Source: a candidate division WOR-3 bacterium
Lineage (GTDB): Bacteria; Hydrothermota; Tepidihabitantia; Tepidihabitantales; Tepidihabitantaceae
NCBI GenBank assembly: GCA_013177935.1
Contig: JABLXZ010000004.1
Location: 340,059 to 404,058 of the forward strand
Direction of reading: 5' to 3'
Length of the DNA: 64,000 bases
Shown: positions 1-64,000 of the stretch, piece by piece
How positions within the stretch are numbered: the first letter of the stretch is position 1
How the letters are laid out: every line of letters begins with the position of its first letter
Notes under the pieces: generated by a model
What the model was told of the DNA's origin: nothing
Databases searched by the model: none
The model's input: the letters and a program-made list of their open reading frames with translations, nothing else
Made by a program: the position numbers and the translations under genes

Positions 1-440
1 CCCCGGGCAAACTCCATCCGGTAAACTTTGCCATCGCGCGCCACCTCTGCCACCAGCCGCGTGGAAAGGGCGTTCACCACCGAAACCCCGACACCATGCA
101 GCCCGCCCGAAATCTGGTAAACCTTGTGCTCAAACTTCGCCCCGGAATGGAGCACGGTCAACACCACCTCAAGCGCCGACTTCTTCTCGGTCGGATGGAT
201 ATCAACCGGAATTCCCCGGCCATTGTCCTCAACCGAAACCTCATTGTCCGAATGAATCGTCACCACCACCTCATCGCAGTAACCGGCAAGCGCCTCATCA
301 ATCGCATTATCCACCACCTCAAAAACGAGATGGTGCAACCCGCGCACGCCGACATCACCGATGTACATCGCCGGGCGGTGCCGAACCGCCTCGAGCCCTT
401 TTAAAACATGGATTTGTGCTGCATTGTATGCCTCTGCCAT
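1..440 (-). CDS. gyrB: DNA gyrase subunit B, N-terminal fragment (gene continues past window start)
   Basis: rc of 1-440 reads from ATG (rc of 438-440): [78 protein letters not shown]... which is the GyrB GHKL ATPase N-terminus. Absent from the ORF table because it is truncated by the window edge; 96..404+ is its antisense shadow. Confidence 0.85.
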
Positions 441-472
441 TGTCTTTTATCCTAACAAATCTTTCGGCAAAA

Positions 473-796
473 TCAAGCGGTGTCCGCGCTCCGTTTCAGA
501 AAAAATCTGATGTCGGTTAACTGGCGCGAACCGATATGCTGGGTAATCTTTTCGAGCAACTGGTCTTTAAGAAAGGTCAACTGGGTCATCCATGCTGGTG
601 AATCAACCGCCACTAACAGCGTCTTATCCTCAACGCCGAGCGCCACCGTATGCCGCGCTATCGCCTCGCCCACCACCAACTTCCAGTCGCTAACCGCACG
701 ATAGACCACAATCTTTTCCTCCATCCCCAACTGGCGCAAAACCCGGGGCAAAGTCTCGTGGACCGTTTGAAACCGGCGCAGTTTCTTGCGGCGCAT
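473..796 (-). CDS. DUF721 / DciA-like protein (small protein usually found between recF and gyrB)
   Basis: 107 aa; pattern W..VVGEAIARHT...LLVAVDSPAWMTQLTFLKDQLLEKI fits the DUF721 family; it sits directly upstream of gyrB on the same strand. Confidence 0.55.
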   Translation of the reverse strand: MRRKKLRRFQTVHETLPRVLRQLGMEEKIVVYRAVSDWKLVVGEAIARHTVALGVEDKTLLVAVDSPAWMTQLTFLKDQLLEKITQHIGSRQLTDIRFFLKRSADTA

Positions 797-886
797 ATTT
801 ACTTATACCGGCAGAACCGCCCCGGGTCAAGGACACCCAAATTCGTTAAAAAATGTCGGAACACCCACCATTCTTTGCAAAAATAA

Positions 887-980
887 TGTACCGGTATGTT
901 GCCCGGCTTTGCTGAAACAGTGCACGGACCGGTTGCCTTTCTTCACAAAAATAGTGTACCGGCACATTGCAATGTGCCCC
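887..980 (+). promoter_or_regulatory. Two copies of the conserved motif TGTACCGG-YAYRTTGC; copy 2 (955-980) contains the perfect inverted repeat GGCACA-N6-TGTGCC
   Basis: 887-906 TGTACCGGTATGTTGCCCGG; 955-980 TGTACCGGCACATTGCAATGTGCCCC. Related copies occur at 7029-7096 and 62957-62983, and possibly 54847-54870. They sit immediately upstream of, or overlapping, the DUF58 start. Confidence 0.35.
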
Positions 981-1928
981 TCTGGACTTCAACCCCACCG
1001 CTTGTTAAACTGTAATGTGCTCACGCGCAAGTCAACCGATACAACCAGACTGGCGCTCAAACCGGAACTGGTGGCGAAACTCAAAGGCATTGACTTAAAG
1101 GCGCGGCTTGTGGTTGAAGGGTTTCTCGCCGGGTTGCACCGCTCGCCTTACAAGGGCTTCTCGGTTGAATTTACCGAACACCGTCCCTATATGCCGGGCG
1201 ATGAACTGAAACGCATCGACTGGCGCGTCTATGGTAGAACCGACCGCTTTTTTATCCGCGAGTTTGAAGAGGAGACCAACCTCCGCGCCTACCTCCTCCT
1301 TGACGCCTCAGGCTCAATGCACTACCCACCGGGTACCATTACCAAACTGGACTACAGCCGCTGGCTTGCTGCCAGCCTTGCCTATCTTCTTACCCGGCAG
1401 AAAGACTCGGTTGGCTTGGTCATCTTCACCGACCGCATCAACCGCTACATTCCGCCCCGCGCCACCGGTGCCCACCTCCGCATCATCTTCCGGGAACTGG
1501 AAAACACAAAACCGGGCGGTGACACCAGCCTCGGCAACACCCTGCACCAGCTTGCGGAACGGCTCAAGCGCCGCGGGCTTGTCATCATCATCTCCGACCT
1601 CTGGGACAACCAAACCGAGGTGCTTGCCGGTCTGCGCCACTTCCGGGCACGCAAACACGAACTCCTCCTGTTCCACATCTTCCACCCCGATGAAGCGAAC
1701 CTGAACTTTCCCACCCCGCTCCTTTTGCGCGATTTGGAAACCGGCGCCGAACTGACCGTTGACCCCCGCCTTCTCAAAACGCGCTATCAGGAAAGTTTTC
1801 GCCAGCGCAGCGCCGAGTTCAAAAAGGGTTGCAACGAAGCCCGTATCGACTATCAACCCCTGTCCCTTGCCACACCCTTTGACCAGGCGCTCCTCAAATA
1901 CCTTGAGCGCCGGCGCCGTTTGTCCTAA
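972..1928 (+). CDS. DUF58 domain protein (VWA-like, partner of BatA-type proteins); start uncertain (ATG 972 or GTG 1017)
   Basis: ...LKARLVVEGFLAGLHRSPYKGFSVEFTEHRPYMPGDELKRIDWRVYGRTDRFFIREFEEE... is the classic DUF58 core. The table ORF 786.. extends through the intergenic motif region, so I trimmed it to an internal start. Confidence 0.75.
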   Translation: MCPSGLQPHRLLNCNVLTRKSTDTTRLALKPELVAKLKGIDLKARLVVEGFLAGLHRSPYKGFSVEFTEHRPYMPGDELKRIDWRVYGRTDRFFIREFEEETNLRAYLLLDASGSMHYPPGTITKLDYSRWLAASLAYLLTRQKDSVGLVIFTDRINRYIPPRATGAHLRIIFRELENTKPGGDTSLGNTLHQLAERLKRRGLVIIISDLWDNQTEVLAGLRHFRARKHELLLFHIFHPDEANLNFPTPLLLRDLETGAELTVDPRLLKTRYQESFRQRSAEFKKGCNEARIDYQPLSLATPFDQALLKYLERRRRLS

Positions 1929-3803
1929 ATGCGGTTCCTTGCCCCGGGATTTCTCCTTCTTTTGCCCCTTGCCTTCCTGCCGGTCCTCATCCACCTTTTG
2001 AGCCGGCTCCGGCTGCGCCGGCTTTCCTTTCCTTCTTTACTTCTCTTGCAAACCGTGCGCCGCGAGCGCTTCTCCTGGCTCCGGTTGCGGGAAATTGTCC
2101 TGCTGATTTTGCGCACCCTCGCCCTCCTCTTCCTCCTTTTTGCCCTTACCCGTCCCTACCTGCTCCGCCTCCTGCCGGGCTTAAAAAGCGAAGACCTCAT
2201 CATCATCCTTGACGACTCCTACAGTATGGGTTATGGTGACCGCTGGCATCACGCCCGGCGCGCCGCCCAGCAGTTTGTCCGTGCCGCAACCCGTGTCCGG
2301 CTCATCCTTACCAGCCAGCCCGACACCGTCTTCACCGGAATAAAAACCCTGCGCGCTCTTCTTGACACCATCACGCCTTCCCACGCCGCCCCGGCTCTGA
2401 CCCCGGCACTGGTACGCGCCTTTACCGAAAGCCGCACCGGCACCCCACCGCTGGTGCTCATCACCGACCTCCAGCGTTCTGCTCTCCCGGAAACCGGTTT
2501 GACCAAACCGCCTGCGCCGCTCCACATCGTCCATCTCGGCAGCCCAAAATTTGTCAACGCCGGTATCGGACGCCTTTACCTTGACAACCACTTTATCAGG
2601 GCGGAAATCGCCAACTACAGCACCCAGCCCATCACCCGCACCGTTCGCCTCCACCGCAACAGCAATGTTGAAGAGCAGACGGTTAACATCGCACCCCGCA
2701 GCACCGTTACCGTTTCATTTACCACACCCGGTGCCGGTCCCGGACTGGACACCGGCTTTGTCCAGATTACCGCCGACTCACTACCTCTTGACGACACCCG
2801 CTACTTCGCCTTCAACATCCCGGCAAAAGTGCCCGTCCTCGTTGTCCGCAGCCCCGCGGTCCCGGACCGCTACCTTAACCTTGTCCTTGCCGCCGACAGC
2901 ACCGGACCATTTTTACCCACCACCGTTGACCGTAACGAACTGAGCCGGCTCGACCTGCGCCGCTTCCCGCTCCTCATCATCACCGATGCCGCAATTTTGC
3001 AACCCGGCGACTGGGACCGGATTGATTTTTACCTTACCGCGGGTGGTGCCGCGCTCATCATCGCCGGTACCCCGCTTCCGGACCCTTCCGGACTCAACCG
3101 CTTCCTGACAGTTCAGGGCTTCAACCGACCTGCCGGTTTTTTAACCGTTGCCCGGGTTGACACCACCCATCCCATCCTCAACATCTTCCATCCCCGCGAC
3201 TTCGCCACCACTCGCTTCTTTGCCACCAACCGCCTTACCGGCGGCAAAAACCTCGTCTTTCTTTCCAGCGGCGACCCGCTCATAGTTGAAATACCGGAAA
3301 AAAACCTGATTGTCTGGACCTTTGCCCCGGCACCCTTTGCTACCGATTTGGTGTTTAAGGCACCCTTTGCCCCGCTTTTCATCCGCACGCTGACCTACCT
3401 TGTTACCACGTTACGCACTGAATACATCGTCGGCGACACTGTCACCCTGCCGGTAAAGAGCCTCGCTCCGGTAACATTGTCAACACCATCGGGCAACATG
3501 CTAATTTCACCTCAACCCGGACAACCGCGTCCTAAAATTGTTTTCACCGACACCCGGAATCCGGGAATTTACCGCCTTGACAGCCTTGCGTTTGCGGTCA
3601 ACCCTGATGCCCGGGAAGGCGACCTGACCCCGATTTCTAACAACCTCCTGCCTCGCACCGGGATTACGATACAAACTCAGGCGGTTCCCACCGCGGACTT
3701 AACCGCACTGCTCTTATTTCTTGCCCTGCTGGCGTTTCTGATGGAAATGGTTATTCTTGTCTCTGAGGTTTTATTTCAGAAAAGAAGCCCGGTACGCAGA
3801 TAG
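1929..3803 (+). CDS. BatA-like membrane protein (aerotolerance-regulator N-terminal domain + VWA-like domain)
   Basis: N-terminus LLLLPLAFLPVLIHLLSRLRLRRLSFPSLLLL...RPYLL is the BatA_N signature; IIILDDSYSMGYGDRW looks like a VWA/MIDAS motif; TAA-ATG abutment with the DUF58 gene. Confidence 0.7.
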   Translation: MRFLAPGFLLLLPLAFLPVLIHLLSRLRLRRLSFPSLLLLQTVRRERFSWLRLREIVLLILRTLALLFLLFALTRPYLLRLLPGLKSEDLIIILDDSYSMGYGDRWHHARRAAQQFVRAATRVRLILTSQPDTVFTGIKTLRALLDTITPSHAAPALTPALVRAFTESRTGTPPLVLITDLQRSALPETGLTKPPAPLHIVHLGSPKFVNAGIGRLYLDNHFIRAEIANYSTQPITRTVRLHRNSNVEEQTVNIAPRSTVTVSFTTPGAGPGLDTGFVQITADSLPLDDTRYFAFNIPAKVPVLVVRSPAVPDRYLNLVLAADSTGPFLPTTVDRNELSRLDLRRFPLLIITDAAILQPGDWDRIDFYLTAGGAALIIAGTPLPDPSGLNRFLTVQGFNRPAGFLTVARVDTTHPILNIFHPRDFATTRFFATNRLTGGKNLVFLSSGDPLIVEIPEKNLIVWTFAPAPFATDLVFKAPFAPLFIRTLTYLVTTLRTEYIVGDTVTLPVKSLAPVTLSTPSGNMLISPQPGQPRPKIVFTDTRNPGIYRLDSLAFAVNPDAREGDLTPISNNLLPRTGITIQTQAVPTADLTALLLFLALLAFLMEMVILVSEVLFQKRSPVRR

Positions 3804-4147
3804 TCGGCATAGCGCCGGAAAATCGACTCATCCTCAAGAATCGCAATCCGGGATATCACCACCATCCCGCCTTCGGCATTGACCTTGAGCCCAAAAGCCT
3901 GATGACCCGGTTCGCGCACCACATAGCCGATTTCGTAAACCTCCTCCGCCTTCTGATAGCCCCGACCGGTAACCTGCTCCATAAACCAGGCAAGGTTGTC
4001 CGCTACCGCGGTCAATGCCGGCATCGGAGCAAAGGGATTTAATAGCGGGATTAAAATAACCTCACCGCCCTTGGCGCGCTCATCAACCACCTGGGTCCGG
4101 TCAATCTCAACAAATGCCTTTAACTCTTCCGGCGACCTCAACTCCAT
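3776..4147 (-). CDS. hypothetical protein (123 aa)
   Basis: ORF with an upstream gene 3 nt away on the same strand; no recognisable motif. Confidence 0.4.
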   Translation of the reverse strand: MELRSPEELKAFVEIDRTQVVDERAKGGEVILIPLLNPFAPMPALTAVADNLAWFMEQVTGRGYQKAEEVYEIGYVVREPGHQAFGLKVNAEGGMVVISRIAILEDESIFRRYADYLRTGLLF

Positions 4148-4150
4148 CGC

Positions 4151-5392
4151 CTAAATCTCCTCGCCATAAAGATAAGCATAAACCTTGGCATTGCCGACCA
4201 TATTGGCGATGACGCAGAACTCATTCGGCTTGTGCGCCTGACCGGCATTTTTGCCCCAGACCACTGCCGGTATCCCCTGACGCCGGAAAAATGCCGCTAC
4301 CGTACCACCGCCAATACCCTTGACAAAAGGCTCAACGCCATACACCGCCCTTACCGCCTTTGCCAGTCTTTGTACCACCGGTGCATCCGCTGGCGTCGGC
4401 GGCGCCGCGGGCGCTGCCTGCTCAATATCAACCTTGACCTTCACCCCGAACTCCTGTTCCACCGTTGCCACCACCTCCTGCACCGTATTCAGCACATCTT
4501 CCAGTTGATAAACCGGCAGAATCCGGCAGTCAAAGTAGAAGATATCCTCCCCTGGAATCGTATTGACATTGGGGACATTCGCCTCCTTTTTCGTCGGCTC
4601 CATCGTCGAATAGGGCGGCGTGAACAACTCGTCCCGGGCATTGAACCTCTCGTGCAAAACCCGGTCCAGTCTGATTAACAGATTGGCACCGGCCCGGTGC
4701 GCGTTGTTGCCATGGTGGGGTGTGGAACCGTGCGCCTGCTGTCCGATGGTCGTAAACTTCATCCAGAGTATTGACTTCTCCGCAATCTCAAGCAATGTGC
4801 CCGCCTCGTTGCCCGCATCCGGCACCACAACCAGGTCCTCTTTATGGCACAACCGGTGATTCTTCAGCAGCCAGTCAACCCCGAAAGACGAACCGGTCTC
4901 CTCATCCGCCACGAGCATCAAACCAACCGGTAAGCGGGGCTTTAGCCCGAGGTCTAAAAGCGCCTTCAGCGCAAAGATACTTGCCACCATCTCCTGTTGA
5001 TTGTCCTCAACACCCCGGCCATAGATTTTGCCGTTCTCCACCCGGGCACAAAACGGGTCTGACTCCCACAACTCCCTTGGTCCGGCTGGCACAACATCAA
5101 GATGGGTCATCACCCAGAGCGTAGGACCAGTGCCTTCCCCTTCCTGCCGCACCACAAGGCTGGGTCGATAACCGCACGGTGCCAGCGGGTCTGGCGCGCG
5201 AAACTCCTCAAACTCAAGCCCCCAGCCCGCCAGAACCCCTTTTAGATACTCAACCCTTGCCTTTTCGCCTTCCCCACCCGATTTCGGGCTGATTGCCGGC
5301 AGCGCCACGAGCCGACGCTGCATCTCCACCATCTCCGGCTCCAGCGCCTCAATCCGCTGCACGATTTTATCAAATATTTCCTTGTCCCACAT
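4151..5392 (-). CDS. M20 family metallopeptidase (ArgE/DapE/acetylornithine deacetylase-like)
   Basis: Motifs THLDVVPAG and GRGVEDNQ, plus an overall M20 dimerisation-domain layout; 413 aa. Confidence 0.7.
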   Translation of the reverse strand: MWDKEIFDKIVQRIEALEPEMVEMQRRLVALPAISPKSGGEGEKARVEYLKGVLAGWGLEFEEFRAPDPLAPCGYRPSLVVRQEGEGTGPTLWVMTHLDVVPAGPRELWESDPFCARVENGKIYGRGVEDNQQEMVASIFALKALLDLGLKPRLPVGLMLVADEETGSSFGVDWLLKNHRLCHKEDLVVVPDAGNEAGTLLEIAEKSILWMKFTTIGQQAHGSTPHHGNNAHRAGANLLIRLDRVLHERFNARDELFTPPYSTMEPTKKEANVPNVNTIPGEDIFYFDCRILPVYQLEDVLNTVQEVVATVEQEFGVKVKVDIEQAAPAAPPTPADAPVVQRLAKAVRAVYGVEPFVKGIGGGTVAAFFRRQGIPAVVWGKNAGQAHKPNEFCVIANMVGNAKVYAYLYGEEI

Positions 5393-5435
5393 CGGTTCAT
5401 AATAGCGGGTTTAAACCGTCCGGTCAATACCGGTT

Positions 5436-6560
5436 TTATCCAAGAACCGGAAGCCAGAAATAGAATGTTGAACCTTTACCCGGCTCGGACTCGGCGCCGA
5501 TAAACCCCTTGTGCGCCTCGATTATCTGCCGGCAAATCGCCAATCCCAGACCCGTAGAACGCTCACCCGCGGTGCTCCGGACACTGGTCTTCTGAAACGG
5601 CTTGAACAACTTTTTCATCTCATCTGCCGGAATTCCCTGGCCCTGGTCTTTTACCGCCACCCGCACCCCGCCATTCTCCTTACCCACCCGCACCGACACC
5701 TTCGTACCCGGCGCCGAGAACTTAAACGCATTACTCAAAAAGTTGTTGAGCACCTGGGTAATACGTGCCGGGTCCGCATACACCCGCACGCCATCGTCTT
5801 CAATCACCAGTTTCAGTTCAATCCCCTTCTGCGCGCCTAACATCCGGTTCTCCTCAATGTTCTTCGCCACCAGTTCTGTCAACTCCACCGGTTCCAGATT
5901 CAACTCAATCTGCCCCGCCTCAATCCGGGTGAAGTCCAGCAAGTCGTTGATTAAATTAACCATAAATTCGGCGTTCGCCTTAATCCGCTCGATAAACTCC
6001 AACTTCTTCTCATCGGGTAATGAAGCGCCCGCCTCCTCTAAGAGAAAACCGGCACAGGTGATTATCACTGTCAGTGGATTACGCAGGTCGTGCGCCGCCA
6101 TACCGAGAAACTGATTCTTCAACTCGCTCAACTTTGCCAGCTGGGTGTTCTTCTCTGCCAGTTCCAGCTCCTGACGTTTCCGCTCCAGTGCATAGCGCAA
6201 ACTGCGCACCAGCCCCCGGCTATCAATATGCCCCTTTACCAGATAGTCCTGTGCCCCCATCTTTGCCACTGCCACCGCCATCTCTTCGTCATCCAGCCCG
6301 GTCATAATCACAATCGGCACCTGCGGCGCCACAGTATTGACGCGCGCTACCGTCTCCAGCCCCTTACTGTCCGGTAGCGATAGGTCAAGCAGCACCACAT
6401 CAAAACTCTCTTCCTTCAGCCGTTGCGTTGCCTCCTCACACCGTACCAGATGGGTGATTTCAAACCTGCCGCCATCCGCCTCCGCTATTGTCTCTTTCAC
6501 GAGTCGGGCATCACCGGGATTGTCTTCAACCAGAAGAATCCGTAACCTTTCACCAACCAT
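5436..6560 (-). CDS. Hybrid response-regulator / histidine kinase (REC-HisKA-HATPase_c)
   Basis: N-terminus [13 protein letters not shown]...DVVLLDLSLPDSKG (REC); H-box AAHDLRNPL; LNNFLSNAFKF, GTGLGL and GKGSTFYFWLP (HATPase_c). Confidence 0.85.
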   Translation of the reverse strand: MVGERLRILLVEDNPGDARLVKETIAEADGGRFEITHLVRCEEATQRLKEESFDVVLLDLSLPDSKGLETVARVNTVAPQVPIVIMTGLDDEEMAVAVAKMGAQDYLVKGHIDSRGLVRSLRYALERKRQELELAEKNTQLAKLSELKNQFLGMAAHDLRNPLTVIITCAGFLLEEAGASLPDEKKLEFIERIKANAEFMVNLINDLLDFTRIEAGQIELNLEPVELTELVAKNIEENRMLGAQKGIELKLVIEDDGVRVYADPARITQVLNNFLSNAFKFSAPGTKVSVRVGKENGGVRVAVKDQGQGIPADEMKKLFKPFQKTSVRSTAGERSTGLGLAICRQIIEAHKGFIGAESEPGKGSTFYFWLPVLG

Positions 6561-6571
6561 CTTATTAAACC

Positions 6572-7015
6572 CTACTCCGGCAACTTGACCACCGTTAGCC
6601 AGAACTCCTGAATCGACTTTATCACCCGGATGAACTGCTCAAAATCGACCGGCTTTGTCACATAGCAGTTGGCATGCAGGTCATAGCTCTTCAGGATATC
6701 CTCCTCCGCCTTGGAAGTAGTAAGAATCACCACCGGTATTCGGCGTAAACTCGGGTCCGCCTTAATTTCTGCCAGAACCTCCTGGCCATTTTTCTTGGGC
6801 AGGTTCAAATCCAGGAGAATTATATCCGGGCGTGGCGCGTCGCTAAACCCGTCCTTCCGATAAAGGAACTTCAGCGCCTCCTCGCCATCCCTCACAATAT
6901 GCAGATTGTTACGCACCTTTGCCTCGCGCAATGCCTCCTGGGTCAAACGGACATCACCCGGATTGTCTTCAACCAAAAGGATTTCAACCGGTGTCCCATT
7001 TTCACCTTTTGTCAT
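6572..7015 (-). CDS. Single-domain response regulator (CheY-like REC)
   Basis: [13 protein letters not shown]...[14 protein letters not shown]...CYVTKP; 147 aa. Confidence 0.85.
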
Positions 7016-7028
7016 TCTCCCTCCTTTC

Positions 7029-7096
7029 GTACGGGCACATTGCCACCTGTTCCTATTTTTCTCCCTTTGTGTACGGGCACACTGCGGCGTGCTCCT
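7029..7096 (+). promoter_or_regulatory. Two tandem copies of the GTACGGGCACAYTGC motif in the 79-nt gap between the sensor kinase and response regulator genes
   Basis: 7029-7054 GTACGGGCACATTGCCACCTGTTCCT; 7069-7096 GTGTACGGGCACACTGCGGCGTGCTCCT (GGCACA-N6-CGTGCT half-palindrome). Same family as 955-980 and 62957-62983, but on the strand opposite to the flanking genes. Confidence 0.3.
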
Positions 7097-9155
7097 ACTC
7101 TATTTCGGCGGGCGGCAGGGTAAAGAAAAAAGTTGTCCCCTTACCCACTTCCGACTCAAACCATATTTTGCCGCCGTGCCGCTCAACTATCTTCTTACAA
7201 ACCGCTAAACCGATTCCGGTTCCCGGATACTCCTCCCGGGTGTGCAAACGCTGGAAAATCTCAAAAACCTTTTCCGAAAACTTCGGGTCGATGCCGATGC
7301 CATTGTCCTTGACCGCAAACCGCCACATTCCATCTACCCGCTCTGCCCAGATGTCAACACGCGGCTTCTCCTGGGTGAACTTCAGGGCATTTCCCACCAG
7401 GTTCTGAAACAACTGCTCCAGTTGCCGCTCATCGGCAAGGACCACGGGTAAGGGCTTACTATTGACCTCTGCTCCCTTCTCCTCAATCGCAATTTTCAGA
7501 TTCAGCAGCGCCCGCTTTAGGACTTCGTTACTATCGGTCGGCACCGGTTCCTTACCCCTTGTTCCCACCCGGGAATAGGTCAACAGGTCATTAATCAACC
7601 GCTGCATCCTCGTTACACCATCAACCGCAAAATTGATAAACTCATCGGCATCGCTATCAAGTTTTCCTTTATACCGCCGGGCTAAAAGCCCGACATAACT
7701 GCCCACCATCCGCAACGGCTCCTGCAAATCGTGCGATGCCACATAGGCAAACCGCTCCAGTTCCTGATTGGACCGGCGCAACTCCTCGGTCTTCTCCTGC
7801 AACTTCAATTCCGCCCTTCGCCGCTCGGTGATGTCCTCACCCGAACTCAAGGTACCAACAATTTTGCCCGACTCATCCCTGATTACCACATTGTGCCAGT
7901 GAATCAACCTCTCCTCACCGCTTCGTGTTAAAACCGGATTCTCATACTCGGCAGCCGGTTCAACCTCACCGCGCATCAGCATATCAAACATCGCCCGGGT
8001 TTCATTCCGCACCGTTTCAGGCAAAAAGTTTTCAAACCACTCTTTACCCAAAACCTCATCCTCTTGATAACCCAGCACCTGACGACCCTGACGATTGATT
8101 AAGGTTACTTTACCTTCCCGGTCCAGGGCAACGATAATCACGCCCGCAACATCAAGATACATCTGTGCCCGCTCCTTCTCCTGACGCAACTCCTGCTCCT
8201 GGGCAAAGTAGCGGGTAATCAGCCGGCTCAACTCTCCGAACTCGGACCGGCTCTTGTTAAGTTGTGTCAACCCCTGCGTAGTCCGACGGCTCAAAGCATC
8301 CGTAATCTGCTTAAGCGGTCCTGTCACCCAGAAAACCAGTCCCAATCCAACCGTCAAAACCGTTACCAGTGCCACCACAATCAATACCACCAACTGCTGG
8401 ACAACACCGCGATGGAACTGAACGATAGTTCCACTAACAAACCTCAATTTCAAATCGGCAATCGGTTTACCATCCTCCGCAAGTAGGGTGTGACGAATCA
8501 CAATCAACCCCTGTGCCTGGTTTGTTTTCTCTCCATCACCAGCAGGCGGCACGATTTGCGCCGTGCTATTAACCATTTGTGCCAGTCCATTGACATAACT
8601 GTCATCCCATAACCGGGCAACAAAAAAGACGCCCTGGGGTTCGGTTTTTCGCTCCGGGTCATTAGTTGGATGGATTGTTGCACCCTGCACCTCAACCAGA
8701 CCCAGAGGCGTTCCCGCCCAGAAGTGGCAGAACCGCTCCGAATCACTTAGCATCCTTTTTGCATTGTCCGCAAGCGACAACACTGCTAAACCGTCTTTGC
8801 CTTCCCCAAATGCACTGTAAACCAGTTCCCCTTTTCGGTTGTAAACCCAGGCGCCATCCGCCTGGTAAGTGCCCAATGGTTCTGCGACATTCTCATCAAA
8901 AAACTTCCTGTTCTTATTTCGTACTGCACTAACCATCTCATCCCAGTAGGTGTAGTCGTAGGCAAAATTCTTAAGTGAAGACCCTTTTAACTCCAGCAGC
9001 CGGTTGAAGATATTGTGGAGCGCATACTCCTGGGTGCGGAAAATCGCTCCAACGCGCCTTTTCTCATTCCCGTAGAACATAACCAACCCGACACCGATAA
9101 ACACCACAACCCCCCAAAAAAGCGTGATAAATCTTATCGGCGTGCGCGCAAACAT
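7095..9155 (-). CDS. Membrane sensor histidine kinase (2 TM, periplasmic sensor domain, PAS, HisKA, HATPase_c)
   Basis: TM helices [20 protein letters not shown] and [23 protein letters not shown]; H-box [10 protein letters not shown]; [15 protein letters not shown] and [11 protein letters not shown]. Confidence 0.85.
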
Positions 9156-9881
9156 CTAAAACCCCCTTCCCACGGTTAAACCGAAAACAGCCTGGAACGC
9201 CTCACCCCCGGCACTGCGTAAAACCCGGTCCGGCACAACGCTCAACTCAAGAAACGGTTTGATATCAAGCAATCCTTTTAATGAGTAGTTGAGCCCTGCT
9301 CCAAACTCAATTACATTCAACGCCCAGCGTGCTACCCCGTAATTTATCTCGTTGAACTGTGGTGAACCCCAGCCGCCTGCGAGGGAAAATTCTGGTGCTA
9401 ACCCCCACCCGATTTCCCGGGAAAAAGCACCTCCGACTGTCCCGAAATAACCACCTGCAGAAGGGAAAACCCCAAGATTGTGACCGCTCGTCAACTCAAA
9501 ATCAGCCAGCCCATAAGCGACATTGAGTCCCAGTTCCAGTTCTGGTTTTGTCCAATCATCAGCATAAAAATACCCGGCAGCCGAAGGTTCAAGGGAAAAT
9601 CCCAAAATCTCCTGTTGATAACTGACCGTCAGGTCCAGTTCATTCAAACCCCAGCCATCACCATTCTGTCCCAGTGTGATGTTTGCCCAGGGAGATATCG
9701 TCCAGCCCGCAAAAGAAGCCCAGACCGCAGGTTGCGCCACCGGACCCTGACTCAACCTTAACCCGCGCCACACATAGCACGAACGACCCGACAGTTCTAA
9801 CCCGGATTCAAATGGCAGCCCTGAAACAAAAACCGGAACTAAGGCAAGAAAAACAGCGAACCGCTCCCCGACCTTCGCCAT
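9156..9881 (-). CDS. Putative outer-membrane beta-barrel protein (signal peptide, C-terminal Phe), first gene of the TCS operon
   Basis: N-terminal signal-like FAVFLALVPVFVSG; alternating Gly/aromatic-rich strands; ends ...TVGRGF; directly abuts the HK gene (9155/9156). Confidence 0.45.
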   Translation of the reverse strand: MAKVGERFAVFLALVPVFVSGLPFESGLELSGRSCYVWRGLRLSQGPVAQPAVWASFAGWTISPWANITLGQNGDGWGLNELDLTVSYQQEILGFSLEPSAAGYFYADDWTKPELELGLNVAYGLADFELTSGHNLGVFPSAGGYFGTVGGAFSREIGWGLAPEFSLAGGWGSPQFNEINYGVARWALNVIEFGAGLNYSLKGLLDIKPFLELSVVPDRVLRSAGGEAFQAVFGLTVGRGF

Positions 9882-9996
9882 ATCCCTCCTTTTTTATAAT
9901 TATACCGAACAAAACCCTTTTTGACAAGATTAGCCCAATAGTCACGCTGTATTGACTCCCATAACTCCTGACTTATAATCAGTCAGGAGGTCAGAA

Positions 9997-11478
9997 ATGA
10001 AACACCTGTTCTTTTATTCCGGGATAATCGTCTCAGTGTTGCTCGGCACCGGTACCGCAACCACTAAAATTGACACCATCGGCACTACCGGTGTTGACGC
10101 CCAGAACTACGGTCCAATCTGGCAACGCATCGTTTATCTGCCCAACAGCGGGATTTACACCGCCTGGGTCAAAACCGGAATGTTTGCCAGTTATTACAGT
10201 TTCGCCACCAACACCTGGTCCGGTGAAGTTGAAGTATTCGGCTCCCAGCGCAACGCCAGCGGCAACCTTGATGTACCGGAAAACACCGCCTCCCCATACT
10301 ACCGCAGCACCTTCATATCCAGTTTTATCAACCGGGACCCGCGCTGGCCCATATTCGCCGTGGAGAGTGTTCCTGGCTCCACCAATTTTATTATGCGCCA
10401 ACCCGACTCAAACCTGATGGGTTGCTCGCGCGCACCCATCGCCTTTACCGCCAATAACTGGTTCCATCTGCTGTGCGTTGACCCCACAACTCAGGACACC
10501 TTGCTCTATTCCCGCTCGAGCGATTACGGTGTTACCTGGACAAAACCGGTATCTATCTGTAACGGGCTCCTGCCTGCTAATCCCACCTACAACATCGCCG
10601 CATCAGAAAACTCTTCACGCATCGCCGCGGTCTGGACCAATGAAGACTCTACCGCACTGTGGCTCAACATCTCCGAAGACGGTGGTACCACCTGGTCCGG
10701 TGCCCGCAACATCTTTCCGCCCCCAACAACTATTACCAACCCGAAACCGGGCAAGTTCGGTGCCTATGCTCAGTTTGACCCTGCAGACCGGCTGAACATC
10801 GTAACTCAGGTGTGGAACGGCACCAACCAAACTCCAGCAGAAATCTGGCACTGGCAGGAGAACAGGAACCCACAATGGACACTTGTTTATCGCTTTGCCC
10901 CCTCATCGGTTATTGCGCCTCCGGAACCCGGCGAACCGTTTGTGATAAGACCGAGTATCGGTTTTAGAGCAAGCGACGCATCACTCTTTGTTCTCTGGCT
11001 CAATTACGACTCCTTAAACTACGAACCCCAGACCCAGCTCGCCCGCGCTGACCTGTTCATCGCCCAATCCCAGAACAACGGCATCAACTGGAGCCGACCC
11101 TATCGTTTGACCGGACCGGACGAACATTCCCGACTTTCCCCCGGCATTGCACCAAAGGTTGACGACTCTATCTTCATCATCACCGTTGTCGACCAGATTG
11201 CCGGTGTCTATGAGCAGGGGCACGGACCCCAGACCATTAACCCGGTTTGTGTTCTACGCGTACCTGTATCTGACCTGCCCGGTGTTGAAGAAAAAATACC
11301 CAGCCGGTTGAATTACCAATCCCGAACAACCATCTATCAGATTTCAGGATTCCACCTCCTGCCCCGGACAAAACTGTACTCCGCTACCGGCAGGCAAATT
11401 GAAAAACCAACCCGTACTGGCATCTACTTCCTGCGTCAGAACGACCAAACCACGGGTAAGGTGGTGCTCCTTCCGTAA
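9997..11478 (+). CDS. Secreted BNR/Asp-box repeat (sialidase-like beta-propeller) protein with T9SS C-terminal sorting domain
   Basis: Signal peptide MKHLFFYSGIIVSVLLGTGTA; Asp-boxes SSDYGVTW, SEDGGTTW and SQNNGINW; C-terminus ...TGIYFLRQNDQTTGKVVLLP is T9SS CTD-like. Confidence 0.6.
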   Translation: MKHLFFYSGIIVSVLLGTGTATTKIDTIGTTGVDAQNYGPIWQRIVYLPNSGIYTAWVKTGMFASYYSFATNTWSGEVEVFGSQRNASGNLDVPENTASPYYRSTFISSFINRDPRWPIFAVESVPGSTNFIMRQPDSNLMGCSRAPIAFTANNWFHLLCVDPTTQDTLLYSRSSDYGVTWTKPVSICNGLLPANPTYNIAASENSSRIAAVWTNEDSTALWLNISEDGGTTWSGARNIFPPPTTITNPKPGKFGAYAQFDPADRLNIVTQVWNGTNQTPAEIWHWQENRNPQWTLVYRFAPSSVIAPPEPGEPFVIRPSIGFRASDASLFVLWLNYDSLNYEPQTQLARADLFIAQSQNNGINWSRPYRLTGPDEHSRLSPGIAPKVDDSIFIITVVDQIAGVYEQGHGPQTINPVCVLRVPVSDLPGVEEKIPSRLNYQSRTTIYQISGFHLLPRTKLYSATGRQIEKPTRTGIYFLRQNDQTTGKVVLLP

Positions 11479-12906
11479 ATGGTTATCCTTTTTCTCCTGC
11501 TACCCGTTCAGATTTTCGTTGACACGATTGGCTGGACCGACCGCGACCGCCAGTTCCTCTTTCCCGCGGTACGCTACCTTGTTTACGACACCATGCACGG
11601 TATCTCCGCCGTTTACAAATCGGGCTATGGTGAAATCCGCTATAACTTTAGACCCCGCGGCAGCACCTGGCATTTCCCTTCTGGTGTCCTTGTCAACCCA
11701 TACCCGCGCAATCTGGGCTGTCTTGAATACAACGCCCGCAATGGCAGGACATTCATCTCCACCGACTATCTGAATCGGGGCCGACGCACCATCGCCAACT
11801 TTATTGACTCGGCACCGGGCGCGGCAACTTTTCAGGAAGGAGTGATTACCACCAATGCCGAGTTTCCCCTGGTTGCTGCCAGCCGCTACGGCTATCCGAA
11901 ATTTGCCGCCATCAGAAACGACACCCTCTTTTACTTAAGCGCCTGGTCCAGTTATCGTGTTGGTCATATTGGTCCTTTTCCCCGGCACAACATCATCGCC
12001 TCCAAAAACTCCTCCCGGCTTGGGTTCGTCTGGGCTGATGACCACGGCAACTTAAACCTGCGCGAAACCCCCGACAATGGCAGCACCTGGTATCCGCGCC
12101 GCCTAATCAGCGACAGCGTTCCCTCTGCCTGTAACCGTTCCCTTTTTGGTGCCCAGGCAACTTACGACTCAATTCGTATCCACATCGTCGCCGACCTTTA
12201 CGACGGTCAAAACCGGGGCAGGGTGCAACTCTGGCACTACTCTCCTTCTGACACACCACCCTGGCACTTTATCTACGAATTCAACTTTCCCGACACAACA
12301 AAACTTGGACGCTACACCGCTGCTCTGTGCCGGCCCAGTATCGGTATCGACCGCAGTTTAGGCAACTCCAGCCTTAATCAACTTTATGTTATCTGGGAAC
12401 AGTTCGACCCCGAAAACATCGACCCGCACACCGGCATCGCCCGCGCCGACATCTGGGCATCTTATTCATCCGATAACGGCAAAACCTGGACTGTGCCCAT
12501 CCGTCTTACTGTCCCCGACTCAACATCAAAACGCTTCCCCTTCCTTGCCGAACTGGTTGACGACACCCTGCATATCATCTACTTTGCCGACCGGATAGCC
12601 GGCTGCTGGGAACTGGAAGAGGGTGAATCAACCTTAAACCCAGTGGTTTATCTGCAGGTTCCCGCCGGCATCTTTAAAGAACAGTCCATAAATCAACCAC
12701 CATCACCCCCTGTTTTTTACCCTACGCGCCCAACAATCGCCACCATCCCGGCAACCAGCCCGAACAACCTTGTAATCTACGACCCGCTCGGCAGAAAAAT
12801 AAGTACAGGCAATTCGCTACCCCTGATTAAAAACCTGCCCGCGGGCATCTACTTCATCGGCTCCGAAAACGCCGCCCCAATCCACAAAATCGTTAAAATT
12901 CGCTAA
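11479..12906 (+). CDS. Paralogous BNR/Asp-box repeat protein with T9SS C-terminal domain
   Basis: Asp-boxes TPDNGSTW and SSDNGKTW; C-terminus ...LPAGIYFIGSENAAPIHKIVKIR; abuts the previous gene. Confidence 0.55.
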   Translation: MVILFLLLPVQIFVDTIGWTDRDRQFLFPAVRYLVYDTMHGISAVYKSGYGEIRYNFRPRGSTWHFPSGVLVNPYPRNLGCLEYNARNGRTFISTDYLNRGRRTIANFIDSAPGAATFQEGVITTNAEFPLVAASRYGYPKFAAIRNDTLFYLSAWSSYRVGHIGPFPRHNIIASKNSSRLGFVWADDHGNLNLRETPDNGSTWYPRRLISDSVPSACNRSLFGAQATYDSIRIHIVADLYDGQNRGRVQLWHYSPSDTPPWHFIYEFNFPDTTKLGRYTAALCRPSIGIDRSLGNSSLNQLYVIWEQFDPENIDPHTGIARADIWASYSSDNGKTWTVPIRLTVPDSTSKRFPFLAELVDDTLHIIYFADRIAGCWELEEGESTLNPVVYLQVPAGIFKEQSINQPPSPPVFYPTRPTIATIPATSPNNLVIYDPLGRKISTGNSLPLIKNLPAGIYFIGSENAAPIHKIVKIR

Positions 12907-12956
12907 CTTTGTAATGACACATCGCCCTTACCATTGCACTCTCAGTTTCTCTATTT

Positions 12957-12985
12957 CTTGACACCTCCACAGTCTCTTATTATCC
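12957..12985 (+). promoter_or_regulatory. sigma70-like promoter of rpmB (TTGACA-17-TATCCT)
   Basis: The 16-mer TTCTTGACACCTCCAC is identical to the pepP promoter -35 region at 54878; RBS AGGAGG follows. Confidence 0.35.
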
Positions 12986-13010
12986 TTTTGAAAACTAAAT
13001 AGGAGGACAC

Positions 13011-13199
13011 TTGGCAAAGCATTGTGAAATATGTGGAAAAGTTGCAATTGTTGGCTCAAACATCAGCCACGCCCATAATGTCACTAAAAGACGCTGGGAG
13101 CCGAACCTTCAGCGGGTTCGCATCAAAGAAGGTACCGCAACCCGGCGCATCTGGGTCTGTACCCGGTGTTTGCGCTCCGGCAAGGTGCAAAAGGCTTGA
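13011..13199 (+). CDS. rpmB: 50S ribosomal protein L28
   Basis: MAKHCEICGKVAIVGSNISHAHNVTKRRWEPNLQ... is the canonical L28 pattern; 62 aa; alternative start codon. Confidence 0.85.
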   Translation: MAKHCEICGKVAIVGSNISHAHNVTKRRWEPNLQRVRIKEGTATRRIWVCTRCLRSGKVQKA

Positions 13200-13365
13200 T
13201 GCCGTTAAACGGACTTCTTGGTCTGGTGTGCCGGTTGACACACTCTGTCCGGTTAAAGGTGTTGCCGACAACTCACACCTGCGACCGTTCGCCCTTCCCA
13301 TTTCTCACTACCCATTCAGCACCCAACAATCTTTCTTCTCCCTTGACGGCGTTACCTCATACTTT

Positions 13366-13404
13366 TTCCCCTCCCTTGAAGGGAAGGCAAAAGGGGGAGG
13401 GTGT
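13366..13404. repeat. 39-bp dispersed element, copy 1 (TTCCCCTCCCTTGAAGGGAAGGCAAAAGGGGGAGGGTGT), internally self-complementary
   Basis: About 80% identical to 16391-16429; it contains CCCTCCC...GGGAGGG arms. Confidence 0.55.
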
Positions 13405-13457
13405 TCTCACCACCCTTGCAGCGCAACCCCGAAACGCACCAACAAAAAGGAGGCTAA

Positions 13458-14411
13458 TTGAACTGTTTAATTACTGGTATTACCGGCTTTGCCGGCAGCC
13501 ATCTGGCTGAATATCTTTTAAGTTTAGGTTCCTGCGAGGTCCACGGAACTATCCGCTGGCGCTCGCGTACCGAAAACATTGAACACCTGAAAGGGAAAAT
13601 CCACCTCCACGACTGTGACCTGCGCGATTCCGGCTCGATTTACCGTTTAATCGCCGATTTGAAACCCGACCGCATCTACCACCTTGCCGCCCAGAGTTAT
13701 GTTCCGATGTCCTGGATTGCACCCCAGGAGACCTTCGTCACCAATGTCATCGGTCAATTGAACATCTTGGAAGCGGTCCGCGCCACCGGCTGCTCCTGCC
13801 GGATTCACATTGCCGGCTCCAGCGAAGAGTACGGTCTGGTTCTGCCCGATGAAACACCAATCAAGGAGACCAATCCTCTGCGCCCCCTTTCCCCTTATGC
13901 AGTGAGTAAAGTGGCTCAGGATTTGATGGGCTACCAGTACCATCAGAGTTACAAGATGCACATCATCCGCACCCGGGGCTTTAACCACACTGGACCAAGA
14001 CGGGGCGTGGTTTTCGTCACATCCAACTTTGCCCGCCAGATTGTTGAAATTGAGAAAGGCAAAAGGGAACCGGTGCTCTATGTTGGTAACCTTGAAGCGG
14101 TTCGGGATTTCACCGATGTTCGAGATACGGTTCGCGCCTACTATCTGATTCTCGAAAAAGGGGTTCCGGGTGAAGTTTACAATGTGGCATCAGGCAGGGG
14201 CTACAAAATTCGCCAGGTCCTTGAAATCCTGCAGAGCCTTTCCACCGCAAAATTTCAGGTTAAACAGGACCCGAACCGGCTCCGGCCCAGTGATGTGGAA
14301 CTCTTAATTGGCGACCCTACAAAGTTAAAGAAGGCGACCGGCTGGGAGCCACAGTACCAGTTTGAACAGACCTTAAAAGACCTGCTCGACTACTGGCGGG
14401 AGCGGGTGTGA
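13458..14411 (+). CDS. gmd: GDP-mannose 4,6-dehydratase-like extended SDR (Gmd family)
   Basis: LITGITGFAGSHLAEYLL (Rossmann), SPYAVSKVAQD (YxxxK), RGFNHTGPRRG and LLIGDPTKLKKATGW parallel the Gmd motifs; TTG start with an AAGGAGG RBS. Confidence 0.55.
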   Translation: MNCLITGITGFAGSHLAEYLLSLGSCEVHGTIRWRSRTENIEHLKGKIHLHDCDLRDSGSIYRLIADLKPDRIYHLAAQSYVPMSWIAPQETFVTNVIGQLNILEAVRATGCSCRIHIAGSSEEYGLVLPDETPIKETNPLRPLSPYAVSKVAQDLMGYQYHQSYKMHIIRTRGFNHTGPRRGVVFVTSNFARQIVEIEKGKREPVLYVGNLEAVRDFTDVRDTVRAYYLILEKGVPGEVYNVASGRGYKIRQVLEILQSLSTAKFQVKQDPNRLRPSDVELLIGDPTKLKKATGWEPQYQFEQTLKDLLDYWRERV

Positions 14412-15328
14412 GGGTCTTTGTCACCGGGATTGAAGGGTTTGTTGGCGCTCATCTTGCTCGCTATCTTCAAGAGCGGGGTGACGAAGTTTACGGTACCCAT
14501 TACGCATCGGTTCAAGAAGAACTGCCCGCAACACTCTTCCCCTGTGACATCAACGACTTCAACGCCATAAAAAGGGCGCTGGAAGAAAGCCGACCTGATT
14601 GGCTCATCCATCTTGCCGGCATCTCATCGGTTGCCGAAGCAGAAAAAAACCCCATACCCACCTACCAGGTCAACACTCTGGGCACCTTAAAACTGCTCAT
14701 TGCTGTGCATCAGCTGATGCTGCCCTGCCGGATTCTCTTAATCTCATCGGCTGATGTTTATGGCAGAGGCGACAAACCCCATTCCGAAACCGACCCACTT
14801 CAACCCCTTACCGCCTATGCCCGGAGCAAATACCTTGCCGAAGAGATTGCCCGGCTCTATTACCAGACCTGGGATATGGACATCGTTATCCTTCGGCCTT
14901 TCAGCCACACCGGTCCGGGTCAGGCAGACCGGTTTGTCTTTGCCCGGGTTGCCAGCCACATCGCTAAGGTTGAGCAGGGCAAAGCCCCACCGATTCTTGA
15001 AATGGGCGACCTCGAAGTCCGCCGCGACTACACCGATGTCCGGGACATCGTCCGTGCTTATATATTCGCGCTGGAAAACTGCCCTGCTGGTGAAACCTAC
15101 AATGTCACATCAGGCAGACCGGTACGGTTGCGGGATGGTGTGGAAATCCTTTTGCGCCTTGCCCGCAAGAATATTGAAATCAGGCAGGGGGTTATTGAGA
15201 AAAGGCCCTATGACATCCCGTTCCTTTCGGGCAACCCCGAAAAGTTTCATCGGGCAACCGGCTGGACCGCGCAAATCCCATTGGAAAAAACCCTCTCCGA
15301 CCTGCTTGAATACTACCGCAGCCGTTGA
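14408..15328 (+). CDS. GDP-4-keto-6-deoxy-D-mannose reductase-like (Rmd/NAD-dependent epimerase family)
   Basis: VFVTGIEGFVGAHLARYL, ISSADVYG, YARSKYLAE, LRPFSHTGPGQ and DYTDVRDIVRAY closely parallel Rmd; 4-nt overlap with the upstream gene. Confidence 0.5.
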   Translation: MRVFVTGIEGFVGAHLARYLQERGDEVYGTHYASVQEELPATLFPCDINDFNAIKRALEESRPDWLIHLAGISSVAEAEKNPIPTYQVNTLGTLKLLIAVHQLMLPCRILLISSADVYGRGDKPHSETDPLQPLTAYARSKYLAEEIARLYYQTWDMDIVILRPFSHTGPGQADRFVFARVASHIAKVEQGKAPPILEMGDLEVRRDYTDVRDIVRAYIFALENCPAGETYNVTSGRPVRLRDGVEILLRLARKNIEIRQGVIEKRPYDIPFLSGNPEKFHRATGWTAQIPLEKTLSDLLEYYRSR

Positions 15329-16197
15329 AACTGTCAGTCATCATCGTCACCTACAACAGCGAATCGGACATCAAGCCCTGCCTTGATGCGCTTATTGCAT
15401 CTCAGCCTGCGGCGGAAGTCATCGTAATTGACAACCTCTCGCAGGACAAAACCCGGGAAATTTTGCAATCTTTTTCTAATATCAAAACCATCCTCAACCC
15501 CAAAAATGTCGGCTATGCCCGCGCCAACAACCAGGGCATCGCCATCGCGCAGGGCGAATACATCCTGCTGCTCAACCCGGACACCGAAGTCCAGCCCGAT
15601 GCGCTTCAACAACTCGTTGACCACCTTGACCGCAACCCGGAATGTGCCGCGGTGGCGCCCCGCCTTTTAAACCCGGACGGCTCCCAGCAACTGTCAATCC
15701 GAGCCTTTCCCACCTTCTCTTCGGTCTTGCTGGAGATGACCAGTCTTCCCCGCCTTTTTCCCCGCTGCCCGCGCCTTAATGCCTGGCGCCTGCGTCACTT
15801 TGACTACGAAAAACCCGGACCGGTAGAGCAACCGATGGCATCCTGCCTTTTAATCCGGCGTTCGGTCCTTATAGAACTGGGCGGGTTCGACGAAAAGTTC
15901 CCCATCTACTACAACGATGTTGACATCATGTACCGGATGGCGCGCAAAGGCTATCAGACCTATTACCTGCCATCCGCCCGGGTTTTTCACAAAATTGGCG
16001 GTAGCACAAACACAATAAAATCAAAAATGATTTACGAAAACCATCGCTCCCTTTTCCGCTTTTTGAAAAAACACACCCCGAAAACCCGCTTCTTGTTTCA
16101 GGCGATTATCCTTTTACCCCTACTCGAAATCTCTGCCCTGATTCGTGCCCTTTACTGGCACCTGCGCGGGTACGCTGGCGACGATAAACAACAATAA
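15325..16197 (+). CDS. Glycosyltransferase family 2 (rhamnosyltransferase-like)
   Basis: LSVIIVTYNSESDI...VIVIDNLSQDKT...LLLNPDTEV and the DxD region; 290 aa. Confidence 0.75.
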   Translation: MKLSVIIVTYNSESDIKPCLDALIASQPAAEVIVIDNLSQDKTREILQSFSNIKTILNPKNVGYARANNQGIAIAQGEYILLLNPDTEVQPDALQQLVDHLDRNPECAAVAPRLLNPDGSQQLSIRAFPTFSSVLLEMTSLPRLFPRCPRLNAWRLRHFDYEKPGPVEQPMASCLLIRRSVLIELGGFDEKFPIYYNDVDIMYRMARKGYQTYYLPSARVFHKIGGSTNTIKSKMIYENHRSLFRFLKKHTPKTRFLFQAIILLPLLEISALIRALYWHLRGYAGDDKQQ

Positions 16198-16231
16198 CCG
16201 CGCAAATGTAAGGGCACTTTGCTACATACCC

Positions 16232-17518
16232 CTACGATAACCGGTCAAAATAGGCTGCCAGCCGCTTTGCCTGCAACCGCCGGTTGTAACGGTCAACCCC
16301 CATCACCCCTGATGAACTCCTCGCCTCTACGCTCCCATTTTCCTCCCTCGTTACTCCTCCCCTTTCCTTTATACCGGCACCCTTCACTCCTTCCCCGCCC
16401 TTGATGGAAGGAGACAAAGGGGAGGGTACTATCTCTCTGATTTCCCGCAGACACCTGACAAAACCCTGCCGGTCCTGACAGACCAGCCCCTGCCCCGTCG
16501 TTTTTACCATTTGCGCCGGCTCTGAATCTTCATCCGCCCAGACAACAATCGGCTTGTAACTGCCTAAATACTCGTACAGTTTCAATCCCACCGGTTGACC
16601 GGGCTTGCCCAGATACAAAAGCGCCTGCGCACCCTTCATCAGGCTTATCGCCCGCTGATGGGAGACAACACCTAAAAACTGGACCTGCGGACTGCTTTCA
16701 AACCGGTGCCTCACCTCTGCGGAAACTCCGCCCGCAATGTAGAGCCGGGCATCAGGCATCTCCCCCAAACCCTGCACAACTTCGCTCAATGTTTGTTCCT
16801 GATGCCACAGATTACCCGCATACAGGATGCTGAAACCATCAAGCGGTTCGGGCTCCACCTTAAAATCGTCCGGGTCAAACCCGTTTTCAAGAACCTCCAC
16901 CCTTTCCCCAACAAGACGGGCAGTTCCTTGATTGACCGCCAGTACCAGTTTTGCCTGATTTAATATCCGCTCTCGCAACCGCAAAAGCCTCCTCTTTTGA
17001 ACCTGGGGTGGCTCTTCAAACCCACCGGGCCAGGGGTCGCGGAAATCAGCCACAAAAGGCAGCCCGCTCCATCGGGAAAGTTTCTCACCTACTATCAACG
17101 CGGTCCAGGGTGGCGCCGATGCGAAAATCACCTGAGGCTTGAATTGGGCAATAACATTCTTACCCGTCCTGACCGCAAATGGCAACCAACCGACCTTGCT
17201 ATCCGGAAAGAAAAGACGACGGAAAACTAACTTAAAGAAGCCTGATTTGCCGGTTTTTTCTGAACCCCCCTTTATCTTTTTCACCCCAACCACTCTTAAC
17301 AACCGATTCGGGTCCAGACTTGCGGTGCGAAATACCTTCGCCTTACTTAAATCGGCAACAAGGTCCGGGTCGTAGGCATAATAGGCAACATCCTTCACCG
17401 TTAAAAGCAGAACCTCCCAGCCAAACTCGGGCAGAAACCTGGTAAGTTTTGTCACCCGCATCACACCGGAAAGCCCGAGCGGCGGTGTGTAGTAGGCGAC
17501 AAAAAGCACCCTTTTCAC
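16232..17518 (-). CDS. Glycosyltransferase family 4 with an unusual low-complexity C-terminal tail
   Basis: N-terminus MKRVLFVAYYTPPLGLSGVMRV and the EX7E-like region are GT4-like. GTG start overlaps the helicase stop (GTGA). The last ~60 aa (PSPLSPSIKGGEGVKGAGIKERGG...) are translated from the 39-bp repeat element. Confidence 0.65.
   Translation of the reverse strand: MKRVLFVAYYTPPLGLSGVMRVTKLTRFLPEFGWEVLLLTVKDVAYYAYDPDLVADLSKAKVFRTASLDPNRLLRVVGVKKIKGGSEKTGKSGFFKLVFRRLFFPDSKVGWLPFAVRTGKNVIAQFKPQVIFASAPPWTALIVGEKLSRWSGLPFVADFRDPWPGGFEEPPQVQKRRLLRLRERILNQAKLVLAVNQGTARLVGERVEVLENGFDPDDFKVEPEPLDGFSILYAGNLWHQEQTLSEVVQGLGEMPDARLYIAGGVSAEVRHRFESSPQVQFLGVVSHQRAISLMKGAQALLYLGKPGQPVGLKLYEYLGSYKPIVVWADEDSEPAQMVKTTGQGLVCQDRQGFVRCLREIREIVPSPLSPSIKGGEGVKGAGIKERGGVTREENGSVEARSSSGVMGVDRYNRRLQAKRLAAYFDRLS
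16391..16429. repeat. 39-bp dispersed element, copy 2 (TTCCCCGCCCTTGATGGAAGGAGACAAAGGGGAGGGTAC), inside the 3' end of the GT4 ORF
   Basis: Alignment with 13366-13404 shares TTCCCC.CCCTTGA.GG.AAGG...AAAGGGG.AGGGT. Confidence 0.55.
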
Positions 17519-19569
17519 CCGCGCTCTCCTGTTTCCCCGTTTTCCCCGGGCAGATGTTCGGTGATTTGTGCCTTCACAACCGCCGGCTCCATCCGCACCA
17601 GTTGAATTGAGTCGAGAAACTCATAAAGCCCGTCAATATCCAGGGTCAACAGGTGGTCTTCAATCTGCAAATCTGGTGGCAAATCCCGGAAAAAAGCACC
17701 CGAACCAAGGCTGTCCTCAAACTCCAGAAGGTGGTCCCGCACCACCCGTTTTACCGCATCCCGTCCCGGTAACGGAAATCGCCCCTCCTGCAACCTTGCC
17801 GCGGGCAGTACCATCACCTTACCCGCCATATCCACCGCCGCCACCCCTTCGGACTGCAACGCCAGAGTTAAAACCCCGCCATAGGTCGCACCGAGAAGAT
17901 GAACCAGATACGCTTGACCACCTTCAAAAAAATACGGGAACTCACCCGACTTCAACCCCGGAAAAATCCTTGACTTTAACACCTCTGCCATCCGGTAAAA
18001 GTACCCGCCGGTTCCGGTTCCTTCAAAAACCTTGGTACTGGGAGATACCGCGCCGTGTGGTCGGACAAAAATTTTCTTATCCTTTTCGCGCCGTTCCACA
18101 ACCTCCCAGGATTTGCCCCCAAGAACAAACCGCTCAAACACAAAGAACACCGAACCAACCTCCTGACCGCTGCTTACATCAACCACCTGATACTGACCAA
18201 AACTCTTCTCCTGAATGTTAGAGTGAACCTTTCCGGTCTCAACCCGGTGTTCTACTTTTGGAGTAAGAAAGTAAACTCCGTTGCCCTTTTCCTGCAAAAT
18301 CCCCTCCCGCACCAGATGGAAAAACACCTTTTCCACCACCGGGCTATTTCCCACCAGCGGTTGAAAAATCCGCCGCACCGCCTCTAACGTTGTGCCGATG
18401 CGCCGGCGCTGAAAACAGTAAGAAATAATCTGCTGGGGCAGAACCGAAAGACAGGGTGTGTACCTCTTATCAAAAAGTTTTCCCTCCCGGGCACAGTCGA
18501 TAAAGGTCTCAAACAAAAGCCGCTCCCAGGGGTCAAGATAAACCCCAATCATATACAGCCCGTTCCCGCGGCGGCGATTGCCCCGGCCGATACGCTGCAA
18601 AAGGGAAGAGACATTAAACGGTGGCCTAAACAGCACCACCGCATCAACATCACCGATGTCAATTCCTAACTCAAGGGTTGAAGTACAGCAGAGGATTCCG
18701 CTCCTTTCTCCGGTCATTCTTGCCTCAACCTCCTCCCGTACCTGCCGGTTCAAACTGGCATGATGGACCCATACCCGGCCGGAAAATGGCGGCAGGTCAA
18801 AAAGCTTCACCCCGCTTTCTGCGAGAGAGCGGGCGTTAAAAAACACCAGCGCCTTGTCACAACCCTGCTCCTGCAGCCGCCTGACAACCCGCCGGTACCA
18901 ATCCTTTTTCCCTGGCAGAAGTTCGGCGTTTATCTCACGGCGCTTTGCCACCTGCACCACCCCGGCACCAGAAAAGTACCGTTCACCCATCAACACATCG
19001 TCAACCGTTGCCGAAAGCGCATAGCCATTAAAATCGGGCTTAATCAACCGTAACCGTTCCAGCAGCACCCGTAACTGGTCACCCCGGGGCGTATTGTCAA
19101 GGAGGTGAATCTCGTCAACAATGACCGCGGTCAGGGTTTTAAAAATCCGTGGATGCCGGCACAAAAGCGAGTCAAACGACTCCGGCGTGGTTAAAAGCAT
19201 AAACGGCAGTCTGCGCTCATCAATCTGCGGGTGGTCACCGGTCTTGCGCTCCAGTTTCAGCCCGAGGTACTCCAGAGGCTCAAGTAGTCGGCGATAAAGG
19301 TCGTTGACCAGCGCCCTGGTCGGTGAAACATACAGAACCGCAAAACCCCTCTTTCCCATCCCGAGCAAACGCTCCACCACCGGTGCCACCACCGCTTCCG
19401 TTTTACCCGATGCCGCGGGCGAAATAACCACCAAATTTTCGCCCCGAAGGATGCGGGGAATCGCCTCAATCTGAACTTCGGTCAATCGGCCAAACCGGGC
19501 AAAAAATGCCGGATAGGTTCGGGGCAGTAGCGCCTTTACCGCCCGCTGCTCTTTTATTTCGTCCTGCAT
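17515..19569 (-). CDS. SF2 DExH-box helicase, Lhr-core-like
   Basis: Motif I ISPAASGKTEAVV, motif II VIVDEIHLL, motif VI QRIGRGNRRRG; 684 aa; no terminal Cys4 cluster (no obvious DUF1998). Confidence 0.7.
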   Translation of the reverse strand: MQDEIKEQRAVKALLPRTYPAFFARFGRLTEVQIEAIPRILRGENLVVISPAASGKTEAVVAPVVERLLGMGKRGFAVLYVSPTRALVNDLYRRLLEPLEYLGLKLERKTGDHPQIDERRLPFMLLTTPESFDSLLCRHPRIFKTLTAVIVDEIHLLDNTPRGDQLRVLLERLRLIKPDFNGYALSATVDDVLMGERYFSGAGVVQVAKRREINAELLPGKKDWYRRVVRRLQEQGCDKALVFFNARSLAESGVKLFDLPPFSGRVWVHHASLNRQVREEVEARMTGERSGILCCTSTLELGIDIGDVDAVVLFRPPFNVSSLLQRIGRGNRRRGNGLYMIGVYLDPWERLLFETFIDCAREGKLFDKRYTPCLSVLPQQIISYCFQRRRIGTTLEAVRRIFQPLVGNSPVVEKVFFHLVREGILQEKGNGVYFLTPKVEHRVETGKVHSNIQEKSFGQYQVVDVSSGQEVGSVFFVFERFVLGGKSWEVVERREKDKKIFVRPHGAVSPSTKVFEGTGTGGYFYRMAEVLKSRIFPGLKSGEFPYFFEGGQAYLVHLLGATYGGVLTLALQSEGVAAVDMAGKVMVLPAARLQEGRFPLPGRDAVKRVVRDHLLEFEDSLGSGAFFRDLPPDLQIEDHLLTLDIDGLYEFLDSIQLVRMEPAVVKAQITEHLPGENGETGERG

Positions 19570-19604
19570 TAATGGTCTTTGCCTGACCGCTGCCGGTCCA
19601 TCTC

Positions 19605-20942
19605 CTAAGCGACCAGTTGCGGCAGAACACCCTGTTTCCGGAGCCGGGCGATGTCCAGCGCCTCAACACAGAATTTGATAAACGCCCGCACCCCGGTGCT
19701 GCTCTGCCGGGCAGCGCTGGCTAAAAGCTGTTTCTGCTCTTCAATCGGCAGTTTGAACCCGGGATAGGCACGCTCGTAAATCCGCACCATCGTGGCGAAC
19801 GCATCTGCCAGCGCCTGGTCTTCAAGCGGTGTCAGGGCAATCCGATGCCGCACCGCATTGGCAAGCCGGATATAGCCATACTCGCCCGGGGTTGGTGTCG
19901 TGGCAAAAATGACGAGAAGTGCCGGGTCCCGATATATGTAGGGCACGGGCCGTACCTGATTGTGAATCAGCCGTTCATTGACCATCTTCAACTCCGGGTC
20001 GTTCTGGGCGCAGCGCACAAGACCGTCCATAAAGTTGACACTCTTGGTCAGATAGACCACATCCCAGAGCCGGGTCACGGTCTCCGCCTCATCAATCAAC
20101 AAAACCAGCCCCTTGAGTCCCAACTCCCGGGCGATACAGGAAATCCCGGTGATGATGTTACAGTAAAAGTCCGCTGCGGTAGAAAAGTCGTAAAGCGCCG
20201 GAATCCCCTGCGCACCCCGCACCCGTGAAGCGGTTGGCATCTCTACCGCATACTCCTTGGTACTCTCACCTTCAATCCACTGCCAGAAAACCTCATTCTC
20301 CGGTGAACCGGTATCAAGCCTTCGCAGTTTGTTCAGCACCGGCCCAAAGAAAATGTGGTCGCTGAAATTCAACTGTGTTGCCGCCCGCAACAAATCCCGA
20401 TACCCGTGCTCCATCCCATCCCTGATATAACGGAGGTTGCGCACCAGTTCCCGGTAAACCCGCTTGGGTCGGTGCGGCGAAACCTCCACCGGGTCAAACT
20501 GGACAAAACTCGCCGCCATCCCTTCCTGCAATGCCCGATGTAAACAGTACTCAAGAAGATGGGTCTTGCCCGTACCGTACTCACCCTCCACCATATAAAC
20601 ATCTCCCCGATTACGGGCAAGGTTCTTGAGCGCATCCTCCAGCGTTTTAACCTCCCGTTCCCGGCCAAAGGTAAAGGTCTCAACATCCTGATGCGGCACA
20701 ATACCCAGGCGGAAAGCCTCAATCATCCGACAGGCGCTCACCCGGTCAATTGCTGCAACACTTGCGGTTGCCGACTCTAGTAAATCGCCGTCAAATTCAA
20801 ACAGAAACCGCACCCGATTGCGCGGCAACCACAACCGCAAACCGGTCTGAAACCGCACCAGCAACTCCGTTCCCTGCCACCGGCTGTCAACAACCTCGCC
20901 TTCCCCGAAGACCGGATGCGACACCAGGTTAGAACTCTTCAC
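19605..20942 (-). CDS. P-loop NTPase (paralog B) with N-terminal Tudor-like HPvFGeGeV domain; possibly BrxD/DUF2791-like
   Basis: Walker A GEYGTGKTHLL (aa ~121), Walker B LVLLIDEAE (aa ~280); N-terminus VSHPVFGEGEVVDSRWQGTELLVRFQTG resembles the UvrD/PcrA C-terminal Tudor-like motif; 14-nt overlap with the upstream paralog. Confidence 0.5.
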   Translation of the reverse strand: MKSSNLVSHPVFGEGEVVDSRWQGTELLVRFQTGLRLWLPRNRVRFLFEFDGDLLESATASVAAIDRVSACRMIEAFRLGIVPHQDVETFTFGREREVKTLEDALKNLARNRGDVYMVEGEYGTGKTHLLEYCLHRALQEGMAASFVQFDPVEVSPHRPKRVYRELVRNLRYIRDGMEHGYRDLLRAATQLNFSDHIFFGPVLNKLRRLDTGSPENEVFWQWIEGESTKEYAVEMPTASRVRGAQGIPALYDFSTAADFYCNIITGISCIARELGLKGLVLLIDEAETVTRLWDVVYLTKSVNFMDGLVRCAQNDPELKMVNERLIHNQVRPVPYIYRDPALLVIFATTPTPGEYGYIRLANAVRHRIALTPLEDQALADAFATMVRIYERAYPGFKLPIEEQKQLLASAARQSSTGVRAFIKFCVEALDIARLRKQGVLPQLVA

Positions 20943-22194
20943 GCTCCACCTTCTCCTGCTCGCTCCGCTCCAGGCGCTGGGTTGTCACCCGCAAAAGTTT
21001 CTCCGCATCCCGCTCGGTCAACACCAACCCCGGATTGGCGCGCACCTGATGCAAAAACTCCACCGCCGCAACAACAAACAACCGCCGGTAACTAACATCA
21101 AGCACAAACCCCCTGACCGCAGTCTCAGCAAGCAGTTTCAAACTCCGCTCCACACCGCTGACCTTTGCCCCGTAAGCGGTCTCAAAAAGGTCAACGAGCC
21201 GCCTGCCCAGTTCCTCCAGAAACGACACCGGCTCAATACCCAACTCCTCTAAGTTAATCCGCACCCCGACCGGATTTGCCTCAGAAAACCCGCTGCGCAA
21301 CCGCTGCTTCAGCGCCTCGTAAACCGGTCCCGAACCCTCCAAAAGCAGATTCTCATCCGGCACCGCATAGAAAAACATCGCTCCGGGCAAACGCGAGTTA
21401 CCGCACTCATCAACCAACTGCCGCAGATTGTCCAGCGCCCGGCGTCGGTCCCTTGACGAAGAGATTGACATCCCCCGCTCCGCCTCATCAAACAGCAAAA
21501 CCACGCCCCGAAACCCAATCGTATGCACCCACTGAATCAAGGAGCGCAGCATCCGGAATGCGGTTGACTTGTCAATCCGCTCGGAAATCTTAAACCGCGC
21601 CCGTGCCTCGCGGGAAATCTCCTCACCCTTAAGCCACTGCACCGCTTCGGTGAACCCGTCAATATCTTCGGCTAACAGGGCGCTGAACGCACCCTTCACC
21701 CCGTTAAAGAAACTGGTTGAGTCCGGCACCGGTAACTGCAACAGATACTCCTGCAACCGCTCTGGCTTGTCCTCCTTACTGCGCCAGGTTGCTGCCCAGT
21801 GCCGAATCACCGCATCAATCCCCTTGTCGGTCAGCGTTGCCAAGCGGCTTGTCTCCTGCGGTGCGGTCAGATTGAGCGCCACCATCTTGTAAACCAGTTC
21901 CAGTTTATCAAACGGACATTCAATCGGCGACAAACTCACATACGCCACACAGTAATTGTGCTTAAACGCCCGGTTGCGCACCGCATAAAGAAAGTGCGTC
22001 TTGCCCCCGCCGTAATTCCCGGTAACCAGTTTAAAACTGGACAGATTGTACTTCAAAATCCCGTTCAGATACTCATCCTCCACCACCTGCAACAGCCGGT
22101 CCAGCCCGACCGTAAACGCCTCAATCCCGAACTCGGGTGGTGTGCCGGTTGAGCCTAATTTATTGATAATTGCCCTTGCCAGTTCTCTATCCAT
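20929..22194 (-). CDS. P-loop NTPase (paralog A); possibly BrxD/DUF2791-like
   Basis: Walker A GNYGGGKTHFLY (aa ~60), Walker B VVLLFDEAE (aa ~232); collinear similarity to 19605..20942 (..A.R.I..LGS.G.P....E.FT.G..). Confidence 0.5.
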   Translation of the reverse strand: MDRELARAIINKLGSTGTPPEFGIEAFTVGLDRLLQVVEDEYLNGILKYNLSSFKLVTGNYGGGKTHFLYAVRNRAFKHNYCVAYVSLSPIECPFDKLELVYKMVALNLTAPQETSRLATLTDKGIDAVIRHWAATWRSKEDKPERLQEYLLQLPVPDSTSFFNGVKGAFSALLAEDIDGFTEAVQWLKGEEISREARARFKISERIDKSTAFRMLRSLIQWVHTIGFRGVVLLFDEAERGMSISSSRDRRRALDNLRQLVDECGNSRLPGAMFFYAVPDENLLLEGSGPVYEALKQRLRSGFSEANPVGVRINLEELGIEPVSFLEELGRRLVDLFETAYGAKVSGVERSLKLLAETAVRGFVLDVSYRRLFVVAAVEFLHQVRANPGLVLTERDAEKLLRVTTQRLERSEQEKVEREEF

Positions 22195-22215
22195 TGCCCG
22201 CTCCTCGCTTAAAAA

Positions 22216-23064
22216 CTACCCGTTGACAAAAGAAATATACGAATAAAAGGTGCCCTCGCCCTCCTCATTATCCGGCACCCACAGCGCCTTTGCCTTCTCC
22301 GCGGTGGCGTCAAAATTTGCCACCGACAGCCGCAACCCCTTGCCGCCAACGGTACGGACACCGGAACGCTTCAAAAGGTACAGGTCGTAACTGAACCGGA
22401 TGCGCGGGTACTCAACAAACCGCTCCCGCACCGGATTCACCCGAAACCCATCCGACTGCATCAAAAACACCATCTCGCCCAGCAAATCCACCAAAAAAAC
22501 CCGCTCCCCTTCCGCCACATTCCGCGCCACACAGACCCGGCGATAGGCGGTAAAAAGCCGCTCCCCAAACTCCGCCGGCTCCTTAATCGCCCGCTTCTTC
22601 AAACTCTCATCATAACTCCGCAACAGTTTTGCCAGCCCCAGCGGCTCCAGTTTCACCCCACCTTTTAGCAACTCAATCTCCGGACCCCAGAAAACGGTTG
22701 CTTTACCTGTGGCAAAGTCTACCCGCACCGAAAACAACCCGCACCGCAAAAACGGCAACTGCCCCTTAACATTCAAACCGCTCCCTTCCAGACCAGCAAG
22801 CAACTGCCTGCCAAACTCAAACTTAAACTCCTCCTTTGCCGCCTCAATCTGCCTCTTCTCCTCATCCAGCCACTGCCGCACCTTATCCCTTACCTCGCCC
22901 GGTGCAAGACCATCAAGTACCTTCTCCACCTCAACCACCAGCCGCTCCCTTTCATACGCATTCCGAACCGGCTCGGCAATCAGCCGGCTATAACCGGCAA
23001 GCAGTTTTGCCACCTTCTGGGACCGCAAAGCGGTATCCTTCAAAACACCAATCAGCCCTTCCAT
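22216..23064 (-). CDS. hypothetical protein (282 aa), first gene of the ATPase/helicase operon
   Basis: No recognisable motif; ATG sits 8 nt downstream of a consensus -10 hexamer. Confidence 0.5.
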   Translation of the reverse strand: MEGLIGVLKDTALRSQKVAKLLAGYSRLIAEPVRNAYERERLVVEVEKVLDGLAPGEVRDKVRQWLDEEKRQIEAAKEEFKFEFGRQLLAGLEGSGLNVKGQLPFLRCGLFSVRVDFATGKATVFWGPEIELLKGGVKLEPLGLAKLLRSYDESLKKRAIKEPAEFGERLFTAYRRVCVARNVAEGERVFLVDLLGEMVFLMQSDGFRVNPVRERFVEYPRIRFSYDLYLLKRSGVRTVGGKGLRLSVANFDATAEKAKALWVPDNEEGEGTFYSYISFVNG

Positions 23065-23072
23065 AATTTATC

Positions 23073-23101
23073 AGTATATTATCCCGACTTTATAATGTCA
23101 A
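23073..23101 (-). promoter_or_regulatory. Consensus sigma70 promoter TTGACA-17-TATACT reading into 23064 (leaderless or near-leaderless mRNA)
   Basis: rc of 23062-23104 = ctgTTGACAttataaagtcgggataaTATACTgataaattATG. Confidence 0.45.
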
Positions 23102-23507
23102 CAGAACAGTACAGACTTCTCGTCCACGAACCATCCGCGCCCCGTTGCGTCAGTTAAACCGAAAAGCGGTTGCCCGCTATTAAATCAATACGAAAAATCA
23201 CCAAAAAGTGACAAAAAACCGTGCCCTGCACAGTCCGGGGGTAATTCCTGGGATAGTCTTCTATGCCCCCTTTCTTACCCATAGCGCGTTAGCACGGAAG
23301 TGAGTCATAACGGTAGTTAGAATCACCCTTTACGATTCTATCTTATTGATAATAAATACTGTTATGTAATATACCCTGCGACCCGATACTTACTGTCGAG
23401 AAAACCGGGCACCACCCTGAGCCGTTTTTACCACCCTTTACCGGTCTATTTCCGTCTTTGTTCCGATGGCTGTTTTCTAATCTGCGTCCACCATTCCTTC
23501 GGGAAAA

Positions 23508-23530
23508 TCTTCACACCGCCTTTCGGCGGT
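23508..23530 (-). terminator. Possible intrinsic terminator hairpin after the T9SS beta-propeller gene
   Basis: ACCGCCTTTCGGCGGT palindrome directly 3' of the stop at 23536; the U-tract is weak. Confidence 0.25.
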
Positions 23531-23535
23531 CCAAC

Positions 23536-25056
23536 TTATTTGACTACAATCAATTTAAGGAAGTTAACCACCTGCTGGGTATTTTGGAGGGGGACGACTT
23601 TAATTAGATAAATTCCCGGCGCGATGCCCGCGGTGTTCAGGAGAAAATCACCTTTTCGAAGATATTCAGAGTGGCTCTTTAGTCGCCTGCCCGTGATATC
23701 AAAGACAGTAAACTGGTAATCTCCCGGTTCATAAACGGCAATCGGAACCGACTGACCACAGTGCACGATTTTTGATTTGAGCGGGTGGGAAAGGTAAGGT
23801 TGCCTTTCTGTCTCTTCAATTCCTGAACCCAGGGAAAGTTTCATTACGAAGAGGTCGAAGTTATAGATGTTATTTCCGCAACCGCCAAAAATATAGCAGT
23901 CGTTCATTCCAAACAGTTCAATGTACCCACCAGAGGTGAGTGTGTCGAATCGATAATAACGGGTAAAGATGGTGTCACCATCCGGGGTGTAGGCAACCAG
24001 CACGCATTTGGAACTGTCAGCGCGAGGACCAGGATAGGGGTCAAAGCCTATGCCACCGGTAGTAAGGATTTTACCTGATGGGTGGACCTTCAATTTGCTA
24101 AAGTTAGATTCGGGCACCTGTTGGGGAAACAACCTCTGCCACAGGAGTTCGCCTGTTGGGCTTACCTTCATCACAATCCCTTGATGGGGAAGAACCGGGT
24201 CTTCACCGGTATCACCAGAAATGTAGATGTAGTTTTCGGTGTCCACTGCAATACCAGTTGACCAATCCTCAAGATTGGCATCAAAACGGCGCCACCAGAT
24301 AATATCGCCATCAGGCGTTAATTTGATTACAAAGAAGTCAAAACTCCATTCGATAAAACTGCCAAATTCACCCGTGCCCACAAGGTTACCATCTCGGTCC
24401 CAAACCAACTCAGCAAACCCTTCGGTGTCGTCGTTGCTGCTCAGGTCGTAATCGCGCACCCAGAGGATGTCTCCTTCTGGAGAAAGTTTCATCAGTAAAA
24501 TTCCGCCCAGCAGTCCGTAGTCGTAGTAATGTCCACCAGCGATGATGTTTTGCGACTCGTCAAACACAACACTTGACAAAACTGTTTGGGGCATATTGTT
24601 AAACCGATAGCGTCTCTGCCACAACAGGTTCCCGGTAGGGTCCAATTTGATTATCAGACCATCAATTGATGAGTCACGATGCGGAAACCTAATAAGCCCA
24701 ACCACGACAATGTTGCCCATCCGGTCAATTGCGACATTAAACACCTCTTCATCATATGCGGTGTCGTCTAAAACCCAGTTCCAGAGGGTGTCGCCTGACG
24801 GACTATATTTTATTAGTAGAATCCCTATATGGTTGAAGGAATCACTGTCCATCGTTGCGGCGACGACGACAGCGTTTCCCAGCGAGTCAACCGCACCTCC
24901 GCTGCAAATGTCAACTCTTCCGGTGTCAAATTCTCTAATCCACACCACATCCTGGGCAAATACCCCACCCGTAATAATGAAGATGACAATTAAAACAAGG
25001 GGCAAGCGGCGTAGAGCCGCTTGCCCCGGATTTCTACTACTCATTGCGCCAAACAT
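23536..25056 (-). CDS. Secreted beta-propeller repeat protein with T9SS C-terminal sorting domain
   Basis: TM/signal LPLVLIVIFIITGGVFA; repeated ...GN.VV.G / ...GD..W units (SBBP-like); C-terminus ...GIYLIKVVPLQNTQQVVNFLKLIVVK. Confidence 0.6.
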   Translation of the reverse strand: MFGAMSSRNPGQAALRRLPLVLIVIFIITGGVFAQDVVWIREFDTGRVDICSGGAVDSLGNAVVVAATMDSDSFNHIGILLIKYSPSGDTLWNWVLDDTAYDEEVFNVAIDRMGNIVVVGLIRFPHRDSSIDGLIIKLDPTGNLLWQRRYRFNNMPQTVLSSVVFDESQNIIAGGHYYDYGLLGGILLMKLSPEGDILWVRDYDLSSNDDTEGFAELVWDRDGNLVGTGEFGSFIEWSFDFFVIKLTPDGDIIWWRRFDANLEDWSTGIAVDTENYIYISGDTGEDPVLPHQGIVMKVSPTGELLWQRLFPQQVPESNFSKLKVHPSGKILTTGGIGFDPYPGPRADSSKCVLVAYTPDGDTIFTRYYRFDTLTSGGYIELFGMNDCYIFGGCGNNIYNFDLFVMKLSLGSGIEETERQPYLSHPLKSKIVHCGQSVPIAVYEPGDYQFTVFDITGRRLKSHSEYLRKGDFLLNTAGIAPGIYLIKVVPLQNTQQVVNFLKLIVVK

Positions 25057-25664
25057 CGGTCTCCTTAGCCGGTGTTTCTCTCACCCACCAGTGCCAGCCG
25101 TGTTGATTCCAGGTATATTGGGAATTTATGCTGTGGCCTGTGTCCCACCACACAAGGACAGAGTCACCCTGCGTGGTTGTGGCTTCAGCGGTTTGTATGG
25201 AAAGAAGTTGAGAAGTATCTCCCCACGCAAACTTTCTGTATCTCCCCCTCACCTTGCAATAACCCTCGGTTGGCCTTATCGTTTTGGAACCGCGATTGAT
25301 ACGTCTCTTCACATAAGGGCGCTGGGGATCTGGGTAGATTAAAATCCAGGATATCGCCTTGTAGCCCGAGTGGTCTACTATGTTAGTAGAAATGTTAGAA
25401 GGATTTGCCTGTGCCAGTTGTTCAGTCGCTGTTAGATAACCCGCCGCGTGGAATTCGTCCAGTGTCATCTCTTGAAAGTCGAGACCATCGGCTTGTATAA
25501 CGGTGGAGTCTGGTTCTCCGTAAACCTCAACGACGCAGACACCTTCTTCATCATCATCGGTAAACTCGGCAACATAGTATCGTGCGGTGCTGGTTCCCTG
25601 TGCTACCAGCAATAGGGGGGGGGGCAAAAAGCAGGGTCAGGATGATGTTTTTGAGGTTGCCCAT
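25037..25664 (-). CDS. Secreted hypothetical protein; signal-peptide codons are out of frame with the body because of a G10/C10 homopolymer (phase-variable candidate or frameshift error)
   Basis: GGAGG-6nt-ATG at 25664 gives MGNLKNIILTLLFAPPP..., then stops after 36 codons; the long ORF (TTG 25627.. MPPPLLLVAQGTSTARYY...) is in the other frame. Removing one C (9 instead of 10) fuses them: MGNLKNIILTLLFAPPLLLVAQG... Confidence 0.5.
25615..25624. repeat. G10 homopolymeric tract (C10 on the coding strand)
   Basis: aataGGGGGGGGGGcaaaaag. Confidence 0.8.
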
Positions 25665-25781
25665 AAAAGACCTCCTTTATTTAACCTCGACCAACTATAA
25701 CAAATATTAACCATTTTGTCAAGAAACGGAATTTGCTCCTGTTGCGGCGGGGTACCTTATCAGAGTATGTTGTAGCCGGTA

Positions 25782-25810
25782 TTGACAGTTTGTTTATCAT
25801 TGACTTTTAT
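25782..25810 (+). promoter_or_regulatory. Putative sigma70-like promoter for the tRNA-Ser pair (TTGACA-17-TTTTAT)
   Basis: Sits in an AT-rich segment ~70 nt upstream of tRNA-Ser. Confidence 0.3.
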
Positions 25811-25877
25811 TAAATCTGATTTAGAGTATTAAGAAGTAGTCAGGCGCTTTATTGAGGCTGCTGAAGAACTGACACCA

Positions 25878-25964
25878 GGAGGGCTAGCCTAACTGGTAAG
25901 GCAGCAGACTTGAAATCTGCCGACCCTTCAACGGGTCTTGCGGGTTCGAATCCTGCGCCCTCCG
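25878..25964 (+). tRNA. tRNA-Ser (anticodon TGA), type II with long variable arm; no encoded CCA
   Basis: Acceptor GGAGGGC/GCCCTCC+G; anticodon stem GCAGA/TCTGC with loop CTTGAAA; T-loop TTCGAAT. Confidence 0.85.
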
Positions 25965-25980
25965 TAGTAAGGATAGAGCA

Positions 25981-26018
25981 GAAGCGCAGTAGCGGGATAG
26001 AGCAGAAGGCCAGAAGTA
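25981..26018. repeat. Two 24-nt-spaced direct repeats GGATAGAGCAGAAG between the tRNA-Ser genes (same family as the 46790-46948 array, opposite orientation)
   Basis: GGATAGAGCAGAAGCGCAGTAGCG / GGATAGAGCAGAAGGCCAGAAGTA, compared with rc of the array unit GAGAGAGCAGAAGAGCAGAAGCCG. Confidence 0.5.
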
Positions 26019-26065
26019 ATGTCCGACCGGAACGCTTTTCTGCTACTGACTTTTACGCAAATCTG

Positions 26066-26153
26066 GAGAGGTGGCCGAGCGGCTGAAGGCAACCGCTTGC
26101 TAAGCGGTTATACGGCTAACCCCGTATCAAGGGTTCGAATCCCTTCCTCTCCG
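26066..26153 (+). tRNA. tRNA-Ser (anticodon GCT), type II
   Basis: GGAGAGGTGGCCGAGCGGCTGAAGGCA D-arm typical of tRNA-Ser; anticodon loop TTGCTAA; T-loop TTCGAAT; acceptor CCTCTCC+G. Confidence 0.85.
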
Positions 26154-26239
26154 TTTAACAACGCTCCCTTTTGCCCGCTTGTGCTAAAAACAGATGGGCA
26201 GGGGAAAATAATTTGACGATAACTCAATAACATTTAACT

Positions 26240-27817
26240 ATGAATAACGAGCCGGTGCGCGTCCGTATTGCCCCTTCACCAACCGGTGCGATGCACCTTG
26301 GTCTTGCCCGCACCGCCCTTTACAACTATCTGTTTGCCCGTCAGCACCAGGGTGTGTTCATCCTGCGGATTGACGACACCGACCAGGTGCGCAATCAGGC
26401 GGAGATGCTTGAGCCCATCCTTGATGGCTTGCGCTGGCTCGGGCTGGAATGGGACGAAGGTCCAGAAAAGGGCGGACCTTACGAACCCTACTACCAGTCG
26501 CAACGGAGCGCAATCTATCAGGCGGCGGTGGAAAAACTGCTTGCCTGTGGTGCCGCCTATCTTGACTACGCCACGCCAGAAGAGATCGCTGCGGAACGGG
26601 AGCAGGCGCGGCAACGGGGCGAGACCTTTCGCTATAGCCGGCGCTGGATGGCAGAAACCGCAGAACAAAAGGCAAGTTTTGAAGCCCAGGGTAGAAAGCC
26701 GGTAGTCCGTTTGAAGATGCCCCAATCGGGCACAATGGTGATTGAAGACCTGATTCGCGGCCGGGTGGAGTTTGACCTTGCCCTGGAACAGGACCACATC
26801 ATCCAGCGTCAGGACGGCACATTCCTTTACCATCTGACCAGCGCAGTTGACGACGGCGAGATGAAAATCAGCCACATCATCCGCGCCGAAGAGCACCTTT
26901 CCAACACCCCGCGCCAGGTTTTTATCCTTCAGGCGCTCGGCTATCCTTTGCCCCGCTTTGCCCATCTGCCGTTTGTTGCGGAACCGGGCAGTAAGAACAA
27001 GTTGAGCAAGCGCCGGCTCAAGGAGTACCTGAAGCGTGCCGAGTTCAAGGAGTTGATGACCAAAGGCGAACTGATTGCCCGGCGTTTGAACCTGAGCACC
27101 AGCCCGGATTTGTTAAATCCGGTGGTGATTGACTTCTACGAAAAGATTGGATTTCTACCCGAAGCGCTTCTTAACTACCTTGCCCTTTTAGGCTGGGCAC
27201 TGGACGACCGCACCGAATACTTCACTAAAGAGGAACTCATCCGCTCCTTTTCCCTTGACCGGGTCAATCGGGCGCCGGCAAGTTTTGACCCGCAAAAACT
27301 GCTCGCATTCCAGGTCCATTATATGATGCAACTGCCTGTGGCAAAAAGGGTGGAACTGGTCCTGCCCTATCTGATAAAAGCCGGACTAATAAAGGAGCCG
27401 GTTGCACCGGAAATTCAGGAGATGGTTGGTGCAATCGTCCAGGCTGCGGGTGACCGCATCAAGGTTGCGGGCGACATCCTTGAATACGACTACTTCTTCC
27501 TGCCCGATGAGCAACTAACTCTTGACCCGAAGGCAGTAAAGCGCTGGGTCGCACCCGAAGGACAAAAGGCGCTGCTTGCCGAGTTTGAAGCCGCGCTGAC
27601 CGAAATCCTCAACTTCACCAAGCCGGTAATTGAGTCGCTTGTTGCCCAGCTTGCCGCGGCAACAAACACCAAGCCGATGGCGGTCAGTCAGGCGCTACGG
27701 GCCGCTTTGACCGGAAAGGATTACGGATTTGCAATTGCCGACTGTGTGATGATTCTTGGCAGAGACCGGGTCCGTAACCGAATTCGCCGGGCACTAACCG
27801 TGGCGCAACAAACTTAA
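26240..27817 (+). CDS. gltX: Glutamate--tRNA ligase
   Basis: RIAPSPTGAMHLG (HIGH-class motif) and KLSKR; 525 aa. Confidence 0.9.
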   Translation: MNNEPVRVRIAPSPTGAMHLGLARTALYNYLFARQHQGVFILRIDDTDQVRNQAEMLEPILDGLRWLGLEWDEGPEKGGPYEPYYQSQRSAIYQAAVEKLLACGAAYLDYATPEEIAAEREQARQRGETFRYSRRWMAETAEQKASFEAQGRKPVVRLKMPQSGTMVIEDLIRGRVEFDLALEQDHIIQRQDGTFLYHLTSAVDDGEMKISHIIRAEEHLSNTPRQVFILQALGYPLPRFAHLPFVAEPGSKNKLSKRRLKEYLKRAEFKELMTKGELIARRLNLSTSPDLLNPVVIDFYEKIGFLPEALLNYLALLGWALDDRTEYFTKEELIRSFSLDRVNRAPASFDPQKLLAFQVHYMMQLPVAKRVELVLPYLIKAGLIKEPVAPEIQEMVGAIVQAAGDRIKVAGDILEYDYFFLPDEQLTLDPKAVKRWVAPEGQKALLAEFEAALTEILNFTKPVIESLVAQLAAATNTKPMAVSQALRAALTGKDYGFAIADCVMILGRDRVRNRIRRALTVAQQT

Positions 27818-27832
27818 CATTCAGGAGTTGCT

Positions 27833-29554
27833 ATGGCAGAGAAAGACCGAATCGCCGAAGAAAAATCTGGACCGGACTTTATCCGGCGCATCATCAACGA
27901 AGACTTAAAGAGTGGCAGGTTTTCGCCGCCAATTGTCACCCGCTTTCCGCCCGAGCCTAACGGCTATCTCCACATTGGCCATGCCAAGTCAATCTGCCTG
28001 AACTTCGGCATCGCCCGCGAGTACGGCGGCAGGTGCCATCTGCGCTTTGACGACACCAACCCGGAAAAGGAAGAAGAGGAGTTTGTCCGTTCCATTATGG
28101 AAGATGTCCGCTGGCTGGGGTTTGACTGGGGTGAACACCTGTACTACGCTTCCGACTACTTTGAGCAGTTGTACCAGTGGGCAATTGAGTTAATCAAAAA
28201 GGGCAAGGCGTATGTGTGCGACCTTTCCCCCGAACAGGTCCGGGAGTACCGGGGCACTTTAACCGAACCGGGCAAGGAGAGCCCGTATCGCAACCGTTCA
28301 GTTGAAGAGAACCTTGACCTGTTTGAGCGGATGCGCCGGGGCGAATTTCCAGACGGCTCCAAAACCCTGCGGGCAAAGATTGATATGGCTTCGCCCAACC
28401 TCAATCTGCGCGACCCGGTGATGTACCGGATTATGAAGGTGCCGCACCATCGCACCGGTGACAAGTGGTGCATCTATCCAACCTACGACTGGGCACATGG
28501 CCAGTCCGACTCAATTGAAGGTATCACCCACTCCATCTGCACTTTGGAGTTTGAAGACCACAGGCCCCTTTACGACTGGTTTCTTGACCAGTTAGGTGTC
28601 CATCACCCCCGTCAGGTTGAGTTTGCCCGGCTCAACCTCACCTATACGGTGATGAGCAAGCGCCGGCTCTTAGAACTGGTGGAAAAGGGTTATGTTTCGG
28701 GCTGGGACGACCCGCGCCTTCCTACCATCGCGGGTTTGCGGCGTCGGGGCTACACACCGGAGTCAATCCGCAACTTCTGCGACCGGGTTGGTGTGGGCAA
28801 GGCGGACACCGTGGTGGCGATTGAACTGCTTGAAGACTGCATCCGGGAAGATTTGAACAGGCGTGCCCCGCGCGTGATGGCGGTTCTGAAACCGCTCAAG
28901 GTGGTGATTGAAAACTTTCCCGAAGGCAAGGTTGAAGAGGTTGAGGCGCTCAACAACCCGGAAGACCCAGCAGCGGGCACCAGGCTCGTGCCCTTCTCCC
29001 GGGAAATCTACATTGAAGAAGACGACTTCCGGGAAGAGCCGCCCCCAAAGTACTACCGGCTTGCGCCCGGTCGCGAAGTCCGGCTCCGCTACGCCTACAT
29101 CATCAAATGTGTCGGCGTGGTCAAGGACGCTTCGGGTCAGATTCGGGAGTTGCGCTGTGTTTACGACCCCTTAACCCGCAGCGGTACTGAAACCCGCAAG
29201 GTCAAGGCGACCCTGCACTGGGTGTCTGCCGCTCACGCCCTGAACGCCGAAGTCCGGCTCTATGACCGGCTCTTCTTAAAACCGGACCCGGACGATGTGC
29301 CCGAAGGCCTGGACTGGAAGGCAAACCTCAACCCCAACTCACTTGTCGTGCTTAACAACTGCAAGGTGGAGCCGTCCTTGAAAAATGTCCAGCCCGGTGA
29401 CCGGTTCCAGTTTGAGCGGTTGGGCTACTTCTGTGCCGACCTCAAAGATTGTAAACCGGAACACCTGGTGTTCAACCGCACCGTCACTTTGCGGGACACC
29501 TGGGCAAAAATCGAACAGAAACTGAAACAAAGCCAACCAGGAGAGAAGAAATGA
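27833..29554 (+). CDS. glnS: Glutamine--tRNA ligase
   Basis: [23 protein letters not shown] and VMSKR; the anticodon-binding beta-barrel region is present. Confidence 0.9.
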
Positions 29555-30162
29555 ACCTGTTTGAACGACTCACACAAGGTAAAACCGTTAAACTCATCGC
29601 CGGATTAAAAATTGACGCCGCGCCGCAGAGCGATGGCAAATGGCGGTTCGCAGTTGAATTTCCGGTAAAAGCCCAGAAACCGGACTATGTCCTGTTAGCC
29701 CTGCACTATTTGAGCCACACTCTTGCCCGTTTTCCCAAACAGGAGTCCCGGGGCTATGAAATGGCAACCAATCTCCGGGCGATGCTCACCTTGATTGTCA
29801 ACGAAGGGGTCTGGCCCGGTTCGGATTTGATTCGCTATGCCGATGCCCAGGACAAAATTGTTCTGCTTGAGCCCGGGAAAATCGCCAATGGCGAAACAAT
29901 TTACGCCGCGCTGATTGTTGCTCCGGGCAGCGGTGAACCGGACCTGGCGTTTGAAGAGCCCATCAAAGTTGCCGATGAAGGGCTGGTATTTTCGGTTGTT
30001 GCCGTGTTGCAGGCGCTCTTAAAAATCCTCGACCCGGAAACAATCGACCGTTTGGACCACGCCCTGCGCTACTTCAACTCCTACCTTGACGAAGGGGCAA
30101 GTTGTGCTGACCTGGCAACCGCCTGCAACCTTGCCAACCGGGCGTTCAAAGCCAGCGCCTGA
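29551..30162 (+). CDS. hypothetical protein (203 aa), translationally coupled to glnS (ATGA overlap)
   Basis: ORF with coupling; no recognisable motif. Confidence 0.4.
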
Positions 30163-30172
30163 ACCCGCCTAA

Positions 30173-33100
30173 TTACCCCTGTTGCCGCTTGCGTCGTTCC
30201 GAGCGGGTCTCAAATATCGTATAAAGAACCGGAATGAACACGAGCGGTAAAAAGGTGGAGACAATCATACCACCAACAATCGCTCTGCCCAGGGGTGACC
30301 ACAACTCTGAACCCTCGCCAATCTGAAACGCTAAGGGCAGCATCCCGAAAATCGTGGTCAAAGATGTCATCAAGATGGGCCGGAGCCGAATCCGTCCCGC
30401 CTCTTTGACCGCATCAATCAAACCCATTCCCCGCTCCCGGCGCAATCGGTTGGTATAGTCAATGTACACAATCCCGTTGTTCACCACCACACCCACGAGA
30501 ATCAGAAGCCCTAAAAGCGAAATCACCGAAAGGGTTGTCCGGGTCAAAAACAGAATCCAGAGCACCCCAATCAGGGCAAAGGGCATCGTGAACATAATGA
30601 TGAACGGGTCGCGCAGCGACTCAAACTGAGACGCCATTACGACAAACACCAGAACGAGCGCAATCAAAATTACTAAGGCGAAGTCCCGGAAGGTTCGGGT
30701 CATCTCTTCGTAAGAGCCGGAAAGTTTCAATGTGAAGCCGGTAGGTATCGGAATGTCCTTGATTGCCCGGGCGATTTTCTGTGCCGCCTGACCCGCAGAG
30801 ATGCCCACATTACGGGCGGTAATCTTGACAATCCGCTCGTTGTTCTTCCGCTCAATCTCCAGTGGACCGGTGCTGGTGCGCACCGTGACCAGATTGCCCA
30901 GCGGCACCGGACCAGTGGGGCTGGGTACAAATGTGCCTAAAATCTCCACCAGTTCATCGCGCTGCTCTTCGGGCAGGCGAATCAAAATGTCGTACTCCTT
31001 ACCGCCCAATCGGTAAACGGTTGGTGCATTACCCTCCACCTCGGTGCGCAGTGCCGCACCAATCTGATAAGGGGTCAAGCCGTAGAGCGCCGCCTTCTGC
31101 CGGTCCACCACCAGTTGCAGTTCGGGCTTGCCAGGCTGACGGCTGGATTTGATGTCCACCAGTCCGGGTATCGTCTCAATTGCGGCGATAACCTTACGGG
31201 TCAAACTGTCCGCAGTAGCGAGGTCGTAGCCGGTTATGTCAAGTTCCACCCCGGAACTGGTTCCTGCCATACTGGTGAAACTGAACTCCTGGACATAAAC
31301 CTTTAACCCCGGAATTGTTGCGGCAAAGCGCCGGATATCCTGGTCAATCTCTTCAACCGAATGCTTACGCAGGCGTTTTGGCTTCAAAACGATGTTCAGA
31401 AGTCCGGAATGGCTGCCCGAAGAGCCGCCCATAATCGCCACAAACCCGGTGCCGGTGCCCAGTTGCACCGCCACACCCTCAATCTCATCCTGCCACCGTT
31501 CCTGGACATAGTTCTCCAGTTTCCGTACCGCACTGTCGGTAACTGCAAGGTTGGTTCCCACTGGCATCTCCACCTGTAATCGGTGAAACTGGCTCTCCTG
31601 GACCGGGAAAAACTCGGTCCCGATAAAACGCACCAGCCCAAGACTGACGCCCAGAATCACCACCGCACCAAAAACCACCAGCCGCTTATGCCCCAATGCC
31701 CAGCCAATCAAACGGGCATAGCCATCTTCAATCCGCTGGTAAAACCGCTCGCTCCACTTTCGGATGCCGCTAATTGCCGGCTTCGGGTCGGGCAGATACC
31801 GGCTAGTTAAGGTCGGAATCAAAGTCAAAGCGATAACGAGCGAAGCGACCAGCGCGCCGACAACCGCCCAAACTAACTGGGGAAATATCACCTGGAGAAA
31901 ACCGCGCACCAGAAGCAAAGGCAGAAACACGACAATCGTGGTCAGAGTGGAAGCGGTAATCGCCATCGCCACCTCATCGGCACCAACACTTGCCGCCCGA
32001 AACCGCTCGGTACCGCGCTCCCGATGCCGGAAAATCGCCTCAAAAACCACAATACCATTATCCACCACCATCCCGACCGCAATCGCCAGACCCGCCATTG
32101 ACAGGATGTTGACCGAATAACCCAAAAGGAACATAAAGAACAGGGCAAAGAAAACCGAAAGCGGAATCGCAAACGCAACAAACAGCGTTGCCCGGAACCG
32201 GCGTAGAAACAGAAACAGAATAAACACCGCGAGGATGCCACCGAGCAGGATGTTGTAAACCACATTGGAAATTGAGCGGGTAATCTCCTTGGACGAGTCA
32301 AAGATAACCTCGTGCTCAACCCCGGCTGGTAAAATTGAACTCAACTCCTTCAGTTCTGCCCGTGCTGCCCGGGCAACCTGCACCGGATTGGCATCAGGCC
32401 GGCGCTGGACAACCACAAAAATCGCACTACCCTGATTGTACCGTGCCACGGTCAAAACCTCTTCTGGTCCCCAGTCAACATCGGCGATGTCCTTCAAAAG
32501 AATCGGACTCTGACCTTTCATCCCGACCACGGTGTTGCGCACCTGGTCCAAATCGGTGTACTCGCCCAAAAGCCGGATGAGAAACTCCTTGCCCTGACTC
32601 GTAACCCTTCCCACCGGGTAGTTAAGGTTCTGCGCCTGCAGGGTCAGATTGAGCGCATCAATCGTAATGCCCGCAGCGAGCAGTTTCTCCTCTTTAACCT
32701 TCACCTGTAACTGGCGCTTGGTCCCGCCTGCAACCATCGCGGTCGCCACACCCGGCACCCTTTGCAACCCATCTGCCAGGTCCTCTGCCACATCGCGCAT
32801 AAGCAACTGGTCAACATCGCCGTAAAGGGCAATCTGTAAAACCGGCATCATTGACGCATCCAGTTTGAAAACCGCGGGCCGGGAAGCGGCATCGGGCAAC
32901 ATCGCCACCGCCATATCCAGCCGGTCGCGCACATCCGCTGCCGCCGCATCTAAGTTTGTGCCCCAGGCAAACTGCAACTGCACAATTGAGATGTTTTCCA
33001 GCGACCGGGAGGAAATCTCCTTTAAGTTGGAGATTGTACCCACCCGCTCCTCAATCACTTTGGTAACCTCAGCCTCAACCTCCTGCGGTCCCGCACCAGG

Positions 33101-33253
33101 ATAAGATGTAACGACAATCATCATCGGCAGGGTAACCGGTGGCAGGATATCAACCGGCATCCGGGAAACGCCCACCACCCCGAACAGCACCAGAACCAGG
33201 GAGACCAGAATTGTCGTTACCGGTCGCTTAATTGATGTATCGGTCAGTTTCAT
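30173..33253 (-). CDS. RND efflux transporter permease (HAE1/AcrB family)
   Basis: 1026 aa; 12-TM architecture; N-terminus MKLTDTSIKRPVTTILVSLVLVLFG... Confidence 0.9.
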   Translation of the reverse strand: MKLTDTSIKRPVTTILVSLVLVLFGVVGVSRMPVDILPPVTLPMMIVVTSYPGAGPQEVEAEVTKVIEERVGTISNLKEISSRSLENISIVQLQFAWGTNLDAAAADVRDRLDMAVAMLPDAASRPAVFKLDASMMPVLQIALYGDVDQLLMRDVAEDLADGLQRVPGVATAMVAGGTKRQLQVKVKEEKLLAAGITIDALNLTLQAQNLNYPVGRVTSQGKEFLIRLLGEYTDLDQVRNTVVGMKGQSPILLKDIADVDWGPEEVLTVARYNQGSAIFVVVQRRPDANPVQVARAARAELKELSSILPAGVEHEVIFDSSKEITRSISNVVYNILLGGILAVFILFLFLRRFRATLFVAFAIPLSVFFALFFMFLLGYSVNILSMAGLAIAVGMVVDNGIVVFEAIFRHRERGTERFRAASVGADEVAMAITASTLTTIVVFLPLLLVRGFLQVIFPQLVWAVVGALVASLVIALTLIPTLTSRYLPDPKPAISGIRKWSERFYQRIEDGYARLIGWALGHKRLVVFGAVVILGVSLGLVRFIGTEFFPVQESQFHRLQVEMPVGTNLAVTDSAVRKLENYVQERWQDEIEGVAVQLGTGTGFVAIMGGSSGSHSGLLNIVLKPKRLRKHSVEEIDQDIRRFAATIPGLKVYVQEFSFTSMAGTSSGVELDITGYDLATADSLTRKVIAAIETIPGLVDIKSSRQPGKPELQLVVDRQKAALYGLTPYQIGAALRTEVEGNAPTVYRLGGKEYDILIRLPEEQRDELVEILGTFVPSPTGPVPLGNLVTVRTSTGPLEIERKNNERIVKITARNVGISAGQAAQKIARAIKDIPIPTGFTLKLSGSYEEMTRTFRDFALVILIALVLVFVVMASQFESLRDPFIIMFTMPFALIGVLWILFLTRTTLSVISLLGLLILVGVVVNNGIVYIDYTNRLRRERGMGLIDAVKEAGRIRLRPILMTSLTTIFGMLPLAFQIGEGSELWSPLGRAIVGGMIVSTFLPLVFIPVLYTIFETRSERRKRQQG

Positions 33254-34209
33254 TGTCCACCCGCCTCCACCGGATTCACCTTCTGCCCTTCCTTGACACC
33301 TTCCTTACCGGTCGTCGCCACCTTCTCACCCGGTTCCAGCCCTTCAATCACCTCAACCCACTCATCACCCCGCAAACCAAACCTTACCGGCTGGAGATGG
33401 GCGATGCCATCTCTTACCACCACCACCCGTTCCTCACCGGTGGCAAACAGCGCGGCGAGCGGCACCATCACCACATCCTTCTTCTCCTCAACCACCAGCC
33501 GTGCCATTCCTGCCATTCCCGGCACCAGACTACGCCGGTAATTGGGAATAGAGATTTCCACTGTTGCCGAACGGGACATCGGGTCAAGCATCGGTGCCAC
33601 CCTCGTAACCACTCCACTAAACGCACTTTCGCCTGCCGCTGAGAAAAAGACCCGCGCCTTGAGTCCGGGTTTAACAAAAGGCAAATCCGTCTCACTCACC
33701 AGCGCCTTCATCTTAATCCGGTCCGAAAACCGCGCCACCGCGGCAAAAGGCATCGTCGGTGCCACGGTCTGGCCCACCTCAACATAAACCTTGCCCACCA
33801 CACCGGCAATCGGCGAGCGCACCGGTCCGGGCTTGTAGTCCATACCGGGAATGTCGTTCACCACATAACCAATCGGCTCATCCGGACCAACCACCGAACC
33901 CTCCGGTTTGGTAATTTCGGTCACCCTGCCGGTGATTTTGGAATAGACCAGAACCTGCTCCTCACCCTGCAACACCCCGAGCAGTTGAATCGAACGGCTC
34001 ACCGTGCCCCGTGGTACTGTGACCACCGTGACCGCCGGTACTATCGCCTCTTTTTCCTTTTTACCGGAGCGGGACTGGCAACCCGGCGCCGCCACAATTG
34101 TCAGAACCATCGTCGCCGCCACCACACAACTTAACACCCGCCGCAAAATCGGGTCCGTACCGTCAATTACCGCTTTCCCCTTCACTAACTTCTTAAAAAT
34201 GTTTCTCAT
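33250..34209 (-). CDS. RND efflux periplasmic adaptor (membrane fusion protein, HlyD/AcrA family)
   Basis: Lipoprotein-like N-terminus, coiled-coil/lipoyl-like pattern; overlaps the RND gene by 4 nt. Confidence 0.8.
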   Translation of the reverse strand: MRNIFKKLVKGKAVIDGTDPILRRVLSCVVAATMVLTIVAAPGCQSRSGKKEKEAIVPAVTVVTVPRGTVSRSIQLLGVLQGEEQVLVYSKITGRVTEITKPEGSVVGPDEPIGYVVNDIPGMDYKPGPVRSPIAGVVGKVYVEVGQTVAPTMPFAAVARFSDRIKMKALVSETDLPFVKPGLKARVFFSAAGESAFSGVVTRVAPMLDPMSRSATVEISIPNYRRSLVPGMAGMARLVVEEKKDVVMVPLAALFATGEERVVVVRDGIAHLQPVRFGLRGDEWVEVIEGLEPGEKVATTGKEGVKEGQKVNPVEAGGQ

Positions 34210-34222
34210 AATTCACTCCTCC

Positions 34223-35623
34223 TTAAAATTCACCGACCGCCCGCAAAAACCGTGCCCGGGCAATCTGATAATTGGCAAGGGCGTTGAGATAGGCGACCCG
34301 GCTCTGGGTCAACTGCAACTGGATGTCTAAAAACTCCAGATTGGTAATCAGCCCATTCTGATACCGCTCCTCTGCCAGCCGGAACGCCTCCTCTGCCACC
34401 TTCACATTCTCGCCCTGATAAACAATGTTGTTCTTCTCCTGACCTAAACTGGCGAGTGCCGCCTGAACATCAAGGTCAATCGCACTCTCCACCATCTTCA
34501 AAGACAGAAACGCCTGGCGGTACTTTGACTGCGCCTGCTTCAGTTTGTGGTAGTTGGTCAAGCCGGTAAAAATCGGCAGCGACAGACCAACCGTTGCGTT
34601 CCAGTCCTTACCCCACTCATCCTTAAAACCGACCGGTTTCTTGTAGTCAAAGTTTGCCGCGGCAAACAGTGTGGGCAGGTTTGCGGTCCGGGCGATGCGC
34701 ACCGACCGGTCCGCAATCTGCACCAGCCGGCGCAACTGCGCCAGTTCGGGCCGATTTTCCTTTGCCCGGCGCCGGGCACCCGCAGTGTCAAGACCGGTCG
34801 TTTCCGCTGCCAGTTCGCTCTCGAGCACAAACACCGTGCCCGGTTCCAGTCCAAGTAGATTTGCCAGCGCTGCCCGGGCAAGTTCTGCCCCATTTTTCAC
34901 CTGGGCAACCTGATTCGCCACATTGGTCAAACTGACCCGCGCCCGCATCACATCCAAACGGCTTGCCAGCCCGTTGTCGTAAAGTTTTTCCACCTGCGCA
35001 ACATGGCGCTGCAACTGTTCATAAGACTCGTTGAGCAGTTGCGCACTCTTCTCAGCAAGGAGCGCCTGAAAAAACGCCTGGACTGCGGAAAACTTGGTCT
35101 CCTGGCGTGCCTGGTCCCGTGCCGCCTTCTGCGCCTCCAGACTCAGACCGGCAATCTGATACGCATTAATCAGTTTACCCCAGGTGAAAAGCGTCTGCTG
35201 CACCGTGCCCCGCAACAGGTAGTTGTTCTGGGAACCGAGCGCCATCCTTACTGTGTCCGCACCCACCGGCAGCGGCACCGAATCGGTAAAACCGATTATC
35301 TGTCCGGTAACCGGGTCGTAAACCCGCAACGGCAGCATCTGGTAAACCGGCGCCACCATCTCAAACTGGTTGACCGCACCGAGCCGGGTGTAACTTCCCG
35401 AAGCCGAAATCTGGGGCAGAAAACTGCCAAACGCCGCACCTTTGCCCGCTGCCGCCTCCAGAACCTTCTCCTCATTCTGCTTTAACTGGTAGTTGTTCTT
35501 CAGTGCCAGTTCCACCGCCCGCTCCACCGTAAGCACCAGCGTATCGGCGCGGGCAACCGGCAGCGCCAGAACAAAAATCAGACCGGAAATAAAAAACCAG
35601 ATACTCCTTTTTCTCATACTCAT
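34223..35623 (-). CDS. TolC-family outer membrane efflux channel
   Basis: Signal peptide; tandem OEP repeat structure (..NNYQLKQNEEKV.., ..LYDNGLASRLDVMRARVSLTNV..). Confidence 0.8.
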   Translation of the reverse strand: MSMRKRSIWFFISGLIFVLALPVARADTLVLTVERAVELALKNNYQLKQNEEKVLEAAAGKGAAFGSFLPQISASGSYTRLGAVNQFEMVAPVYQMLPLRVYDPVTGQIIGFTDSVPLPVGADTVRMALGSQNNYLLRGTVQQTLFTWGKLINAYQIAGLSLEAQKAARDQARQETKFSAVQAFFQALLAEKSAQLLNESYEQLQRHVAQVEKLYDNGLASRLDVMRARVSLTNVANQVAQVKNGAELARAALANLLGLEPGTVFVLESELAAETTGLDTAGARRRAKENRPELAQLRRLVQIADRSVRIARTANLPTLFAAANFDYKKPVGFKDEWGKDWNATVGLSLPIFTGLTNYHKLKQAQSKYRQAFLSLKMVESAIDLDVQAALASLGQEKNNIVYQGENVKVAEEAFRLAEERYQNGLITNLEFLDIQLQLTQSRVAYLNALANYQIARARFLRAVGEF

Positions 35624-36204
35624 CTCCTTATCCCGTTAAAGAAAATGTCCAGCGCCTTCACCGGCGCCGCCTTTACCCCCAGCCGATGGCTGGTAACGAG
35701 CAGTGCGGCGCGAAAGGCGTTTAAAAATGAGAGTGCGGCGAGCCGCGGCTCCACCGACCGAAACTCACCCTGCCGAACTCCCGCCTTAACCAGTCGGGCG
35801 ATGTCGTCCACCAGACCCCTGATTTCCGGCAGCACCTGCTCGTGAAACCGCCGGCTAATCTCACACCGCTCCTCCCGCAGCTCCGGAAACACCAAATCAA
35901 CCGCCGCGGGCTTGCTACTCAAACTCTCCACCCAGCGCGCAAACACCCGACGCAACTTATCGCTCGGGGTGCGCTCCTCCTGGGCAACCTCGGCAACAAT
36001 CGCGCGTGCCTGACTGATGAGCCACTTCACCATCCCGACATACAAATCGGGCTTGTCTTGAAAATAAAGATAGACCGTGCCCTTGGCAACACCCGCCTTC
36101 CGGGCAACATCGTCCATCTTCGTCTCGTAATACCCCTTATCGCAGACGACATTGAACGCCGCCTGCAAAATCATTTCCCGTCGGGCTTTTGATTTCCGTT
36201 TCAT
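35620..36204 (-). CDS. TetR/AcrR family transcriptional repressor of the efflux operon
   Basis: HTH ETKMDDVARKAGVAKGTVYLYFQDK; 194 aa; 4-nt overlap with the TolC gene. Confidence 0.8.
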   Translation of the reverse strand: MKRKSKARREMILQAAFNVVCDKGYYETKMDDVARKAGVAKGTVYLYFQDKPDLYVGMVKWLISQARAIVAEVAQEERTPSDKLRRVFARWVESLSSKPAAVDLVFPELREERCEISRRFHEQVLPEIRGLVDDIARLVKAGVRQGEFRSVEPRLAALSFLNAFRAALLVTSHRLGVKAAPVKALDIFFNGIRR

Positions 36205-36337
36205 ATTTCAAAACTGACCGGTCAGTCATTATACCCAATCAACCCCTGCCCGTCAAGAAAAATTTTCTTGCCAATCAATTATTATCTGCTATGATAACTC
36301 TTTGAGACAATCAGGCTAACAAAGAGAGGAGTTAACT

Positions 36338-37819
36338 ATGAGCGTTTCCGGTTCATTAGCAGCGGTCATCAAAGAGCAACTCCAGCGGGCACTGGACCGC
36401 GGCTGCTCTTTTGCCGATGTCCGCTATTACGAAGAAGACTCCACCCAGAGCCTGGTGCTCTACGACGGCAACCTGGAAGGCAACTACCGCCGTTTTGAGC
36501 GGGGCATCGGGGTTCGGGTGTTGAAAAATGGCGCAATCGGATTTGCCGCCACCGCCGACCTTGAACGCATCCCGGACTGCTTTGACCGCGCCCTCGCCAA
36601 CGCCGAAGCCGCCGCGGCCCTTTTGGGCTTCCCCAAAGATATGGGCAGTGAGAAACCGGTGCACGGCACCTATAAACCGCCTTTCCAAAAAGACCCGTTC
36701 ACCATTCCCCTGCCCGAAATCCTCAACCTCTTAAACACCATTGACCGCCAGTTGAACGAAAAACCGGTTGAGCACCGGATGGTGCGCTTCCACTTCCAGA
36801 AGCGGCACATCTACTACTTCAACACCGAAGGCAGCGAAATTGAACGCTGGGTGATGAACCCGTTTGCCAATATGACGGTGATGGCGCGGGACAAAGAGAA
36901 CCGTACCCAGCGCCGCTCCTACGACCTTGAGTCGGACGGCACCGGCTCGCGCGGCTTTGAATGGGTTGAGAACCCCGCCGCATTTGCTGTGCACGCTGAC
37001 CGCATTAAGAGCGAGTTGAGCCAGTTACTTTCGGCTGAAACCCTGCCTCCGGCACGCCGCGATGTGATTCTTCTTCCCGGACAGGGACACCTCCAGGTCC
37101 ACGAAACGATTGGCCACCCTCTGGAACTGGACCGCATCCTTGGCTATGAACTGTCCTTTGCCGGTGGCTCCCATGTCAAGCCCCAGGACATCGGCACCCT
37201 GCGCTACGGCTCGGAAAAACTGAATGCGGTGGTGATGGTTGTGGAGAACTCGCCCGGCACCTTTGGCTATGACGACGAAGGCACACCCCAGCACCAGTAC
37301 TACCTGATTAAAAACGGGATATTAGTCAATGTTCTCTGCTCGCGCATTGACCTCGGGGAAGCGAACGCCAAAGCGGGCAAAAAGGTTGTTGAGAAGTCGG
37401 GCGCCTCAGCCCGGGCTGCCGGCTTCTACAAAACCCCGATTGACCGTATGACCAATGTCTGCGTTGAATGGGGTTCAGACGGCACCCTTGAAGACATCGT
37501 CAAGGCGACGGAAAACGGTGTCATCCTTGATATGCCGGTCTCCTGGTCAATCGGCTCCAACCGGGAACACTTCCACTTCGGCTGTGAAATCGCCTGGGAA
37601 GTCAAGGACGGCAGACGCACCAAAGTTTACAAAAACCCCACCTATCAGGGCCACACCCTTGAATTCTACAACTCCCTTGATATGGTAGGCGACCGCTCAA
37701 CCTGGCGTCTAATTCAGGTGCCCAACTGCGGCAAAGGCGAACCAAATCAGATAATGGAAGTCGGTCACGGCGTGCCGGTGATGCGCTTCCGCAATGTCCT
37801 GACCGGAGAAGGGAGGTAA
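36338..37819 (+). CDS. tldD: TldD family metalloprotease
   Basis: HETIGHPLELD metal-binding motif; 493 aa. Confidence 0.8.
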   Translation: MSVSGSLAAVIKEQLQRALDRGCSFADVRYYEEDSTQSLVLYDGNLEGNYRRFERGIGVRVLKNGAIGFAATADLERIPDCFDRALANAEAAAALLGFPKDMGSEKPVHGTYKPPFQKDPFTIPLPEILNLLNTIDRQLNEKPVEHRMVRFHFQKRHIYYFNTEGSEIERWVMNPFANMTVMARDKENRTQRRSYDLESDGTGSRGFEWVENPAAFAVHADRIKSELSQLLSAETLPPARRDVILLPGQGHLQVHETIGHPLELDRILGYELSFAGGSHVKPQDIGTLRYGSEKLNAVVMVVENSPGTFGYDDEGTPQHQYYLIKNGILVNVLCSRIDLGEANAKAGKKVVEKSGASARAAGFYKTPIDRMTNVCVEWGSDGTLEDIVKATENGVILDMPVSWSIGSNREHFHFGCEIAWEVKDGRRTKVYKNPTYQGHTLEFYNSLDMVGDRSTWRLIQVPNCGKGEPNQIMEVGHGVPVMRFRNVLTGEGR

Positions 37820-37822
37820 AAA

Positions 37823-39202
37823 ATGCTCGAACCCAAACTGCGCGACCTTATCGTTCAGGTACGCAACTATGCGCGCCAGAAAGGCATCAACGCCGAGTTT
37901 TCCCTGCATCGGGAACGCTCCAGCCTTATCCGGCTCGGCAACTCAGCAATCGCCCTCTCCACCTCCGAAGAACTCACCCGGCTTGACATCTCGGTAATGC
38001 AGGGACGCCGGGTTGGCGCCATCTCCTTGACCGCAAACCTCACCAGTTTGGACCAGTTGAAGACCGCACTCCATCAGGCAGAAGAGAACTGCCGCAACGC
38101 CCTGCCCAAAGACTACGACCCCATCTTCGGTGTGGTTGAAGAGCCCATCGCCGACACCACCGGTTATGACCCGGCACTGGAAAACCTCTCGCCTCAGGCA
38201 AAAGCCGACCTGTGCGCCCGGGTGATTAAAACGGTCAAGCCCAAAGGCAACTACGACTTCTCCGGCTCCTGGTCCACCGGTTCCACCGAAATCTACTACA
38301 CCACCACCGCCAACGACCACGAAGCCTATCGCCGCCTAACCGATGGCAAACTGGTCATCGTGCTCAAAGAGCAGGTCAAAAAGTGGGAACTCTCGGTAAA
38401 CCGCACCCAGAAAAAGGCAAACGAGTTTGACGCCGACGGCATCATCGCCGAACTGGAAACCCTTTTGCCCATCTATGAGCAGAACCCGGGCTTTCACCCG
38501 CAAATTGGACCGCAGAAGGTCCTGTTCGGCGCGGGCGCGATTGCCGACCTGCTGGGCTTGTGCCTCTGGGGTGGCTTTATCGGCAGGTTCTACGAAGAAG
38601 GCAGAGCCTTCACCTCCAAATACAAGTTCGGTGACAAAATCTTCTCCGAACACATCACGATTGTTGACGACCCGGCAAACCAACTCGTGTTCCAGATGCC
38701 CTTTGACTTCATCGGCAAGCGGCGCAAACTGTTCAAACTGGTGGAAAAAGGTGTGTTCGCGGGTATGCCTTACGACTCCCAGACCGCAGCAAAGTACAAA
38801 AAACAACCCACGGGCCACGACATTGAAAACTGGGATTTGGTAATGGTGACCGGCACCGGTCCTGCAGACTTAAACCAGGCGCTCCAACTTGCGGACAATG
38901 CCCTTTACATCCCCCATCTCCACTACACCCACCTTCCTGACCCAACCCGCGGCATCTTCACCGGCTCCTCCCGGTTCAACGCCCTCCTGATTAAAGACGG
39001 CAAATTCGTTGCACCTATCTTCTCCTCGCGCATCACCGACGCCATACCCAACCTGTTCAATCAGGTGATTGCGGTCTCATCGCAGGCGGTTGCCGAAAAT
39101 GTGTCCTCAACCTATGAACGCCGCACCCCTTCTGCCTATGCGGTGCCATCCTGGCTCCTCTGCGACAAAGTCAACATTTCGGATGTGGCGGACAGTTTCT
39201 GA
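37823..39202 (+). CDS. pmbA: PmbA/TldE family protein (TldD partner)
   Basis: TldD/PmbA fold pattern; adjacent to tldD; lacks HExxxH. Confidence 0.7.
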   Translation: MLEPKLRDLIVQVRNYARQKGINAEFSLHRERSSLIRLGNSAIALSTSEELTRLDISVMQGRRVGAISLTANLTSLDQLKTALHQAEENCRNALPKDYDPIFGVVEEPIADTTGYDPALENLSPQAKADLCARVIKTVKPKGNYDFSGSWSTGSTEIYYTTTANDHEAYRRLTDGKLVIVLKEQVKKWELSVNRTQKKANEFDADGIIAELETLLPIYEQNPGFHPQIGPQKVLFGAGAIADLLGLCLWGGFIGRFYEEGRAFTSKYKFGDKIFSEHITIVDDPANQLVFQMPFDFIGKRRKLFKLVEKGVFAGMPYDSQTAAKYKKQPTGHDIENWDLVMVTGTGPADLNQALQLADNALYIPHLHYTHLPDPTRGIFTGSSRFNALLIKDGKFVAPIFSSRITDAIPNLFNQVIAVSSQAVAENVSSTYERRTPSAYAVPSWLLCDKVNISDVADSF

Positions 39203-39210
39203 TGGGCTTC

Positions 39211-39239
39211 TTGACTTAAACCGATTTTGCGGTTATTTT
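39211..39239 (+). promoter_or_regulatory. sigma70-like promoter for tRNA-Leu (TTGACT-17-TATTTT)
   Basis: The TTCTTGAC -35 context is shared with the rpmB and pepP promoters. Confidence 0.35.
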
Positions 39240-39257
39240 TAACTGAAAATGACCGAT

Positions 39258-39338
39258 GCCGAGGTGGCGGAAATGGCAGACGCGCTAGCCTCAGGAGTTA
39301 GTGGGGAAACCCATGGGGGTTCAAATCCCCCCCTCGGC
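39258..39338 (+). tRNA. tRNA-Leu (anticodon CAG), type II
   Basis: Acceptor GCCGAGG/CCTCGGC+A; anticodon loop CTCAGGA; T-arm GGGGGTTCAAATCCCCC. Confidence 0.85.
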
Positions 39339-39616
39339 ATTAAAACATTCTAACAACACTAATTCGCCCGCTTTCGCCGGTTCAAGAGCGAATTCCGCTA
39401 TCTCATTTAGAGTCTGAAAACAGCAAACTTTCACGCCCGAGATTTTTACCCGCAGGATAACAAACAGACTCTCAAACAGTTAGCCAGTTTAGCCTGTTTG
39501 AAATAAGGTCAACCCCACCCCCGTTACCGGGATTACCTCTCACACCCCCTTTATTAGCCATCTTGGCACAACAGCACACTCCAATTCCCTTTTTAAACTA
39601 ACTCCTGCCCGCGCTT

Positions 39617-39695
39617 CGCAACTACCTAACTACTTAACTTCTCTCCCCCTGCAAAACTCTGCCGCCTTTGAGACCACTCCAGAGAATCAAGTAGT
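39617..39695. repeat. Duplicated 3' flank (copy A) shared by the two TPR genes; in this copy it lies beyond the premature stop
   Basis: About 90% identical to 43712-43790 (..CTAACT.CTTAACT.CTCTCCCCCTGCAAAACTCTG.CGCCTTTGAGA..ACTCCAGAGAATCAAGTAGT). Confidence 0.7.
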
Positions 39696-39757
39696 CTGTC
39701 AAGAACCCAAACCTGCACTTCAGAAAGGTATGCCCTCTTTTCCAGCGCCCTTTTCGC

Positions 39758-42700
39758 TCACAATTTTGCGCTCTCCTTATCCCCCTTATCCTTATAAACA
39801 AACGCCAACACAGCCATTGCCACGGCAAGGTTCGGGTTCAGTTCAATCGCCTTTGTAAGGTCTGCAATCGCAAGGTCATACTCACCCCTCCTTGCATAGA
39901 CAACTCCCCGGTTGTAGTAAGCCTCAGCAAGGTTCGGGTTCAGTTTAATCGCCCTGTTATAATCCGCTATCGCACGGTCATAATCACCCTTGTTTTTAAA
40001 GGCATTTCCCCGGTTGTTGTACGCCACGGCATCGTTCGGGTCCAGTTTAATCGCCTCTGTAAAGTCCATAATCGCACGGTCATAATCACCCTTGTTGTAA
40101 TAGGCAAGTCCCCGGTTGTTGTACGCATCAGCATCTTTCGGGTTCAGTTCTATCGCCTTATCGTAGTCTGCAATCGCACGGTCATAATCACCCCTCCTTG
40201 CATAGGCATTTCCCCGGTTGTAGTACGCCTCAGCATAGTTCGGGTTGAGTTCAATCGCCTTGGTAAAGTCCGCTATCGCAAGGTCATAATCACCCTTGTC
40301 ATCATAGGCATTTCCCCGGTTGTTGTACGCCACGGCATCGTTCGGGTCCAGTTTAATCGCCTTTGTAAAGTCCATAATCGCACGGTCATAATCACCCTTG
40401 TCATCATAGGCATTTCCCCGGTTGTTGTACGCATCAGCATACTTCGGGTTCAGTTCTATCGCCTTATCGTAGTCTGCAATCGCACGGTCATAATCACCCT
40501 TGTTTTTAAAGGCATTTCCCCGGTTGTTGTACGCATCAGCATACTTCGGGTTCAGTTCTATCGCCTTATCGTAGTCTGCAATCGCACGGTCATACTCACC
40601 CCTCCTTGCATAGGCATTTCCCCGGTTGTTGTACGCAAGAGCAAGGTTCGGGTTCAGTTCTATCGCCTTATCGTAGTCTGCAATCGCACGGTCATAATCA
40701 CCCTTGTCATCATAGGCAATTCCCCGGTTGTTGTACGCATCAGCATACTTCGGGTTCAGTTCTATCGCCTTATCGTAGTCTGCAATCGCACGGTCATACT
40801 CACCCCTCCTTGCATAGGCATTTCCCCGGTTGTTGTACGCCACGGCATCGTTCGGGTCCAGTTTAATCGCCTCTGTAAAGTCCATAATCGCACGGTCATA
40901 ATCACCCTTGTCATCATAGGCAATTCCCCGGTTGTTGTACGCCTTAGCATAGTTCGGGTTCAGTTCTATCACCTTATCGTAGTCTGCAATCGCACGGTCA
41001 TACTCACCCTTGTTTTTAAAGGCATTTCCCCGGTTGTTGTACGCCACGGCATCGTTCGGGTCCAGTTTAATCGCCTCTGTAAAGTCCATAATCGCACGGT
41101 CATAATCACCCTTGTCATCATAGGCAATTCCCCGGTTGTTGTACGCCACGGCAAGGTTTGGGTTCAGTTCTATCGCCTTTGTAAAGTCCGCAATCGCACG
41201 GTCATATTCACCCTTGTTGTAATAGGCAAGTCCCCGGTTGTAGTAAGCCTCAGCAAGGTTCGGGTTCAGTTCTATCGCCTTATCGTAGTCTGCAATCGCA
41301 CGGTCATAATCACCCTTGTTTTTAAAGGCATTTCCCCGGTTGTTGTACGCAAGAGCATCTTTCGGGTTCAGTTCAATCGCCTTGGTAAAGTCCGCTATCG
41401 CAAGGTCATACTCTCCCTTGTTGTAATAGGCATTTCCCCGGTTGTTGTACGCAAGAGCATCTTTCGGGTTCAGTTCTATCGCCCTATTATAATCCGCTAT
41501 CGCACGGTCATACTCTTTCTTATGTGCGTAGGCAACTCCCCGGTTGTTGTACGCCTTAGCATAGTTCGGGTTCAGTTCTATCGCCTTATCGTAGTCCGCA
41601 ATCGCACGGTCACATTCACTCTTGTTGTAATAGGCGTTTCCCCGGTTGTTGTACGCATCAGCAAGGTTCGGGTTCAGTTCAATCGCCTTTGTAAAGTCCG
41701 CTATCGCACGGTCATAATCACCCTTGTCATCATAGGCATTTCCCCGGTTGTTGTACGCAAGAGCAAGGTTCGGGTTCAGTTCAATCGCCTTTGTAAAGTC
41801 CGCTATCGCACGGTCATAATCACCCTTGTTTTTAAAGGCATTTCCCCGGTTGTTGTACGCCTCAGCATAGTTCGGGTTGAGTTCAATCGCCTTTGTAAGG
41901 TCTGCAATCGCACGGTCATAATCACCCCTGTCATCATAGGCAATTCCCCGGTTGTTGTACGCCTTAGCAAGGTTCGGGTTCAGTTTAATCGCCTCTGTAA
42001 AGTCCATAATCGCACGGTCATAATCACCCTTGTTTTTAAAGGCATTTCCCCGGTTGTTGTACGCAAGAGCAAGGTTCGGGTCCAGTTCTATCGCCTTATC
42101 GTAGTCTGCAATCGCACGGTCATAATCACCCTTGTTGTAATAGGCAAGTCCCCGGTTGTTGTACGCAAGAGCAAGGTTCGGGTCCAGTTTAATCGCCTCT
42201 GTAAAGTCCATAATCGCACGGTCATAATCACCCTTGTAATCATAGGCAATTCCCCGGTTGTTGTACGCCACGGCATCGTTCGGGTCCAGTTTAATCGCCC
42301 TGGTAAGCAGTTCTATTGCAATGTCCTCTTTCTCTATAACAAGGTTTGTCCCCAAAGAAAACAAAAATGAAAAATACTTGGTATCTTCAGGCACGCTATC
42401 AGCAACTGTTTTTAGATATTCCCGCCGGCTGTGAGAAGAAAGTCCCGCATATTTCTTTAAAATCGCATCAGTGATGACCGGGTGGGGACCGTATATCATC
42501 TCATCGTCCCGGGATATAAACCCGAACCTTTCAAGTTCGGCAAGAACCGTAGAATGGTCATAAACCTGCTCGTATATTTCTGATGGATAACCCAGCCCAT
42601 ATCTTGCAATAACAAGGATGGGCAAAAACTGTTTCTGTTGCTTGTTATCAAGTTGTAACCACAGGTCCCTAACCGCATTTTCAAAACTTGTTTTACCGCC

Positions 42701-43627
42701 ACGGGCAAGAAAGATAAGAACAGGAAACACCCCTTTTGCCAGCTGTATCGCCTTTTTATCCCCGCCGTGTTTTTCAATGTAGCGCCGGGCGTCATTCTCG
42801 GTCAGAGTTACCTTAACCTCCTCAAACCCATAAACCCCAAGGTTCTCCTTTACCTCCTTTTCCCAGCGGGAAGTCTGCTCACACAGTACAATCCGCACAT
42901 CCAGACTCTGTTGGTAAATCTGCCTGGTCAGGTCAAGAACCGCAGACTTGTTGGTCGCCGCATCGTCAATAATAACCACCCGCGGCTTATCCTGAAACTC
43001 CGGCTCAGAAAGAAACTGGAGCGCCTTCTGTGTGTCTATTGCCCCGACTCCGACAAACACATTCCAGCCTTCCTGCATCAAATCGTAGCCCAGCCGCATC
43101 AAAAGCACCGTCTTCCCTGCGCCACTTTCACCTAAAATTAGCAATCTCGTGCCCTTCTTGACCTTTTCCTTTATCTCTTGATAGCAGTCCCGTTCCACAT
43201 CAGCATTGTCAATAATGCAGTTATAAGTTGGTTTCAAACTACGCAAGAAATTCTCTTTATCCTGCTCTGCATTTGCCCGGTTTACGCTACCGATGATGTT
43301 CGGCAGAAACTCAATCCCTGACGCTTTGATATAACCTTGCCACTCTAAGTAGCTTTTGCAGGTAGCACTGAACTCCGAAAAAAGTTTTTGCAACTCCTGT
43401 TCTGAAGCCTTTGCCTTTCCTTTCTGAAGAACAGCCTCAAAAAATGAGTAAACAAGCCAGATTGGAATCAGGGTTTGCGTCGAAACCAGCGTCGGCACAA
43501 CCATCGTAATAAAGTTTTTTACCAGCGGTTCGTCTAATCCAAGGGCACTGGCAATTTTCTCTGGTGAATCAATACCCCTCTTTATCGCATTTTTTATCCC
43601 GACTAAGATGGATTGGATGTCAAACAC
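39758..43627 (-). CDS. Giant P-loop NTPase (STAND-like) fused to ~50 TPR repeats
   Basis: N-terminal ~430 aa with Walker A LILGESGAGKTVLL and Walker B PRVVIIDDA, then 34-aa TPR units (AYNNRGxAYxxKGDYDRAIADYxKAIELNPN...) to the end. Contains >100-bp perfect internal DNA repeats. The terminal TGA at 39758-39760 replaces a TGG found in the paralog. Confidence 0.7.
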   Translation of the reverse strand: MFDIQSILVGIKNAIKRGIDSPEKIASALGLDEPLVKNFITMVVPTLVSTQTLIPIWLVYSFFEAVLQKGKAKASEQELQKLFSEFSATCKSYLEWQGYIKASGIEFLPNIIGSVNRANAEQDKENFLRSLKPTYNCIIDNADVERDCYQEIKEKVKKGTRLLILGESGAGKTVLLMRLGYDLMQEGWNVFVGVGAIDTQKALQFLSEPEFQDKPRVVIIDDAATNKSAVLDLTRQIYQQSLDVRIVLCEQTSRWEKEVKENLGVYGFEEVKVTLTENDARRYIEKHGGDKKAIQLAKGVFPVLIFLARGGKTSFENAVRDLWLQLDNKQQKQFLPILVIARYGLGYPSEIYEQVYDHSTVLAELERFGFISRDDEMIYGPHPVITDAILKKYAGLSSHSRREYLKTVADSVPEDTKYFSFLFSLGTNLVIEKEDIAIELLTRAIKLDPNDAVAYNNRGIAYDYKGDYDRAIMDFTEAIKLDPNLALAYNNRGLAYYNKGDYDRAIADYDKAIELDPNLALAYNNRGNAFKNKGDYDRAIMDFTEAIKLNPNLAKAYNNRGIAYDDRGDYDRAIADLTKAIELNPNYAEAYNNRGNAFKNKGDYDRAIADFTKAIELNPNLALAYNNRGNAYDDKGDYDRAIADFTKAIELNPNLADAYNNRGNAYYNKSECDRAIADYDKAIELNPNYAKAYNNRGVAYAHKKEYDRAIADYNRAIELNPKDALAYNNRGNAYYNKGEYDLAIADFTKAIELNPKDALAYNNRGNAFKNKGDYDRAIADYDKAIELNPNLAEAYYNRGLAYYNKGEYDRAIADFTKAIELNPNLAVAYNNRGIAYDDKGDYDRAIMDFTEAIKLDPNDAVAYNNRGNAFKNKGEYDRAIADYDKVIELNPNYAKAYNNRGIAYDDKGDYDRAIMDFTEAIKLDPNDAVAYNNRGNAYARRGEYDRAIADYDKAIELNPKYADAYNNRGIAYDDKGDYDRAIADYDKAIELNPNLALAYNNRGNAYARRGEYDRAIADYDKAIELNPKYADAYNNRGNAFKNKGDYDRAIADYDKAIELNPKYADAYNNRGNAYDDKGDYDRAIMDFTKAIKLDPNDAVAYNNRGNAYDDKGDYDLAIADFTKAIELNPNYAEAYYNRGNAYARRGDYDRAIADYDKAIELNPKDADAYNNRGLAYYNKGDYDRAIMDFTEAIKLDPNDAVAYNNRGNAFKNKGDYDRAIADYNRAIKLNPNLAEAYYNRGVVYARRGEYDLAIADLTKAIELNPNLAVAMAVLAFVYKDKGDKESAKL

Positions 43628-43711
43628 AGTTGAAGAAAAATAACAGAGTTTTAGACAATGTCAACTCCAACTATCCTTTCTGTCCTTCGGGCTTAACAAT
43701 AGCCTGCGCTC

Positions 43712-43790
43712 CGCAATTACCTAACTTCTTAACTCCTCTCCCCCTGCAAAACTCTGACGCCTTTGAGATTACTCCAGAGAATCAAGTAGT
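43712..43790. repeat. Duplicated 3' flank (copy B), including the last codons (LLDSLE*) of the TPR-only gene
   Basis: See 39617-39695. Confidence 0.7.
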
Positions 43791-45970
43791 TCATTGAGAC
43801 CCTCAACCATTTCCTCAGGCAGATACGCCCTCTTTTCCAGCGCCCTTTTCACCCACAATTTTGCGTTGTTTTTATCGCCCTTCCCCATATAACCTAATGC
43901 CAGCCCAGCCATTGCCTCGGCAAGGTCCGGGTTCAGTTCAATCGCCTTGGTATAGTCCACTATCGCACGGTCATACTCATCCTTCACAACATAAGCATTT
44001 CCCCGATTGTGGTACGCCTCAGCATTCTCCGGGTCCAGTTCAATCGCCTTTGTATAGTCCGCAATCGCTCGGTATAAATCACCATTATTGTTGTAGGCAA
44101 GTCCCCGGTTGTTGTATGCCTCAGAATAGTTCGGGTTCAGTTCAATCGCCCTCGTAAAGTCCGCTATCGCTCGACCTAATTCACCCTTGTAGTAATAGGT
44201 AAGCCCCCGATTGTAGAAAGCCTTGGGAAGGTTAGGGTTCAGTTCAATCGCCTTATTGTAGTCCGCTATCGCTCGACCTAATTCACCCTTTTTTGCGTAG
44301 GCAAGCCCCCGGTTGTTGTATGCCTCAGAATATTTCGGGTCCAGTTCAATCGCACTTGTAAAATCCGCAATCGCACGGTCATACTCACCCTTGTCTTTAT
44401 AGGCATTTCCCCGGTTGTTGTATGTCTCAGGAAACTTCGGGTTCAGTTCAAGCGCCCTGTTATAGTCGGCAATCGCAAGGGCATACTCACCCTTGTCTGC
44501 ATATGCCACACCCCGATTGTTATACGCCTTAGCATAGTTCGGGTCCAGTTCAATCGCCTTATTGTAGTCCGCAATCGCACGGTCTAATTCACCCTCATCT
44601 CTGTAGGCATTACCACGGTTGTTGTACGCCGCAGCATATTCCGAGTTCAATTCTATCGCCTTCGTCCAGTCCGCTATCGCACGGTCTAATTCACCATTAC
44701 TTGCATAGGCAATTCCACGGTTGTTGTAAGCCTCAGCAAGGTTCGGGTTCAGTTCAATCGCCTTATTAAAGTCCGCAATCGCACGGTCTAAATCACCCTT
44801 CCCTGCATAGGCATTTCCCCGGTTGTTGTAAGCCTCAGCAAAGTTCGGGTTCAGTTCAAGCGCCTTCGTATAGTCCGCTATCGCACGGTCTAATTCACCT
44901 TTGTCTGCATAAGCAAGCCCCCGATTGTGGTAAACCCCCGCATCGTTCGGGTTCAGCTCAAGCGACTTTGTAAAATCCGCAATCGCACGGTCTAAATCAC
45001 CTTTCTTGTAATAGGCAAATCCCCGGAAGTAGTACGCTACAGTAAGGCTCGAGTTCACTTCAATAGCCTTCGTGTAGTCCGCAATCGCACGGTCTAAATC
45101 ACCCTTATTGAAATAGGCACATCCGCGGTTGTTGTAGGCAAGAGCAAACTTCGGGTTCAGTTCAAGCACCTTGTTGTAGTCCGCAATCGCACGGTCATAA
45201 TCACACTTCTTGTAATAGGCATTTCCCCGGTTGTTGTATGTCTCAGGAAACTTTGGGTTCAGTTCAAGCGCCTTCGTATAGTCCGCTATCGCGAGGTCAT
45301 AATCAGCCTTATTGTAATAGGCATTTCCCCGGTTGTTGTAAGGCACAGCATATTTCGGGTTCAGTTCTATCGCCCTATTAAAGTCCGCAATCGCTCGGTC
45401 TAATTCACCTTTGCCAGCATAGGCAACACCCCGGTTGTAGTACACCACTGCAAAGTTCGGGTTCAGTTCAAGCGCCTTATCAAAGTCCGCAATCGCACGC
45501 TCTAATTCACCCTTATTGAAATAGGCACCTCCACGACTGTTGTACGCCTCAGCATCTTTCGGGTTCAGTTCAAGCGCCTTATCAAAGTCCGCAATCGCAC
45601 GCTCTAATTCACCCTTGTTGTAATAGGCAACTCCCCGGTTGTAGTACGCATCAGCAAGGTTCGGGTTCAGTTCAATCGCTTTTGTATAGTCCGCAATCGC
45701 ACGGTCATACTCACCCTTGCCGACATAGGCAACTCCGCGGTTGTTGTACGCATCAGCAAAGTTTGGGTTCAGTTCAAGCACCTTTGTATAGTCCGTAATC
45801 GCACGGTCTAAATCACCCTTCCCTGCATAGGCAAGTCCCCGGTTGTAGTAAACCCCCACATTGTTTGGGTTCAATTCAATCGCCTTTGTATAGTCCGCAA
45901 TCGCAAGGTCATACTCACCCTTCTGGTAATGAGCGTTTCCGCTTTTGAAATAGGTTTCGGCGTCGCTCAC
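43769..45970 (-). CDS. TPR-repeat protein (733 aa, TPR only), paralog of the TPR region of 39758..43627
   Basis: About 20 TPR units with the same AYNNRGxAY...RAIADYTKAIELNPN consensus; C-terminus ...KGDKNNAKLWVKRALEKRAYLPEEMVEGLNELLDSLE. Confidence 0.7.
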   Translation of the reverse strand: MSDAETYFKSGNAHYQKGEYDLAIADYTKAIELNPNNVGVYYNRGLAYAGKGDLDRAITDYTKVLELNPNFADAYNNRGVAYVGKGEYDRAIADYTKAIELNPNLADAYYNRGVAYYNKGELERAIADFDKALELNPKDAEAYNSRGGAYFNKGELERAIADFDKALELNPNFAVVYYNRGVAYAGKGELDRAIADFNRAIELNPKYAVPYNNRGNAYYNKADYDLAIADYTKALELNPKFPETYNNRGNAYYKKCDYDRAIADYNKVLELNPKFALAYNNRGCAYFNKGDLDRAIADYTKAIEVNSSLTVAYYFRGFAYYKKGDLDRAIADFTKSLELNPNDAGVYHNRGLAYADKGELDRAIADYTKALELNPNFAEAYNNRGNAYAGKGDLDRAIADFNKAIELNPNLAEAYNNRGIAYASNGELDRAIADWTKAIELNSEYAAAYNNRGNAYRDEGELDRAIADYNKAIELDPNYAKAYNNRGVAYADKGEYALAIADYNRALELNPKFPETYNNRGNAYKDKGEYDRAIADFTSAIELDPKYSEAYNNRGLAYAKKGELGRAIADYNKAIELNPNLPKAFYNRGLTYYYKGELGRAIADFTRAIELNPNYSEAYNNRGLAYNNNGDLYRAIADYTKAIELDPENAEAYHNRGNAYVVKDEYDRAIVDYTKAIELNPDLAEAMAGLALGYMGKGDKNNAKLWVKRALEKRAYLPEEMVEGLNELLDSLE

Positions 45971-45982
45971 GCCAGCACCCGG

Positions 45983-46705
45983 TTAGACTCTGCCCAGCAT
46001 CCTTTGCAGCCGGAGCCGGAGCACCAAAATGAACGCCCGCCAGATGATGCGTTTTGACATCTTGGACACGCCGGCGCGGCGCTCGGTGAATACGATGGGA
46101 ATCTCTTTGATTCTGCCGCCTTTGCGCCAGATTAAGAAGTCAATCTCAATCTGAAACCCGTACCCATCCTCGCGCAACTGGTTTAAGTCTATCTTACGCA
46201 GCATATCGCACCGGTACGCCTTGAACCCGGCGGTTAAATCGCGTACCGGACAACCGGTAACCTTGCGGGCGTAAAGGCAGGCAAAGTAGGAGAGAAGGAG
46301 CCGTTTCATAGGCCAGTTGACAATGGAGATGCCATCGGAGTAACGCGAGCCAATCACCAGGTCGTAATCTTTTAATAACGCAACCATCTCCGGTATCTTT
46401 TCCGGCGGATGGGAAAAGTCCGCATCCATCTCAAAGCAGTAGTCGTAGTTGTGCTCAAGCGCATACCGGAAACCGAGCACATAGGCGGTGCCCAATCCCA
46501 GTTTCTTTTCCCGGCGAATCAGATGGACGCGCGGGTTGGTCTGCGCCATTTGGGCAACGATGTCACCGGTGCCGTCCGGCGAACCGTCGTCAATGACCAG
46601 GACCTCAATTTCGGGCAACTGGTTGAGAACTACCGGAATGATTTTGTCGATGTTGTCCGCCTCATTATAGGTCGGCATTATCACAAGTCCGCGTGGCACA
46701 GACAA
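45983..46705 (-). CDS. GT2 polyprenyl-phosphate mannosyl/glycosyl-transferase (Dpm1/PpmS-like)
   Basis: VIMPTYNEADNI...VLVIDDGSPDGT...YCFEMDADFSHPP; 240 aa. Confidence 0.75.
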   Translation of the reverse strand: MSVPRGLVIMPTYNEADNIDKIIPVVLNQLPEIEVLVIDDGSPDGTGDIVAQMAQTNPRVHLIRREKKLGLGTAYVLGFRYALEHNYDYCFEMDADFSHPPEKIPEMVALLKDYDLVIGSRYSDGISIVNWPMKRLLLSYFACLYARKVTGCPVRDLTAGFKAYRCDMLRKIDLNQLREDGYGFQIEIDFLIWRKGGRIKEIPIVFTERRAGVSKMSKRIIWRAFILVLRLRLQRMLGRV

Positions 46706-46789
46706 TAATAAAAATTACCCCCCTTTTGTCAAGGAGATTGCTTCGGGCTTTACCCGCAGGGTGCGAAGCAATCCCAACTCCTGCCCTGT

Positions 46790-46948
46790 TTCGGCTTCTG
46801 CTCTTCTGCTCTCTCCGGCTTCTGCCCTTCTACTCTACCCAACTTCTGCTCTTCTGCTCTCTCCGGCTTCTGCTCTTCTGCTCTCTCCGGCTTCTGCCCT
46901 TCTGCTCTCTTCGGCTTCTGCTCTACTGCGCTACCTAACTTCTGCTCT
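46790..46948. repeat. Tandem array of ~6.5 imperfect 24-bp repeats (CGGCTTCTGCYCTTCTRCTCTMYC) in the divergent intergenic region
   Basis: Direct reading at 46790-46948; no unique spacers, so not CRISPR; the core CTTCTGCTC is the rc of the GAGCAGAAG repeats at 25981-26018. Confidence 0.65.
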
Positions 46949-47009
46949 AAAACGCGCCCGTCTTCATTCCATTTACCACTAAGTCCTTGTATTATTTAAA
47001 CTTAGCAGT

Positions 47010-47633
47010 TTGTCGTCCTGTATTTCCTTGACATTGAAAATTTCTACTATAATCTATTTAATTGTGCTAATGCGGACTGCTTTTCTTGTTCTACTCGGCA
47101 GCGCGCTCGTTGCCGCGCAAACGGTAGCGGTGTTTGTGCCCCACGACCTGTTCCGGGACGACGAGTATGACAACATCGTTCGGGCGCTGGAGCGGGCAAA
47201 CTTTTCGGTGGCAATTGTCTCATCCGACACCACCGCCGCGCAGGGCATTGACGGCTTGCTCATCAAGCCCGAACGGCTGCTCAAAGAGATTACGCCGGAC
47301 GAGTTTGCCGCCCTAATTCTGGTCAACGGTTCCGGTATTGTCCCCTACTGGAAGGACACCGTTTTGCAGGAGCGGTGCCGGCAGTTTGCTGCTGCCGGTC
47401 GGCTTGTTGCCGCGATTGAACTGGCACCACTGGTTCTTGCCCGCGCCGGCATCCTGAACGGCAGAGCCGCCACCGTGTTTCCGCACCGTTTCACTATCAA
47501 AGTCCTCAAGGAGCACGGCGCCCGGCATAAGTTCCAGCCGGTGGTGATAGATGGCAACATCATCACCGCTGCCCGTGCCGAACACACGCCGGCTTTTGCC
47601 CGGGCGATTGTCCGAAAACTGAAAGGCAGGTAA
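47010..47633 (+). CDS. DJ-1/PfpI family protein lacking the nucleophile Cys (AIELAP instead of AICxxP)
   Basis: Signal/TM-like N-terminus; DJ-1 fold pattern LILVNGSG...AAIELAPLVLARAGIL... Confidence 0.65.
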   Translation: MSSCISLTLKISTIIYLIVLMRTAFLVLLGSALVAAQTVAVFVPHDLFRDDEYDNIVRALERANFSVAIVSSDTTAAQGIDGLLIKPERLLKEITPDEFAALILVNGSGIVPYWKDTVLQERCRQFAAAGRLVAAIELAPLVLARAGILNGRAATVFPHRFTIKVLKEHGARHKFQPVVIDGNIITAARAEHTPAFARAIVRKLKGR

Positions 47634-47636
47634 GTT

Positions 47637-48077
47637 GTGCGGGCGCTGATTCAGCGGGTTTTAAGAGCAAAGGTGACGGTTGACGGCACAACAAAGGGTG
47701 AAATCGGACCGGGTTTGCTCGTTTTTCTCGGGGTGGGCAAGGACGACAACGAAGCGGTCTGCCGACAACTAGCGTCGCGTGTTGCCCGGCTGCGCATCTG
47801 GGACGATGAAGCGGGCAAGATGAACCGCTCGCTTCTTGACATTGGTGGCGCGGCGCTGGTTGTTTCCCAGTTTACGCTCTACGCTGACACCCGGCACGGT
47901 CTGCGTCCCTCTTTTTCTGACGCCTGCGAACCAGACCGCGCCCGGGAACTTTACGAAAAGTTTGTCACCGAGTTGCGCTATCTGGGTGTGCCGGTGCAGA
48001 CCGGCGAATTTGGCGCCCGGATGGAAGTGGAACTGGTGAACTCCGGACCGGTGACGATAATGCTGGAAGAGGTGTAA
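47637..48077 (+). CDS. dtd: D-aminoacyl-tRNA deacylase
   Basis: MRALIQRV...VSQFTLY...NSGPVT motifs; 146 aa. Confidence 0.85.
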   Translation: MRALIQRVLRAKVTVDGTTKGEIGPGLLVFLGVGKDDNEAVCRQLASRVARLRIWDDEAGKMNRSLLDIGGAALVVSQFTLYADTRHGLRPSFSDACEPDRARELYEKFVTELRYLGVPVQTGEFGARMEVELVNSGPVTIMLEEV

Positions 48078-48079
48078 AT

Positions 48080-48955
48080 ATGCTACGCAGTATGACCGGT
48101 GTGGGCCGTGCCGAAGCGGTGCTCAAACCTTCGGGCAGTAAACTGACCGTGGACATCCGCTCGGTAAATCACAAGTACTTTGAACTGGTGGCGAAACTGC
48201 CGCCGCAGTTTGCTGCGTATGAACGGGAGATTCACGAACTGGTGCGCCGCACCGTGCATCGCGGCTACATCCAGTTGCAGATGACCCTGGACGAATCGGT
48301 CTCGGTGCCCGCAGTTACCGTTGACCGGCAACTGGTGCAGGAGTACCTGCGCCTTGCCCGGGAGTTGAAAACCCGACACCATCTTGAAGGCGAACTGAAC
48401 ATCAACACCCTTTTCACCCTGCCCGGCGTCATCACGACGAAAAAGGCGAACGCCAACTCGTCCCGGTTCTGGCATGCCAGCCGACGGATTTTGAACCAGG
48501 CGCTCCGCCGCCTCGTCAAGATGAAGCAGGCAGAAGGTGCCGCTTTAGCCCGGGACCTGCGCCGGCGCATCGCGAAAATCCGGCGGGCGGTGCGGCAGAT
48601 TGAAGAACGGGTGCCGAAACGGCTCGCCGAGCGCCGCGAGAACCTCCTCGAACAGCTGCAAAACCTAAACATTCAGGCAAACCCGCGCCGGGTCCTGGAA
48701 GAGGTGGCGTTTATCGCCGAAAAGGTGGACATCCACGAGGAGTGTGTCCGGCTCAAGAGCCACTGTAGTATGTTCCTGCGCGCCCTGCGCAGTTCCGCCA
48801 CCTCGGGCAAGAAACTGGACTTCATTGCTCAGGAGATGCTGCGTGAGACCGACACCCTTGCTGCCAAGGCACGGGATGTGGTCATCTCGCGCCGGGCGAT
48901 TGAAATCAAGGGCGAGATTGAAAAGTTGAAGGAGCAGGTGCGCAATGTTGAGTAA
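48080..48955 (+). CDS. yicC: YicC family stress-induced protein
   Basis: N-terminus MLRSMTGVGRAE... and the C-terminal DUF1732-like region; lies upstream of gmk, the classic arrangement. Confidence 0.7.
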   Translation: MLRSMTGVGRAEAVLKPSGSKLTVDIRSVNHKYFELVAKLPPQFAAYEREIHELVRRTVHRGYIQLQMTLDESVSVPAVTVDRQLVQEYLRLARELKTRHHLEGELNINTLFTLPGVITTKKANANSSRFWHASRRILNQALRRLVKMKQAEGAALARDLRRRIAKIRRAVRQIEERVPKRLAERRENLLEQLQNLNIQANPRRVLEEVAFIAEKVDIHEECVRLKSHCSMFLRALRSSATSGKKLDFIAQEMLRETDTLAAKARDVVISRRAIEIKGEIEKLKEQVRNVE

Positions 48956-49562
48956 GCCGTTGCATCAGCCGTTTATGGTCATCCTCTCCTCGCCTTCGGG
49001 CGCGGGCAAAACATCCATCTGTCAGGCGGTACTGCGGCAGGACAAAAACATCTTCTACTCGGTTTCGGCAACGACCCGACCCCGGCGCGCTAACGAGCGC
49101 CACGGCAAGAGTTACCTGTTTCTGACCGAAGCCGAGTTCCAGCAAATGCTCAAGCGTAATGCCCTGCTCGAGTCGGCACAGGTTTACGGTCACTACTACG
49201 GCACGCCGAAAGCGCCGGTGCTGAAGGCATTTCGCCAGGGCAAAGATGTCATCGCGGACCTTGATATTCAGGGGATGCGTTCCTGCAAAAAGGTGCTGGG
49301 AGCGCGCGCCATCGGGATTTTTATCCTGCCGCCCAGTCTGAAGGAGCTGCGCGCGCGCCTTTCCAAACGGGGCACCGAAGACCCGGCAGAACTGGCACGG
49401 CGCCGTGCTGCCCTGAAAGAAGAACTGCGTGCCATTCCGGAGTTTGACTATCTGGTAATAAATGATAAACTTGAACAGGCGGTCGGTGATGTTTTGACTA
49501 TCATTCGCGCCGAACGACTGCGCACATACCGCCGCCGGAAATTAAAGGAGGTTTCAAAATGA
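48945..49562 (+). CDS. gmk: Guanylate kinase
   Basis: SSPSGAGKTS P-loop and SVSATTRPRR...YLF. Confidence 0.85.
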   Translation: MLSKPLHQPFMVILSSPSGAGKTSICQAVLRQDKNIFYSVSATTRPRRANERHGKSYLFLTEAEFQQMLKRNALLESAQVYGHYYGTPKAPVLKAFRQGKDVIADLDIQGMRSCKKVLGARAIGIFILPPSLKELRARLSKRGTEDPAELARRRAALKEELRAIPEFDYLVINDKLEQAVGDVLTIIRAERLRTYRRRKLKEVSK

Positions 49563-49813
49563 AATGGGTTTCACTGGAACAGTTGTGGCAAACCCACCCT
49601 AATAAATATCTGGCTTTGAATATCGCCGCCCTTGAGGTGCGACGGATAATTGAAGCGATGAACCGGGACGAGATTCAACTCCCGACCAACATCTACGACT
49701 ATGCCCTGAAGCGCCTCCTCCGGGGCGAACTGAAATACGCCCCGCTTACTGAGGAAGAACTGGCGGCGTTGAGCCAGAAGACATTTGAAGAGCTCACCTC
49801 CCGCCGTTCCTGA
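49559..49813 (+). CDS. rpoZ: DNA-directed RNA polymerase subunit omega (tentative)
   Basis: 84 aa between gmk and coaBC, the conserved gmk-rpoZ-coaBC order; NKYLALNIAALEVRRI resembles the RpoZ core helix. Confidence 0.55.
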   Translation: MKWVSLEQLWQTHPNKYLALNIAALEVRRIIEAMNRDEIQLPTNIYDYALKRLLRGELKYAPLTEEELAALSQKTFEELTSRRS

Positions 49814-49850
49814 AGCCGAAGGTTAAATTTGTCCTTTTCGGAGCGCGGCG

Positions 49851-51050
49851 GTGAGCAATCCGGAAGTTCTATTAGGCGTTACCGGCAGCATTGCCGCCTA
49901 CAAGGCGCTGGAACTGGTGCGCCTTTTCAAGCGGCAAAACTGGGGTGTAACGGTCGTGATGACCCGCGCCGCAACCAAACTGGTCGGTGTTGAGTCGTTT
50001 CGCACCCTGACGAACCGCGCCGTTGCCCTGAAACTGTTTCCGGCTGAGCGCCACTTTTCCGCACCGGTTGAGCACATTGACCTTGCCACGAGCCCGGACT
50101 TAATCGTCGTGGCACCAGCAACCGCCAACATACTGGGCAAACTCGCCTCCGGCATCGGTGACGACCTGCTCTCCACCTTGCTCCTTGCCGTACCCCAGGA
50201 AAAGGTCAAGGCGGGTCGGGTGCTCTTCGCTCCGGCGATGAATGTCAATATGTGGCACAATCCGATTGTTCAGGCGAATATCGAGAAACTGAAAGCCACC
50301 GGTTACTGCTTTATCGAACCGGACCAGGGGGAACTCGCCTGCGGTACCATCGGTACCGGCAGGATGGCAGAACCGGCAGAAATCTTTGCCCGGTGCCGCG
50401 CCGCACTTGAATCGCTGCCCGACCTGAACGGTGTTTCCGTACTCGTCACAACCGGCAGAACCGAAGAGCCGTTAGACCCGGTGCGCATCATCACCAACCG
50501 CTCTTCCGGTCGGATGGGCGTGGAAATCGCCCGGGCATTTAAGGCGGCAGGCGCCCGCACCCGTTTGATTGCCGGTGCCGTGTCGGTACCTTTGCCCGCG
50601 GATGCGATTCGGGTCCAGACCACCGAAGAGATGGCAGAAGCGGTTTTGCGCTCACTACCGGAAACCGACATTCTCGTAATGTGTGCCGCGGTTGCCGATT
50701 ACCAGCCGGCAAAGGTGGCAAAGGAGAAGTATCACACCGCTGACCTGTCTTTGAAACTCGTCCGCACTCCGGACATCCTTTCCCTTGTTGCCGCCCGGAA
50801 AGAAAAACCCTTTCTTGTTGGCTTCTCCCTTGACGCCAATTTGGAGCGGGCAAAGGAGAAACTGCGTGCCAAGCACCTCGACCTCATCATTGCCAATCCG
50901 CCCACAACCGCGGGCAGCGAAAGAATCGCAGCACAGCTGCTCTTCGCTTCCGGCAAACAAGAGCGTCTTCCGGAAATGGACAAAGCCGAATTTGCCCTAA
51001 AACTGGTGAAAACGGTTGGGCAGATTTACAAGAAAAGGAAGCAAAGATGA
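49851..51050 (+). CDS. coaBC: Bifunctional phosphopantothenoylcysteine decarboxylase / phosphopantothenate-cysteine ligase
   Basis: LLGVTGSIAAYKALELVR (flavoprotein), then the CoaB domain ...GRMAEP... . Confidence 0.85.
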   Translation: MSNPEVLLGVTGSIAAYKALELVRLFKRQNWGVTVVMTRAATKLVGVESFRTLTNRAVALKLFPAERHFSAPVEHIDLATSPDLIVVAPATANILGKLASGIGDDLLSTLLLAVPQEKVKAGRVLFAPAMNVNMWHNPIVQANIEKLKATGYCFIEPDQGELACGTIGTGRMAEPAEIFARCRAALESLPDLNGVSVLVTTGRTEEPLDPVRIITNRSSGRMGVEIARAFKAAGARTRLIAGAVSVPLPADAIRVQTTEEMAEAVLRSLPETDILVMCAAVADYQPAKVAKEKYHTADLSLKLVRTPDILSLVAARKEKPFLVGFSLDANLERAKEKLRAKHLDLIIANPPTTAGSERIAAQLLFASGKQERLPEMDKAEFALKLVKTVGQIYKKRKQR

Positions 51051-52477
51051 GCACCAATCGGGGACAAAATCAGGTTGAGCGCAAACCACCTCAGGCGGTT
51101 GAAGCCGAAGCCGCGGTGCTCGGCGCAATCCTGCTTGATGCCGAAGCCCTGCCCCGGGTTTTGCCCTTTTTGAAACCGGAACACTTCTACACCCCAGCCC
51201 ACCGCCTCATTTACGAGGCGATGCTCAACCTGTTTGAACGCAAAGAGCCCTGCGACATCATCACCGTTACTGCGGAACTGCGCCGGATGAAGCAACTGGA
51301 GGCGGTCGGAGGCCCCACATACCTCTCCAGCCTCCTTGACACCGTGCTCACCGCGGCCCACTGCGAAGAGCATGCCCACCTAGTACTGGAAAGGGCGATT
51401 CAACGCCAGCTGATTCAGACCGCAACCGAAATCGTGCAGGCGGCGTTTGATGAAAGCCACAGCGCTGAAGAACTCCTCGAACAGGCAGAGAGCAAAATCT
51501 TTCAGTTGCGCCAAGCCGGCGAACGCAAACGGTTCACGCTCGTGCGCGAGATGTTGATGGATGAGATGGAACGGATTGAGAAAGCCCGGCAGGAGAAGCG
51601 GTTAATAACCGGGGTTGAAACCGGTTTTCGCGACCTTGATAACTTGACCTCAGGCTTCCAGCCCGGTGACTTCATCATCATCGCCGGTAGGCCCGGAATG
51701 GGCAAGACCGCCTTTGCCTTAAACATTGCGGTCAATGCTGCAATCCACATCAGCAAGCCGGTACCGGTCGCCATCTTCAGCCTTGAGATGTCAACGGAAA
51801 GTCTTATCCAGCGGCTCATCTGCTCTGAGGCTTATGTCTCGCAGAGCAAACTGCGCCGCGGCATGCTCACCCACGACGAATACAAACGGGTTGTTGATGT
51901 GATTGGACCCCTGTCTGAGGCAAAAATCTACATCGACGACTCACCAGGCTTGAACGCCCTTGAGGTGCGGGCAAGGGCACGCCGCTTGAAAGGCGAGCAT
52001 CCGGATTTGGGGATGGTGATGATTGACTATCTCCAGTTGATGGAGGTGCACGGTGACCGACGCCGGGAACGCAACCGGCAGCAGGAGATTACCGAAATCT
52101 CCCGGGCATTAAAGGCGATGGCAAAGGAACTCGATGTGCCGGTCGTTGCCATCTCCCAGCTGTCACGCGCGCCCGAAACCCGTCAGGATAAAAGACCCCA
52201 GCTCTCCGACCTGCGCGAGTCCGGCGCCCTTGAGCAGGACGCCGATGTTGTCCTGCTTTTGTTCCGGGAAGCGGCGTACCGAAAAAAGGAGTGGGCGTCA
52301 CTGGACGAAAACAAACGCCGCGCCGCCGAACTCAATGTTGCGAAACAGCGCAACGGTCCGACCGATACCATTCCGCTCGTCTTCCTCTACGAATGTATGC
52401 GCTTTGTCAACGCCGAAACCCGCTACACTCAGGAACCGGTTGAAGAAGAAATCTCCGAAGAAGAGTTCAACATCTAA
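51047..52477 (+). CDS. dnaB: Replicative DNA helicase
   Basis: N-terminus EAEAAVLGAILLD; Walker A IIAGRPGMGKTAFAL; Walker B IDYLQLM; H3/H4 SQLSRAPE. Confidence 0.9.
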   Translation: MSTNRGQNQVERKPPQAVEAEAAVLGAILLDAEALPRVLPFLKPEHFYTPAHRLIYEAMLNLFERKEPCDIITVTAELRRMKQLEAVGGPTYLSSLLDTVLTAAHCEEHAHLVLERAIQRQLIQTATEIVQAAFDESHSAEELLEQAESKIFQLRQAGERKRFTLVREMLMDEMERIEKARQEKRLITGVETGFRDLDNLTSGFQPGDFIIIAGRPGMGKTAFALNIAVNAAIHISKPVPVAIFSLEMSTESLIQRLICSEAYVSQSKLRRGMLTHDEYKRVVDVIGPLSEAKIYIDDSPGLNALEVRARARRLKGEHPDLGMVMIDYLQLMEVHGDRRRERNRQQEITEISRALKAMAKELDVPVVAISQLSRAPETRQDKRPQLSDLRESGALEQDADVVLLLFREAAYRKKEWASLDENKRRAAELNVAKQRNGPTDTIPLVFLYECMRFVNAETRYTQEPVEEEISEEEFNI

Positions 52478-52483
52478 CCCCCG

Positions 52484-53842
52484 ATGAAGAAGACCCACTT
52501 TATCTGCCAGAACTGCGGTTACGAATCTGCCCGCTGGTTGGGCCGCTGCCCGAACTGCGACGAGTGGAACAGTCTGGTTGAGGAGGAACTGCCCGCAAAA
52601 AAGAAAGCAAAGAATGCGGCAACACCAACCTTAACAACCCGACCGGTGCCGTTAAATCAGGTGGCGATGGAAAAAACCGCCCGGATTTTAACCGGCATCG
52701 GCGAACTGGACCGGGTGATTGGCGGCGGTGTTGTACCCGGCTCGTTGCTTCTTCTTGGTGGCGAACCGGGCATCGGCAAATCAACCCTGCTCTTGCAGGT
52801 CTGCAACACCCTTGCCCATCGGGGCATGCGCATCCTCTATGTTACCGGCGAAGAGTCGCCCGAACAGGTCCGACTCCGCGCTGCCCGCCTCGGTAAGGTT
52901 GCCGCGGAACTGTTCATCCTCGCCACCGTTGAGGTTGAAGAGGTGCTCGGAGCGGTCGAAGAAATCAATCCCGGGCTTCTGGTCATCGACTCGATTCAGA
53001 CCCTGACGACCAGCACGCTCGCCAGTGCACCGGGTAGCGTCGCTCAGGTCCGGGAATGTACCGCCCAGCTCCTCCGGCTGGCAAAAAGCCGGCGCCTCAC
53101 AACCTTCATCATCGGTCATGTGACCAAGTTCGGCGCAATTGCCGGACCGAAAACCCTCGAGCATATGGTTGATACCGTACTCTATTTTGAAGGGGAATCC
53201 AGCCTCAACTACCGGATTGTTCGGGCGGTGAAAAACCGCTACGGCTCCACCAATGAAATCGGTGTGTTTGAGATGACCGAATCCGGTTTAATTGAGGTGC
53301 AGAACCCCTCCGAGTTTTTCCTTTCCGGACGCCGGCTTGATGTCTCCGGCTCCGCGGTGGTGGCAACGCTCGAGGGCACCCGCCCGCTTCTGGTGGAGAT
53401 TCAGGCGCTTGCCGCGCCGACACCATTTGCCCTGCCCCAGCGGGTGGCAACCGGTTTTGACATCCGGCGCCTGGCGCTGCTCCTCTGCATCCTTGAGCGC
53501 CGCGCCGGCATCGCCACCACAAACAAAGACATCTTTTTGAACATCGCCGGCGGTATCAAACTAACCGAACCGGCGGTTGACCTCGGGATCGTTGCGGCGC
53601 TTGCCTCGGCACTGCGCAACACTCCCCTTCCTACCGATATCGTCCTTTTTGGCGAGGTGGGGCTTGCTGGTGAAATCCGTTCGGTTAGCCGTACCGAGTC
53701 GCGCATCACCGAAGCGGCTCGTCTGGGGTTTAGGCGCATCCTGTTGCCCGAGCATAGCCCGCAGCCGAAAAAAAACACCTTGAAACTTGTGCCGGTGGAC
53801 ACGGTCGCTACCGCCCTCAAGGTGTTGGGATTAAAAAGATGA
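52484..53842 (+). CDS. radA: DNA repair protein RadA/Sms
   Basis: Zinc finger CQNCGYESARWLGRCPNC; Walker A LLLGGEPGIGKSTLLLQ; Lon-like C-terminus. Confidence 0.9.
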   Translation: MKKTHFICQNCGYESARWLGRCPNCDEWNSLVEEELPAKKKAKNAATPTLTTRPVPLNQVAMEKTARILTGIGELDRVIGGGVVPGSLLLLGGEPGIGKSTLLLQVCNTLAHRGMRILYVTGEESPEQVRLRAARLGKVAAELFILATVEVEEVLGAVEEINPGLLVIDSIQTLTTSTLASAPGSVAQVRECTAQLLRLAKSRRLTTFIIGHVTKFGAIAGPKTLEHMVDTVLYFEGESSLNYRIVRAVKNRYGSTNEIGVFEMTESGLIEVQNPSEFFLSGRRLDVSGSAVVATLEGTRPLLVEIQALAAPTPFALPQRVATGFDIRRLALLLCILERRAGIATTNKDIFLNIAGGIKLTEPAVDLGIVAALASALRNTPLPTDIVLFGEVGLAGEIRSVSRTESRITEAARLGFRRILLPEHSPQPKKNTLKLVPVDTVATALKVLGLKR

Positions 53843-53863
53843 GATTGGATCTGGGAGGATTTT

Positions 53864-54436
53864 ATGCTCTTTCTGCGTTCCAAAACCTTTATCTTAGATT
53901 TGGACACCCTTGCCGACCCGAAAATTGTCCAGTTTCTTGGATTGGGCATCGTTACCGGTCAGCTTCTTGTGCCCGAACCACCCGAACCCAAAGGGGAAAA
54001 CGACTATGTTGCCCAAAGGGCTAAGGAAAACCTGAACCAACTGAAAAATATCAAGGGTCTAAAAGTCAAAACCCGGCGAGACCTCAACTCAATCGCCGAG
54101 CTTTTGCAAACCGCCCGGCAGAAAAAGGCAACAATTATCACCTGCCGGCCGGATGTTAAATCAGCCGCCGACGGCATCACGGTGGTAACCACGCTCGACC
54201 TGTTCAACATCTTTCGACCCAGTTATCTACCCGGCACCGTGCTCAAAGTGAAAATCACTAAACGGGGCAAAGAGAAAAATGAAGGCATCGGTTATCTCGA
54301 AGGCGGCATCAAGGTGGTCGTGGAAAACTGCGGCGATGAGGTGGGCAAGGAGCTCGAAGTGGTAATTAAAGGTGGTATCGACACCGATGTTGGCCAGGTG
54401 CTTTTTGCTCAACCACGGTTTCTTGAAGTGAAATAG
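53864..54436 (+). CDS. PIN/TRAM domain protein (YacL-like, short)
   Basis: Follows radA as in many bacteria; ILDLDTLAD PIN-like start; C-terminal TRAM-like GTVLKVKITKRGKEKNEGIGYLEGGIKVVVEN. Confidence 0.5.
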   Translation: MLFLRSKTFILDLDTLADPKIVQFLGLGIVTGQLLVPEPPEPKGENDYVAQRAKENLNQLKNIKGLKVKTRRDLNSIAELLQTARQKKATIITCRPDVKSAADGITVVTTLDLFNIFRPSYLPGTVLKVKITKRGKEKNEGIGYLEGGIKVVVENCGDEVGKELEVVIKGGIDTDVGQVLFAQPRFLEVK

Positions 54437-54880
54437 TAAAGACGCCGGGTTCCAAAGCCCGGTAATCGGCTGCGCTGGCGCCGCGTGCCCATCCCGTGGT
54501 TAACTATGGAAACCCCGGCGTCTTCATCCCCTAACAAAATGGTGGGCTATCGTGCGGAATAACGCAGCTTCAAGGGCGGAAGTTGACCGGTTTTGGTCGC
54601 CGCTACGACAGCCCAGAATTTTCATATCACACTTTATGCACTCACCCAACTCACACCATAACATCTCAAATGCACAATCTGTGCCCGCAAGCAAAACAAC
54701 CGCATCAAACAATAACCGGCGCGAAATCATAAACTTGCCCTTTTATTCGGCTTGTCTTTAGCCTTACTTCCCGCCTGCTTTTTATAAGTTAACCGATGAC
54801 TTTATCATTACTTGTACCACTGCGACCGCAAAAGACAAACCGTTTCTGTGTAGGCACGGCAGATATCCCCTCCTTGTTTC

Positions 54881-54908
54881 TTGACACCTCCACTCCATCC
54901 CTTAAAAT
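54881..54908 (+). promoter_or_regulatory. sigma70-like promoter TTGACA-16-TAAAAT ending 9 nt before the pepP ATG (leaderless-type)
   Basis: tttcTTGACAcctccactccatccctTAAAATctcccaactATG; the 16-mer is shared with the rpmB promoter. Confidence 0.4.
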
Positions 54909-54917
54909 CTCCCAACT

Positions 54918-55976
54918 ATGGTAACAAGAATTCGTGCCCTGCAAAAAGCGCTGGCAGAAAAACGGCTGGATGGTTATCTTGTCACCAGTCTGACCAACAT
55001 CCGTTATCTCTGCGGCTTTACCGGCTCTAACGGGATGATGCTTATCACCCGTTCTAAGGCAACTTTTTTTACCGACTTCCGATATCAGGAGCAGGTCAAA
55101 ACCGAGGTCAAAGGCTGTGTCCGAAAAATACTGGAACGAGACCTTTACGCCGCTTTCCCAGTCGACGAATTAAAAGGAGTCCGGCGCCTTGGCGTGGAAA
55201 AGAGCCATCTGACACTTGCCCGGTTCGAACTCCTGCGTCAGCAGATAAAGAAAACAAAACTCGTCCCCTCAGAGGATTTGGTTTTGCAGTTGCGCCGGAA
55301 AAAGAGCCCGCAAGAAATCGCCCTGATTAAAAAAGCCCAAGCGGTTACAGAACAAGCCTTTGCCCGCGTGCTGAAATTGATTAAACCGGGCATCAGCGAA
55401 AAAGATTTAAGCCTGGAGATTGAGTTCCAATTCCGGCGGATTGGTGAACCGGCATTCGGAATCATTGTCGCCTCCGGCGAAAATGCCGCAAAACCTCATG
55501 CCCGCGCCGGTAACCGGCGGCTGAAAAAGGGTGACTGTATCACCTTTGACATCGGCTGCCGGATTAACGGCTACTGCTCGGATATGACCCGCACCGTGTT
55601 TTTGGGCAAACCGAGTGATGAAATGCGCCAGGTTTACGATGCGGTCCTTAACGCCCAGAATGAAGCCCTGGCGGTGATTAAACCCGGTGTGCCCTGCAAA
55701 CTGGTTGACCTTGCCGCCCGGGATTATCTTAACCGGATTGGATTCGGCAAATTTTTTGGCCACAGTTTAGGACATGGGGTCGGGCTTGAAGTCCACGAGG
55801 AGCCCCGGCTGGCAAAGACCAGTAGCCAGACGCTTGAGGTTGGTGATGTGGTAACGGTTGAGCCCGGTGTTTATCTCCCGGGTAAAGGTGGGGTACGAAT
55901 TGAGGATATGGTTTATGTCACCCGAAAAGGGTTTATCAATCTCACCCGGGCACCAAAGAAGCTTATAATACTATGA
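54918..55976 (+). CDS. pepP: Xaa-Pro aminopeptidase (M24 family)
   Basis: M24 metal ligands: ...DIGCRINGYCSDMTRT..., HGVGLEVHEEP, ...VEPGVY...IEDMV. Confidence 0.8.
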   Translation: MVTRIRALQKALAEKRLDGYLVTSLTNIRYLCGFTGSNGMMLITRSKATFFTDFRYQEQVKTEVKGCVRKILERDLYAAFPVDELKGVRRLGVEKSHLTLARFELLRQQIKKTKLVPSEDLVLQLRRKKSPQEIALIKKAQAVTEQAFARVLKLIKPGISEKDLSLEIEFQFRRIGEPAFGIIVASGENAAKPHARAGNRRLKKGDCITFDIGCRINGYCSDMTRTVFLGKPSDEMRQVYDAVLNAQNEALAVIKPGVPCKLVDLAARDYLNRIGFGKFFGHSLGHGVGLEVHEEPRLAKTSSQTLEVGDVVTVEPGVYLPGKGGVRIEDMVYVTRKGFINLTRAPKKLIIL

Positions 55977-56070
55977 GGAACAGAAACAAAGAAGACAGGA
56001 AGCGCTGCAACCTAATTACCACGCTTCCGTACTATTTCGCTTACAAACTATTTAGAAGGAGTGATGGAGT

Positions 56071-56628
56071 ATGGTAACACCAAACGAATTTCGCACCGGT
56101 CTTTTAATCCGCTATAACAATGAAATCTATGAGGTCCTCTCTTATCAGCGGACCCGAACCGCGCAGCGTCGGGCGCGGGTGTTGACGAAAATCCGTAACA
56201 TCCGCACCGGCGCCACGATTGAGGAAAGTTTTGAGTCCGAAATCAAACTGGAAACGGTTGAAATGGAACGGCGTCGGGGCCAGTTCCTCTATGCCGATGA
56301 TTCCGGTTATCACTTTATGGACCTCGAAACCTATGAGCAGTTTCCGATTAAAAAAGAGGCGCTGGGCGATAAGGTGTACTATCTAACCGAAGGTCTTGAG
56401 GTCGAGATTGGCTATATCGAGGGCGTCCCGATGCTCATCAATCCGCCCCTGTTCATCGTCCTTGAGGTGGTTGACACCGAACCGAACTACCGGGGTGATA
56501 CCGCCACCGGCGGCGGTAAACCGGCGCGGCTCAGTACCGGTCTTGTGGTTGACGTCCCATTTTTCATCAAAGTGGGCGACCGGGTTAAGATTGACACCCG
56601 CACCAACACCTATGTTGAGCGGGCATAG
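56071..56628 (+). CDS. efp: Elongation factor P; modification loop lacks the conserved Lys (QRTRTAQRR instead of KPGKGQAF)
   Basis: Collinear with E. coli EF-P (..FR.GL...YEV.........ARV.TK.RN.RTG...GDTATGGGKPARLSTG..V.VP.F...GD..KIDTR...YV.R). Confidence 0.85.
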   Translation: MVTPNEFRTGLLIRYNNEIYEVLSYQRTRTAQRRARVLTKIRNIRTGATIEESFESEIKLETVEMERRRGQFLYADDSGYHFMDLETYEQFPIKKEALGDKVYYLTEGLEVEIGYIEGVPMLINPPLFIVLEVVDTEPNYRGDTATGGGKPARLSTGLVVDVPFFIKVGDRVKIDTRTNTYVERA

Positions 56629-56631
56629 GGT

Positions 56632-57954
56632 GTGATTGAAAAACTGCTCGTTGCTAACCGGGGAAACCCGGCATTGCGCATCATCCGCACCTGCCGGGAA
56701 CTGGGAGTCAAAACGGTTGCGGTTTACTCCGAAGCGGACCGGGACTCTTTGCCGGTGCTCCTTGCTGACGAAATGGTGTGCATTGGCAAGCCCGACCCCC
56801 GCGACAGTTATTTGAACATCTCCCGCATCCTCTCTGCCGCGGAAATCACCCGGTGTAATGCCGTCCATCCGGGCTGGAACTTCCTTGCCACCAATGCCGA
56901 GTTTGCCGACGCTGTGCAGAGCACCGGCATCATCTGGATTGGACCGCCACCGGACCTGCTGCGCCTTTTAAGTTCCCGGCTCGAAGTGCGTAACCGCATC
57001 GCCGGCGCCGGTGTCCCGGTTGTTCCCGGCAGTGATGAACCGCTCAAAACCCCGCAGGATGCGATTCCAGTCTGCCGGCAACTCGGTCTGCCGGTTGTAG
57101 TAAGACCGGTGGCAGAGTATGTCCACCGGACCCGGGTCATCAACAAAGAGAAGGACATCGAAACGCAGGTCCGGATGTGTCAGGCAGAAATCCGCGCCGA
57201 TTACGAGAGCGATACCAGTGGTAGTATCGCTTCCGCCGAGGTTTACATCGAGCGGCTGATACCAGATGCCCGCCTGATTGAAATTCAGGTTGCCATTGAC
57301 CGCCCAAAACAAACCCTCCTCTTTGACGACCGGGAGATAATTGAACACCACGGTAAAAAAGTTATCGCCTGCTCCCCACCTCCTGGACTCAAGCCAGCCC
57401 GGCGTCGGCAACTGTTCAACTGGGCGGAAAGGGTCGTAGAAGCACTAAACTGGCGAGGTGTCAGTACGGTCCATTTTCTCCTCGACAAGACCGGTCACGC
57501 CTACTTCTACCGCTTCACCCCCCATCTTACCGAATTCCACCCGGCGATTGAGATTCGCTATGGAATCGACCTCATCCAGACCCAACTTTTCACCACCCCT
57601 TCTCAAACAGCCGAATCTGACCGGGCAATTAACTCACCTACCCTTCCCATTTCCGACTTTATCATCACCAGCCAGCTGTTTGCCGAAAATCCCGACGCCG
57701 AGTTTGAACCATCGCCCGGAACAGTTACCAACATCCGTTTGCCCGGTGGTCCCAATATTCGGCTTGACACCGACATCATCCCCGGTACTCAGGTCACTCC
57801 GTACTACGACTACGCCCTCGGCACCATCTCCGCCTGGGGACCTGATGCCACTGTCACCATCAACCGGCTCGCCCGCGCCCTTGCCGAAACTACCGTCACC
57901 GGCATCCGGACCAATATCCCGTTTCTTTTTGACTTTATCCGGACTTTCATCTAA
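56632..57954 (+). CDS. Biotin-carboxylase (AccC)-like protein with degenerate ATP-grasp core; probably non-catalytic
   Basis: The N-terminus MIEKLLVANRGNPALRIIRTCRELGVKTVAVYSEADRDSLPVLLADEMVCIG and C-terminus ..PGGPNIRLDT...TPYYDYALGTI match AccC. The Gly-rich loop (GGGGRG) and the E..NTR active-site block are absent or changed (VVRPVAEYVHRT; RFTPHLTEFH). Confidence 0.55.
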   Translation: MIEKLLVANRGNPALRIIRTCRELGVKTVAVYSEADRDSLPVLLADEMVCIGKPDPRDSYLNISRILSAAEITRCNAVHPGWNFLATNAEFADAVQSTGIIWIGPPPDLLRLLSSRLEVRNRIAGAGVPVVPGSDEPLKTPQDAIPVCRQLGLPVVVRPVAEYVHRTRVINKEKDIETQVRMCQAEIRADYESDTSGSIASAEVYIERLIPDARLIEIQVAIDRPKQTLLFDDREIIEHHGKKVIACSPPPGLKPARRRQLFNWAERVVEALNWRGVSTVHFLLDKTGHAYFYRFTPHLTEFHPAIEIRYGIDLIQTQLFTTPSQTAESDRAINSPTLPISDFIITSQLFAENPDAEFEPSPGTVTNIRLPGGPNIRLDTDIIPGTQVTPYYDYALGTISAWGPDATVTINRLARALAETTVTGIRTNIPFLFDFIRTFI

Positions 57955-58018
57955 CCGATTTATAAATTGGCAAAATTACTACTGCTTTGCCCGATTTACT
58001 TGACCATTCCAATGTTAA

Positions 58019-59773
58019 TTGGTATATTTATATTTAAGTTTGGCGCATTTGACGATTAAACAGATGCGGAAAGATACTGCGGTTACACCTCAACTCCTGA
58101 AGGAAGCAATCCAGGAGGTTGACTTCCTGCTGAAAAGAAGTGTTGTCCGTTATCCGGAATGCCTGCCCGCCCATCATCCTTCACGCCTGACCGCCTGGCG
58201 TGCCGGAGAAACCAATCGCCATTACGAACTTTATCAAACCGACCCAAACATCGTACCGCATCTTCTCAGCGCCGTAAAATTTGAAGAGTTAAACCCGCTG
58301 CAGCGGGAACTTGAACTCCACCGTTCCTATGCCGAAGCGCTGCTTGTTGCCGAGCAACTCCACGAGGTTGAAATCAGCGCTGAACAACGGGAGGAACTTG
58401 TCCAGCGCGCCCTGGGGATATTACCATCCTCCGAAGCCCGCCGTTTTGGCGAAATCCACTCCTGCCCCGCAGTTCAGCCCCGTCAGATTGCCGACTCTAC
58501 CGCAACACTTCTTCAGGCGCTCGACCTCATCGCTCAGGAACTGGGCGCGGCAACCGCTCTTGCCTACGGCATGTTTATCGTCGCTGGCCTGCGCGCCCGA
58601 GCCGAATTTGAGAAGTATGGACAGCGACTCGACACCCTTTTCCACCGCATTGTATCTGCCCCGGAAGTTCTCCAGATGCTTGATATGGTTACCCTCAATG
58701 GCCGCCGTGCCGGCTTTGAACCTCAGTTTAGACTCCTCCTCGCGGTTCGGGAACAACTCTGGAAACTGAAACCCAACCGCATCGCCCCAACCGGATTTCT
58801 TCTCACCAAAATCATCGACGCCTACCTGTCCAACCGCCCCAGTGTTGGTAACATCCTCGGCGTTACCATCCTTGACAGCATTATCATCGGAAAATTGGGC
58901 TTTGAAGTCCGCTACCTGTACGAATCCAATAAACTGTGCCTGGAAACGCTGATTGACACCCGCAGCGTTTACTGGGACCCGGCTGAACCGGCACCGCTCT
59001 CTTTTACACCCATCGTCAGCGGTAAACGGCTCCAGGTCTCCGACCTCATCGCCCTGATTTACGCCAGCCTCGCTAACGCCTACTTCACCCAGACCTACTG
59101 GGATAAGGCGATTGAGAACTACGAAAAGGTCCTCGAACTCATCCCCGATTCAACCGAAACCTACACCGACATCGCTGTCTGCTATCTGCGTAAAAACCTG
59201 CCCGACAAAGCGATTGTTGCGCTCCAGCAAGCGCTCAAACATACACCCAACTCACCGACCGTACACCACATCTTGGGCAACGCCTATGCAATGGCAAACC
59301 AGTGGCGTCAGGCAGTGGCTTCCTACAAAAAAGCGATTCACTTCAGCCCGAAATTTCCGGAAGCCTGGTACAATATGGGTCTTGCCTACGAAAAACTCGA
59401 GATGTTCGACCAGGCTGCCGCCGCCTTCCAGATGGCAACCGAACTGAAGCCCGACTACACCACCGCCTACCTTGCCCTGGGCAACCTGGCGCTGGAACGC
59501 TCCCAGCCCAAAGAGGCGCTGAAATACTACCGCGAGGTCTTAAAGCACGACCCCAACCATGTTGCCGCTTACTACAACCTCGGTCGTGCCTATTACGAAC
59601 TAAAAGACCTCGACAACGCCATTCAATCTTACCAGAAGGCGGTCAAACTGAATCCGAAGCACGCTGGTGCCTGGTACAATCTTGGCATCGCCTACCGGGA
59701 CAAAGGCCAAAAAGAAAAGGCGGTCCAGGCGTTGGAACAGGCAATCGCCTTAAACCCGAACCTGTTGAGGTAA
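58019..59773 (+). CDS. TPR-repeat protein with an N-terminal domain of unknown function
   Basis: The C-terminal ~250 aa carry canonical TPRs (AWYNMGLAYEKLEMFDQAAAAFQMATELKPDY...); the start may be the internal MRKD. Confidence 0.55.
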   Translation: MVYLYLSLAHLTIKQMRKDTAVTPQLLKEAIQEVDFLLKRSVVRYPECLPAHHPSRLTAWRAGETNRHYELYQTDPNIVPHLLSAVKFEELNPLQRELELHRSYAEALLVAEQLHEVEISAEQREELVQRALGILPSSEARRFGEIHSCPAVQPRQIADSTATLLQALDLIAQELGAATALAYGMFIVAGLRARAEFEKYGQRLDTLFHRIVSAPEVLQMLDMVTLNGRRAGFEPQFRLLLAVREQLWKLKPNRIAPTGFLLTKIIDAYLSNRPSVGNILGVTILDSIIIGKLGFEVRYLYESNKLCLETLIDTRSVYWDPAEPAPLSFTPIVSGKRLQVSDLIALIYASLANAYFTQTYWDKAIENYEKVLELIPDSTETYTDIAVCYLRKNLPDKAIVALQQALKHTPNSPTVHHILGNAYAMANQWRQAVASYKKAIHFSPKFPEAWYNMGLAYEKLEMFDQAAAAFQMATELKPDYTTAYLALGNLALERSQPKEALKYYREVLKHDPNHVAAYYNLGRAYYELKDLDNAIQSYQKAVKLNPKHAGAWYNLGIAYRDKGQKEKAVQALEQAIALNPNLLR

Positions 59774-59776
59774 CCA

Positions 59777-60616
59777 ATGGGATTGACCGACTTGCCTTTA
59801 ATCCGCTCCCTAACCGAACTGTTTCGCCGGACATTTATCCGGGAAAAACCGTTCGTCTGGAACCCGGGCCGGATTGGACCGCGCTTTGACTGGCTTGACT
59901 ACAACCACATCCTGATTCGGGAAGGTCCCCTCAGTGGGAAACAGCTGGAACTCACCACCGAAATCCTGCCCAACAAAGCAAGTATTTATGCCGCCCTTGA
60001 TGGCCAGCAGATTGGCCGGGCATACATCGAACGCGACCCGCCCGGTCTTGGTGTCATTCTCTGGGACATCGCGGTGAAAGAGGGTTTTCGGCGCAAGGGG
60101 GTCGCCTCAATTATGACCTACTGCATCTTCCGGGAACTCCTTTCCATCCAGAAAACCGCCTTCTTCAAAATCCGGATGATGCGGCTGATGAAACCCGGGG
60201 AAAAGAACATTGAACTGCAGAATGTCGGCATCGGAGTTATCGGTAATCGACTGGGCTTTACCCCGGAGTTTAATCTTGACCGATTACTGCGACCCGACAA
60301 CATCGTTGGTCTGGAAGTCCTGCCGGCAAAAGGCGACTTTCCGCCCAGTTTCAAAATCGTCATCAAAACCTTTCCCCTTGTCTTAATCGCCTTTGTCCTC
60401 GACCCGGACACGATGAAACCGGTTGACGACTTCCGCACCTATGTCCAGCTCACGAAAGACGAATCCACCATCTACAACTGGGTGCGCCGCGGCCTGATTG
60501 TCATCGGCAACGGCAACTATTGGCTGCGCAACAACGGCCTCGACCAGTTCGTAAACCACCTCGCCACCGATGAGTGGGAAGCGCGGCAATTCCGCCGCAA
60601 AGTGCGCGGTGTATAG
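59777..60616 (+). CDS. GNAT-like acetyltransferase domain protein with C-terminal HTH-like region
   Basis: Motif A-like ...FRRKGVASIMTYCIFREL; C-terminus TYVQLTKDESTIYNWVRRGLIVIGNGNYWL looks like an excisionase/MerR-like HTH. Confidence 0.4.
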   Translation: MGLTDLPLIRSLTELFRRTFIREKPFVWNPGRIGPRFDWLDYNHILIREGPLSGKQLELTTEILPNKASIYAALDGQQIGRAYIERDPPGLGVILWDIAVKEGFRRKGVASIMTYCIFRELLSIQKTAFFKIRMMRLMKPGEKNIELQNVGIGVIGNRLGFTPEFNLDRLLRPDNIVGLEVLPAKGDFPPSFKIVIKTFPLVLIAFVLDPDTMKPVDDFRTYVQLTKDESTIYNWVRRGLIVIGNGNYWLRNNGLDQFVNHLATDEWEARQFRRKVRGV

Positions 60617-60708
60617 GAGGCACTATCCCAGAAAAACTGCGCCTCGACGCCCACCGCTCAATTGAGGTCAACATCAACCGGCTCAGCCCTCGTATCGGCT
60701 GTGGTTTG

Positions 60709-61278
60709 ATGCTCGCAACACTTCCCCGCTTTGAATCGGTAGACGCCCTGAACAACATAATGAACAACTATGGTTACAACCGCATCCATGCCGACAAGCC
60801 GGCGCAAAAAACTCTGAGCAACTCTGCCCTGCTAAAGCAGTTCTACGACAACGCCTTTATCAACAAAACACCCCTCCAGCAAAACTTCCGTTCCACTTAT
60901 GGCCATCTTGAAATCTATCTTGCCTTTGACCCGGCGGCGAAAACCGCCTGGTTTATATCCGACCCGCAGAATAAAATTGCCCTTGTTAACTACTACCGGG
61001 ATGCGGTCTCCCTCGGACTTAAAGCCGATGGCATCCTCCTAATTGGTTCAACACCAAAACTTACACCCCTGGGCTGGCAGAATCTGCACGACCTGTTGAC
61101 ACCCGAATTCTTTCAGAAGTATGGGCCAATCGAACGGGTGGAGATAATGAGTTTACTGTCCGGTGCGCGCTTGCGCCCACCTTCACTGGGACTGGGAGTA
61201 ACACTCTTGAATCTGAAAGATTTGAAGGATATTCGAGCCGCGGTGGAAGCCGCAGCGCGGGGCGAAAATTCAATGTAA
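60709..61278 (+). CDS. hypothetical protein (start trimmed to the first ATG past the upstream gene)
   Basis: The table ORF 60574.. overlaps the previous gene; no recognisable motif. Confidence 0.35.
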   Translation: MLATLPRFESVDALNNIMNNYGYNRIHADKPAQKTLSNSALLKQFYDNAFINKTPLQQNFRSTYGHLEIYLAFDPAAKTAWFISDPQNKIALVNYYRDAVSLGLKADGILLIGSTPKLTPLGWQNLHDLLTPEFFQKYGPIERVEIMSLLSGARLRPPSLGLGVTLLNLKDLKDIRAAVEAAARGENSM

Positions 61279-61325
61279 GAATGTCGGTCTTGACAGTCTG
61301 ACGGAAAAATGTAAAATAATTTATC

Positions 61326-62363
61326 ATGCTACCAAGAATTGGCAAACTTGATACCGAATCGTTTGAAAGGTTTATCTTCCCCTATCTCGGTGCCGAATCG
61401 TCCTGGGTTCTTCTTGGTCCCCGGCACGGAGTTGACGCTGCGGTTATCGCCCTGGATGATGCGCCGGCAGGAATGCGCCGCGTAATGGCGGTTGCCGAAG
61501 ACCCGACTTTCGGGATGCCGGTTCTCCTTTCCAATCTGGGCTGGGGCATCGTCCACATCTGTGCCAGCGATGTCGCTGTAATTGGGATTAAACCCCAGTT
61601 TCTTTCCATCTGCCTTCTTTTACCACCGGAAACCGAACCCGCGGTACTGGAGAACATCTGGCGCCAGGTGGACGAAGAGTGCAAAAAATTGGGAATCGCC
61701 ATCGTCGGTGGCCATACCGGTGTTTATCCTGGCATCGCCTATCCGTTGAATGGCGGCTGCACCGTCTGGGGATTTGGCGATGAGAGCGAACTCACCCCGG
61801 CTTCCGCAGCAAAACCGGGTGATGTTCTGGTCGTAACCAAAGGACCGGCGATTGAAGCCGCGGCAATCCTTGCCCTGCAAGCCGAAGCAGAGTTAAAGGG
61901 AAAACTCGGTACTGAAGTGGTTGAGCGCGCTAAGGAACTGTTTTATCAGATGACGGTGGTGCCGGATGCGCTGCTGTGCCGGGGTTATGCCCGGGCGATG
62001 CATGATGCCACTGAAGGCGGGCTCCTGGGCGGGGTCTATGAAATGGCAGAGGCAAGCGGTGCCGGGGTTACGGTCTACGAAGAAAAAATTGTTACTCTTG
62101 ATGAGGTCAAACAGGTGTGTGCCTATTTCGAGATTGACCCGCTGGTTGCAATCAGCGAAGGAACGCTGGTTGCCGCGGTGCCGCCGGAAAAAGTTAATGA
62201 GTTAAAGGCTGCCGCATCCCGGGCTGGACTGCCGTTGTATGAAATTGGCGAGTTCACAAAGAGTACCCGGCGTTTTGTCCGGCGCAATGGCAAAGAAGAG
62301 CCGCTTTTACCGGTAAAGGAAGACCCGTTCTGGCAGGCGTATTTTAAGGCGGTGATGAAATGA
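61326..62363 (+). CDS. AIR-synthase-related (PurM-like) protein, ThiL/HypE-like
   Basis: The PurM N-domain motif GPRHGVDAAVIAL and ...IVGGHTG... are present. It has no C-terminal Cys, so it is not a canonical HypE. Confidence 0.55.
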   Translation: MLPRIGKLDTESFERFIFPYLGAESSWVLLGPRHGVDAAVIALDDAPAGMRRVMAVAEDPTFGMPVLLSNLGWGIVHICASDVAVIGIKPQFLSICLLLPPETEPAVLENIWRQVDEECKKLGIAIVGGHTGVYPGIAYPLNGGCTVWGFGDESELTPASAAKPGDVLVVTKGPAIEAAAILALQAEAELKGKLGTEVVERAKELFYQMTVVPDALLCRGYARAMHDATEGGLLGGVYEMAEASGAGVTVYEEKIVTLDEVKQVCAYFEIDPLVAISEGTLVAAVPPEKVNELKAAASRAGLPLYEIGEFTKSTRRFVRRNGKEEPLLPVKEDPFWQAYFKAVMK

Positions 62364-62950
62364 GTGACCGCCCAAAAGAGGTTGTCGAACGGCTTGGCGC
62401 CGCAGTTGCGCTCCTCGAATTCTGCCCCGAATTTGCCCTCCTGATTCCTGAGGTCCGCACCAACATCGTCTTCTGCCCGGCTGATGCTCGAACCCCGGCT
62501 GATGTCCTTGCGGTTGATGGGAGAATTACCGTAGTCAATGGTAAACCCAAAGCCAGTGGTCCACTCCGTTTTGGCGCCTCAGACCATCTTGCCCGGCTCG
62601 TTCTTCAGTTACGCCACCATCAGCCCGCAATCCGTACCGCCCTCAACTTTCGCTGGAATGAACAGATACTCAGTTTTGTCTCGTCCTGGGCAGAGCGGCG
62701 TGGAAAAAGACTCGGCGTGATTGACCGAACAAAAGAGCCGGCAACGGTAATTGGTCAGGACCGGATGTCAATACCCTGGAAGGTGAAAGAACTGGTCGCC
62801 GGCACCGGTGGCACTGTACCCGAGATTTTTTACGAAACCCGGGGCTGGGGAAAGGAACCGCTGTTTGTTATCGTCGGCACCGACCCGGTCGAAATTGTCC
62901 AGGAGGTCACCGCCCTTGCCCGGGAGTATGCACAAATCAATCAGCAATAG
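62360..62950 (+). CDS. hypothetical protein (196 aa), translationally coupled to the PurM-like gene; possibly ThiN-like
   Basis: 4-nt overlap; the assignment is weak. Confidence 0.35.
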   Translation: MSDRPKEVVERLGAAVALLEFCPEFALLIPEVRTNIVFCPADARTPADVLAVDGRITVVNGKPKASGPLRFGASDHLARLVLQLRHHQPAIRTALNFRWNEQILSFVSSWAERRGKRLGVIDRTKEPATVIGQDRMSIPWKVKELVAGTGGTVPEIFYETRGWGKEPLFVIVGTDPVEIVQEVTALAREYAQINQQ

Positions 62951-62956
62951 GACCAT

Positions 62957-62983
62957 TTACCGGCACATTGCGCTGTGCTCCCA
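62957..62983 (+). promoter_or_regulatory. Fifth copy of the TACCGGCACATTGC...TGTGCTCC motif (GGCACA-N6-TGTGCT), overlapping the start region of the S55 peptidase gene
   Basis: TTACCGGCACATTGCGCTGTGCTCCC; it shares a 14-mer with 957-970. Confidence 0.35.
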
Positions 62984-64000
62984 AATTCGGGCAGTTTGCC
63001 CCATCCTGCTCCTTATTGTCCTGTGTCCGATTGCGTTCGCCGCCTCTTTCCTGCCCGTGGACAGTGTTAAACCCGGGATGCAAGGATTTGGACTTTCGGT
63101 TTTCTCCGGTACAAAGATTGACACCTTTAAGGTAGAGGTGCTCGATGTGATGCGCAAGATTTCCCCGCGCGGTGACCTTGTTCTCTGCCGGCTTTCGGGT
63201 GCTGGGCTGGAAAATTCCGGTGTCATCGCCGGAATGTCCGGAAGTCCGGTTTATATCAATGGTAAACTCCTGGGTGCGGTCGCCTATGCCTGGTCCTGGG
63301 CAAAAGAACCGATTGCCGGCGTCACGCCGATTCACGAGATGCTTGACATCTGGAAGGCGCAACCCGGCGCGCGCCCGCGCTCCGGCGCATCGCGCTCCAA
63401 TTTACCCCATCTGCCTATCCCGGTTGCCATCTCCGGTCTCAACCCTGAACTGGAACAACTCCTCACCCCATCCCTGACCGCCCTGGGAATGAAACCGGTT
63501 GCCGGCGCCAGCGGCACCAGCACAACCGACACCTCAGCCTTTGTGCCGGGCGGCGTAATTGGCGTCTCCTTGATTGATGGCGATGTGCGCGCCGCCGCGG
63601 TGGGCACGATTACCTATCGGGAAGGGAACCAGATTCTTGCTTTTGGCCACCCGTTCTTTCTGGGCGGTGATGTCCAGCTGCCAATGACCGGTGGCGTCAT
63701 TCATTCGGTTCTCGCCTCTTTCGCCACCTCGTTCAAACTCTTTTCTCCCGGCACTCCAATCGGTACCATTACTCAGGACCGAGCACCCGGTATCGCCGGT
63801 ACAATGGGAACGCCTGCCCCGATGCTACCGGTCCGGGTCATCGTCAACTCACCGAAAATTCGGGACACCTACAACTTTCGCGTCGCCCTCCATGAACAAC
63901 TCACCCCGGAATTTCTGCCTATCGGGATTGCCGAAGCGGTGTTACAGACCGAAGGTATGCTCGAAGAGTTGACATTAAACAGTAATCTCAAATTACACTT
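62973..64000 (+). CDS. S55 (SpoIVB-like) peptidase domain protein, 3'-truncated by window end; start codon uncertain
   Basis: Frame 0 is open from 62946 to 64000: ...AVCPILLLIVLCPIAFAASFLPVDS (signal-like) ...GTKIDTFKVEVLDVMRKISPRGDLVLCRLSGAGLENSGVIAGMSGSPVYINGKLLGAVAYAW. This matches the SpoIVB GMSGSP serine motif. Only a CTG (62973) or ATT precedes the signal peptide; the first ATG is at 63078. Confidence 0.55.
   Translation, partial: MCSQIRAVCPILLLIVLCPIAFAASFLPVDSVKPGMQGFGLSVFSGTKIDTFKVEVLDVMRKISPRGDLVLCRLSGAGLENSGVIAGMSGSPVYINGKLLGAVAYAWSWAKEPIAGVTPIHEMLDIWKAQPGARPRSGASRSNLPHLPIPVAISGLNPELEQLLTPSLTALGMKPVAGASGTSTTDTSAFVPGGVIGVSLIDGDVRAAAVGTITYREGNQILAFGHPFFLGGDVQLPMTGGVIHSVLASFATSFKLFSPGTPIGTITQDRAPGIAGTMGTPAPMLPVRVIVNSPKIRDTYNFRVALHEQLTPEFLPIGIAEAVLQTEGMLEELTLNSNLKLH

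What the first reader, a model, noticed from the sequence alone, without database searches (positions are those of the whole stretch)
17515..23101. Leaderless operon with an unknown 282-aa protein, two paralogous P-loop ATPases and an Lhr-like helicase: candidate uncharacterised defence or DNA-processing module
The minus-strand genes are 22216..23064 (no recognisable domain), 20929..22194 and 19605..20942 (paralogs), and 17515..19569 (SF2 DExH helicase with motif I SPAASGKTEA, II VIVDEIH and VI QRIGRGNRR; Lhr-core-like). The two paralogs have Walker A GNYGGGKTH / GEYGTGKTH and Walker B VLLFDEAE / VLLIDEAE, separated by an unusually long ~160-170 aa insert. The genes overlap or abut: a 14-nt overlap between the ATPases, and a GTGA start/stop overlap into the downstream GT4 gene. 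They are preceded by a consensus TTGACA-17-TATACT promoter only 8 nt from the first ATG. An ATPase with an Lhr-like helicase recalls BrxD (DUF2791) / BrxHI of type-2 BREX. But no PglX methyltransferase, PglZ, BrxC or kinase is present, the ATPase is duplicated, and an unknown protein leads the operon. The locus lies in an accessory-looking stretch: glycan genes, T9SS cargo, a homopolymer-interrupted gene, and a tRNA-Ser pair 2.7 kb away.
Basis: partly seen in the sequence, partly recalled or inferred. Interest (0 to 1): 0.8.

Follow-up and report, generated by a model that had tools for sequence, protein, structure and literature searches.

The report
Conserved BrxD-BrxHI-type ATPase-helicase operon
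This is a real four-gene operon (one unknown protein, two BrxD-like ATPases, one Lhr-like helicase) from an unnamed gene module that sits in defence islands in scattered bacteria and archaea, but in the WOR-3 phylum it is inherited with the chromosome among housekeeping genes.

Summary
In detail: all ORFs, motifs, overlaps and the promoter are as described.

**What it is**
- The two ATPases belong to Pfam BrxC_BrxD. The helicase matches PADLOC BrxHI and SngC models and is nearest to Lhr among solved structures.
- The 282-aa protein matches no family library. Its confident model shows a helical bundle, a beta sheet and a C-terminal winged helix.
- The second ATPase starts with a probable UvrD/PcrA-type Tudor domain.

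**Distribution**
- The same four genes, in the same order, occur in all 140 or so related loci where the contig allows.
- Outside WOR-3 the hosts include Aciduliprofundum, Brocadia, ANME-1, Poribacteria and Atribacterota. Flanks there vary and often hold BREX, restriction-modification, SIR2 or pAgo genes.
- In WOR-3 the cassette is monophyletic and under strong purifying selection (dN/dS 0.04-0.19). It lies in three clade-specific housekeeping contexts, and the leaderless promoter is conserved in 26 of 38 loci.

**Reading**
- The "accessory stretch" reading fails for WOR-3.
- Most likely this is a defence-derived helicase-loading and surveillance complex that has become fixed in WOR-3.
- Its biological target is unknown, and universality within WOR-3 was not testable.
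- It is a new variant of a known kind.

The parts
23073..23101 (-). Sigma-70-type promoter. The -35 TTGACA is at 23101..23096, followed by a 17-nt spacer and the -10 TATACT at 23078..23073. Eight nt (GATAAATT) then lead to the ATG at 23064, which implies a leaderless or 1-2-nt-leader mRNA.
   Evidence: The arrangement TTGACN-N16-18-TANANT-N5-10-start is present in 26 of 38 distinct WOR-3 orthologous loci, with variable spacer sequence. The transcription start site itself is inferred, not measured.
22216..23064 (-). Gene A, 282 aa, with no known family. Residues 1-92 form an N-terminal three-helix bundle and residues 99-138 a five-stranded beta sheet. A helical region and a C-terminal winged-helix-like module follow (about aa 189-282, nt 22219..22500). 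No conserved catalytic residue set is present. It is proposed as an adaptor, DNA-binding or specificity subunit.
20929..22194 (-). Gene B1, 421 aa, a BrxD-family (ORC/Cdc6-type AAA+) ATPase. Walker A is at nt 21994..22020 and Walker B at 21478..21501.
   Evidence: PF10923 8.6e-48 over the full length. PADLOC BrxD 2.2e-39 and SngB 3.1e-20. NCBIfam BREX_BrxD scores 132.9 bits against a cut-off of 350. Walker motifs are invariant in 52 orthologs. dN/dS is 0.04-0.05 against close relatives.
19605..20942 (-). Gene B2, 445 aa, an N-terminal Tudor-like domain (aa 4-50, nt 20793..20933) fused to a BrxD-family ATPase. Walker A is at nt 20559..20585 and Walker B at 20082..20105.
   Evidence: PF10923 3.6e-27 and PADLOC BrxD 4.8e-28. 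The N-terminal H-x3-G-x-G...F...W signature is invariant in 25 orthologs from WOR-3 and elsewhere. The top four PDB hits of the domain profile are all UvrD C-terminal Tudor domains: E 0.011-0.095 without any canonical Tudor in the profile, and 4e-5 with one. PF21196 is recorded on the L059 ortholog.
17515..19569 (-). Gene H, 684 aa, a BrxHI/Lhr-like SF2 helicase. Motif I is at nt 19393..19422, motif II at 19105..19125 and motif VI at 18571..18597. A C-terminal extension of about 160 aa (aa 526-684, nt 17518..17994) is found in WOR-3 and two sister lineages but not in the short form (525-540 aa) seen elsewhere.
   Evidence: DEAD 1.4e-30 and Helicase_C 1.3e-16. PADLOC BrxHI 5.8e-72 and SngC 3.1e-62. 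Nearest PDB entries are M. smegmatis Lhr 5v9x and 7lhl at 2e-25. It is 44% identical over aa 5-525 to the 527-aa Aciduliprofundum helicase. Motifs are invariant in 44 orthologs.
16232..17518 (-). GT4 glycosyltransferase gene, a conserved downstream neighbour whose GTGA start overlaps the helicase stop. It is probably co-transcribed but is not part of the module.
   Evidence: Pfam Glyco_transf_4. It follows the helicase in 34 WOR-3 loci but is absent from the deep WOR-3 clade and from all loci outside WOR-3. Its dN/dS is higher, 0.21-0.31.

Best explanation
The four genes form one leaderless operon. It encodes a stand-alone ATPase-helicase machine of the BrxD-BrxHI kind, the same building blocks as the accessory dyad of type-2 BREX and as SngB/SngC of Shango.

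Shown:
- The unit is a fixed quartet: protein A, ATPase B1, Tudor-ATPase B2 and an Lhr-like helicase.
- The quartet recurs unchanged in many bacteria and archaea.
- Both ATPases and the helicase keep intact catalytic motifs.
- None of the four carries a recognisable nuclease or other effector domain.

Inferred mechanism:
- B1 and B2 form a hetero-oligomeric ORC/Cdc6-type ATPase.
- Together with the winged-helix protein A, they recognise a nucleic-acid or protein cue. They then load or license the Lhr-like 3'-5' helicase, which is the motor and probably the effector.
- The UvrD/PcrA-type Tudor domain on B2 tethers the complex to RNA polymerase (or to a UvrB-like partner). Surveillance is thereby aimed at transcribed DNA, R-loops or stalled transcription complexes.

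Biological role:
- In most lineages the module behaves as a horizontally moving defence-island element.
- In WOR-3 a long-helicase version entered the ancestor once. It has since been kept in the chromosome as a constitutive surveillance system derived from immunity.
For: - **Family assignments:**
- **Quartet conserved in order and strand:** 53 WOR-3 loci, 80 metagenome loci, and named genomes Aciduliprofundum sp. MAR08-339 and Ca. Brocadia pituitae.
- **Catalytic motifs:** invariant.
- **Ancient paralogy:** B1 and B2 are separate, ancient paralog families found everywhere the cassette is.
- **Tudor domain:**
- **Winged helix in A:**
- **Published reading of the homologs:** BrxD is an ORC/Cdc6 AAA+ ATPase tightly paired with BrxHI and proposed as its loader (PMC12839542).
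- **Tudor function elsewhere:** the PcrA/UvrD Tudor domain binds RNA polymerase (PMC8318588 and PMC5397179, listed).
- **Defence context outside WOR-3:**
  - nested in a BREX locus (L058);
  - next to an N6_N4 methyltransferase plus ResIII/SNF2 helicase (L059 and L142);
  - type IIG RM plus a DrmD-like helicase, PDC-S68, and a mad8-like protein;
  - SIR2 plus a toxin-antitoxin pair (L143);
  - pAgo, Cas1, BrxL and PglX among the neighbours.
- **Phyletic spread:** patchy across domains of life. The Lhr-like helicase of Aciduliprofundum has been published as a horizontal acquisition (PMC8301817).
- **Fixation in WOR-3:**
  - monophyly in the B1 tree;
  - identities of all four genes fall in parallel across loci;
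  - three clade-specific syntenic housekeeping contexts;
  - dN/dS 0.04-0.19;
  - conserved promoter.
Against: - There is no experiment on any member of this quartet.
- No effector domain was found, so how it would stop a phage is unknown.
- The Tudor assignment rests on borderline E-values once canonical sequences are removed: 0.011-0.095, and 0.065 with WOR-3 sequences alone.
- Physical association of the four proteins was not modelled.
- Long-term syntenic retention and slow evolution are atypical for immune genes. They fit a housekeeping role equally well or better.
- Enrichment of defence genes among the neighbours outside WOR-3 was seen in examples and family counts. It was not tested against a background rate.
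Confidence: 0.5

Rival explanations
1. In WOR-3 the module is domesticated housekeeping machinery. It would be an RNA-polymerase-coupled helicase system for R-loop removal, transcription-coupled repair or transcription-replication conflicts, with no immune role in this phylum. Alternatively, genome maintenance is the family's primary role everywhere.
For: - Single origin and vertical descent in WOR-3.
- Clade-specific conserved contexts made of core genes: recF-dciA-gyrB, pyrG-lptCAB, and GluRS/GlnRS.
- dN/dS of 0.04-0.08 for the enzymes, lower than the adjacent GT4 gene.
- A conserved constitutive-looking consensus promoter.
- No mobile or defence gene next to the cassette in any of the 53 WOR-3 loci.
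- Lhr helicases act in DNA repair. The best NCBIfam hit is the ligase-associated DNA-damage-response helicase, although below its cut-off.
- A UvrD-type Tudor domain.
Against: - The same quartet elsewhere is patchy, crosses domains of life and sits among BREX, restriction-modification, SIR2 and pAgo genes.
- B1 is also 55-70% identical among the mobile copies, so slow evolution is a family trait rather than proof of a core role.
- Presence in all WOR-3 genomes was not shown. The genome scan found 48 species representatives, while a recent study counted 181 MAGs in the phylum.
- The scan patterns miss divergent members.
Confidence: 0.3
2. It is a degenerate or split type-2 BREX (Pgl) system, or a Shango system proper, whose other parts lie elsewhere or were lost.
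For: PADLOC and Pfam place the ATPases nearest BrxD, then SngB, and the helicase nearest BrxHI, then SngC. One relative lies inside a BREX locus (L058).
Against: - No PglZ, PglX, BrxC/PglY or PglW was found among all window ORFs of 500 aa or more, nor within 10 kb in the WOR-3 loci inspected.
- The ATPases score far below the NCBIfam BrxD equivalog cut-off (133 and 95 bits against 350).
- There is no TerB/SngA-like protein. Protein A has no PADLOC or Pfam hit.
- Four genes with two ATPase paralogs is the invariant architecture in about 140 loci. Type-2 BREX and Shango have one ATPase each.
- The BREX in L058 is of the BrxL type, and the cassette is nested inside it as a guest.
Confidence: 0.05
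3. The cassette works with the translationally coupled GT4 glycosyltransferase and the adjacent sugar genes, for example in DNA glycosylation or envelope glycan control.
For: The helicase stop and GT4 start overlap as GTGA. The GT4 gene directly follows the helicase in 34 WOR-3 loci, with GT2 and epimerase genes beyond it.
Against: - GT4 is absent after the helicase in the deep WOR-3 clade (L036-L050) and in every locus outside WOR-3.
- In clade II an unrelated gene is often inserted between the helicase and GT4.
- GT4 evolves three to five times faster in dN/dS.
- GT2 and the epimerases are on the opposite strand, as in an ordinary glycan cluster.
Confidence: 0.05

Closest known systems
BrxD-BrxHI dyad of type-2 BREX (Pgl)
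   Same: The same two protein families: a PF10923 / PADLOC BrxD ATPase and a PADLOC BrxHI Lhr-like helicase, encoded side by side. Both lack extra effector domains. Published analysis treats BrxD as an ORC/Cdc6-type AAA+ ATPase that may load BrxHI.
   Different: - It stands alone, with no PglZ, PglX, PglY or PglW.
- The ATPase is duplicated into two ancient paralogs.
- One paralog carries an N-terminal Tudor-like domain, whereas BrxD is described as a standalone ATPase without extra domains.
- A fourth, unknown protein always leads the operon.
- Both ATPases score below the NCBIfam BrxD equivalog cut-off.
Shango (SngA TerB protein, SngB ATPase, SngC helicase)
   Same: A small stand-alone operon of an accessory protein, a DUF2791-type ATPase and a DEAD/DEAH helicase with no obvious effector. 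B1 and B2 hit SngB (3e-20 and 3e-10) and H hits SngC (3e-62). Shango is an experimentally shown anti-phage system.
   Different: - Protein A is not a TerB protein and has no SngA hit.
- There are two ATPases instead of one.
- A Tudor domain is present.
- Matches to the BrxD and BrxHI models are stronger than to the Sng models.
Lhr / 'Lhr-like' SF2 helicases (M. smegmatis Lhr; Lhr-like group of Hajj et al. 2021)
   Same: The nearest solved structures are Lhr 5v9x and 7lhl. The helicase has no Pfam Domain 4 hit, as defined for the 'Lhr-like' group. That group includes the Aciduliprofundum sp. MAR08-339 protein, which belongs to this very cassette.
   Different: It is not a lone repair helicase: it is always encoded after A, B1 and B2. 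It scores far below the NCBIfam ligase-associated helicase cut-off (191 against 850). The WOR-3 form has an extra C-terminal region of about 160 aa.
ORC/Cdc6-Cdt1 loading of the MCM helicase (analogy only)
   Same: ORC/Cdc6-class AAA+ ATPases (the literature assignment for BrxD) act with a separate winged-helix protein and a helicase. The best structural matches to A's C-terminal domain are the ORC1, Cdc6 and Cdt1 winged helices.
PcrA/UvrD C-terminal Tudor domain (RNA polymerase and UvrB interaction module)
   Same: The H-x-x-F-G-x-G-x-V ... V-x-F motif and its length. The top profile hits are UvrD C-terminal domains 7egs, 6yi2, 7egt and 4c2t.
   Different: The domain sits at the N-terminus of an AAA+ ATPase rather than the C-terminus of an SF1 helicase. 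Its binding partner is untested, and significance is borderline without a canonical sequence in the profile.

Membership tests
Type-2 BREX (Pgl) | PglZ phosphatase, PglX methyltransferase and the BrxC/PglY ATPase core in the locus | tested here: not met
   Pfam scans of all window ORFs of 500 aa or more, plus the flanking genes, found none. None appears within 10 kb in the WOR-3 loci with precomputed Pfam or among the recurrent neighbour families.
Type-2 BREX (Pgl) | PglW kinase-nuclease | tested here: not met
   No protein kinase or NERD hit among the window ORFs scanned.
Type-2 BREX (Pgl) | BrxD ATPase at equivalog level | tested here: not met
   NCBIfam NF033438 scores 132.9 bits (B1) and 94.5 bits (B2) against a cut-off of 350. 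Family-level membership in Pfam PF10923 is met (163.7 and 95.8 bits against 22.2).
Type-2 BREX (Pgl) | BrxHI Lhr-like helicase adjacent to BrxD | tested here: met
   PADLOC BrxHI model PDLC02503 at 5.8e-72 covers aa 25-506. The gene lies directly downstream of the ATPases.
Shango | SngA with a TerB domain | tested here: not met
   The 282-aa protein has no PADLOC hit at E <= 0.01 and no Pfam hit at E <= 10. Its modelled fold is a helical bundle, a beta sheet and a winged helix.
Shango | Three-gene architecture with one SngB ATPase and one SngC helicase | tested here: not met
   Four genes with two distinct ATPase paralogs in about 140 loci. SngB and SngC models are hit, but more weakly than BrxD and BrxHI.
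Lhr-core helicases | RecA1-RecA2-WH-Domain 4 (Pfam DEAD_assoc), or equivalog-level match to the ligase-associated helicase or Lhr | tested here: not met
   Only DEAD and Helicase_C are found. The C-terminal 339 aa has no Pfam hit at E <= 10. TIGR04121 scores 191 against 850, and PRK09751 scores 81 against 1496. It fits the published 'Lhr-like' group, which lacks a detectable Domain 4.
PcrA/UvrD Tudor domain (PF21196) | Sequence match to the Tudor profile or to solved UvrD/PcrA C-terminal domains | tested here: inconclusive
   - The window protein alone has no Pfam hit.
- The ortholog profile's top four PDB hits are all UvrD C-terminal domains, at E 0.011-0.095.
- E is 4e-5 when one canonical tandem copy is included, and 0.065 with WOR-3 sequences only.
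- PF21196 is recorded on the L059 ortholog.
ORC/Cdc6-type AAA+ ATPases | Clade-specific inserts and an arginine finger | not tested
   Taken from the literature for BrxD. Here there are only weak Pfam hits to ORC-CDC6-like (E 0.13), TIGR02928 orc1/cdc6 (E 0.005) and the DnaA/Hda families.
Defence-island (accessory) gene behaviour | Patchy distribution, variable flanks and neighbouring defence or mobile genes | tested here: not met
   - For the WOR-3 branch the feature is not met. The branch is monophyletic and its flanks are syntenic housekeeping genes.
- For the short-form branch outside WOR-3 the feature is met.
- No copies were found on plasmids or viral contigs.

The most novel reading that the evidence does not exclude
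A defence-island module has been domesticated by a whole bacterial phylum into a core genome-maintenance machine coupled to RNA polymerase. Two ORC/Cdc6-like ATPases and a Cdt1-like winged-helix subunit would load an Lhr-type helicase at transcription complexes. That would be a bacterial counterpart of ORC-Cdc6-Cdt1 helicase loading, used for surveillance rather than replication.
Probability: 0.2. Interest if true: 0.8.

Novelty: new variant of a known kind. Interest (0 to 1): 0.6.

Why it matters
BrxD and BrxHI are the least understood parts of type-2 BREX, and Shango has no known mechanism. This quartet is a minimal, self-contained version of the same chemistry, and it offers three handles the known systems lack:
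- an obligate second ATPase paralog;
- a probable RNA-polymerase-binding Tudor domain;
- a dedicated winged-helix partner protein.

It occurs in a cultured archaeon with a complete genome (Aciduliprofundum sp. MAR08-339), so it can be tested.

The WOR-3 branch is a rare case of an immune-type module kept in place across a large part of a phylum. That makes it a natural case for asking how defence genes become core genes. The first protein also defines a family of at least 810 clusters (50% identity) with no match in the Pfam, NCBIfam or PADLOC copies searched here.

Tried and rejected
- **TerB/SngA identity for protein A:** rejected. No PADLOC or Pfam hit.
- **Nuclease motif in A:** the D252...E256-K257 stretch looked like a PD-(D/E)xK remnant. 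It is replaced by R/T in the short-form family, and family-wide invariant residues are mostly G, P and aromatics. Rejected.
- **Whole-protein fold search for A:**
  - Foldseek against PDB gave nothing significant.
  - The afdb50 library was unavailable.
  - Only the truncated C-terminal model gave an interpretable winged-helix match.
- **Pfam on single fragments:** the B2 N-terminus and the helicase C-terminus gave no hits.
- **Carriage on mobile elements:** tblastn of two family members against PLSDB plasmids and two IMG/VR scans found nothing.
- **Locus scans with alignment A2:** Solved with the narrower alignment A6.
- **Universality in WOR-3:**
  - Its peptide patterns match 117 of 117 close WOR-3 proteins but only 4 of 148 divergent representatives. 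The 48 species found are therefore a lower bound.
  - The cultured WOR-3 strain sy37 (AP038914) could not be queried.
- **Literature:** searches for a named system with this architecture found none in the held library.
- **Rfam:** only the two tRNA-Ser genes appear in 15-27 kb.
- **Terminators:** intrinsic-terminator-like sites are not above the shuffled expectation.

Full report
**1. Observation**

The 14-nt ATPase overlap, the GTGA helicase/GT4 overlap and every quoted motif translate as stated.

The site TTGACA-17-TATACT, 8 nt before the ATG, is the best sigma-70-like match in the region, with 11 of 12 positions.

The source organism is a candidate division WOR-3 bacterium. The 282-aa protein is 100% identical to NCBI HPY86_08295.

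**2. The four proteins**

B1 (421 aa) matches Pfam BrxC_BrxD end to end (8.6e-48). It also matches PADLOC BrxD (2e-39) and, more weakly, SngB (3e-20).

B2 (445 aa) matches the same families (3.6e-27, 5e-28, 3e-10). Both ATPases fall far below the NCBIfam BrxD equivalog cut-off. B1 and B2 are 28% identical paralogs.

The long spacing between Walker A and Walker B is a property of the BrxD family, not an oddity of this locus.

The helicase matches PADLOC BrxHI (6e-72) and SngC (3e-62). Its nearest solved relatives are mycobacterial Lhr. It has no detectable Domain 4, which places it in the published 'Lhr-like' group.

B2 begins with a 45-residue domain whose H-x3-G-x-G...F...W signature is invariant in 25 orthologs. 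Three lines bear on its identity as a Tudor domain:
- A profile of this domain has UvrD C-terminal Tudor domains as its top four PDB hits. E is 0.011-0.095 without any canonical Tudor in the profile and 4e-5 with one. WOR-3 sequences alone give 0.065.
- One ortholog carries a second, canonical PF21196 copy in tandem.
- I treat the Tudor assignment as probable, not proven.

Protein A has no match in Pfam, NCBIfam, PADLOC or PDB sequences. Its AlphaFold model is confident (pLDDT 92.8) and shows:
- a three-helix bundle;
- a five-stranded sheet;

The whole fold has no PDB neighbour. Family-wide invariant residues are mostly glycines, prolines and aromatics. A is therefore more likely an adaptor or DNA-binding subunit than an enzyme.

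**3. The quartet is a unit, and it is widespread**

A profile of A finds 810 clusters at 50% identity, 565 of them at E <= 1e-10.

In 53 WOR-3 loci the order A-B1-B2-H on one strand holds wherever the contig reaches. The same holds in 80 metagenome loci found with a non-WOR-3 alignment and in several loci looked up individually.

Walker and helicase motifs are invariant across orthologs.

Named carriers outside WOR-3 are:
- Aciduliprofundum sp. MAR08-339, a cultured archaeon with a complete genome;
- Ca. Brocadia pituitae;
- two ANME-1 archaea;
- Poribacteria;
- Ca. Caldatribacterium;
- Cloacimonadota;
- a Syntrophaceae MAG;
- a Thermoplasmata MAG.

Outside WOR-3 the helicase is a short form of about 525-540 aa. 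WOR-3 and two sister lineages carry about 160 extra C-terminal residues.

**4. Context outside WOR-3**

Flanks are not conserved and repeatedly contain defence genes:
- The cassette is nested between the BrxC/PglX side and PglZ-BrxL of a BREX locus (L058).
- It is followed by a 1000-aa N6_N4 methyltransferase and a ResIII/SNF2 helicase in both L059 and Aciduliprofundum. In Aciduliprofundum a UvrD/PD-(D/E)xK protein is also present.
- It is preceded by a type IIG RM enzyme and a DrmD-like helicase in L117. It is followed by PDC-S68 in L092 and preceded by a mad8-like giant protein in L134.
- It is flanked by a toxin-antitoxin pair and a SIR2 gene in Brocadia.
- pAgo, Cas1, BrxL, PglX and TnpB also appear among 117 neighbours.

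No copies were found on plasmids or viral contigs.

This is defence-island behaviour, although I did not measure it against a background rate.

**5. Context inside WOR-3**

The picture is the opposite.

An NJ tree of B1 puts all WOR-3 copies in one clade, and its inner structure mirrors three synteny groups. Identities of A, B1, B2 and H fall together from locus to locus. B1 tracks the neighbouring epimerase closely.

Each group has its own conserved, housekeeping surroundings:

| Group | Upstream | Downstream |
|---|---|---|
| I | TetR/RND efflux or GluRS-GlnRS | GT4-GT2-epimerases |
| II | recF-dciA-gyrB-M42 peptidase-pilus ATPase | - |
| III | pyrG-acyltransferase-lptC-lptA-lptB-C25 peptidase | MgtE |

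No defence or mobile gene adjoins the cassette in any of these loci.

dN/dS against close relatives is as follows:

| Gene | dN/dS |
|---|---|
| B1 | 0.04-0.05 |
| B2 | 0.05-0.07 |
| H | 0.08 |
| A | 0.10-0.19 |
| GT4 (neighbour) | 0.21-0.25 |

The -35 and -10 hexamers, and their 8-nt distance to the start codon, are kept in 26 of 38 distinct loci while the spacer sequence varies. That is a phylogenetic footprint for a leaderless transcript. The internal genes keep GAGGAG-type ribosome-binding sites.

It is therefore largely met for WOR-3.

What I could not show is presence in every WOR-3 genome:
- Its patterns miss divergent members.
- The phylum holds on the order of 180 dereplicated MAGs.

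**6. Mechanism**

Shown:
- a fixed quartet;
- two catalytically intact ATPase paralogs;
- an intact SF2 helicase;
- no effector domain.

Inferred:
- B1 and B2 act as a hetero-oligomeric ORC/Cdc6-type ATPase. BrxD has been read this way, as a possible loader of BrxHI.
- A supplies a winged-helix surface.
- The Tudor domain docks the assembly on RNA polymerase or UvrB, as it does for PcrA/UvrD (papers listed).
- The Lhr-like helicase is delivered to transcribed DNA or R-loops.

I commit to this as the most likely working model. I take the role to be immune-type surveillance that has become fixed in WOR-3 (confidence 0.5).

The main rival is full domestication to genome maintenance in WOR-3 (0.3). 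A remnant of BREX or Shango (0.05) and a functional link to the GT4 gene (0.05) are unlikely, for the reasons given under the rival explanations.

**7. Comparison and novelty**

The module works like the BrxD-BrxHI dyad and like Shango, but it fails membership tests for both:
- It has no PglZ, PglX, PglY or PglW.
- It has no TerB protein.
- It has two ATPases rather than one.
- Its scores are below the equivalog cut-off.

I found no paper describing this quartet, the Tudor-BrxD fusion or protein A. PADLOC-DB 2.0 has no model for A.

I rate it a new variant of a known kind, with interest 0.6. The family is a good candidate for a new named system. The retention across WOR-3 is the surprising part, but nothing has been tested experimentally.

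Noticed in passing
window 39758-46705 (minus strand): A 1289-aa protein combines an nSTAND_NTPase5 domain with about 24 TPR repeats. A 733-aa TPR protein and a GT2 gene follow. They lie in the lowest-GC part of the window (46-49% against 53-58%). This may be a STAND/Avs-like conflict gene or an island.
   Followed up: no
L059:9981-15147, L142:14724-21230, L117:2048-9366: A methyltransferase of about 1000 aa (N6_N4 or type IIG) paired with a ResIII/SNF2 helicase of about 1050 aa lies right next to the short-form cassette in three unrelated loci. One of them is Aciduliprofundum sp. MAR08-339. This may be a recurrent partner module.
   Followed up: partly
L058:1-20822: A short-form cassette, fragmented by frameshifts in a long-read assembly, is nested inside a BrxL-type BREX locus between the BrxC side and PglZ. 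A DDE transposase lies nearby.
   Followed up: partly
L004:15635-16075 and the same position in L017, L023, L025, L026, L052: In one WOR-3 clade a 23S_rRNA_IVP (four-helix-bundle) gene is inserted between the helicase and the GT4 gene.
   Followed up: no
L059:6381-7883; L117 (965-aa ORF after B1): One B2 ortholog carries two tandem Tudor domains. Another locus has an apparent B2-helicase fusion, or a lost stop codon.
   Followed up: no
window 25878-29554: Two tRNA-Ser genes (anticodons TGA and GCT) are followed by tandem class-I synthetase paralogs, one GluRS-like and one GlnRS-like.
   Followed up: no
window 1-24000 and 32000-40000: GC skew on the plus strand is strongly and persistently negative (-0.2 to -0.28), and the cumulative skew falls almost monotonically across the window.
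   Followed up: no
window 22195-22215 and 23065-23072: The first gene of the operon has no ribosome-binding site and abuts its promoter. The internal gene B1 is preceded by GAGGAG. Leaderless and Shine-Dalgarno-led initiation therefore coexist in one operon.
   Followed up: partly
L054 (GCA_038872195.1 contig JAVZGJ010000061.1): A complete cassette lies on a 9-kb contig binned as a Thermoplasmata archaeon. Together with Aciduliprofundum and ANME-1 carriers, this points to transfer between bacteria and archaea. B1 is 55-70% identical across domains of life.
   Followed up: partly

Follow-up and report, generated by a model that had tools for sequence, protein, structure and literature searches.

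We describe a candidate ON/OFF switch for a putative secreted protein in a 64,000-nucleotide stretch of DNA (the window) that belongs to a metagenome-assembled genome (MAG) of candidate division WOR-3 (NCBI HPY86_08305). A run of ten cytosines near the 5' end of the gene is probably a hypermutable simple-sequence repeat that serves as a translational phase-variation (contingency-locus) switch, a reading that draws on sequence comparison. In the proposed mechanism, slipped-strand mispairing in replication would add or remove C's. With 9 or 12 C's, a strong promoter, a Shine-Dalgarno (SD) site, and the ATG at 25664 would direct synthesis of a 207-aa Sec-exported protein (ON). With the 10 C's of the assembly, or with 7, 8, or 11, translation would end after 36 or 19 codons and yield no exported protein (OFF). 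The OFF state would probably also lower expression of the next gene, which encodes a beta-propeller protein, by polarity or attenuation. The locus displays four features of contingency loci: a repeat in the hypermutable length range, a tract length that toggles between full and truncated products, polymorphism between close strains, and intact gene bodies in OFF alleles.

Signals and reading frames around the tract

The small gene lies on the minus strand, where the tract reads C10; the plus strand reads G10 at 25615-25624. The features of the locus are given below in the direction of transcription; related loci carry L numbers.

25694..25722, minus strand: sigma-70-like promoter, TTGACA, 17-nt spacer, TG-n-TATAGT (extended -10), about 30 nt 5' of the ATG
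25671..25677, minus strand: SD site AAGGAGG, 6 nt before the ATG
25554..25664, minus strand: true start and signal-peptide N-terminus, in the C10 state a 36-codon truncated ORF (OFF product), as read from the frames and the L004 N-terminus
25615..25624, minus strand: poly-C tract, proposed hypermutable switch; C9 and C12 ON; C7, C8, C10, and C11 OFF
25037..25627, minus strand: putative secreted-protein body (ORF); mature part from about VAQG/TSTA at 25606, 189 residues, beta-rich
25061..25066, minus strand: SD site AAGGAG of the downstream gene, within the codons that encode the conserved C-terminal 'AKETD' of the small protein, 4 nt before the ATG at 25056
24999..25027, minus strand: 12-bp GC-rich hairpin followed by TTGTTTTAATT, terminator-like (terminator scan; dG -30.2, z -6.4)
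23536..25056, minus strand: SBBP/delta-60 beta-propeller protein (SBBP match), 506 aa; signal peptide, and a tail at the C-terminus that resembles a T9SS type A sorting domain

As assembled, the ATG at 25664-25662 opens a 36-codon ORF (MGNLKNIILTLLFAPPPIAGS...) that stops at 25554, and the body frame runs for 196 codons from a TTG at 25627 to a stop at 25037. A TGA five codons 5' of the tract closes the body frame, which is thus left without a signal peptide of its own. Removal of one C yields MGNLKNIILTLLFAPPLLLVAQGTSTARYY..., a 207-aa product with a putative signal peptide: its N-terminus carries a basic residue, a hydrophobic stretch, and then AQG. The C8-type frame gives 19 aa. The earlier note had described the G10 run, the ATG, the 36-codon ORF, the 196-codon body, and the 207-aa C9 product in these terms, and all of its coordinates and frames hold. 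The same N-terminus is joined in frame to the body in L004 (P0005, MSNIKNIILTLLFTPPLLLVAQG), and distant homologs carry ordinary signal peptides at the matching position. An internal start that would give a secreted OFF product is ruled out: the only candidates are the TTG codons at 25627 and 25612, and neither gives a signal peptide. NCBI annotation places the gene start at the internal TTG.

The expression signals precede the upstream ORF. The promoter matches the consensus at 11 of 12 positions and is the top site within 23300-26300; similar TTGAC...TATAAT motifs lie 5' of the L013, L014, and L004 orthologs. AGGAGG stands before the ATG in nearly all related loci, with the variant ATGAGG in L005 and L011.

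A homopolymer of this length is exceptional in the window. Apart from C10/G10, no G/C run exceeds 7: the next G run is 5 and the next C run 7. Runs of lengths 3 to 7 number 1514, 344, 45, 4, and 1, an approximately 6.8-fold drop per extra base, and extrapolation of this empirical decay predicts about 0.003 runs of at least 10 per 64 kb. A first-order Markov expectation (0.57 runs of at least 10) overshoots runs of 6-7 by 8- to 10-fold; it is thus miscalibrated and was dropped in favor of the empirical decay. CCC is a non-preferred codon (29% of Pro codons), and CCC-CCC encodes 0 of the 42 Pro-Pro pairs in the other genes of the window. The length of the tract falls in the hypermutable range, exceeding the poly-G/C cut-off of at least 9 by which PhasomeIt calls phase-variable genes in Neisseria, where a G7 tract in siaD is also known to switch (PMC5953494).

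Tract length among related loci and competing explanations

The comparison set holds 19 loci, the window and 18 relatives drawn from independent metagenomes and MAGs, with one consensus per sample. Every locus carries a poly-C tract at the matching codon position, and we regard this comparative evidence as the strongest case against chance. The earlier note had proposed comparing tract length in related genomes; it varies from 5 to 10 at the conserved site, with C5 in one locus, C6 in two, C7 in three, C8 in seven, C9 in four, and C10 in two. Five of the 19 loci are ON (L004, L005, L011, L013, and L019) and 14 are OFF, with OFF alleles in both wrong frames. To repair the frame, 10 of the 14 need the loss of one nucleotide and about four the gain of one; L002, L008, and L016-18 need this opposite shift. 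When near-identical copies are collapsed, 5 of 15 loci are ON, matching the one-third that free drift of tract length among the three frames would produce. The consensus data show elevated indel turnover on evolutionary time scales rather than a switching rate; we infer high-frequency, reversible switching within a population.

The tract is retained over long evolutionary distances. Its position and purity are kept in orthologs down to approximately 37-40% protein identity, and it is pure in 18 of the 19 loci at a clade-to-clade dS of at least 1.7, where synonymous sites are saturated. Orthologs without a homopolymer, which the earlier note had named as evidence against a switch, occur only among distant family members and never within the clade. 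Exact-sequence look-ups of the window's 36-aa leader product and of P0001 returned no further contigs.

Close relatives differ in tract length. L003, L005, L006, and L007 each come from a different sample and share 99.5-99.75% identity across 3,633 nt, and the sole internal indel among them is the tract: L005 has C8 (ON), and the other three have C9 (OFF). Relatives at 88% DNA identity vary as well: the window has 10 C's, L001 has 7, and L002 has 8; L004 has 8 and L012 has 6. L016, L017, and L018 represent one strain from three samples, and all are C8 (OFF), evidence that one state can be both dominant and stable. Their agreement also indicates that assemblies reproduce tract length, as random homopolymer error would not.

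One alternative is that the poly-C run is a mutational hot spot in a relaxed, decaying, and dispensable gene: it would serve no adaptive ON/OFF function, and the out-of-frame alleles would be pseudogenes that arose recently and are heading for loss. The 14 out-of-frame loci fit such decay, as do a module GC content (0.46-0.49) below that of the flanks (0.53-0.57) and the lesions of one lineage: a nonsense codon and an insertion of 4 nt accompany C6 in L012, and two deletions of 1 nt are present in L004. In the L004/L012 lineage the gene is decaying, and long-term loss also happens. As an account of the locus in general, we find decay improbable, since the OFF alleles of four separate lineages encode full-length bodies with a dN/dS of 0.12-0.40, equal to that of the intact neighbor, at dS values up to 1.4. 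For the window, L001, and L002, dN/dS is 0.25-0.40 in the small gene versus 0.27-0.37 in the intact downstream gene; it is 0.18 between L015 and L016 (both OFF, dS 1.4) and 0.12 between L013 and L014. Moreover, an unselected hot spot should gather substitutions, whereas this tract stays pure in all but one locus despite saturated synonymous divergence and the use of a non-preferred codon. The ON fraction sits at the neutral one-third, without a trend to zero. In the window lineage the tract is the single lesion in the gene; dN/dS and the intact ORF rule out a dead pseudogene there, a description that does hold for L012 and L004.

A further alternative, which we judge unlikely, is recoding: RNA polymerase slippage on the C/G run, or a +1 slip of tRNA-Pro on CCC-CCC-CCC-C with poly-proline stalling, would offset the frameshift in the DNA. 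Ribosomes are known to slip +1 on CCC-C, and without EF-P they stall at Pro-Pro-Pro. The loss of one base needed by 10 of 14 OFF loci amounts to a +1 shift, and purifying selection on OFF bodies is predicted equally by recoding. However, an obligatory shift would mis-decode the five in-frame alleles, and both wrong frames are seen, so that some loci would need the opposite shift. Neither a conserved 0-frame stop nor a slow codon lies directly past the tract, where termination falls 3 to 20 codons on, depending on the locus, and the Rfam scan of 23000-26400 found no elements beyond two tRNAs. In addition, the well-documented cases of bacterial transcriptional slippage involve A/T runs (PMC1088944, PMC3711429). 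The locus does resemble prfB, dnaX, and IS elements in its conserved frame transition at a slippery homopolymer and in the purifying selection on the downstream frame; these systems have a fixed site, a fixed direction, and stimulatory signals, whereas here tract length varies and the alleles are in frame, +1, or -1 without pattern (PMC3711429, PMC1088944). A fixed programmed frameshift is ruled out by orthologs in all three frames (five in frame, the rest displaced by -1 or +1 nt). On the phase-variation reading, RNA polymerase slippage or +1 ribosomal slippage on CCC-C may still permit low-level expression of OFF alleles.

The earlier note had left open a choice between a slipped-strand switch and a homopolymer sequencing error. 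In the latter case, sequencing or assembly would have miscounted the tract of an organism that truly has C9 and an ordinary intact gene. Long G/C homopolymers are prone to such miscounts, and the window is part of a MAG, but error is very unlikely: no other gene in the 64 kb has a homopolymer-linked frameshift, no other G/C run exceeds 7, it is precisely this tract that also puts 13 further loci out of frame in the output of unrelated projects and assemblers, and three assemblies of one strain agree on C8. The switch is favored by the conserved tract, by lengths of 5-10 that span all three frames, and by the sole indel among near-identical strains. Even if the C10 count of the window is wrong by one base, as it may be, the locus remains a length-variable tract.

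The beta-propeller partner and the small protein family

The small gene and the SBBP gene overlap by 20 nt and are paired at every locus examined that extends far enough, an arrangement that makes their co-transcription plausible. The hairpin begins 10 nt past the stop of the small gene, within the 5' coding region of the beta-propeller gene, and the L003, L008, and L011 module types have hairpins of different sequence at the matching position. This element may act as an attenuator or a coupling element. We infer a polar effect on the second gene, reduced expression in the OFF state, because of the overlap, the constant pairing, and the position of the hairpin just past the small gene's stop.

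The earlier note had called the beta-propeller protein a T9SS cargo, a label that is partly supported. For the Por_Secre_tail, the window protein scores 20.5 bits with TIGR04183 (cut-off 23) and 16 with Pfam (cut-off 27), whereas the orthologs in L003 (30.6), L009 (32.2), L011 (31.2), and L008 (35.3) lie above the sorting-domain cut-off. No T9SS components were found among the scanned genes of the window.

The small protein matched no family in Pfam or NCBIfam, and PADLOC, run on the neighboring genes only, gave none. Its AlphaFold2 (AF2) model is confident (pLDDT 89.8, pTM 0.86), and a search for structural neighbors of this model returned none. The family comprises 81 clusters among 1.84 billion representatives. 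The locus also points to a small uncharacterized protein family linked to a beta-propeller gene.

Tentatively, these modules could be parts of a larger variation system, a possibility to which we give less credence than to the switch itself. Such a system would consist of several paralogous two-gene surface modules, each encoding a new-fold small secreted protein and a T9SS beta-propeller and each under the control of a separate poly-C tract. Common to all of them would be a 5' cassette that is conserved and recombines (promoter, signal peptide, tract, and first approximately 50 codons) and a 3' CTD end that is likewise conserved, with highly diverged middles in between; through the junction hairpin, translation of the first gene would be coupled to expression of the second. 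A second (tandem) module was sought 5' of L007; that region holds just an 87%-identical fragment of the beta-propeller 3' region. If the larger system is real, it would represent combined phase and antigenic variation in an uncultured environmental phylum, presumably driven by phages or predators and not by immunity.

Known switches and the environmental setting

The classical contingency loci of host-adapted Gram-negatives include repeats in signal-peptide coding regions, such as the CTCTT repeats of Neisseria opa and the CT repeats of Helicobacter pylori oipA. Classical contingency loci also include poly-G/C tracts in surface genes of Neisseria, Campylobacter, and Haemophilus (PMC5953494; reviewed in PMC11868660). 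The WOR-3 locus is similar in many respects: a repeat inside the coding sequence sits close to the 5' end of a gene for a secreted or surface protein, tract length sets the frame, close strains differ in length, tract-less homologs exist as non-phase-variable members, and there are possibly several paralogous modules. It differs in that the classical loci belong to pathogens and commensals under immune pressure, whereas this WOR-3 lineage is known from metagenomes and MAGs alone. The 64 kb examined hold one such tract, evidence for a single locus and not for a genome-wide 'phasome'.

A close parallel is in the sortase-dependent pilus clusters of Bifidobacterium breve UCC2003 (bbr_0113a/b and bbr_1889a/b), where a G-tract switch driven by replication slippage has been shown experimentally: frame restoration switches on the protein together with the 3' genes, and transcriptional polarity accompanies the OFF state (PMC9187656). 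There, a homopolymeric G/C tract lies between the Sec-signal and body ORFs of the gene that opens a surface-structure operon, only the Sec-signal ORF has a strong promoter and SD site in front of it, and the reference genome is OFF (PMC9187656); the WOR-3 locus shares this architecture. B. breve is a gut commensal of the Actinobacteria with sortase/LPXTG pili and experimental support; the present locus comes from an uncultured WOR-3 lineage (FCB-group), is backed by comparative evidence only, and encodes an unrelated 207-aa protein with a T9SS-type beta-propeller partner.

A literature search on WOR-3 with 'phase variation' or 'T9SS' found nothing, and a 2025 review describes knowledge of phase variation as centered on pathogens, with other environments as a gap (PMC11868660). 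Nearly all work on phase variation by repeat slippage concerns pathogens and host commensals. The locus described here, from an uncultured candidate phylum, is a well-supported candidate that came to light purely through comparison of metagenome assemblies. Its presence suggests that environmental communities, too, use surface or secreted modules for bet-hedging, with phages rather than antibodies as the likely pressure. Since these are environmental bacteria, the selective agent is plausibly recognition of the surface module by phages or grazers. In the assemblies examined, annotators split or truncate the gene, which implies that genes of this type are systematically mis-called.

A gene for a predicted secreted protein split at a cytosine tract

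The small gene lies on the reverse strand of the window and is divided by a run of ten cytosines. Its 5' portion comprises the following features.

25722-25694, reverse strand: strong sigma-70-like promoter (TTGACA, 17 nt, TG-n-TATAGT), predicted from sequence, 5' of the Shine-Dalgarno
25677-25671, reverse strand: Shine-Dalgarno AAGGAGG, preceding ATG 25664
25664 (ATG) to a stop at 25554, reverse strand: leader ORF of 36 codons, as read from the assembled sequence
25624-25615, reverse strand: C10 tract, entered by the leader ORF

Preceded by this promoter and AAGGAGG, the leader ORF encodes MGNLKNIILTLLFAPPP and then enters the tract. The remainder of the gene, or body (189 residues, VAQGTSTARYY...WRNE), ends at 25037 in the +1 frame; a TGA closes this frame five codons 5' of the tract, so the body by itself lacks a signal peptide. 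Contraction to C9 would join leader and body into a 207-aa protein. The earlier note had described this start codon, tract, and early stop, a body in a different frame, and the 207-aa fusion; rereading the frames bears out each detail. The body corresponds to NCBI protein HPY86_08305 from a candidate division WOR-3 MAG, where the annotation starts at an internal TTG and gives 191 aa.

Apart from the C10 tract, no G/C run in the window exceeds 7 (longest, G5 and C7); run counts drop approximately 6.8-fold per extra base, so approximately 0.003 runs of at least 10 are expected. Among the other long ORFs of the window, none appears broken at a homopolymer. Ten cytosines also exceed the cut-off of 9 for calling phase-variable poly-G/C tracts in Neisseria (PMC5953494).

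Pfam and NCBIfam searches returned no family for the small protein, and its small family comprises 81 clusters at 50% identity in 1.84 billion representatives. From an alignment of 14 sequences, AlphaFold2 builds a confident, beta-rich model (pLDDT 89.8, pTM 0.86; window 25040-25606, reverse strand) with very long beta-hairpins, for which Foldseek found no significant structural neighbor in PDB or BFVD. Many distant members (P0014-P0058) terminate in an aromatic W or Y; the poly-C clade ends instead in ...WRNE or ...WREEP.

Tract length among related loci

Relatives were gathered by protein and profile searches, by contig look-ups, and by scanning collections of metagenomes and genomes. Direct reading of their DNA shows that 18 further loci, from other metagenomes and MAGs, carry poly-C at this codon position.

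Tract length and predicted state by locus (ON, signal peptide and body in frame; OFF, out of frame)
Window: C10, OFF
L001: C7, OFF
L002: C8, OFF
L003: C9, OFF
L004: C8, ON; additional lesions in body
L005: C8, ON
L006: C9, OFF
L007: C9, OFF
L008: C10, OFF
L009: C9, OFF
L011: C8, ON
L012 (another WOR-3 MAG): C6, OFF; additional lesions
L013: C7, ON
L014: C6, OFF; GCG directly before tract
L015: C7, OFF
L016, L017, L018 (one identical sequence, three samples): C8, OFF
L019: C5, ON

With near-identical copies collapsed, 5 of 15 alleles are ON, exactly one third, and both wrong frames are represented among the OFF alleles. In more distant family members (L010/P0007, P0009, P0014-16, and most of the 81 clusters), the signal peptide is of the ordinary type and the tract is missing, which marks the tract as a feature of one clade. 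Guanine runs also occur nearby: a G7 5' of the true ATG in L016-18 (L016/L017 at approximately 568, L018 at 88) and, in L019, a G8 that precedes the gene by approximately 160 nt (position 41).

Close relatives capture changes in length. L003, L005, L006, and L007, from four different projects, share 99.5-99.75% identity across 3,633 aligned bases, and their sole internal indel is the tract (C8 in L005, C9 in the other three). Among relatives with 88% DNA identity, the tract counts 10, 7, and 8 cytosines in the window, L001, and L002, and 8 and 6 in L004 and L012. The 100% identical L016-18 are C8 in three of three, indicating that assembly at the tract is reproducible rather than noisy.

Selection, proposed switching, and alternatives

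OFF-allele bodies are full length. In the window, L001, and L002, all OFF, dN/dS is 0.25-0.40 for the small-gene bodies and 0.27-0.37 for the intact downstream gene; it is 0.18 for L015 versus L016 (both OFF, dS 1.4) and 0.12 for L013 versus L014 (ON versus OFF). Inter-clade dS is at least 1.7, yet every tract position is C. In window genes, CCC accounts for only 29% of proline codons, and CCC-CCC for none of 42 Pro-Pro pairs. The low dN/dS, full-length OFF bodies, and all-C tract despite high dS argue that the gene is kept functional and the tract maintained, a combination that, on comparative evidence, is the signature of a contingency locus. A single lineage departs from this: L012 (3001-3620) is OFF at C6 and carries a nonsense change (GGA to TGA) along with an ATAT insertion of 4 nt, and L004 (749-1325) is in frame at the tract with two 1-nt deletions in the body. 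The small gene is decaying in this sister lineage; decay thus occurs too.

The best explanation is that slipped-strand mispairing at the poly-C tract would toggle translation of a Sec-exported protein, one of two readings in the earlier note, which had set it beside a homopolymer sequencing error; length variation among relatives (C5-C10), the comparison that the note called for, favors this switch, as does selection. Reversible, high-frequency switching within a population would follow by inference. OFF alleles may also be leakily expressed, through RNA polymerase slippage or +1 tRNA-Pro slippage on CCC-C. Orthologues are spread over all three frames, which makes a fixed programmed frameshift unlikely; their comparison reveals no conserved stop or stimulator 3' of the tract, and an Rfam search at the locus returned nothing. 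Neither a dead pseudogene nor a one-off error fits a gene kept functional and a tract maintained.

In architecture, the locus matches the Bifidobacterium breve pilus clusters, where a tract likewise divides a Sec-signal ORF from a body ORF and a promoter and SD precede only the upstream ORF. The B. breve G-tract switch was verified experimentally, and its OFF state shows polarity on 3' genes (PMC9187656). The sequence data support assigning the locus to the established class of translational phase variation mediated by an SSR, here placed in signal-peptide codons. Its interest lies in the setting, an uncultured environmental candidate phylum and an uncharacterized family paired with T9SS-type cargo, and in support from independent metagenome assemblies. 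A literature search found no report tying WOR-3 to phase variation or to T9SS, and a recent review lists non-host environments among the gaps in work on phase variation (PMC11868660).

The linked propeller gene and its surroundings

An SBBP/delta-60 beta-propeller gene (approximately 480-510 aa; window 23536-25056, reverse strand) lies downstream in every locus long enough, usually overlapping the small gene, and a delta-60 propeller is also downstream in the distant L020. The earlier label of T9SS cargo holds for four orthologues, in L003, L008, L009, and L011, whose C-terminal type A sorting domains pass the cut-off (30.6-35.3 bits); the window copy falls just below (20.5 bits against 23 for TIGR04183; 16 against 27 for Pfam).

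25027-24999, reverse strand: predicted 12-bp GC-rich hairpin, then TTGTTTTAATT, 10 nt 3' of the small-gene stop

Four divergent module types (small gene plus propeller gene) carry such GC-rich hairpins of 12-14 bp (z -5 to -7) 10-35 nt after the small-gene stop, with differing stem sequences in the same place (L003 ~710-745, L008 ~3611-3642, L011 ~2298-2331). The hairpin lies within propeller signal-peptide codons in three of the four, including the window, and a T-run follows only in the window type; L009 and L013-L016 have no such hairpin. The propeller gene of the window is preceded by an AAGGAG of its own, 4 nt from ATG 25056. Propeller linkage and the hairpin make it plausible that the OFF state would act on the propeller gene by polarity or attenuation.

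Modules are mosaic. Between modules (L003, L005, L007, L009, L011), the 5' ~230 nt, which span promoter, signal peptide, tract, and first ~50 codons, show 90-95% identity, and the remainder is highly diverged. L007-type and L009-type propellers share a near-identical CTD end (last ~30 codons), and L003 is set apart from its 99.7%-identical relatives by clustered L009-like substitutions in signal-peptide codons. This mosaicism suggests gene conversion or cassette exchange. A ~240-nt fragment upstream of the small gene (L005 5-243, L007 2612-2850), matching the 3' part of the L008 propeller gene (4574-4812) at 87% identity, may have been left by a rearrangement or by a former tandem module.

Around the module, the window contains the following.

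25878-25964 and 26064-26154, forward strand: tRNA-Ser genes (UGA and GCU anticodons), immediately upstream and divergent
16232-23064, reverse strand: candidate anti-phage cluster directly downstream of the propeller gene, encoding a 282-aa protein of no family, two BrxD/SngB-like ATPases (421 and 445 aa), and a BrxHI/SngC-like DEAD helicase (684 aa), then a GT4 glycosyltransferase
39758-43627 and 43769-45970, reverse strand: pair of giant TPR proteins, one of 1289 aa (nSTAND NTPase-5 domain, ~24 TPR repeats) and one of 733 aa (~20 repeats)

By gene content, the cluster resembles a Shango or BREX-accessory system. Module GC (23000-26000) is 0.46-0.49 versus 0.53-0.57 in both flanks, and the module may be part of an island adjoining the tRNA genes. 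Whole-window pC is 0.307 and pG 0.232; across 10000-23000, C strongly outnumbers G on the forward strand (GC skew -0.05 to -0.39), and this persists through genes of either orientation.

What the first reader, a model, noticed from the sequence alone, without database searches (positions are those of the whole stretch)
46790..46948. Six-and-a-half-unit 24-bp tandem repeat array in a divergent promoter region, related to two units between the tRNA-Ser genes
The 46790-46948 segment is a head-to-tail array of imperfect 24-bp units (CGGCTTCTGCYCTTCTRCTCTMYC) between the start of the GT2/TPR/NTPase-TPR operon (minus) and the DJ-1 gene (plus). At 25981-26018, between the two tRNA-Ser genes, two units with the same 24-nt period occur (GGATAGAGCAGAAG...). 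They share ~80% identity with the reverse complement of the array unit (core GAGCAGAAG / CTTCTGCTC). So this is a dispersed 24-bp repeat family. The array is not CRISPR, because units are contiguous with no unique spacers. Plausible roles are a variable-copy-number spacer tuning divergent promoters, iterated protein-binding sites, or a remnant of a mobile or structural element.
Basis: seen in the sequence. Interest (0 to 1): 0.5.

Follow-up and report, generated by a model that had tools for sequence, protein, structure and literature searches.

The report
Expanded octamer-based repeat between divergent promoters
The 24-bp tandem array is real, but it is a species-specific expansion of a genus-restricted family of 8-base repeats (GNGCAGAA) that collect at gene boundaries, and it is most likely a tolerated by-product of replication slippage rather than a switch or a set of protein-binding sites.

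Summary
Window 46792-46948 holds 6.5 head-to-tail 24-bp units, and two related units lie between the tRNA-Ser genes.

The 24-mer is not the basic unit. It is three octamers, CTTCTGCK-CTTCTGCT-CTMYCYRR (purine strand GNGCAGAA).

- **Family size:** the genome has 16 tracts of at least 3 phased octamers, against 0 for six composition-matched controls.
- **Location:** tracts lie in intergenic or intercistronic spacers, or form N- or C-terminal protein tails. A pure tract has no stop codon in any of the six frames and reads (EQKSRRAE)n on the purine strand.
- **Orientation:** 15 of 16 tracts have the purine strand on the leading strand.
- **Distribution:** the family is essentially genus-restricted.
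- **This locus:** the sister species has about 2 units, two other congeners have none, and both core promoters are conserved without the array. The tRNA-Ser pair is stable at 2 units in four species.
- **Other tests:** no DNA-binding domain was found in the neighbouring operon, and the array is unstructured as RNA.

The same octamer forms dispersed arrays in several unrelated phyla, but controls do not show it is privileged.

Closest known: long simple sequence repeats (units of 5-11 nt), TAACTGA heptamer repeats, and Geobacter octanucleotide sites.

Verdict: a new member of a known but unexplained kind, of modest interest. The strain-level test for variable copy number could not be run.

The parts
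46792..46948 (.). Tandem array of 6.5 composite 24-bp units (pyrimidine strand on +, purine strand on -). Units in register start at 46795, 46819, 46843, 46867, 46891 and 46915, with a partial unit from 46939. The pattern is A-B-A-A-A'-B', where A = CTTCTGCT CTTCTGCT CTCTCCGG and B = CTTCTGCC CTTCTACT CTACCCAA.
   Evidence: 13 phased octamers at C4 386854-387005
25972..26022 (+). Two composite units in the spacer between the tRNA-Ser genes, with the purine strand on the sense strand of the tRNAs. The sequence reads GGATAGAGCAGAAGCGCAGTAGCGGGATAGAGCAGAAGGCCAGAAG. Position and number are conserved in four congeneric species.
25878..25964 (+). tRNA-Ser (anticodon tga)
26064..26154 (+). tRNA-Ser (anticodon gct)
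46736..46773 (.). 38-nt palindromic element (GATTGCTTCG-N18-CGAAGCAATC) between the GT2 promoter and the array. The full hairpin occurs once in the genome. In species G003 it is split by an unrelated insertion of roughly 250 bp.
46705..46732 (-). Predicted sigma-70-type promoter of the GT2 operon (TTGACA-16-TATTAT, 11 of 12 matches). It is conserved in G001-G005 and lies 60 bp from the array.
45983..46680 (-). GT2 glycosyltransferase gene, first gene of the GT2 / TPR / STAND-NTPase-TPR operon. The likely start is the ATG at 46680; the longest ORF begins with TTG at 46705.
47028..47055 (+). Putative DJ-1 promoter: TTGACA at 47028-47033, a 16-nt spacer, and TAATCT at 47050-47055 (TATAAT at 47048-47053 is an alternative). 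The -35 box and the TAnnnT -10 box are conserved in G000-G005. It lies 80 bp from the array.
   Evidence: read from the sequence; the consensus scan did not list it
47070..47633 (+). DJ-1/PfpI family gene

Best explanation
The array is a lineage-specific expansion of a pre-existing two-unit site. It probably arose by replication slippage or unequal recombination between 24- and 48-bp higher-order units. The site belongs to a genus-restricted, 8-nt-phased, strand-polar simple-repeat family, (GNGCAGAA)n on the purine strand. Members of the family survive only where they do little harm. A pure tract has no stop codon in any of the six frames. On the purine strand it encodes a hydrophilic peptide, (EQKSRRAE)n, and it cannot fold on itself. 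Tracts are therefore tolerated in spacers, just upstream of ribosome-binding sites, and as N- or C-terminal protein tails. The array studied here lies upstream of both divergent core promoters. Those promoters are conserved in relatives that lack the array, so it is most likely neutral. At most it alters the spacing or local DNA topology between the two promoters. Shown: the anatomy, the size of the family, its positions and strand bias, the copy-number differences between species, and the absence of RNA structure. Inferred: slippage as the mechanism, neutrality, and survival of tolerated insertions as the reason for the positional bias.
For: 1. The array and its 48-bp higher-order period are real.
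2. There are 16 tracts of at least 3 phased octamers, against 0 for six composition-matched controls, and 81 tracts of at least 2 against 20-38.
3. This is the only octamer family in the genome, and the array is its largest short-unit tandem repeat.
4. At this locus G000 has 6.5 units, G003 about 2, and G001, G002, G004 and G005 none, while both promoters are conserved. The gap between the two -35 boxes grows from about 75 bp in G005 to about 190 bp in G001 and G002, 296 bp in G000 and about 460 bp in G003 (approximate figures that I counted from the printed sequences). This spacer therefore tolerates insertions.
5. Pure tracts are stop-free in all six frames.
6. Where tracts are readable as coding, the length differences from relatives are multiples of 3: +36 nt, +90 nt and 0.
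7. 15 of the 16 tracts with at least 3 octamers are intergenic or lie at an ORF end.
8. 15 of 16 tracts have the purine strand on the leading strand, compared with 63% of single octamers.
9. The motif is present in 3 of 4 congeners and in 1 of the 26 more distant relatives searched.
10. The array RNA is unstructured, with z = -1.7 and -1.1 for the two strands.
11. No DNA-binding domain was found in the adjacent STAND-TPR protein.
Against: - Plain slippage does not explain how one octamer reached more than 15 loci.
- Tracts at different loci share the same variant order (GAGCAGAA-GAGCAGAA-GCGCAGAA-GAGSAGRGG at C2 346.0k and 355k, and at the 350k site of G003). Two loci also share a segment of about 60 nt made of a hairpin plus octamers. 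This points to copying between loci or to selection on the sequence.
- The tRNA-Ser pair has kept two units in four species, which is not typical of an unstable repeat.
- Many tracts sit immediately 5' of Shine-Dalgarno sequences in core energy-metabolism operons, as a functional translation-initiation element would.
- No data within a species were available, so instability itself is not shown.
Confidence: 0.58

Rival explanations
1. The octamer tracts are cis-acting sites for a factor that reads single-stranded nucleic acid in 8-nt register. Candidates are a ribosome-associated protein, or a protein of the S1, cold-shock or Hfq type. The tracts would then form a post-transcriptional network, or act as unstructured ribosome standby sites that raise translation initiation. 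On this view the array is an amplified member of that set.
For: - Tracts lie directly 5' of SD-ATG in Hdr/Mvh-type operons with the purine strand as sense, for example ...GAGCAGAAGAGCAGAAGCGCAGAAGAGGAGGGGCGA-ATG.
- Sense orientation is also kept in the tRNA-Ser spacer, the one tract on the lagging strand.
- The same variant order recurs at several loci.
- An 8-nt period suits single-strand binding better than binding on one face of duplex DNA (inference).
- TAACTGA repeats show the same geometry, and a role in translational regulation was proposed for them (PMC4679880).
Against: - Orthologous junctions in congeners lack the tract and keep an ordinary SD sequence (the 346.0k site in G001 and G002), so the tract is dispensable.
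- The array itself lies upstream of both conserved promoters and is probably not transcribed.
- Several tracts are more simply read as translated tails.
- No binding factor has been identified.
Confidence: 0.22
2. The array is a contingency locus. Changes in unit number alter the spacing between the divergent GT2-TPR-STAND and DJ-1 promoters, or the binding of an upstream activator, and so switch or grade their expression.
For: Unit number differs between species at this locus. The array lies between two divergent promoters, next to a glycosyltransferase operon. From general knowledge, simple repeats upstream of a -35 box modulate expression in some pathogens, for example nadA in Neisseria.
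Against: - The array is 60 and 80 bp outside the two -35 boxes. It is not between -35 and -10, and it is not inside an ORF.
- Changes in steps of 24 bp (2.3 helical turns) give no clean on/off phasing.
- Units are imperfect (82-85% matches), which lowers the slippage rate.
- The same spacer in G003 holds an unrelated insertion, so it looks like a neutral site where insertions accumulate.
- No variation within a species could be tested.
Confidence: 0.1
3. The array is the remnant of a mobile or structural element, such as a MITE or REP-like unit, or plasmid or phage iterons.
For: A palindromic element abuts the array at 46736-46773. Two other tracts flank a G-rich hairpin, and octamer units are interleaved with degenerate CRISPR repeats at the end of contig C4.
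Against: - The palindromes are low-copy and are not consistently linked to octamer tracts.
- There are no terminal inverted repeats or target-site duplications around the array.
- No rep, transposase or integrase gene is adjacent.
- GC skew runs unbroken through the window, so this is not a replication origin.
- GT2 and DJ-1 are adjacent in all relatives examined.
Confidence: 0.05

Closest known systems
TAACTGA heptamer direct repeats of marine Beggiatoaceae, some Cyanobacteria and Bacteroidetes (MacGregor 2015, PMC4679880)
   Same: One specific short unit occurs in short direct-repeat sets at many loci. [quoted passage not shown] The phylogenetic distribution is sporadic across phyla, and neither a spreading mechanism nor a function is known. 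TGATAAC arrays even flank the octamer arrays in two Chloroflexi loci fetched here (L032 and L037).
   Different: The unit here is 8 nt, purine-rich and stop-free in all frames, whereas TAACTGA contains stop codons. There are far fewer loci, about 16 against 169. A composite 24-nt form exists. The array studied lies upstream of promoters, not next to a start codon.
Tandem octanucleotide and heptanucleotide multicopy sites of Geobacter metallireducens (Aklujkar et al. 2009, PMC2700814)
   Same: Dozens of intergenic sites each hold about four tandem octamers (GTTGCTYN), often paired on opposite strands, and the sites are specific to one species of a genus. The authors guessed they were regulator-binding sites but did not test this. 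Paired inverted octamer arrays are also seen here, in the foreign Nitrospirota and Elusimicrobia loci and at the CRISPR end of contig C4.
   Different: The unit sequence differs. In G000 most tracts are single rather than paired. Here many overlap the ends of ORFs.
Long simple sequence repeats with 5-11-nt units (Mrazek et al. 2007, as summarised in PMC4679880). Cyanobacterial STRR heptamers are a further example, cited from my own knowledge.
   Same: Head-to-tail repeats of a 7-8-nt unit occur in sporadically distributed genomes and are attributed to polymerase slippage. They are mostly non-coding, because the unit length is not a multiple of three.
   Different: Genomes rich in such repeats carry many different units: 84 distinct 7-8-mers in the 60 foreign loci. 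G000 has essentially one. Here three octamers form a 24-nt unit that keeps the reading frame.
Phase-variable promoter-region repeats of host-adapted pathogens (for example Moraxella uspA2 AGAT repeats, cited in PMC4679880; Haemophilus hmw 7-bp repeats, PMC8262952)
   Same: A tandem repeat in a promoter or leader region whose copy number differs between lineages.
   Different: Those repeats are perfect, have short units, lie between the promoter and the start codon, and have been shown to change expression. This array is imperfect and lies outside both core promoters, and no variation within a species is known.

Membership tests
Long simple sequence repeat (tandem repeat with a 5-11-nt unit) | Head-to-tail copies of one short unit, longer than chance would give | tested here: met
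   Runs of 8-nt period with up to 5 perfect or near-perfect octamers (C2 350212). There are 16 tracts of at least 3 phased octamers against 0 in six controls. The array itself holds 13 phased octamers.
Long simple sequence repeat (tandem repeat with a 5-11-nt unit) | Copy number differs between related genomes at orthologous sites | tested here: met
   GT2/DJ-1 spacer: 6.5, about 2, and 0 units. C2 346.0k: +36 nt. C2 350k: +90 nt. The tRNA-Ser site, however, is stable at 2 units. Only differences between species were tested.
TAACTGA-type start-codon-proximal direct repeats | Most sets lie in forward orientation within a few nucleotides upstream of a start codon | tested here: inconclusive
   This holds for C2 346.0k, 346.9k, 355k and 363k, and for C4 230k. 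However, several of these are equally readable as N-terminal coding sequence. The array studied and the tRNA-Ser pair are not next to a start codon.
TAACTGA-type start-codon-proximal direct repeats | The unit sequence is TAACTGA | tested here: not met
   The unit here is GNGCAGAA / CTTCTGCN. This is an analogue, not a member.
CRISPR array | Repeats separated by unique spacers of similar length | tested here: not met
   The units are contiguous. A genuine CRISPR array with a 37-nt repeat exists elsewhere on the contig for comparison.
Phase-variable contingency locus | The repeat lies within an ORF, or between the -35 and -10 boxes or between promoter and start codon, so that unit changes switch expression | tested here: not met
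   The array lies 60 bp and 80 bp upstream of the two -35 hexamers and in no plausible ORF.
Phase-variable contingency locus | Length polymorphism within a population or species | not testable with these tools
Iterons or iterated operator for a DNA-binding regulator | A cognate DNA-binding or Rep protein encoded nearby, with repeat spacing in helical phase | tested here: not met
   Pfam finds GT2, TPR, nSTAND_NTPase5+TPR, DJ-1, Dtd and YicC, and no HTH or Rep domain. Periods of 8 and 24 bp correspond to 0.76 and 2.3 helical turns. The first 125 residues or so of the STAND protein match no Pfam family, so a novel domain cannot be excluded.
MITE or REP-like mobile element | Defined ends with inverted repeats, and multiple near-identical full-length copies | tested here: not met
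   No full-length copies exist. The adjacent palindromes are low-copy and not linked to the tracts.
Structured non-coding RNA | A stable or conserved secondary structure, or a match to an Rfam family | tested here: not met
   Rfam at gathering threshold reports only the tRNAs in 25000-48000. Folding z-scores are -1.7 and -1.1.

The most novel reading that the evidence does not exclude
GNGCAGAA tracts are recognition sites, in 8-nt register, for a nucleic-acid-binding factor that has not been identified. The same system, or the factor itself, would have moved between or arisen repeatedly in at least five phyla, where (CTTCTGCT)n also forms dispersed multi-locus families. In this genus it would link the Hdr/Mvh energy-metabolism operons, a tRNA-Ser pair, the end of a CRISPR array and the GT2-TPR-STAND operon into one post-transcriptional or chromosome-level network.
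Probability: 0.1. Interest if true: 0.7.

Novelty: new member of a known kind. Interest (0 to 1): 0.33.

Why it matters
Dispersed families of one specific 7-8-nt tandem unit have been reported several times (cyanobacterial STRR, TAACTGA, Geobacter octanucleotides) and have never been explained. This small genome carries a single clean family of about 16 tracts. It also has close relatives that differ site by site, which makes it a convenient case for asking how such units spread and whether they do anything. Two observations give concrete hypotheses to test. The unit has no stop codon in any of the six frames, and the tracts are strongly polarised with respect to replication. These suggest survival of harmless insertions plus strand-asymmetric slippage. 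For annotation there is a practical point. These tracts artificially extend ORFs and blur the choice of start codon in core operons such as the HdrA-like and FrhB-like genes. If the array is simply neutral, it is an ordinary variable repeat and useful at most as a strain marker.

Tried and rejected
- **CRISPR:** rejected, because there are no spacers.
- **Structured RNA or riboswitch:** rejected.
- **Small ORF across the array:** the plus-strand ORFs 46693-46938 and 46761-46982 would give a hydrophobic repeat (SALLL...). I saw no ribosome-binding site in the sequence, and the array they cross is absent in G001 and G002. The minus strand carries TAG in the third octamer of several units. Rejected.
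- **Replication origin or iterons:** GC skew does not turn within contig C4, and there is no Rep gene or recognisable DnaA context.
- **Genomic-island border at tRNA-Leu:** GT2 and DJ-1 are adjacent in every relative examined, so the block is not a recent insertion.
- **Operator for the neighbouring STAND-TPR protein:** no DNA-binding domain was detected.
- **Is CTTCTGCT a privileged octamer across bacteria?** The genome-collection scan found 60 stretches in many phyla. Those genomes, however, carry many other 7-8-mer units. In viral contigs the target gave 2 stretches, its reverse 0 and a permuted octamer 4. There is therefore no evidence that it is special.
- **Link between the octamers and adjacent palindromes:** not systematic.
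- **Strain-level copy-number test:** the metagenome scan anchored on the conserved DJ-1 promoter found nothing.
- **Literature search on the bare octamer strings:** returned only primer noise.

Full report
**1.

Tandem Repeats Finder reports a 24-bp period at 46792-46948 with 6.5 copies, 82% matches and score 181. It also reports a 48-bp higher-order period with score 231. The core 18-mer, with up to 3 mismatches, occurs six times in register in the array and twice on the opposite strand at 25975-26016. That is eight hits against 0.02 expected from shuffles. The second site lies between tRNA-Ser(tga) and tRNA-Ser(gct). On the minus strand there is a GT2 glycosyltransferase, then a 20-repeat TPR protein, then a STAND-NTPase protein with 24 TPR repeats. 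On the plus strand there is DJ-1/PfpI, followed by D-Tyr-tRNA deacylase and a YicC-like protein.

**2. The real unit is an octamer**

Searching the whole 1.96-Mb genome (5 contigs; the window is C4:340059-404058) showed overlapping hits offset by 8 bp. The 24-mer is CTTCTGCK-CTTCTGCT-CTMYCYRR. On the purine strand every octamer keeps the form GNGCAGAA, or a weaker form, GNNNGRTA or GCCGGAGA. A census of phased octamers found 16 tracts with at least three units, against 0 for each of six reversed or permuted control octamers. With at least two units the counts were 81 against 20-38. TRF over the whole genome shows that this is the only octamer family present, and that the array is the largest short-unit tandem repeat.

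**3. Where the tracts lie**

Seven of the 16 tracts lie within 20 kb of contig C2, inside operons for MvhD/FlpD, HdrA-, HdrB- and HdrC-like proteins, FrhB-like proteins and other Fe-S or flavoproteins. They fill the junctions between genes. The other tracts are:
- the tRNA-Ser spacer;
- a divergent intergenic region at C1 615.7k;
- the start of a Rossmann-fold gene at C1 635.3k;
- the start of a membrane-protein gene at C3 16.8k;
- a gene junction at C4 230.4k;
- one tract inside an E/K-rich linker of a 564-aa protein (C2 254.5k);
- a weak match in a signal peptide (C2 84.7k);
- the array itself.

Shorter two-octamer tracts of the same kind lie at the C4 219.3k and 223.1k gene junctions.

A pure octamer tract has no stop codon in any of the six frames. 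The purine strand reads (EQKSRRAE)n and the pyrimidine strand (LLLFCSSA)n. Several tracts can therefore be read in frame as protein tails:
- MIEQKSRSAEEQRG-MTAGNPYK
- MSTEEQKSRSAEEEGR-MIIRPYK, with a good SD sequence before the first ATG
- MAKAQKSRRAE-IRVLVVGYGKVG
- the C-terminal tails ...AEAQKSRGTEVK* and ...EEEHRSAEEHKEV*

Where a tract is readable as coding, its length difference from congeners is a multiple of three: +36 nt, +90 nt and 0. The composite 24-nt form contains TAG on the purine strand and is found only in non-coding places. I cannot decide from sequence alone whether the N-terminal tails are translated or are 5' leaders.

**4. Orientation**

GC skew is very strong, about ±0.15. 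The purine strand lies on the leading strand in 15 of 16 tracts with at least 3 octamers, and in 53 of 65 two-octamer tracts. For single exact octamers the figure is 63%, and for control octamers 51-65%. Only 57% of genes are co-oriented with replication. The purine strand is also the sense strand of the adjacent gene in almost every unambiguous case. The one tract on the lagging strand, the tRNA-Ser spacer, keeps sense orientation. Because seven tracts sit in one co-oriented operon block, I cannot separate the replication bias from the transcription bias.

**5. Comparison with relatives**

The double octamer occurs in 3 of 4 congeners and in 1 of the 26 more distant relatives searched. The control pattern gave zero.

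At the GT2/DJ-1 spacer the picture is as follows:

| Genome | Units at this locus | Approx. distance between the two -35 boxes |
|---|---|---|
| G000 | 6.5 | 296 bp |
| G003 (sister species, 86-93% identical flanks) | about 2, plus an unrelated insertion of roughly 250 bp | about 460 bp |
| G001, G002 | none | about 190 bp |
| G004 | none | not measured |
| G005 | none | about 75 bp |

Both core promoters are conserved throughout: TTGACA-16-TATTAT for GT2, and TTGACA-16-TAnnnT for DJ-1. The distances are approximate and I counted them from the sequences printed. This spacer therefore accumulates insertions, and the array is not needed for either promoter.

In contrast, the two units in the tRNA-Ser spacer are present in the same place and number in G000, G003, G001 and G002. 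They are absent in G004 and G005. Their divergence is about the same as that of the flanking sequence.

Inside the Hdr-type operons, the alignments between species break exactly at the tracts. The C2 346.0k junction is an ordinary 34-nt SD spacer in G001 and G002, a purine-rich 40-mer in G003, and a perfect four-octamer tract in G000. Other sites carry octamers in G001 and G002 but not in G000. The family is therefore turning over site by site within the genus.

**6. Signs of copying between loci**

Three tracts share the same order of variants, GAGCAGAA-GAGCAGAA-GCGCAGAA-GAGSAGRGG. Two loci 7 kb apart share a segment of about 60 nt made of a G-rich hairpin flanked by octamers. Independent slippage would not produce this. 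Ectopic recombination between tracts, or selection on the sequence, would.

**7. Tests of the functional ideas**

- Both strands of the array are essentially unstructured as RNA, with z = -1.7 and -1.1, and Rfam reports only the tRNAs.
- No DNA-binding domain was found in the STAND-TPR protein. Its first 125 residues or so match no Pfam family.
- Periods of 8 and 24 bp correspond to 0.76 and 2.3 helical turns, which would not place repeated sites on one face of duplex DNA (inference).
- The array lies 60 and 80 bp outside the two -35 hexamers, so the classical phase-variation geometries are not met.
- The adjacent 38-nt palindrome (46736-46773) and the other palindromes next to tracts are low-copy and are not systematically linked to the octamers.

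**8. The same octamer elsewhere**

An exact scan of one genome per prokaryotic species found CTTCTGCTCTTCTGCTCT-N6-CTTCTGC in 60 stretches. By my own estimate, chance would give about 0.001. The hits came from Nitrospirota, Thermodesulfovibrionales, an Alphaproteobacterium, Planctomycetes, Chloroflexi, Elusimicrobia, Gemmatimonadales, Paenibacillus, Kribbella and others.

Most of these are pure (CTTCTGCT)4-17 arrays. Some have a composite form like the one here, for example cttctgctcttctgctCTATTGCTcttctgctCTAT. Many face an inverted purine-type array.

Five of these genomes were searched whole. They hold from one to about 20 loci each, and the reversed control gave zero. The count of about 20 loci rests on genome G033, which the tool flags as unpublished.

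These genomes were chosen because they have the motif. They also carry many other 7-8-mer units: 84 distinct units in 60 loci. In viral contigs the target gave 2 stretches, its reverse 0 and a permuted octamer 4. I therefore do not claim that this octamer is privileged. What the data do show is that a given unit tends to form a multi-locus family within a genome.

In the foreign loci 38 of 59 arrays are purine-sense, and 28 of 59 lie within 60 nt of an ORF boundary. This rests on crude ORF calls.

**9. What is known**

- MacGregor 2015 (PMC4679880) described TAACTGA heptamer direct repeats. There were 169 sets in one Beggiatoaceae genome, mostly in forward orientation just upstream of start codons, with some inside ORFs. 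They are scattered across Cyanobacteria and Bacteroidetes, with no known spreading mechanism, and translational regulation was proposed but not tested.
- Aklujkar 2009 (PMC2700814) listed 48 sites of four tandem octanucleotides in Geobacter metallireducens, as well as heptamer sites. These were guessed to be regulator-binding sites.
- Mrazek 2007, as summarised in PMC4679880, defined long simple sequence repeats with 5-11-nt units and attributed them to polymerase slippage.

The present family belongs to this known but unexplained kind.

**10. Verdict**

The array is real and is part of a real family. The most economical account is a species-specific expansion of a two-unit seed, in a spacer that tolerates insertions. 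The family members persist where a stop-free, unstructured, hydrophilic-coding sequence does no harm (confidence about 0.58).

The main rival is an RNA-level or single-strand-binding role of the tracts at translation-initiation regions (about 0.22). It fits the intercistronic members better than it fits this array. A contingency-locus role (about 0.10) and a mobile-element remnant (about 0.05) are less likely.

Not shown: length variation within a species, transcription of the array, translation of the tails, or any binding factor.

Noticed in passing
Genome contig C4 428460-429666 (outside the window; locus L090 2460-3666): A CRISPR array with the 37-nt repeat GTTTCAATCCTTGTTTTAGTGGATACATCATCATAAC, at least 17 copies, running off the contig end. 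At its inner end two degenerate repeats are interleaved with octamer-family units (L090 2237-2426). The reverse complement of the repeat ends in ATTGAAAC, so this is probably the trailer end.
   Followed up: partly
Genome contig C2 350195-350400 (locus L087 about 9195-9400): Compared with three congeners, the start of the HdrA-like gene in G000 has gained 90 nt. The gain consists of extra octamers, a G-rich hairpin (CCCTCTCCCACAAGGGGCGAGGG) and a perfect 28-nt palindrome (GTACGGGCAATTCATGAATTGCCCGTAC). All of it is in frame with the conserved ALVVGAGIAGIQ motif, so the true start codon of this core gene is uncertain.
   Followed up: partly
Genome contigs C4 162389 and 324406, and C1 519347 and 623440 (all outside the window): A second small dispersed repeat: perfect (GAGTA)5-6 pentamer arrays at four loci.
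   Followed up: no
window 46736-46773: A 38-nt palindrome (GATTGCTTCG-N18-CGAAGCAATC) lies between the GT2 promoter and the array. The arm CGAAGCAATC occurs 9 times in the genome. In species G003 the palindrome is split by an insertion of roughly 250 bp made of AT-rich units of about 70 bp (CAATGAAAAACC...GTCATAA).
   Followed up: partly
Foreign loci L043 and L051 (two Nitrospirae MAGs): A four-octamer array sits in frame at the same position in the N-terminal region (...EDGKI-[EQKSRRAEEQKK]...) of what looks like the same amidohydrolase or dihydroorotase-like gene in two different genomes. The gene identity was judged by eye and was not tested.
   Followed up: no
window 47028-47072: The DJ-1 gene appears to have a very short leader. 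The conserved TTGACA-16-TAATCT promoter ends about 15 nt before the ATG at 47070, and no Shine-Dalgarno sequence is visible. The GT2 leader also lacks an SD sequence.
   Followed up: no
whole genome: GC skew is unusually strong, about ±0.15 in 20-kb bins, with clean switches at about C1 330 kb and C2 180 kb. Only 57% of genes are co-oriented with replication.
   Followed up: partly
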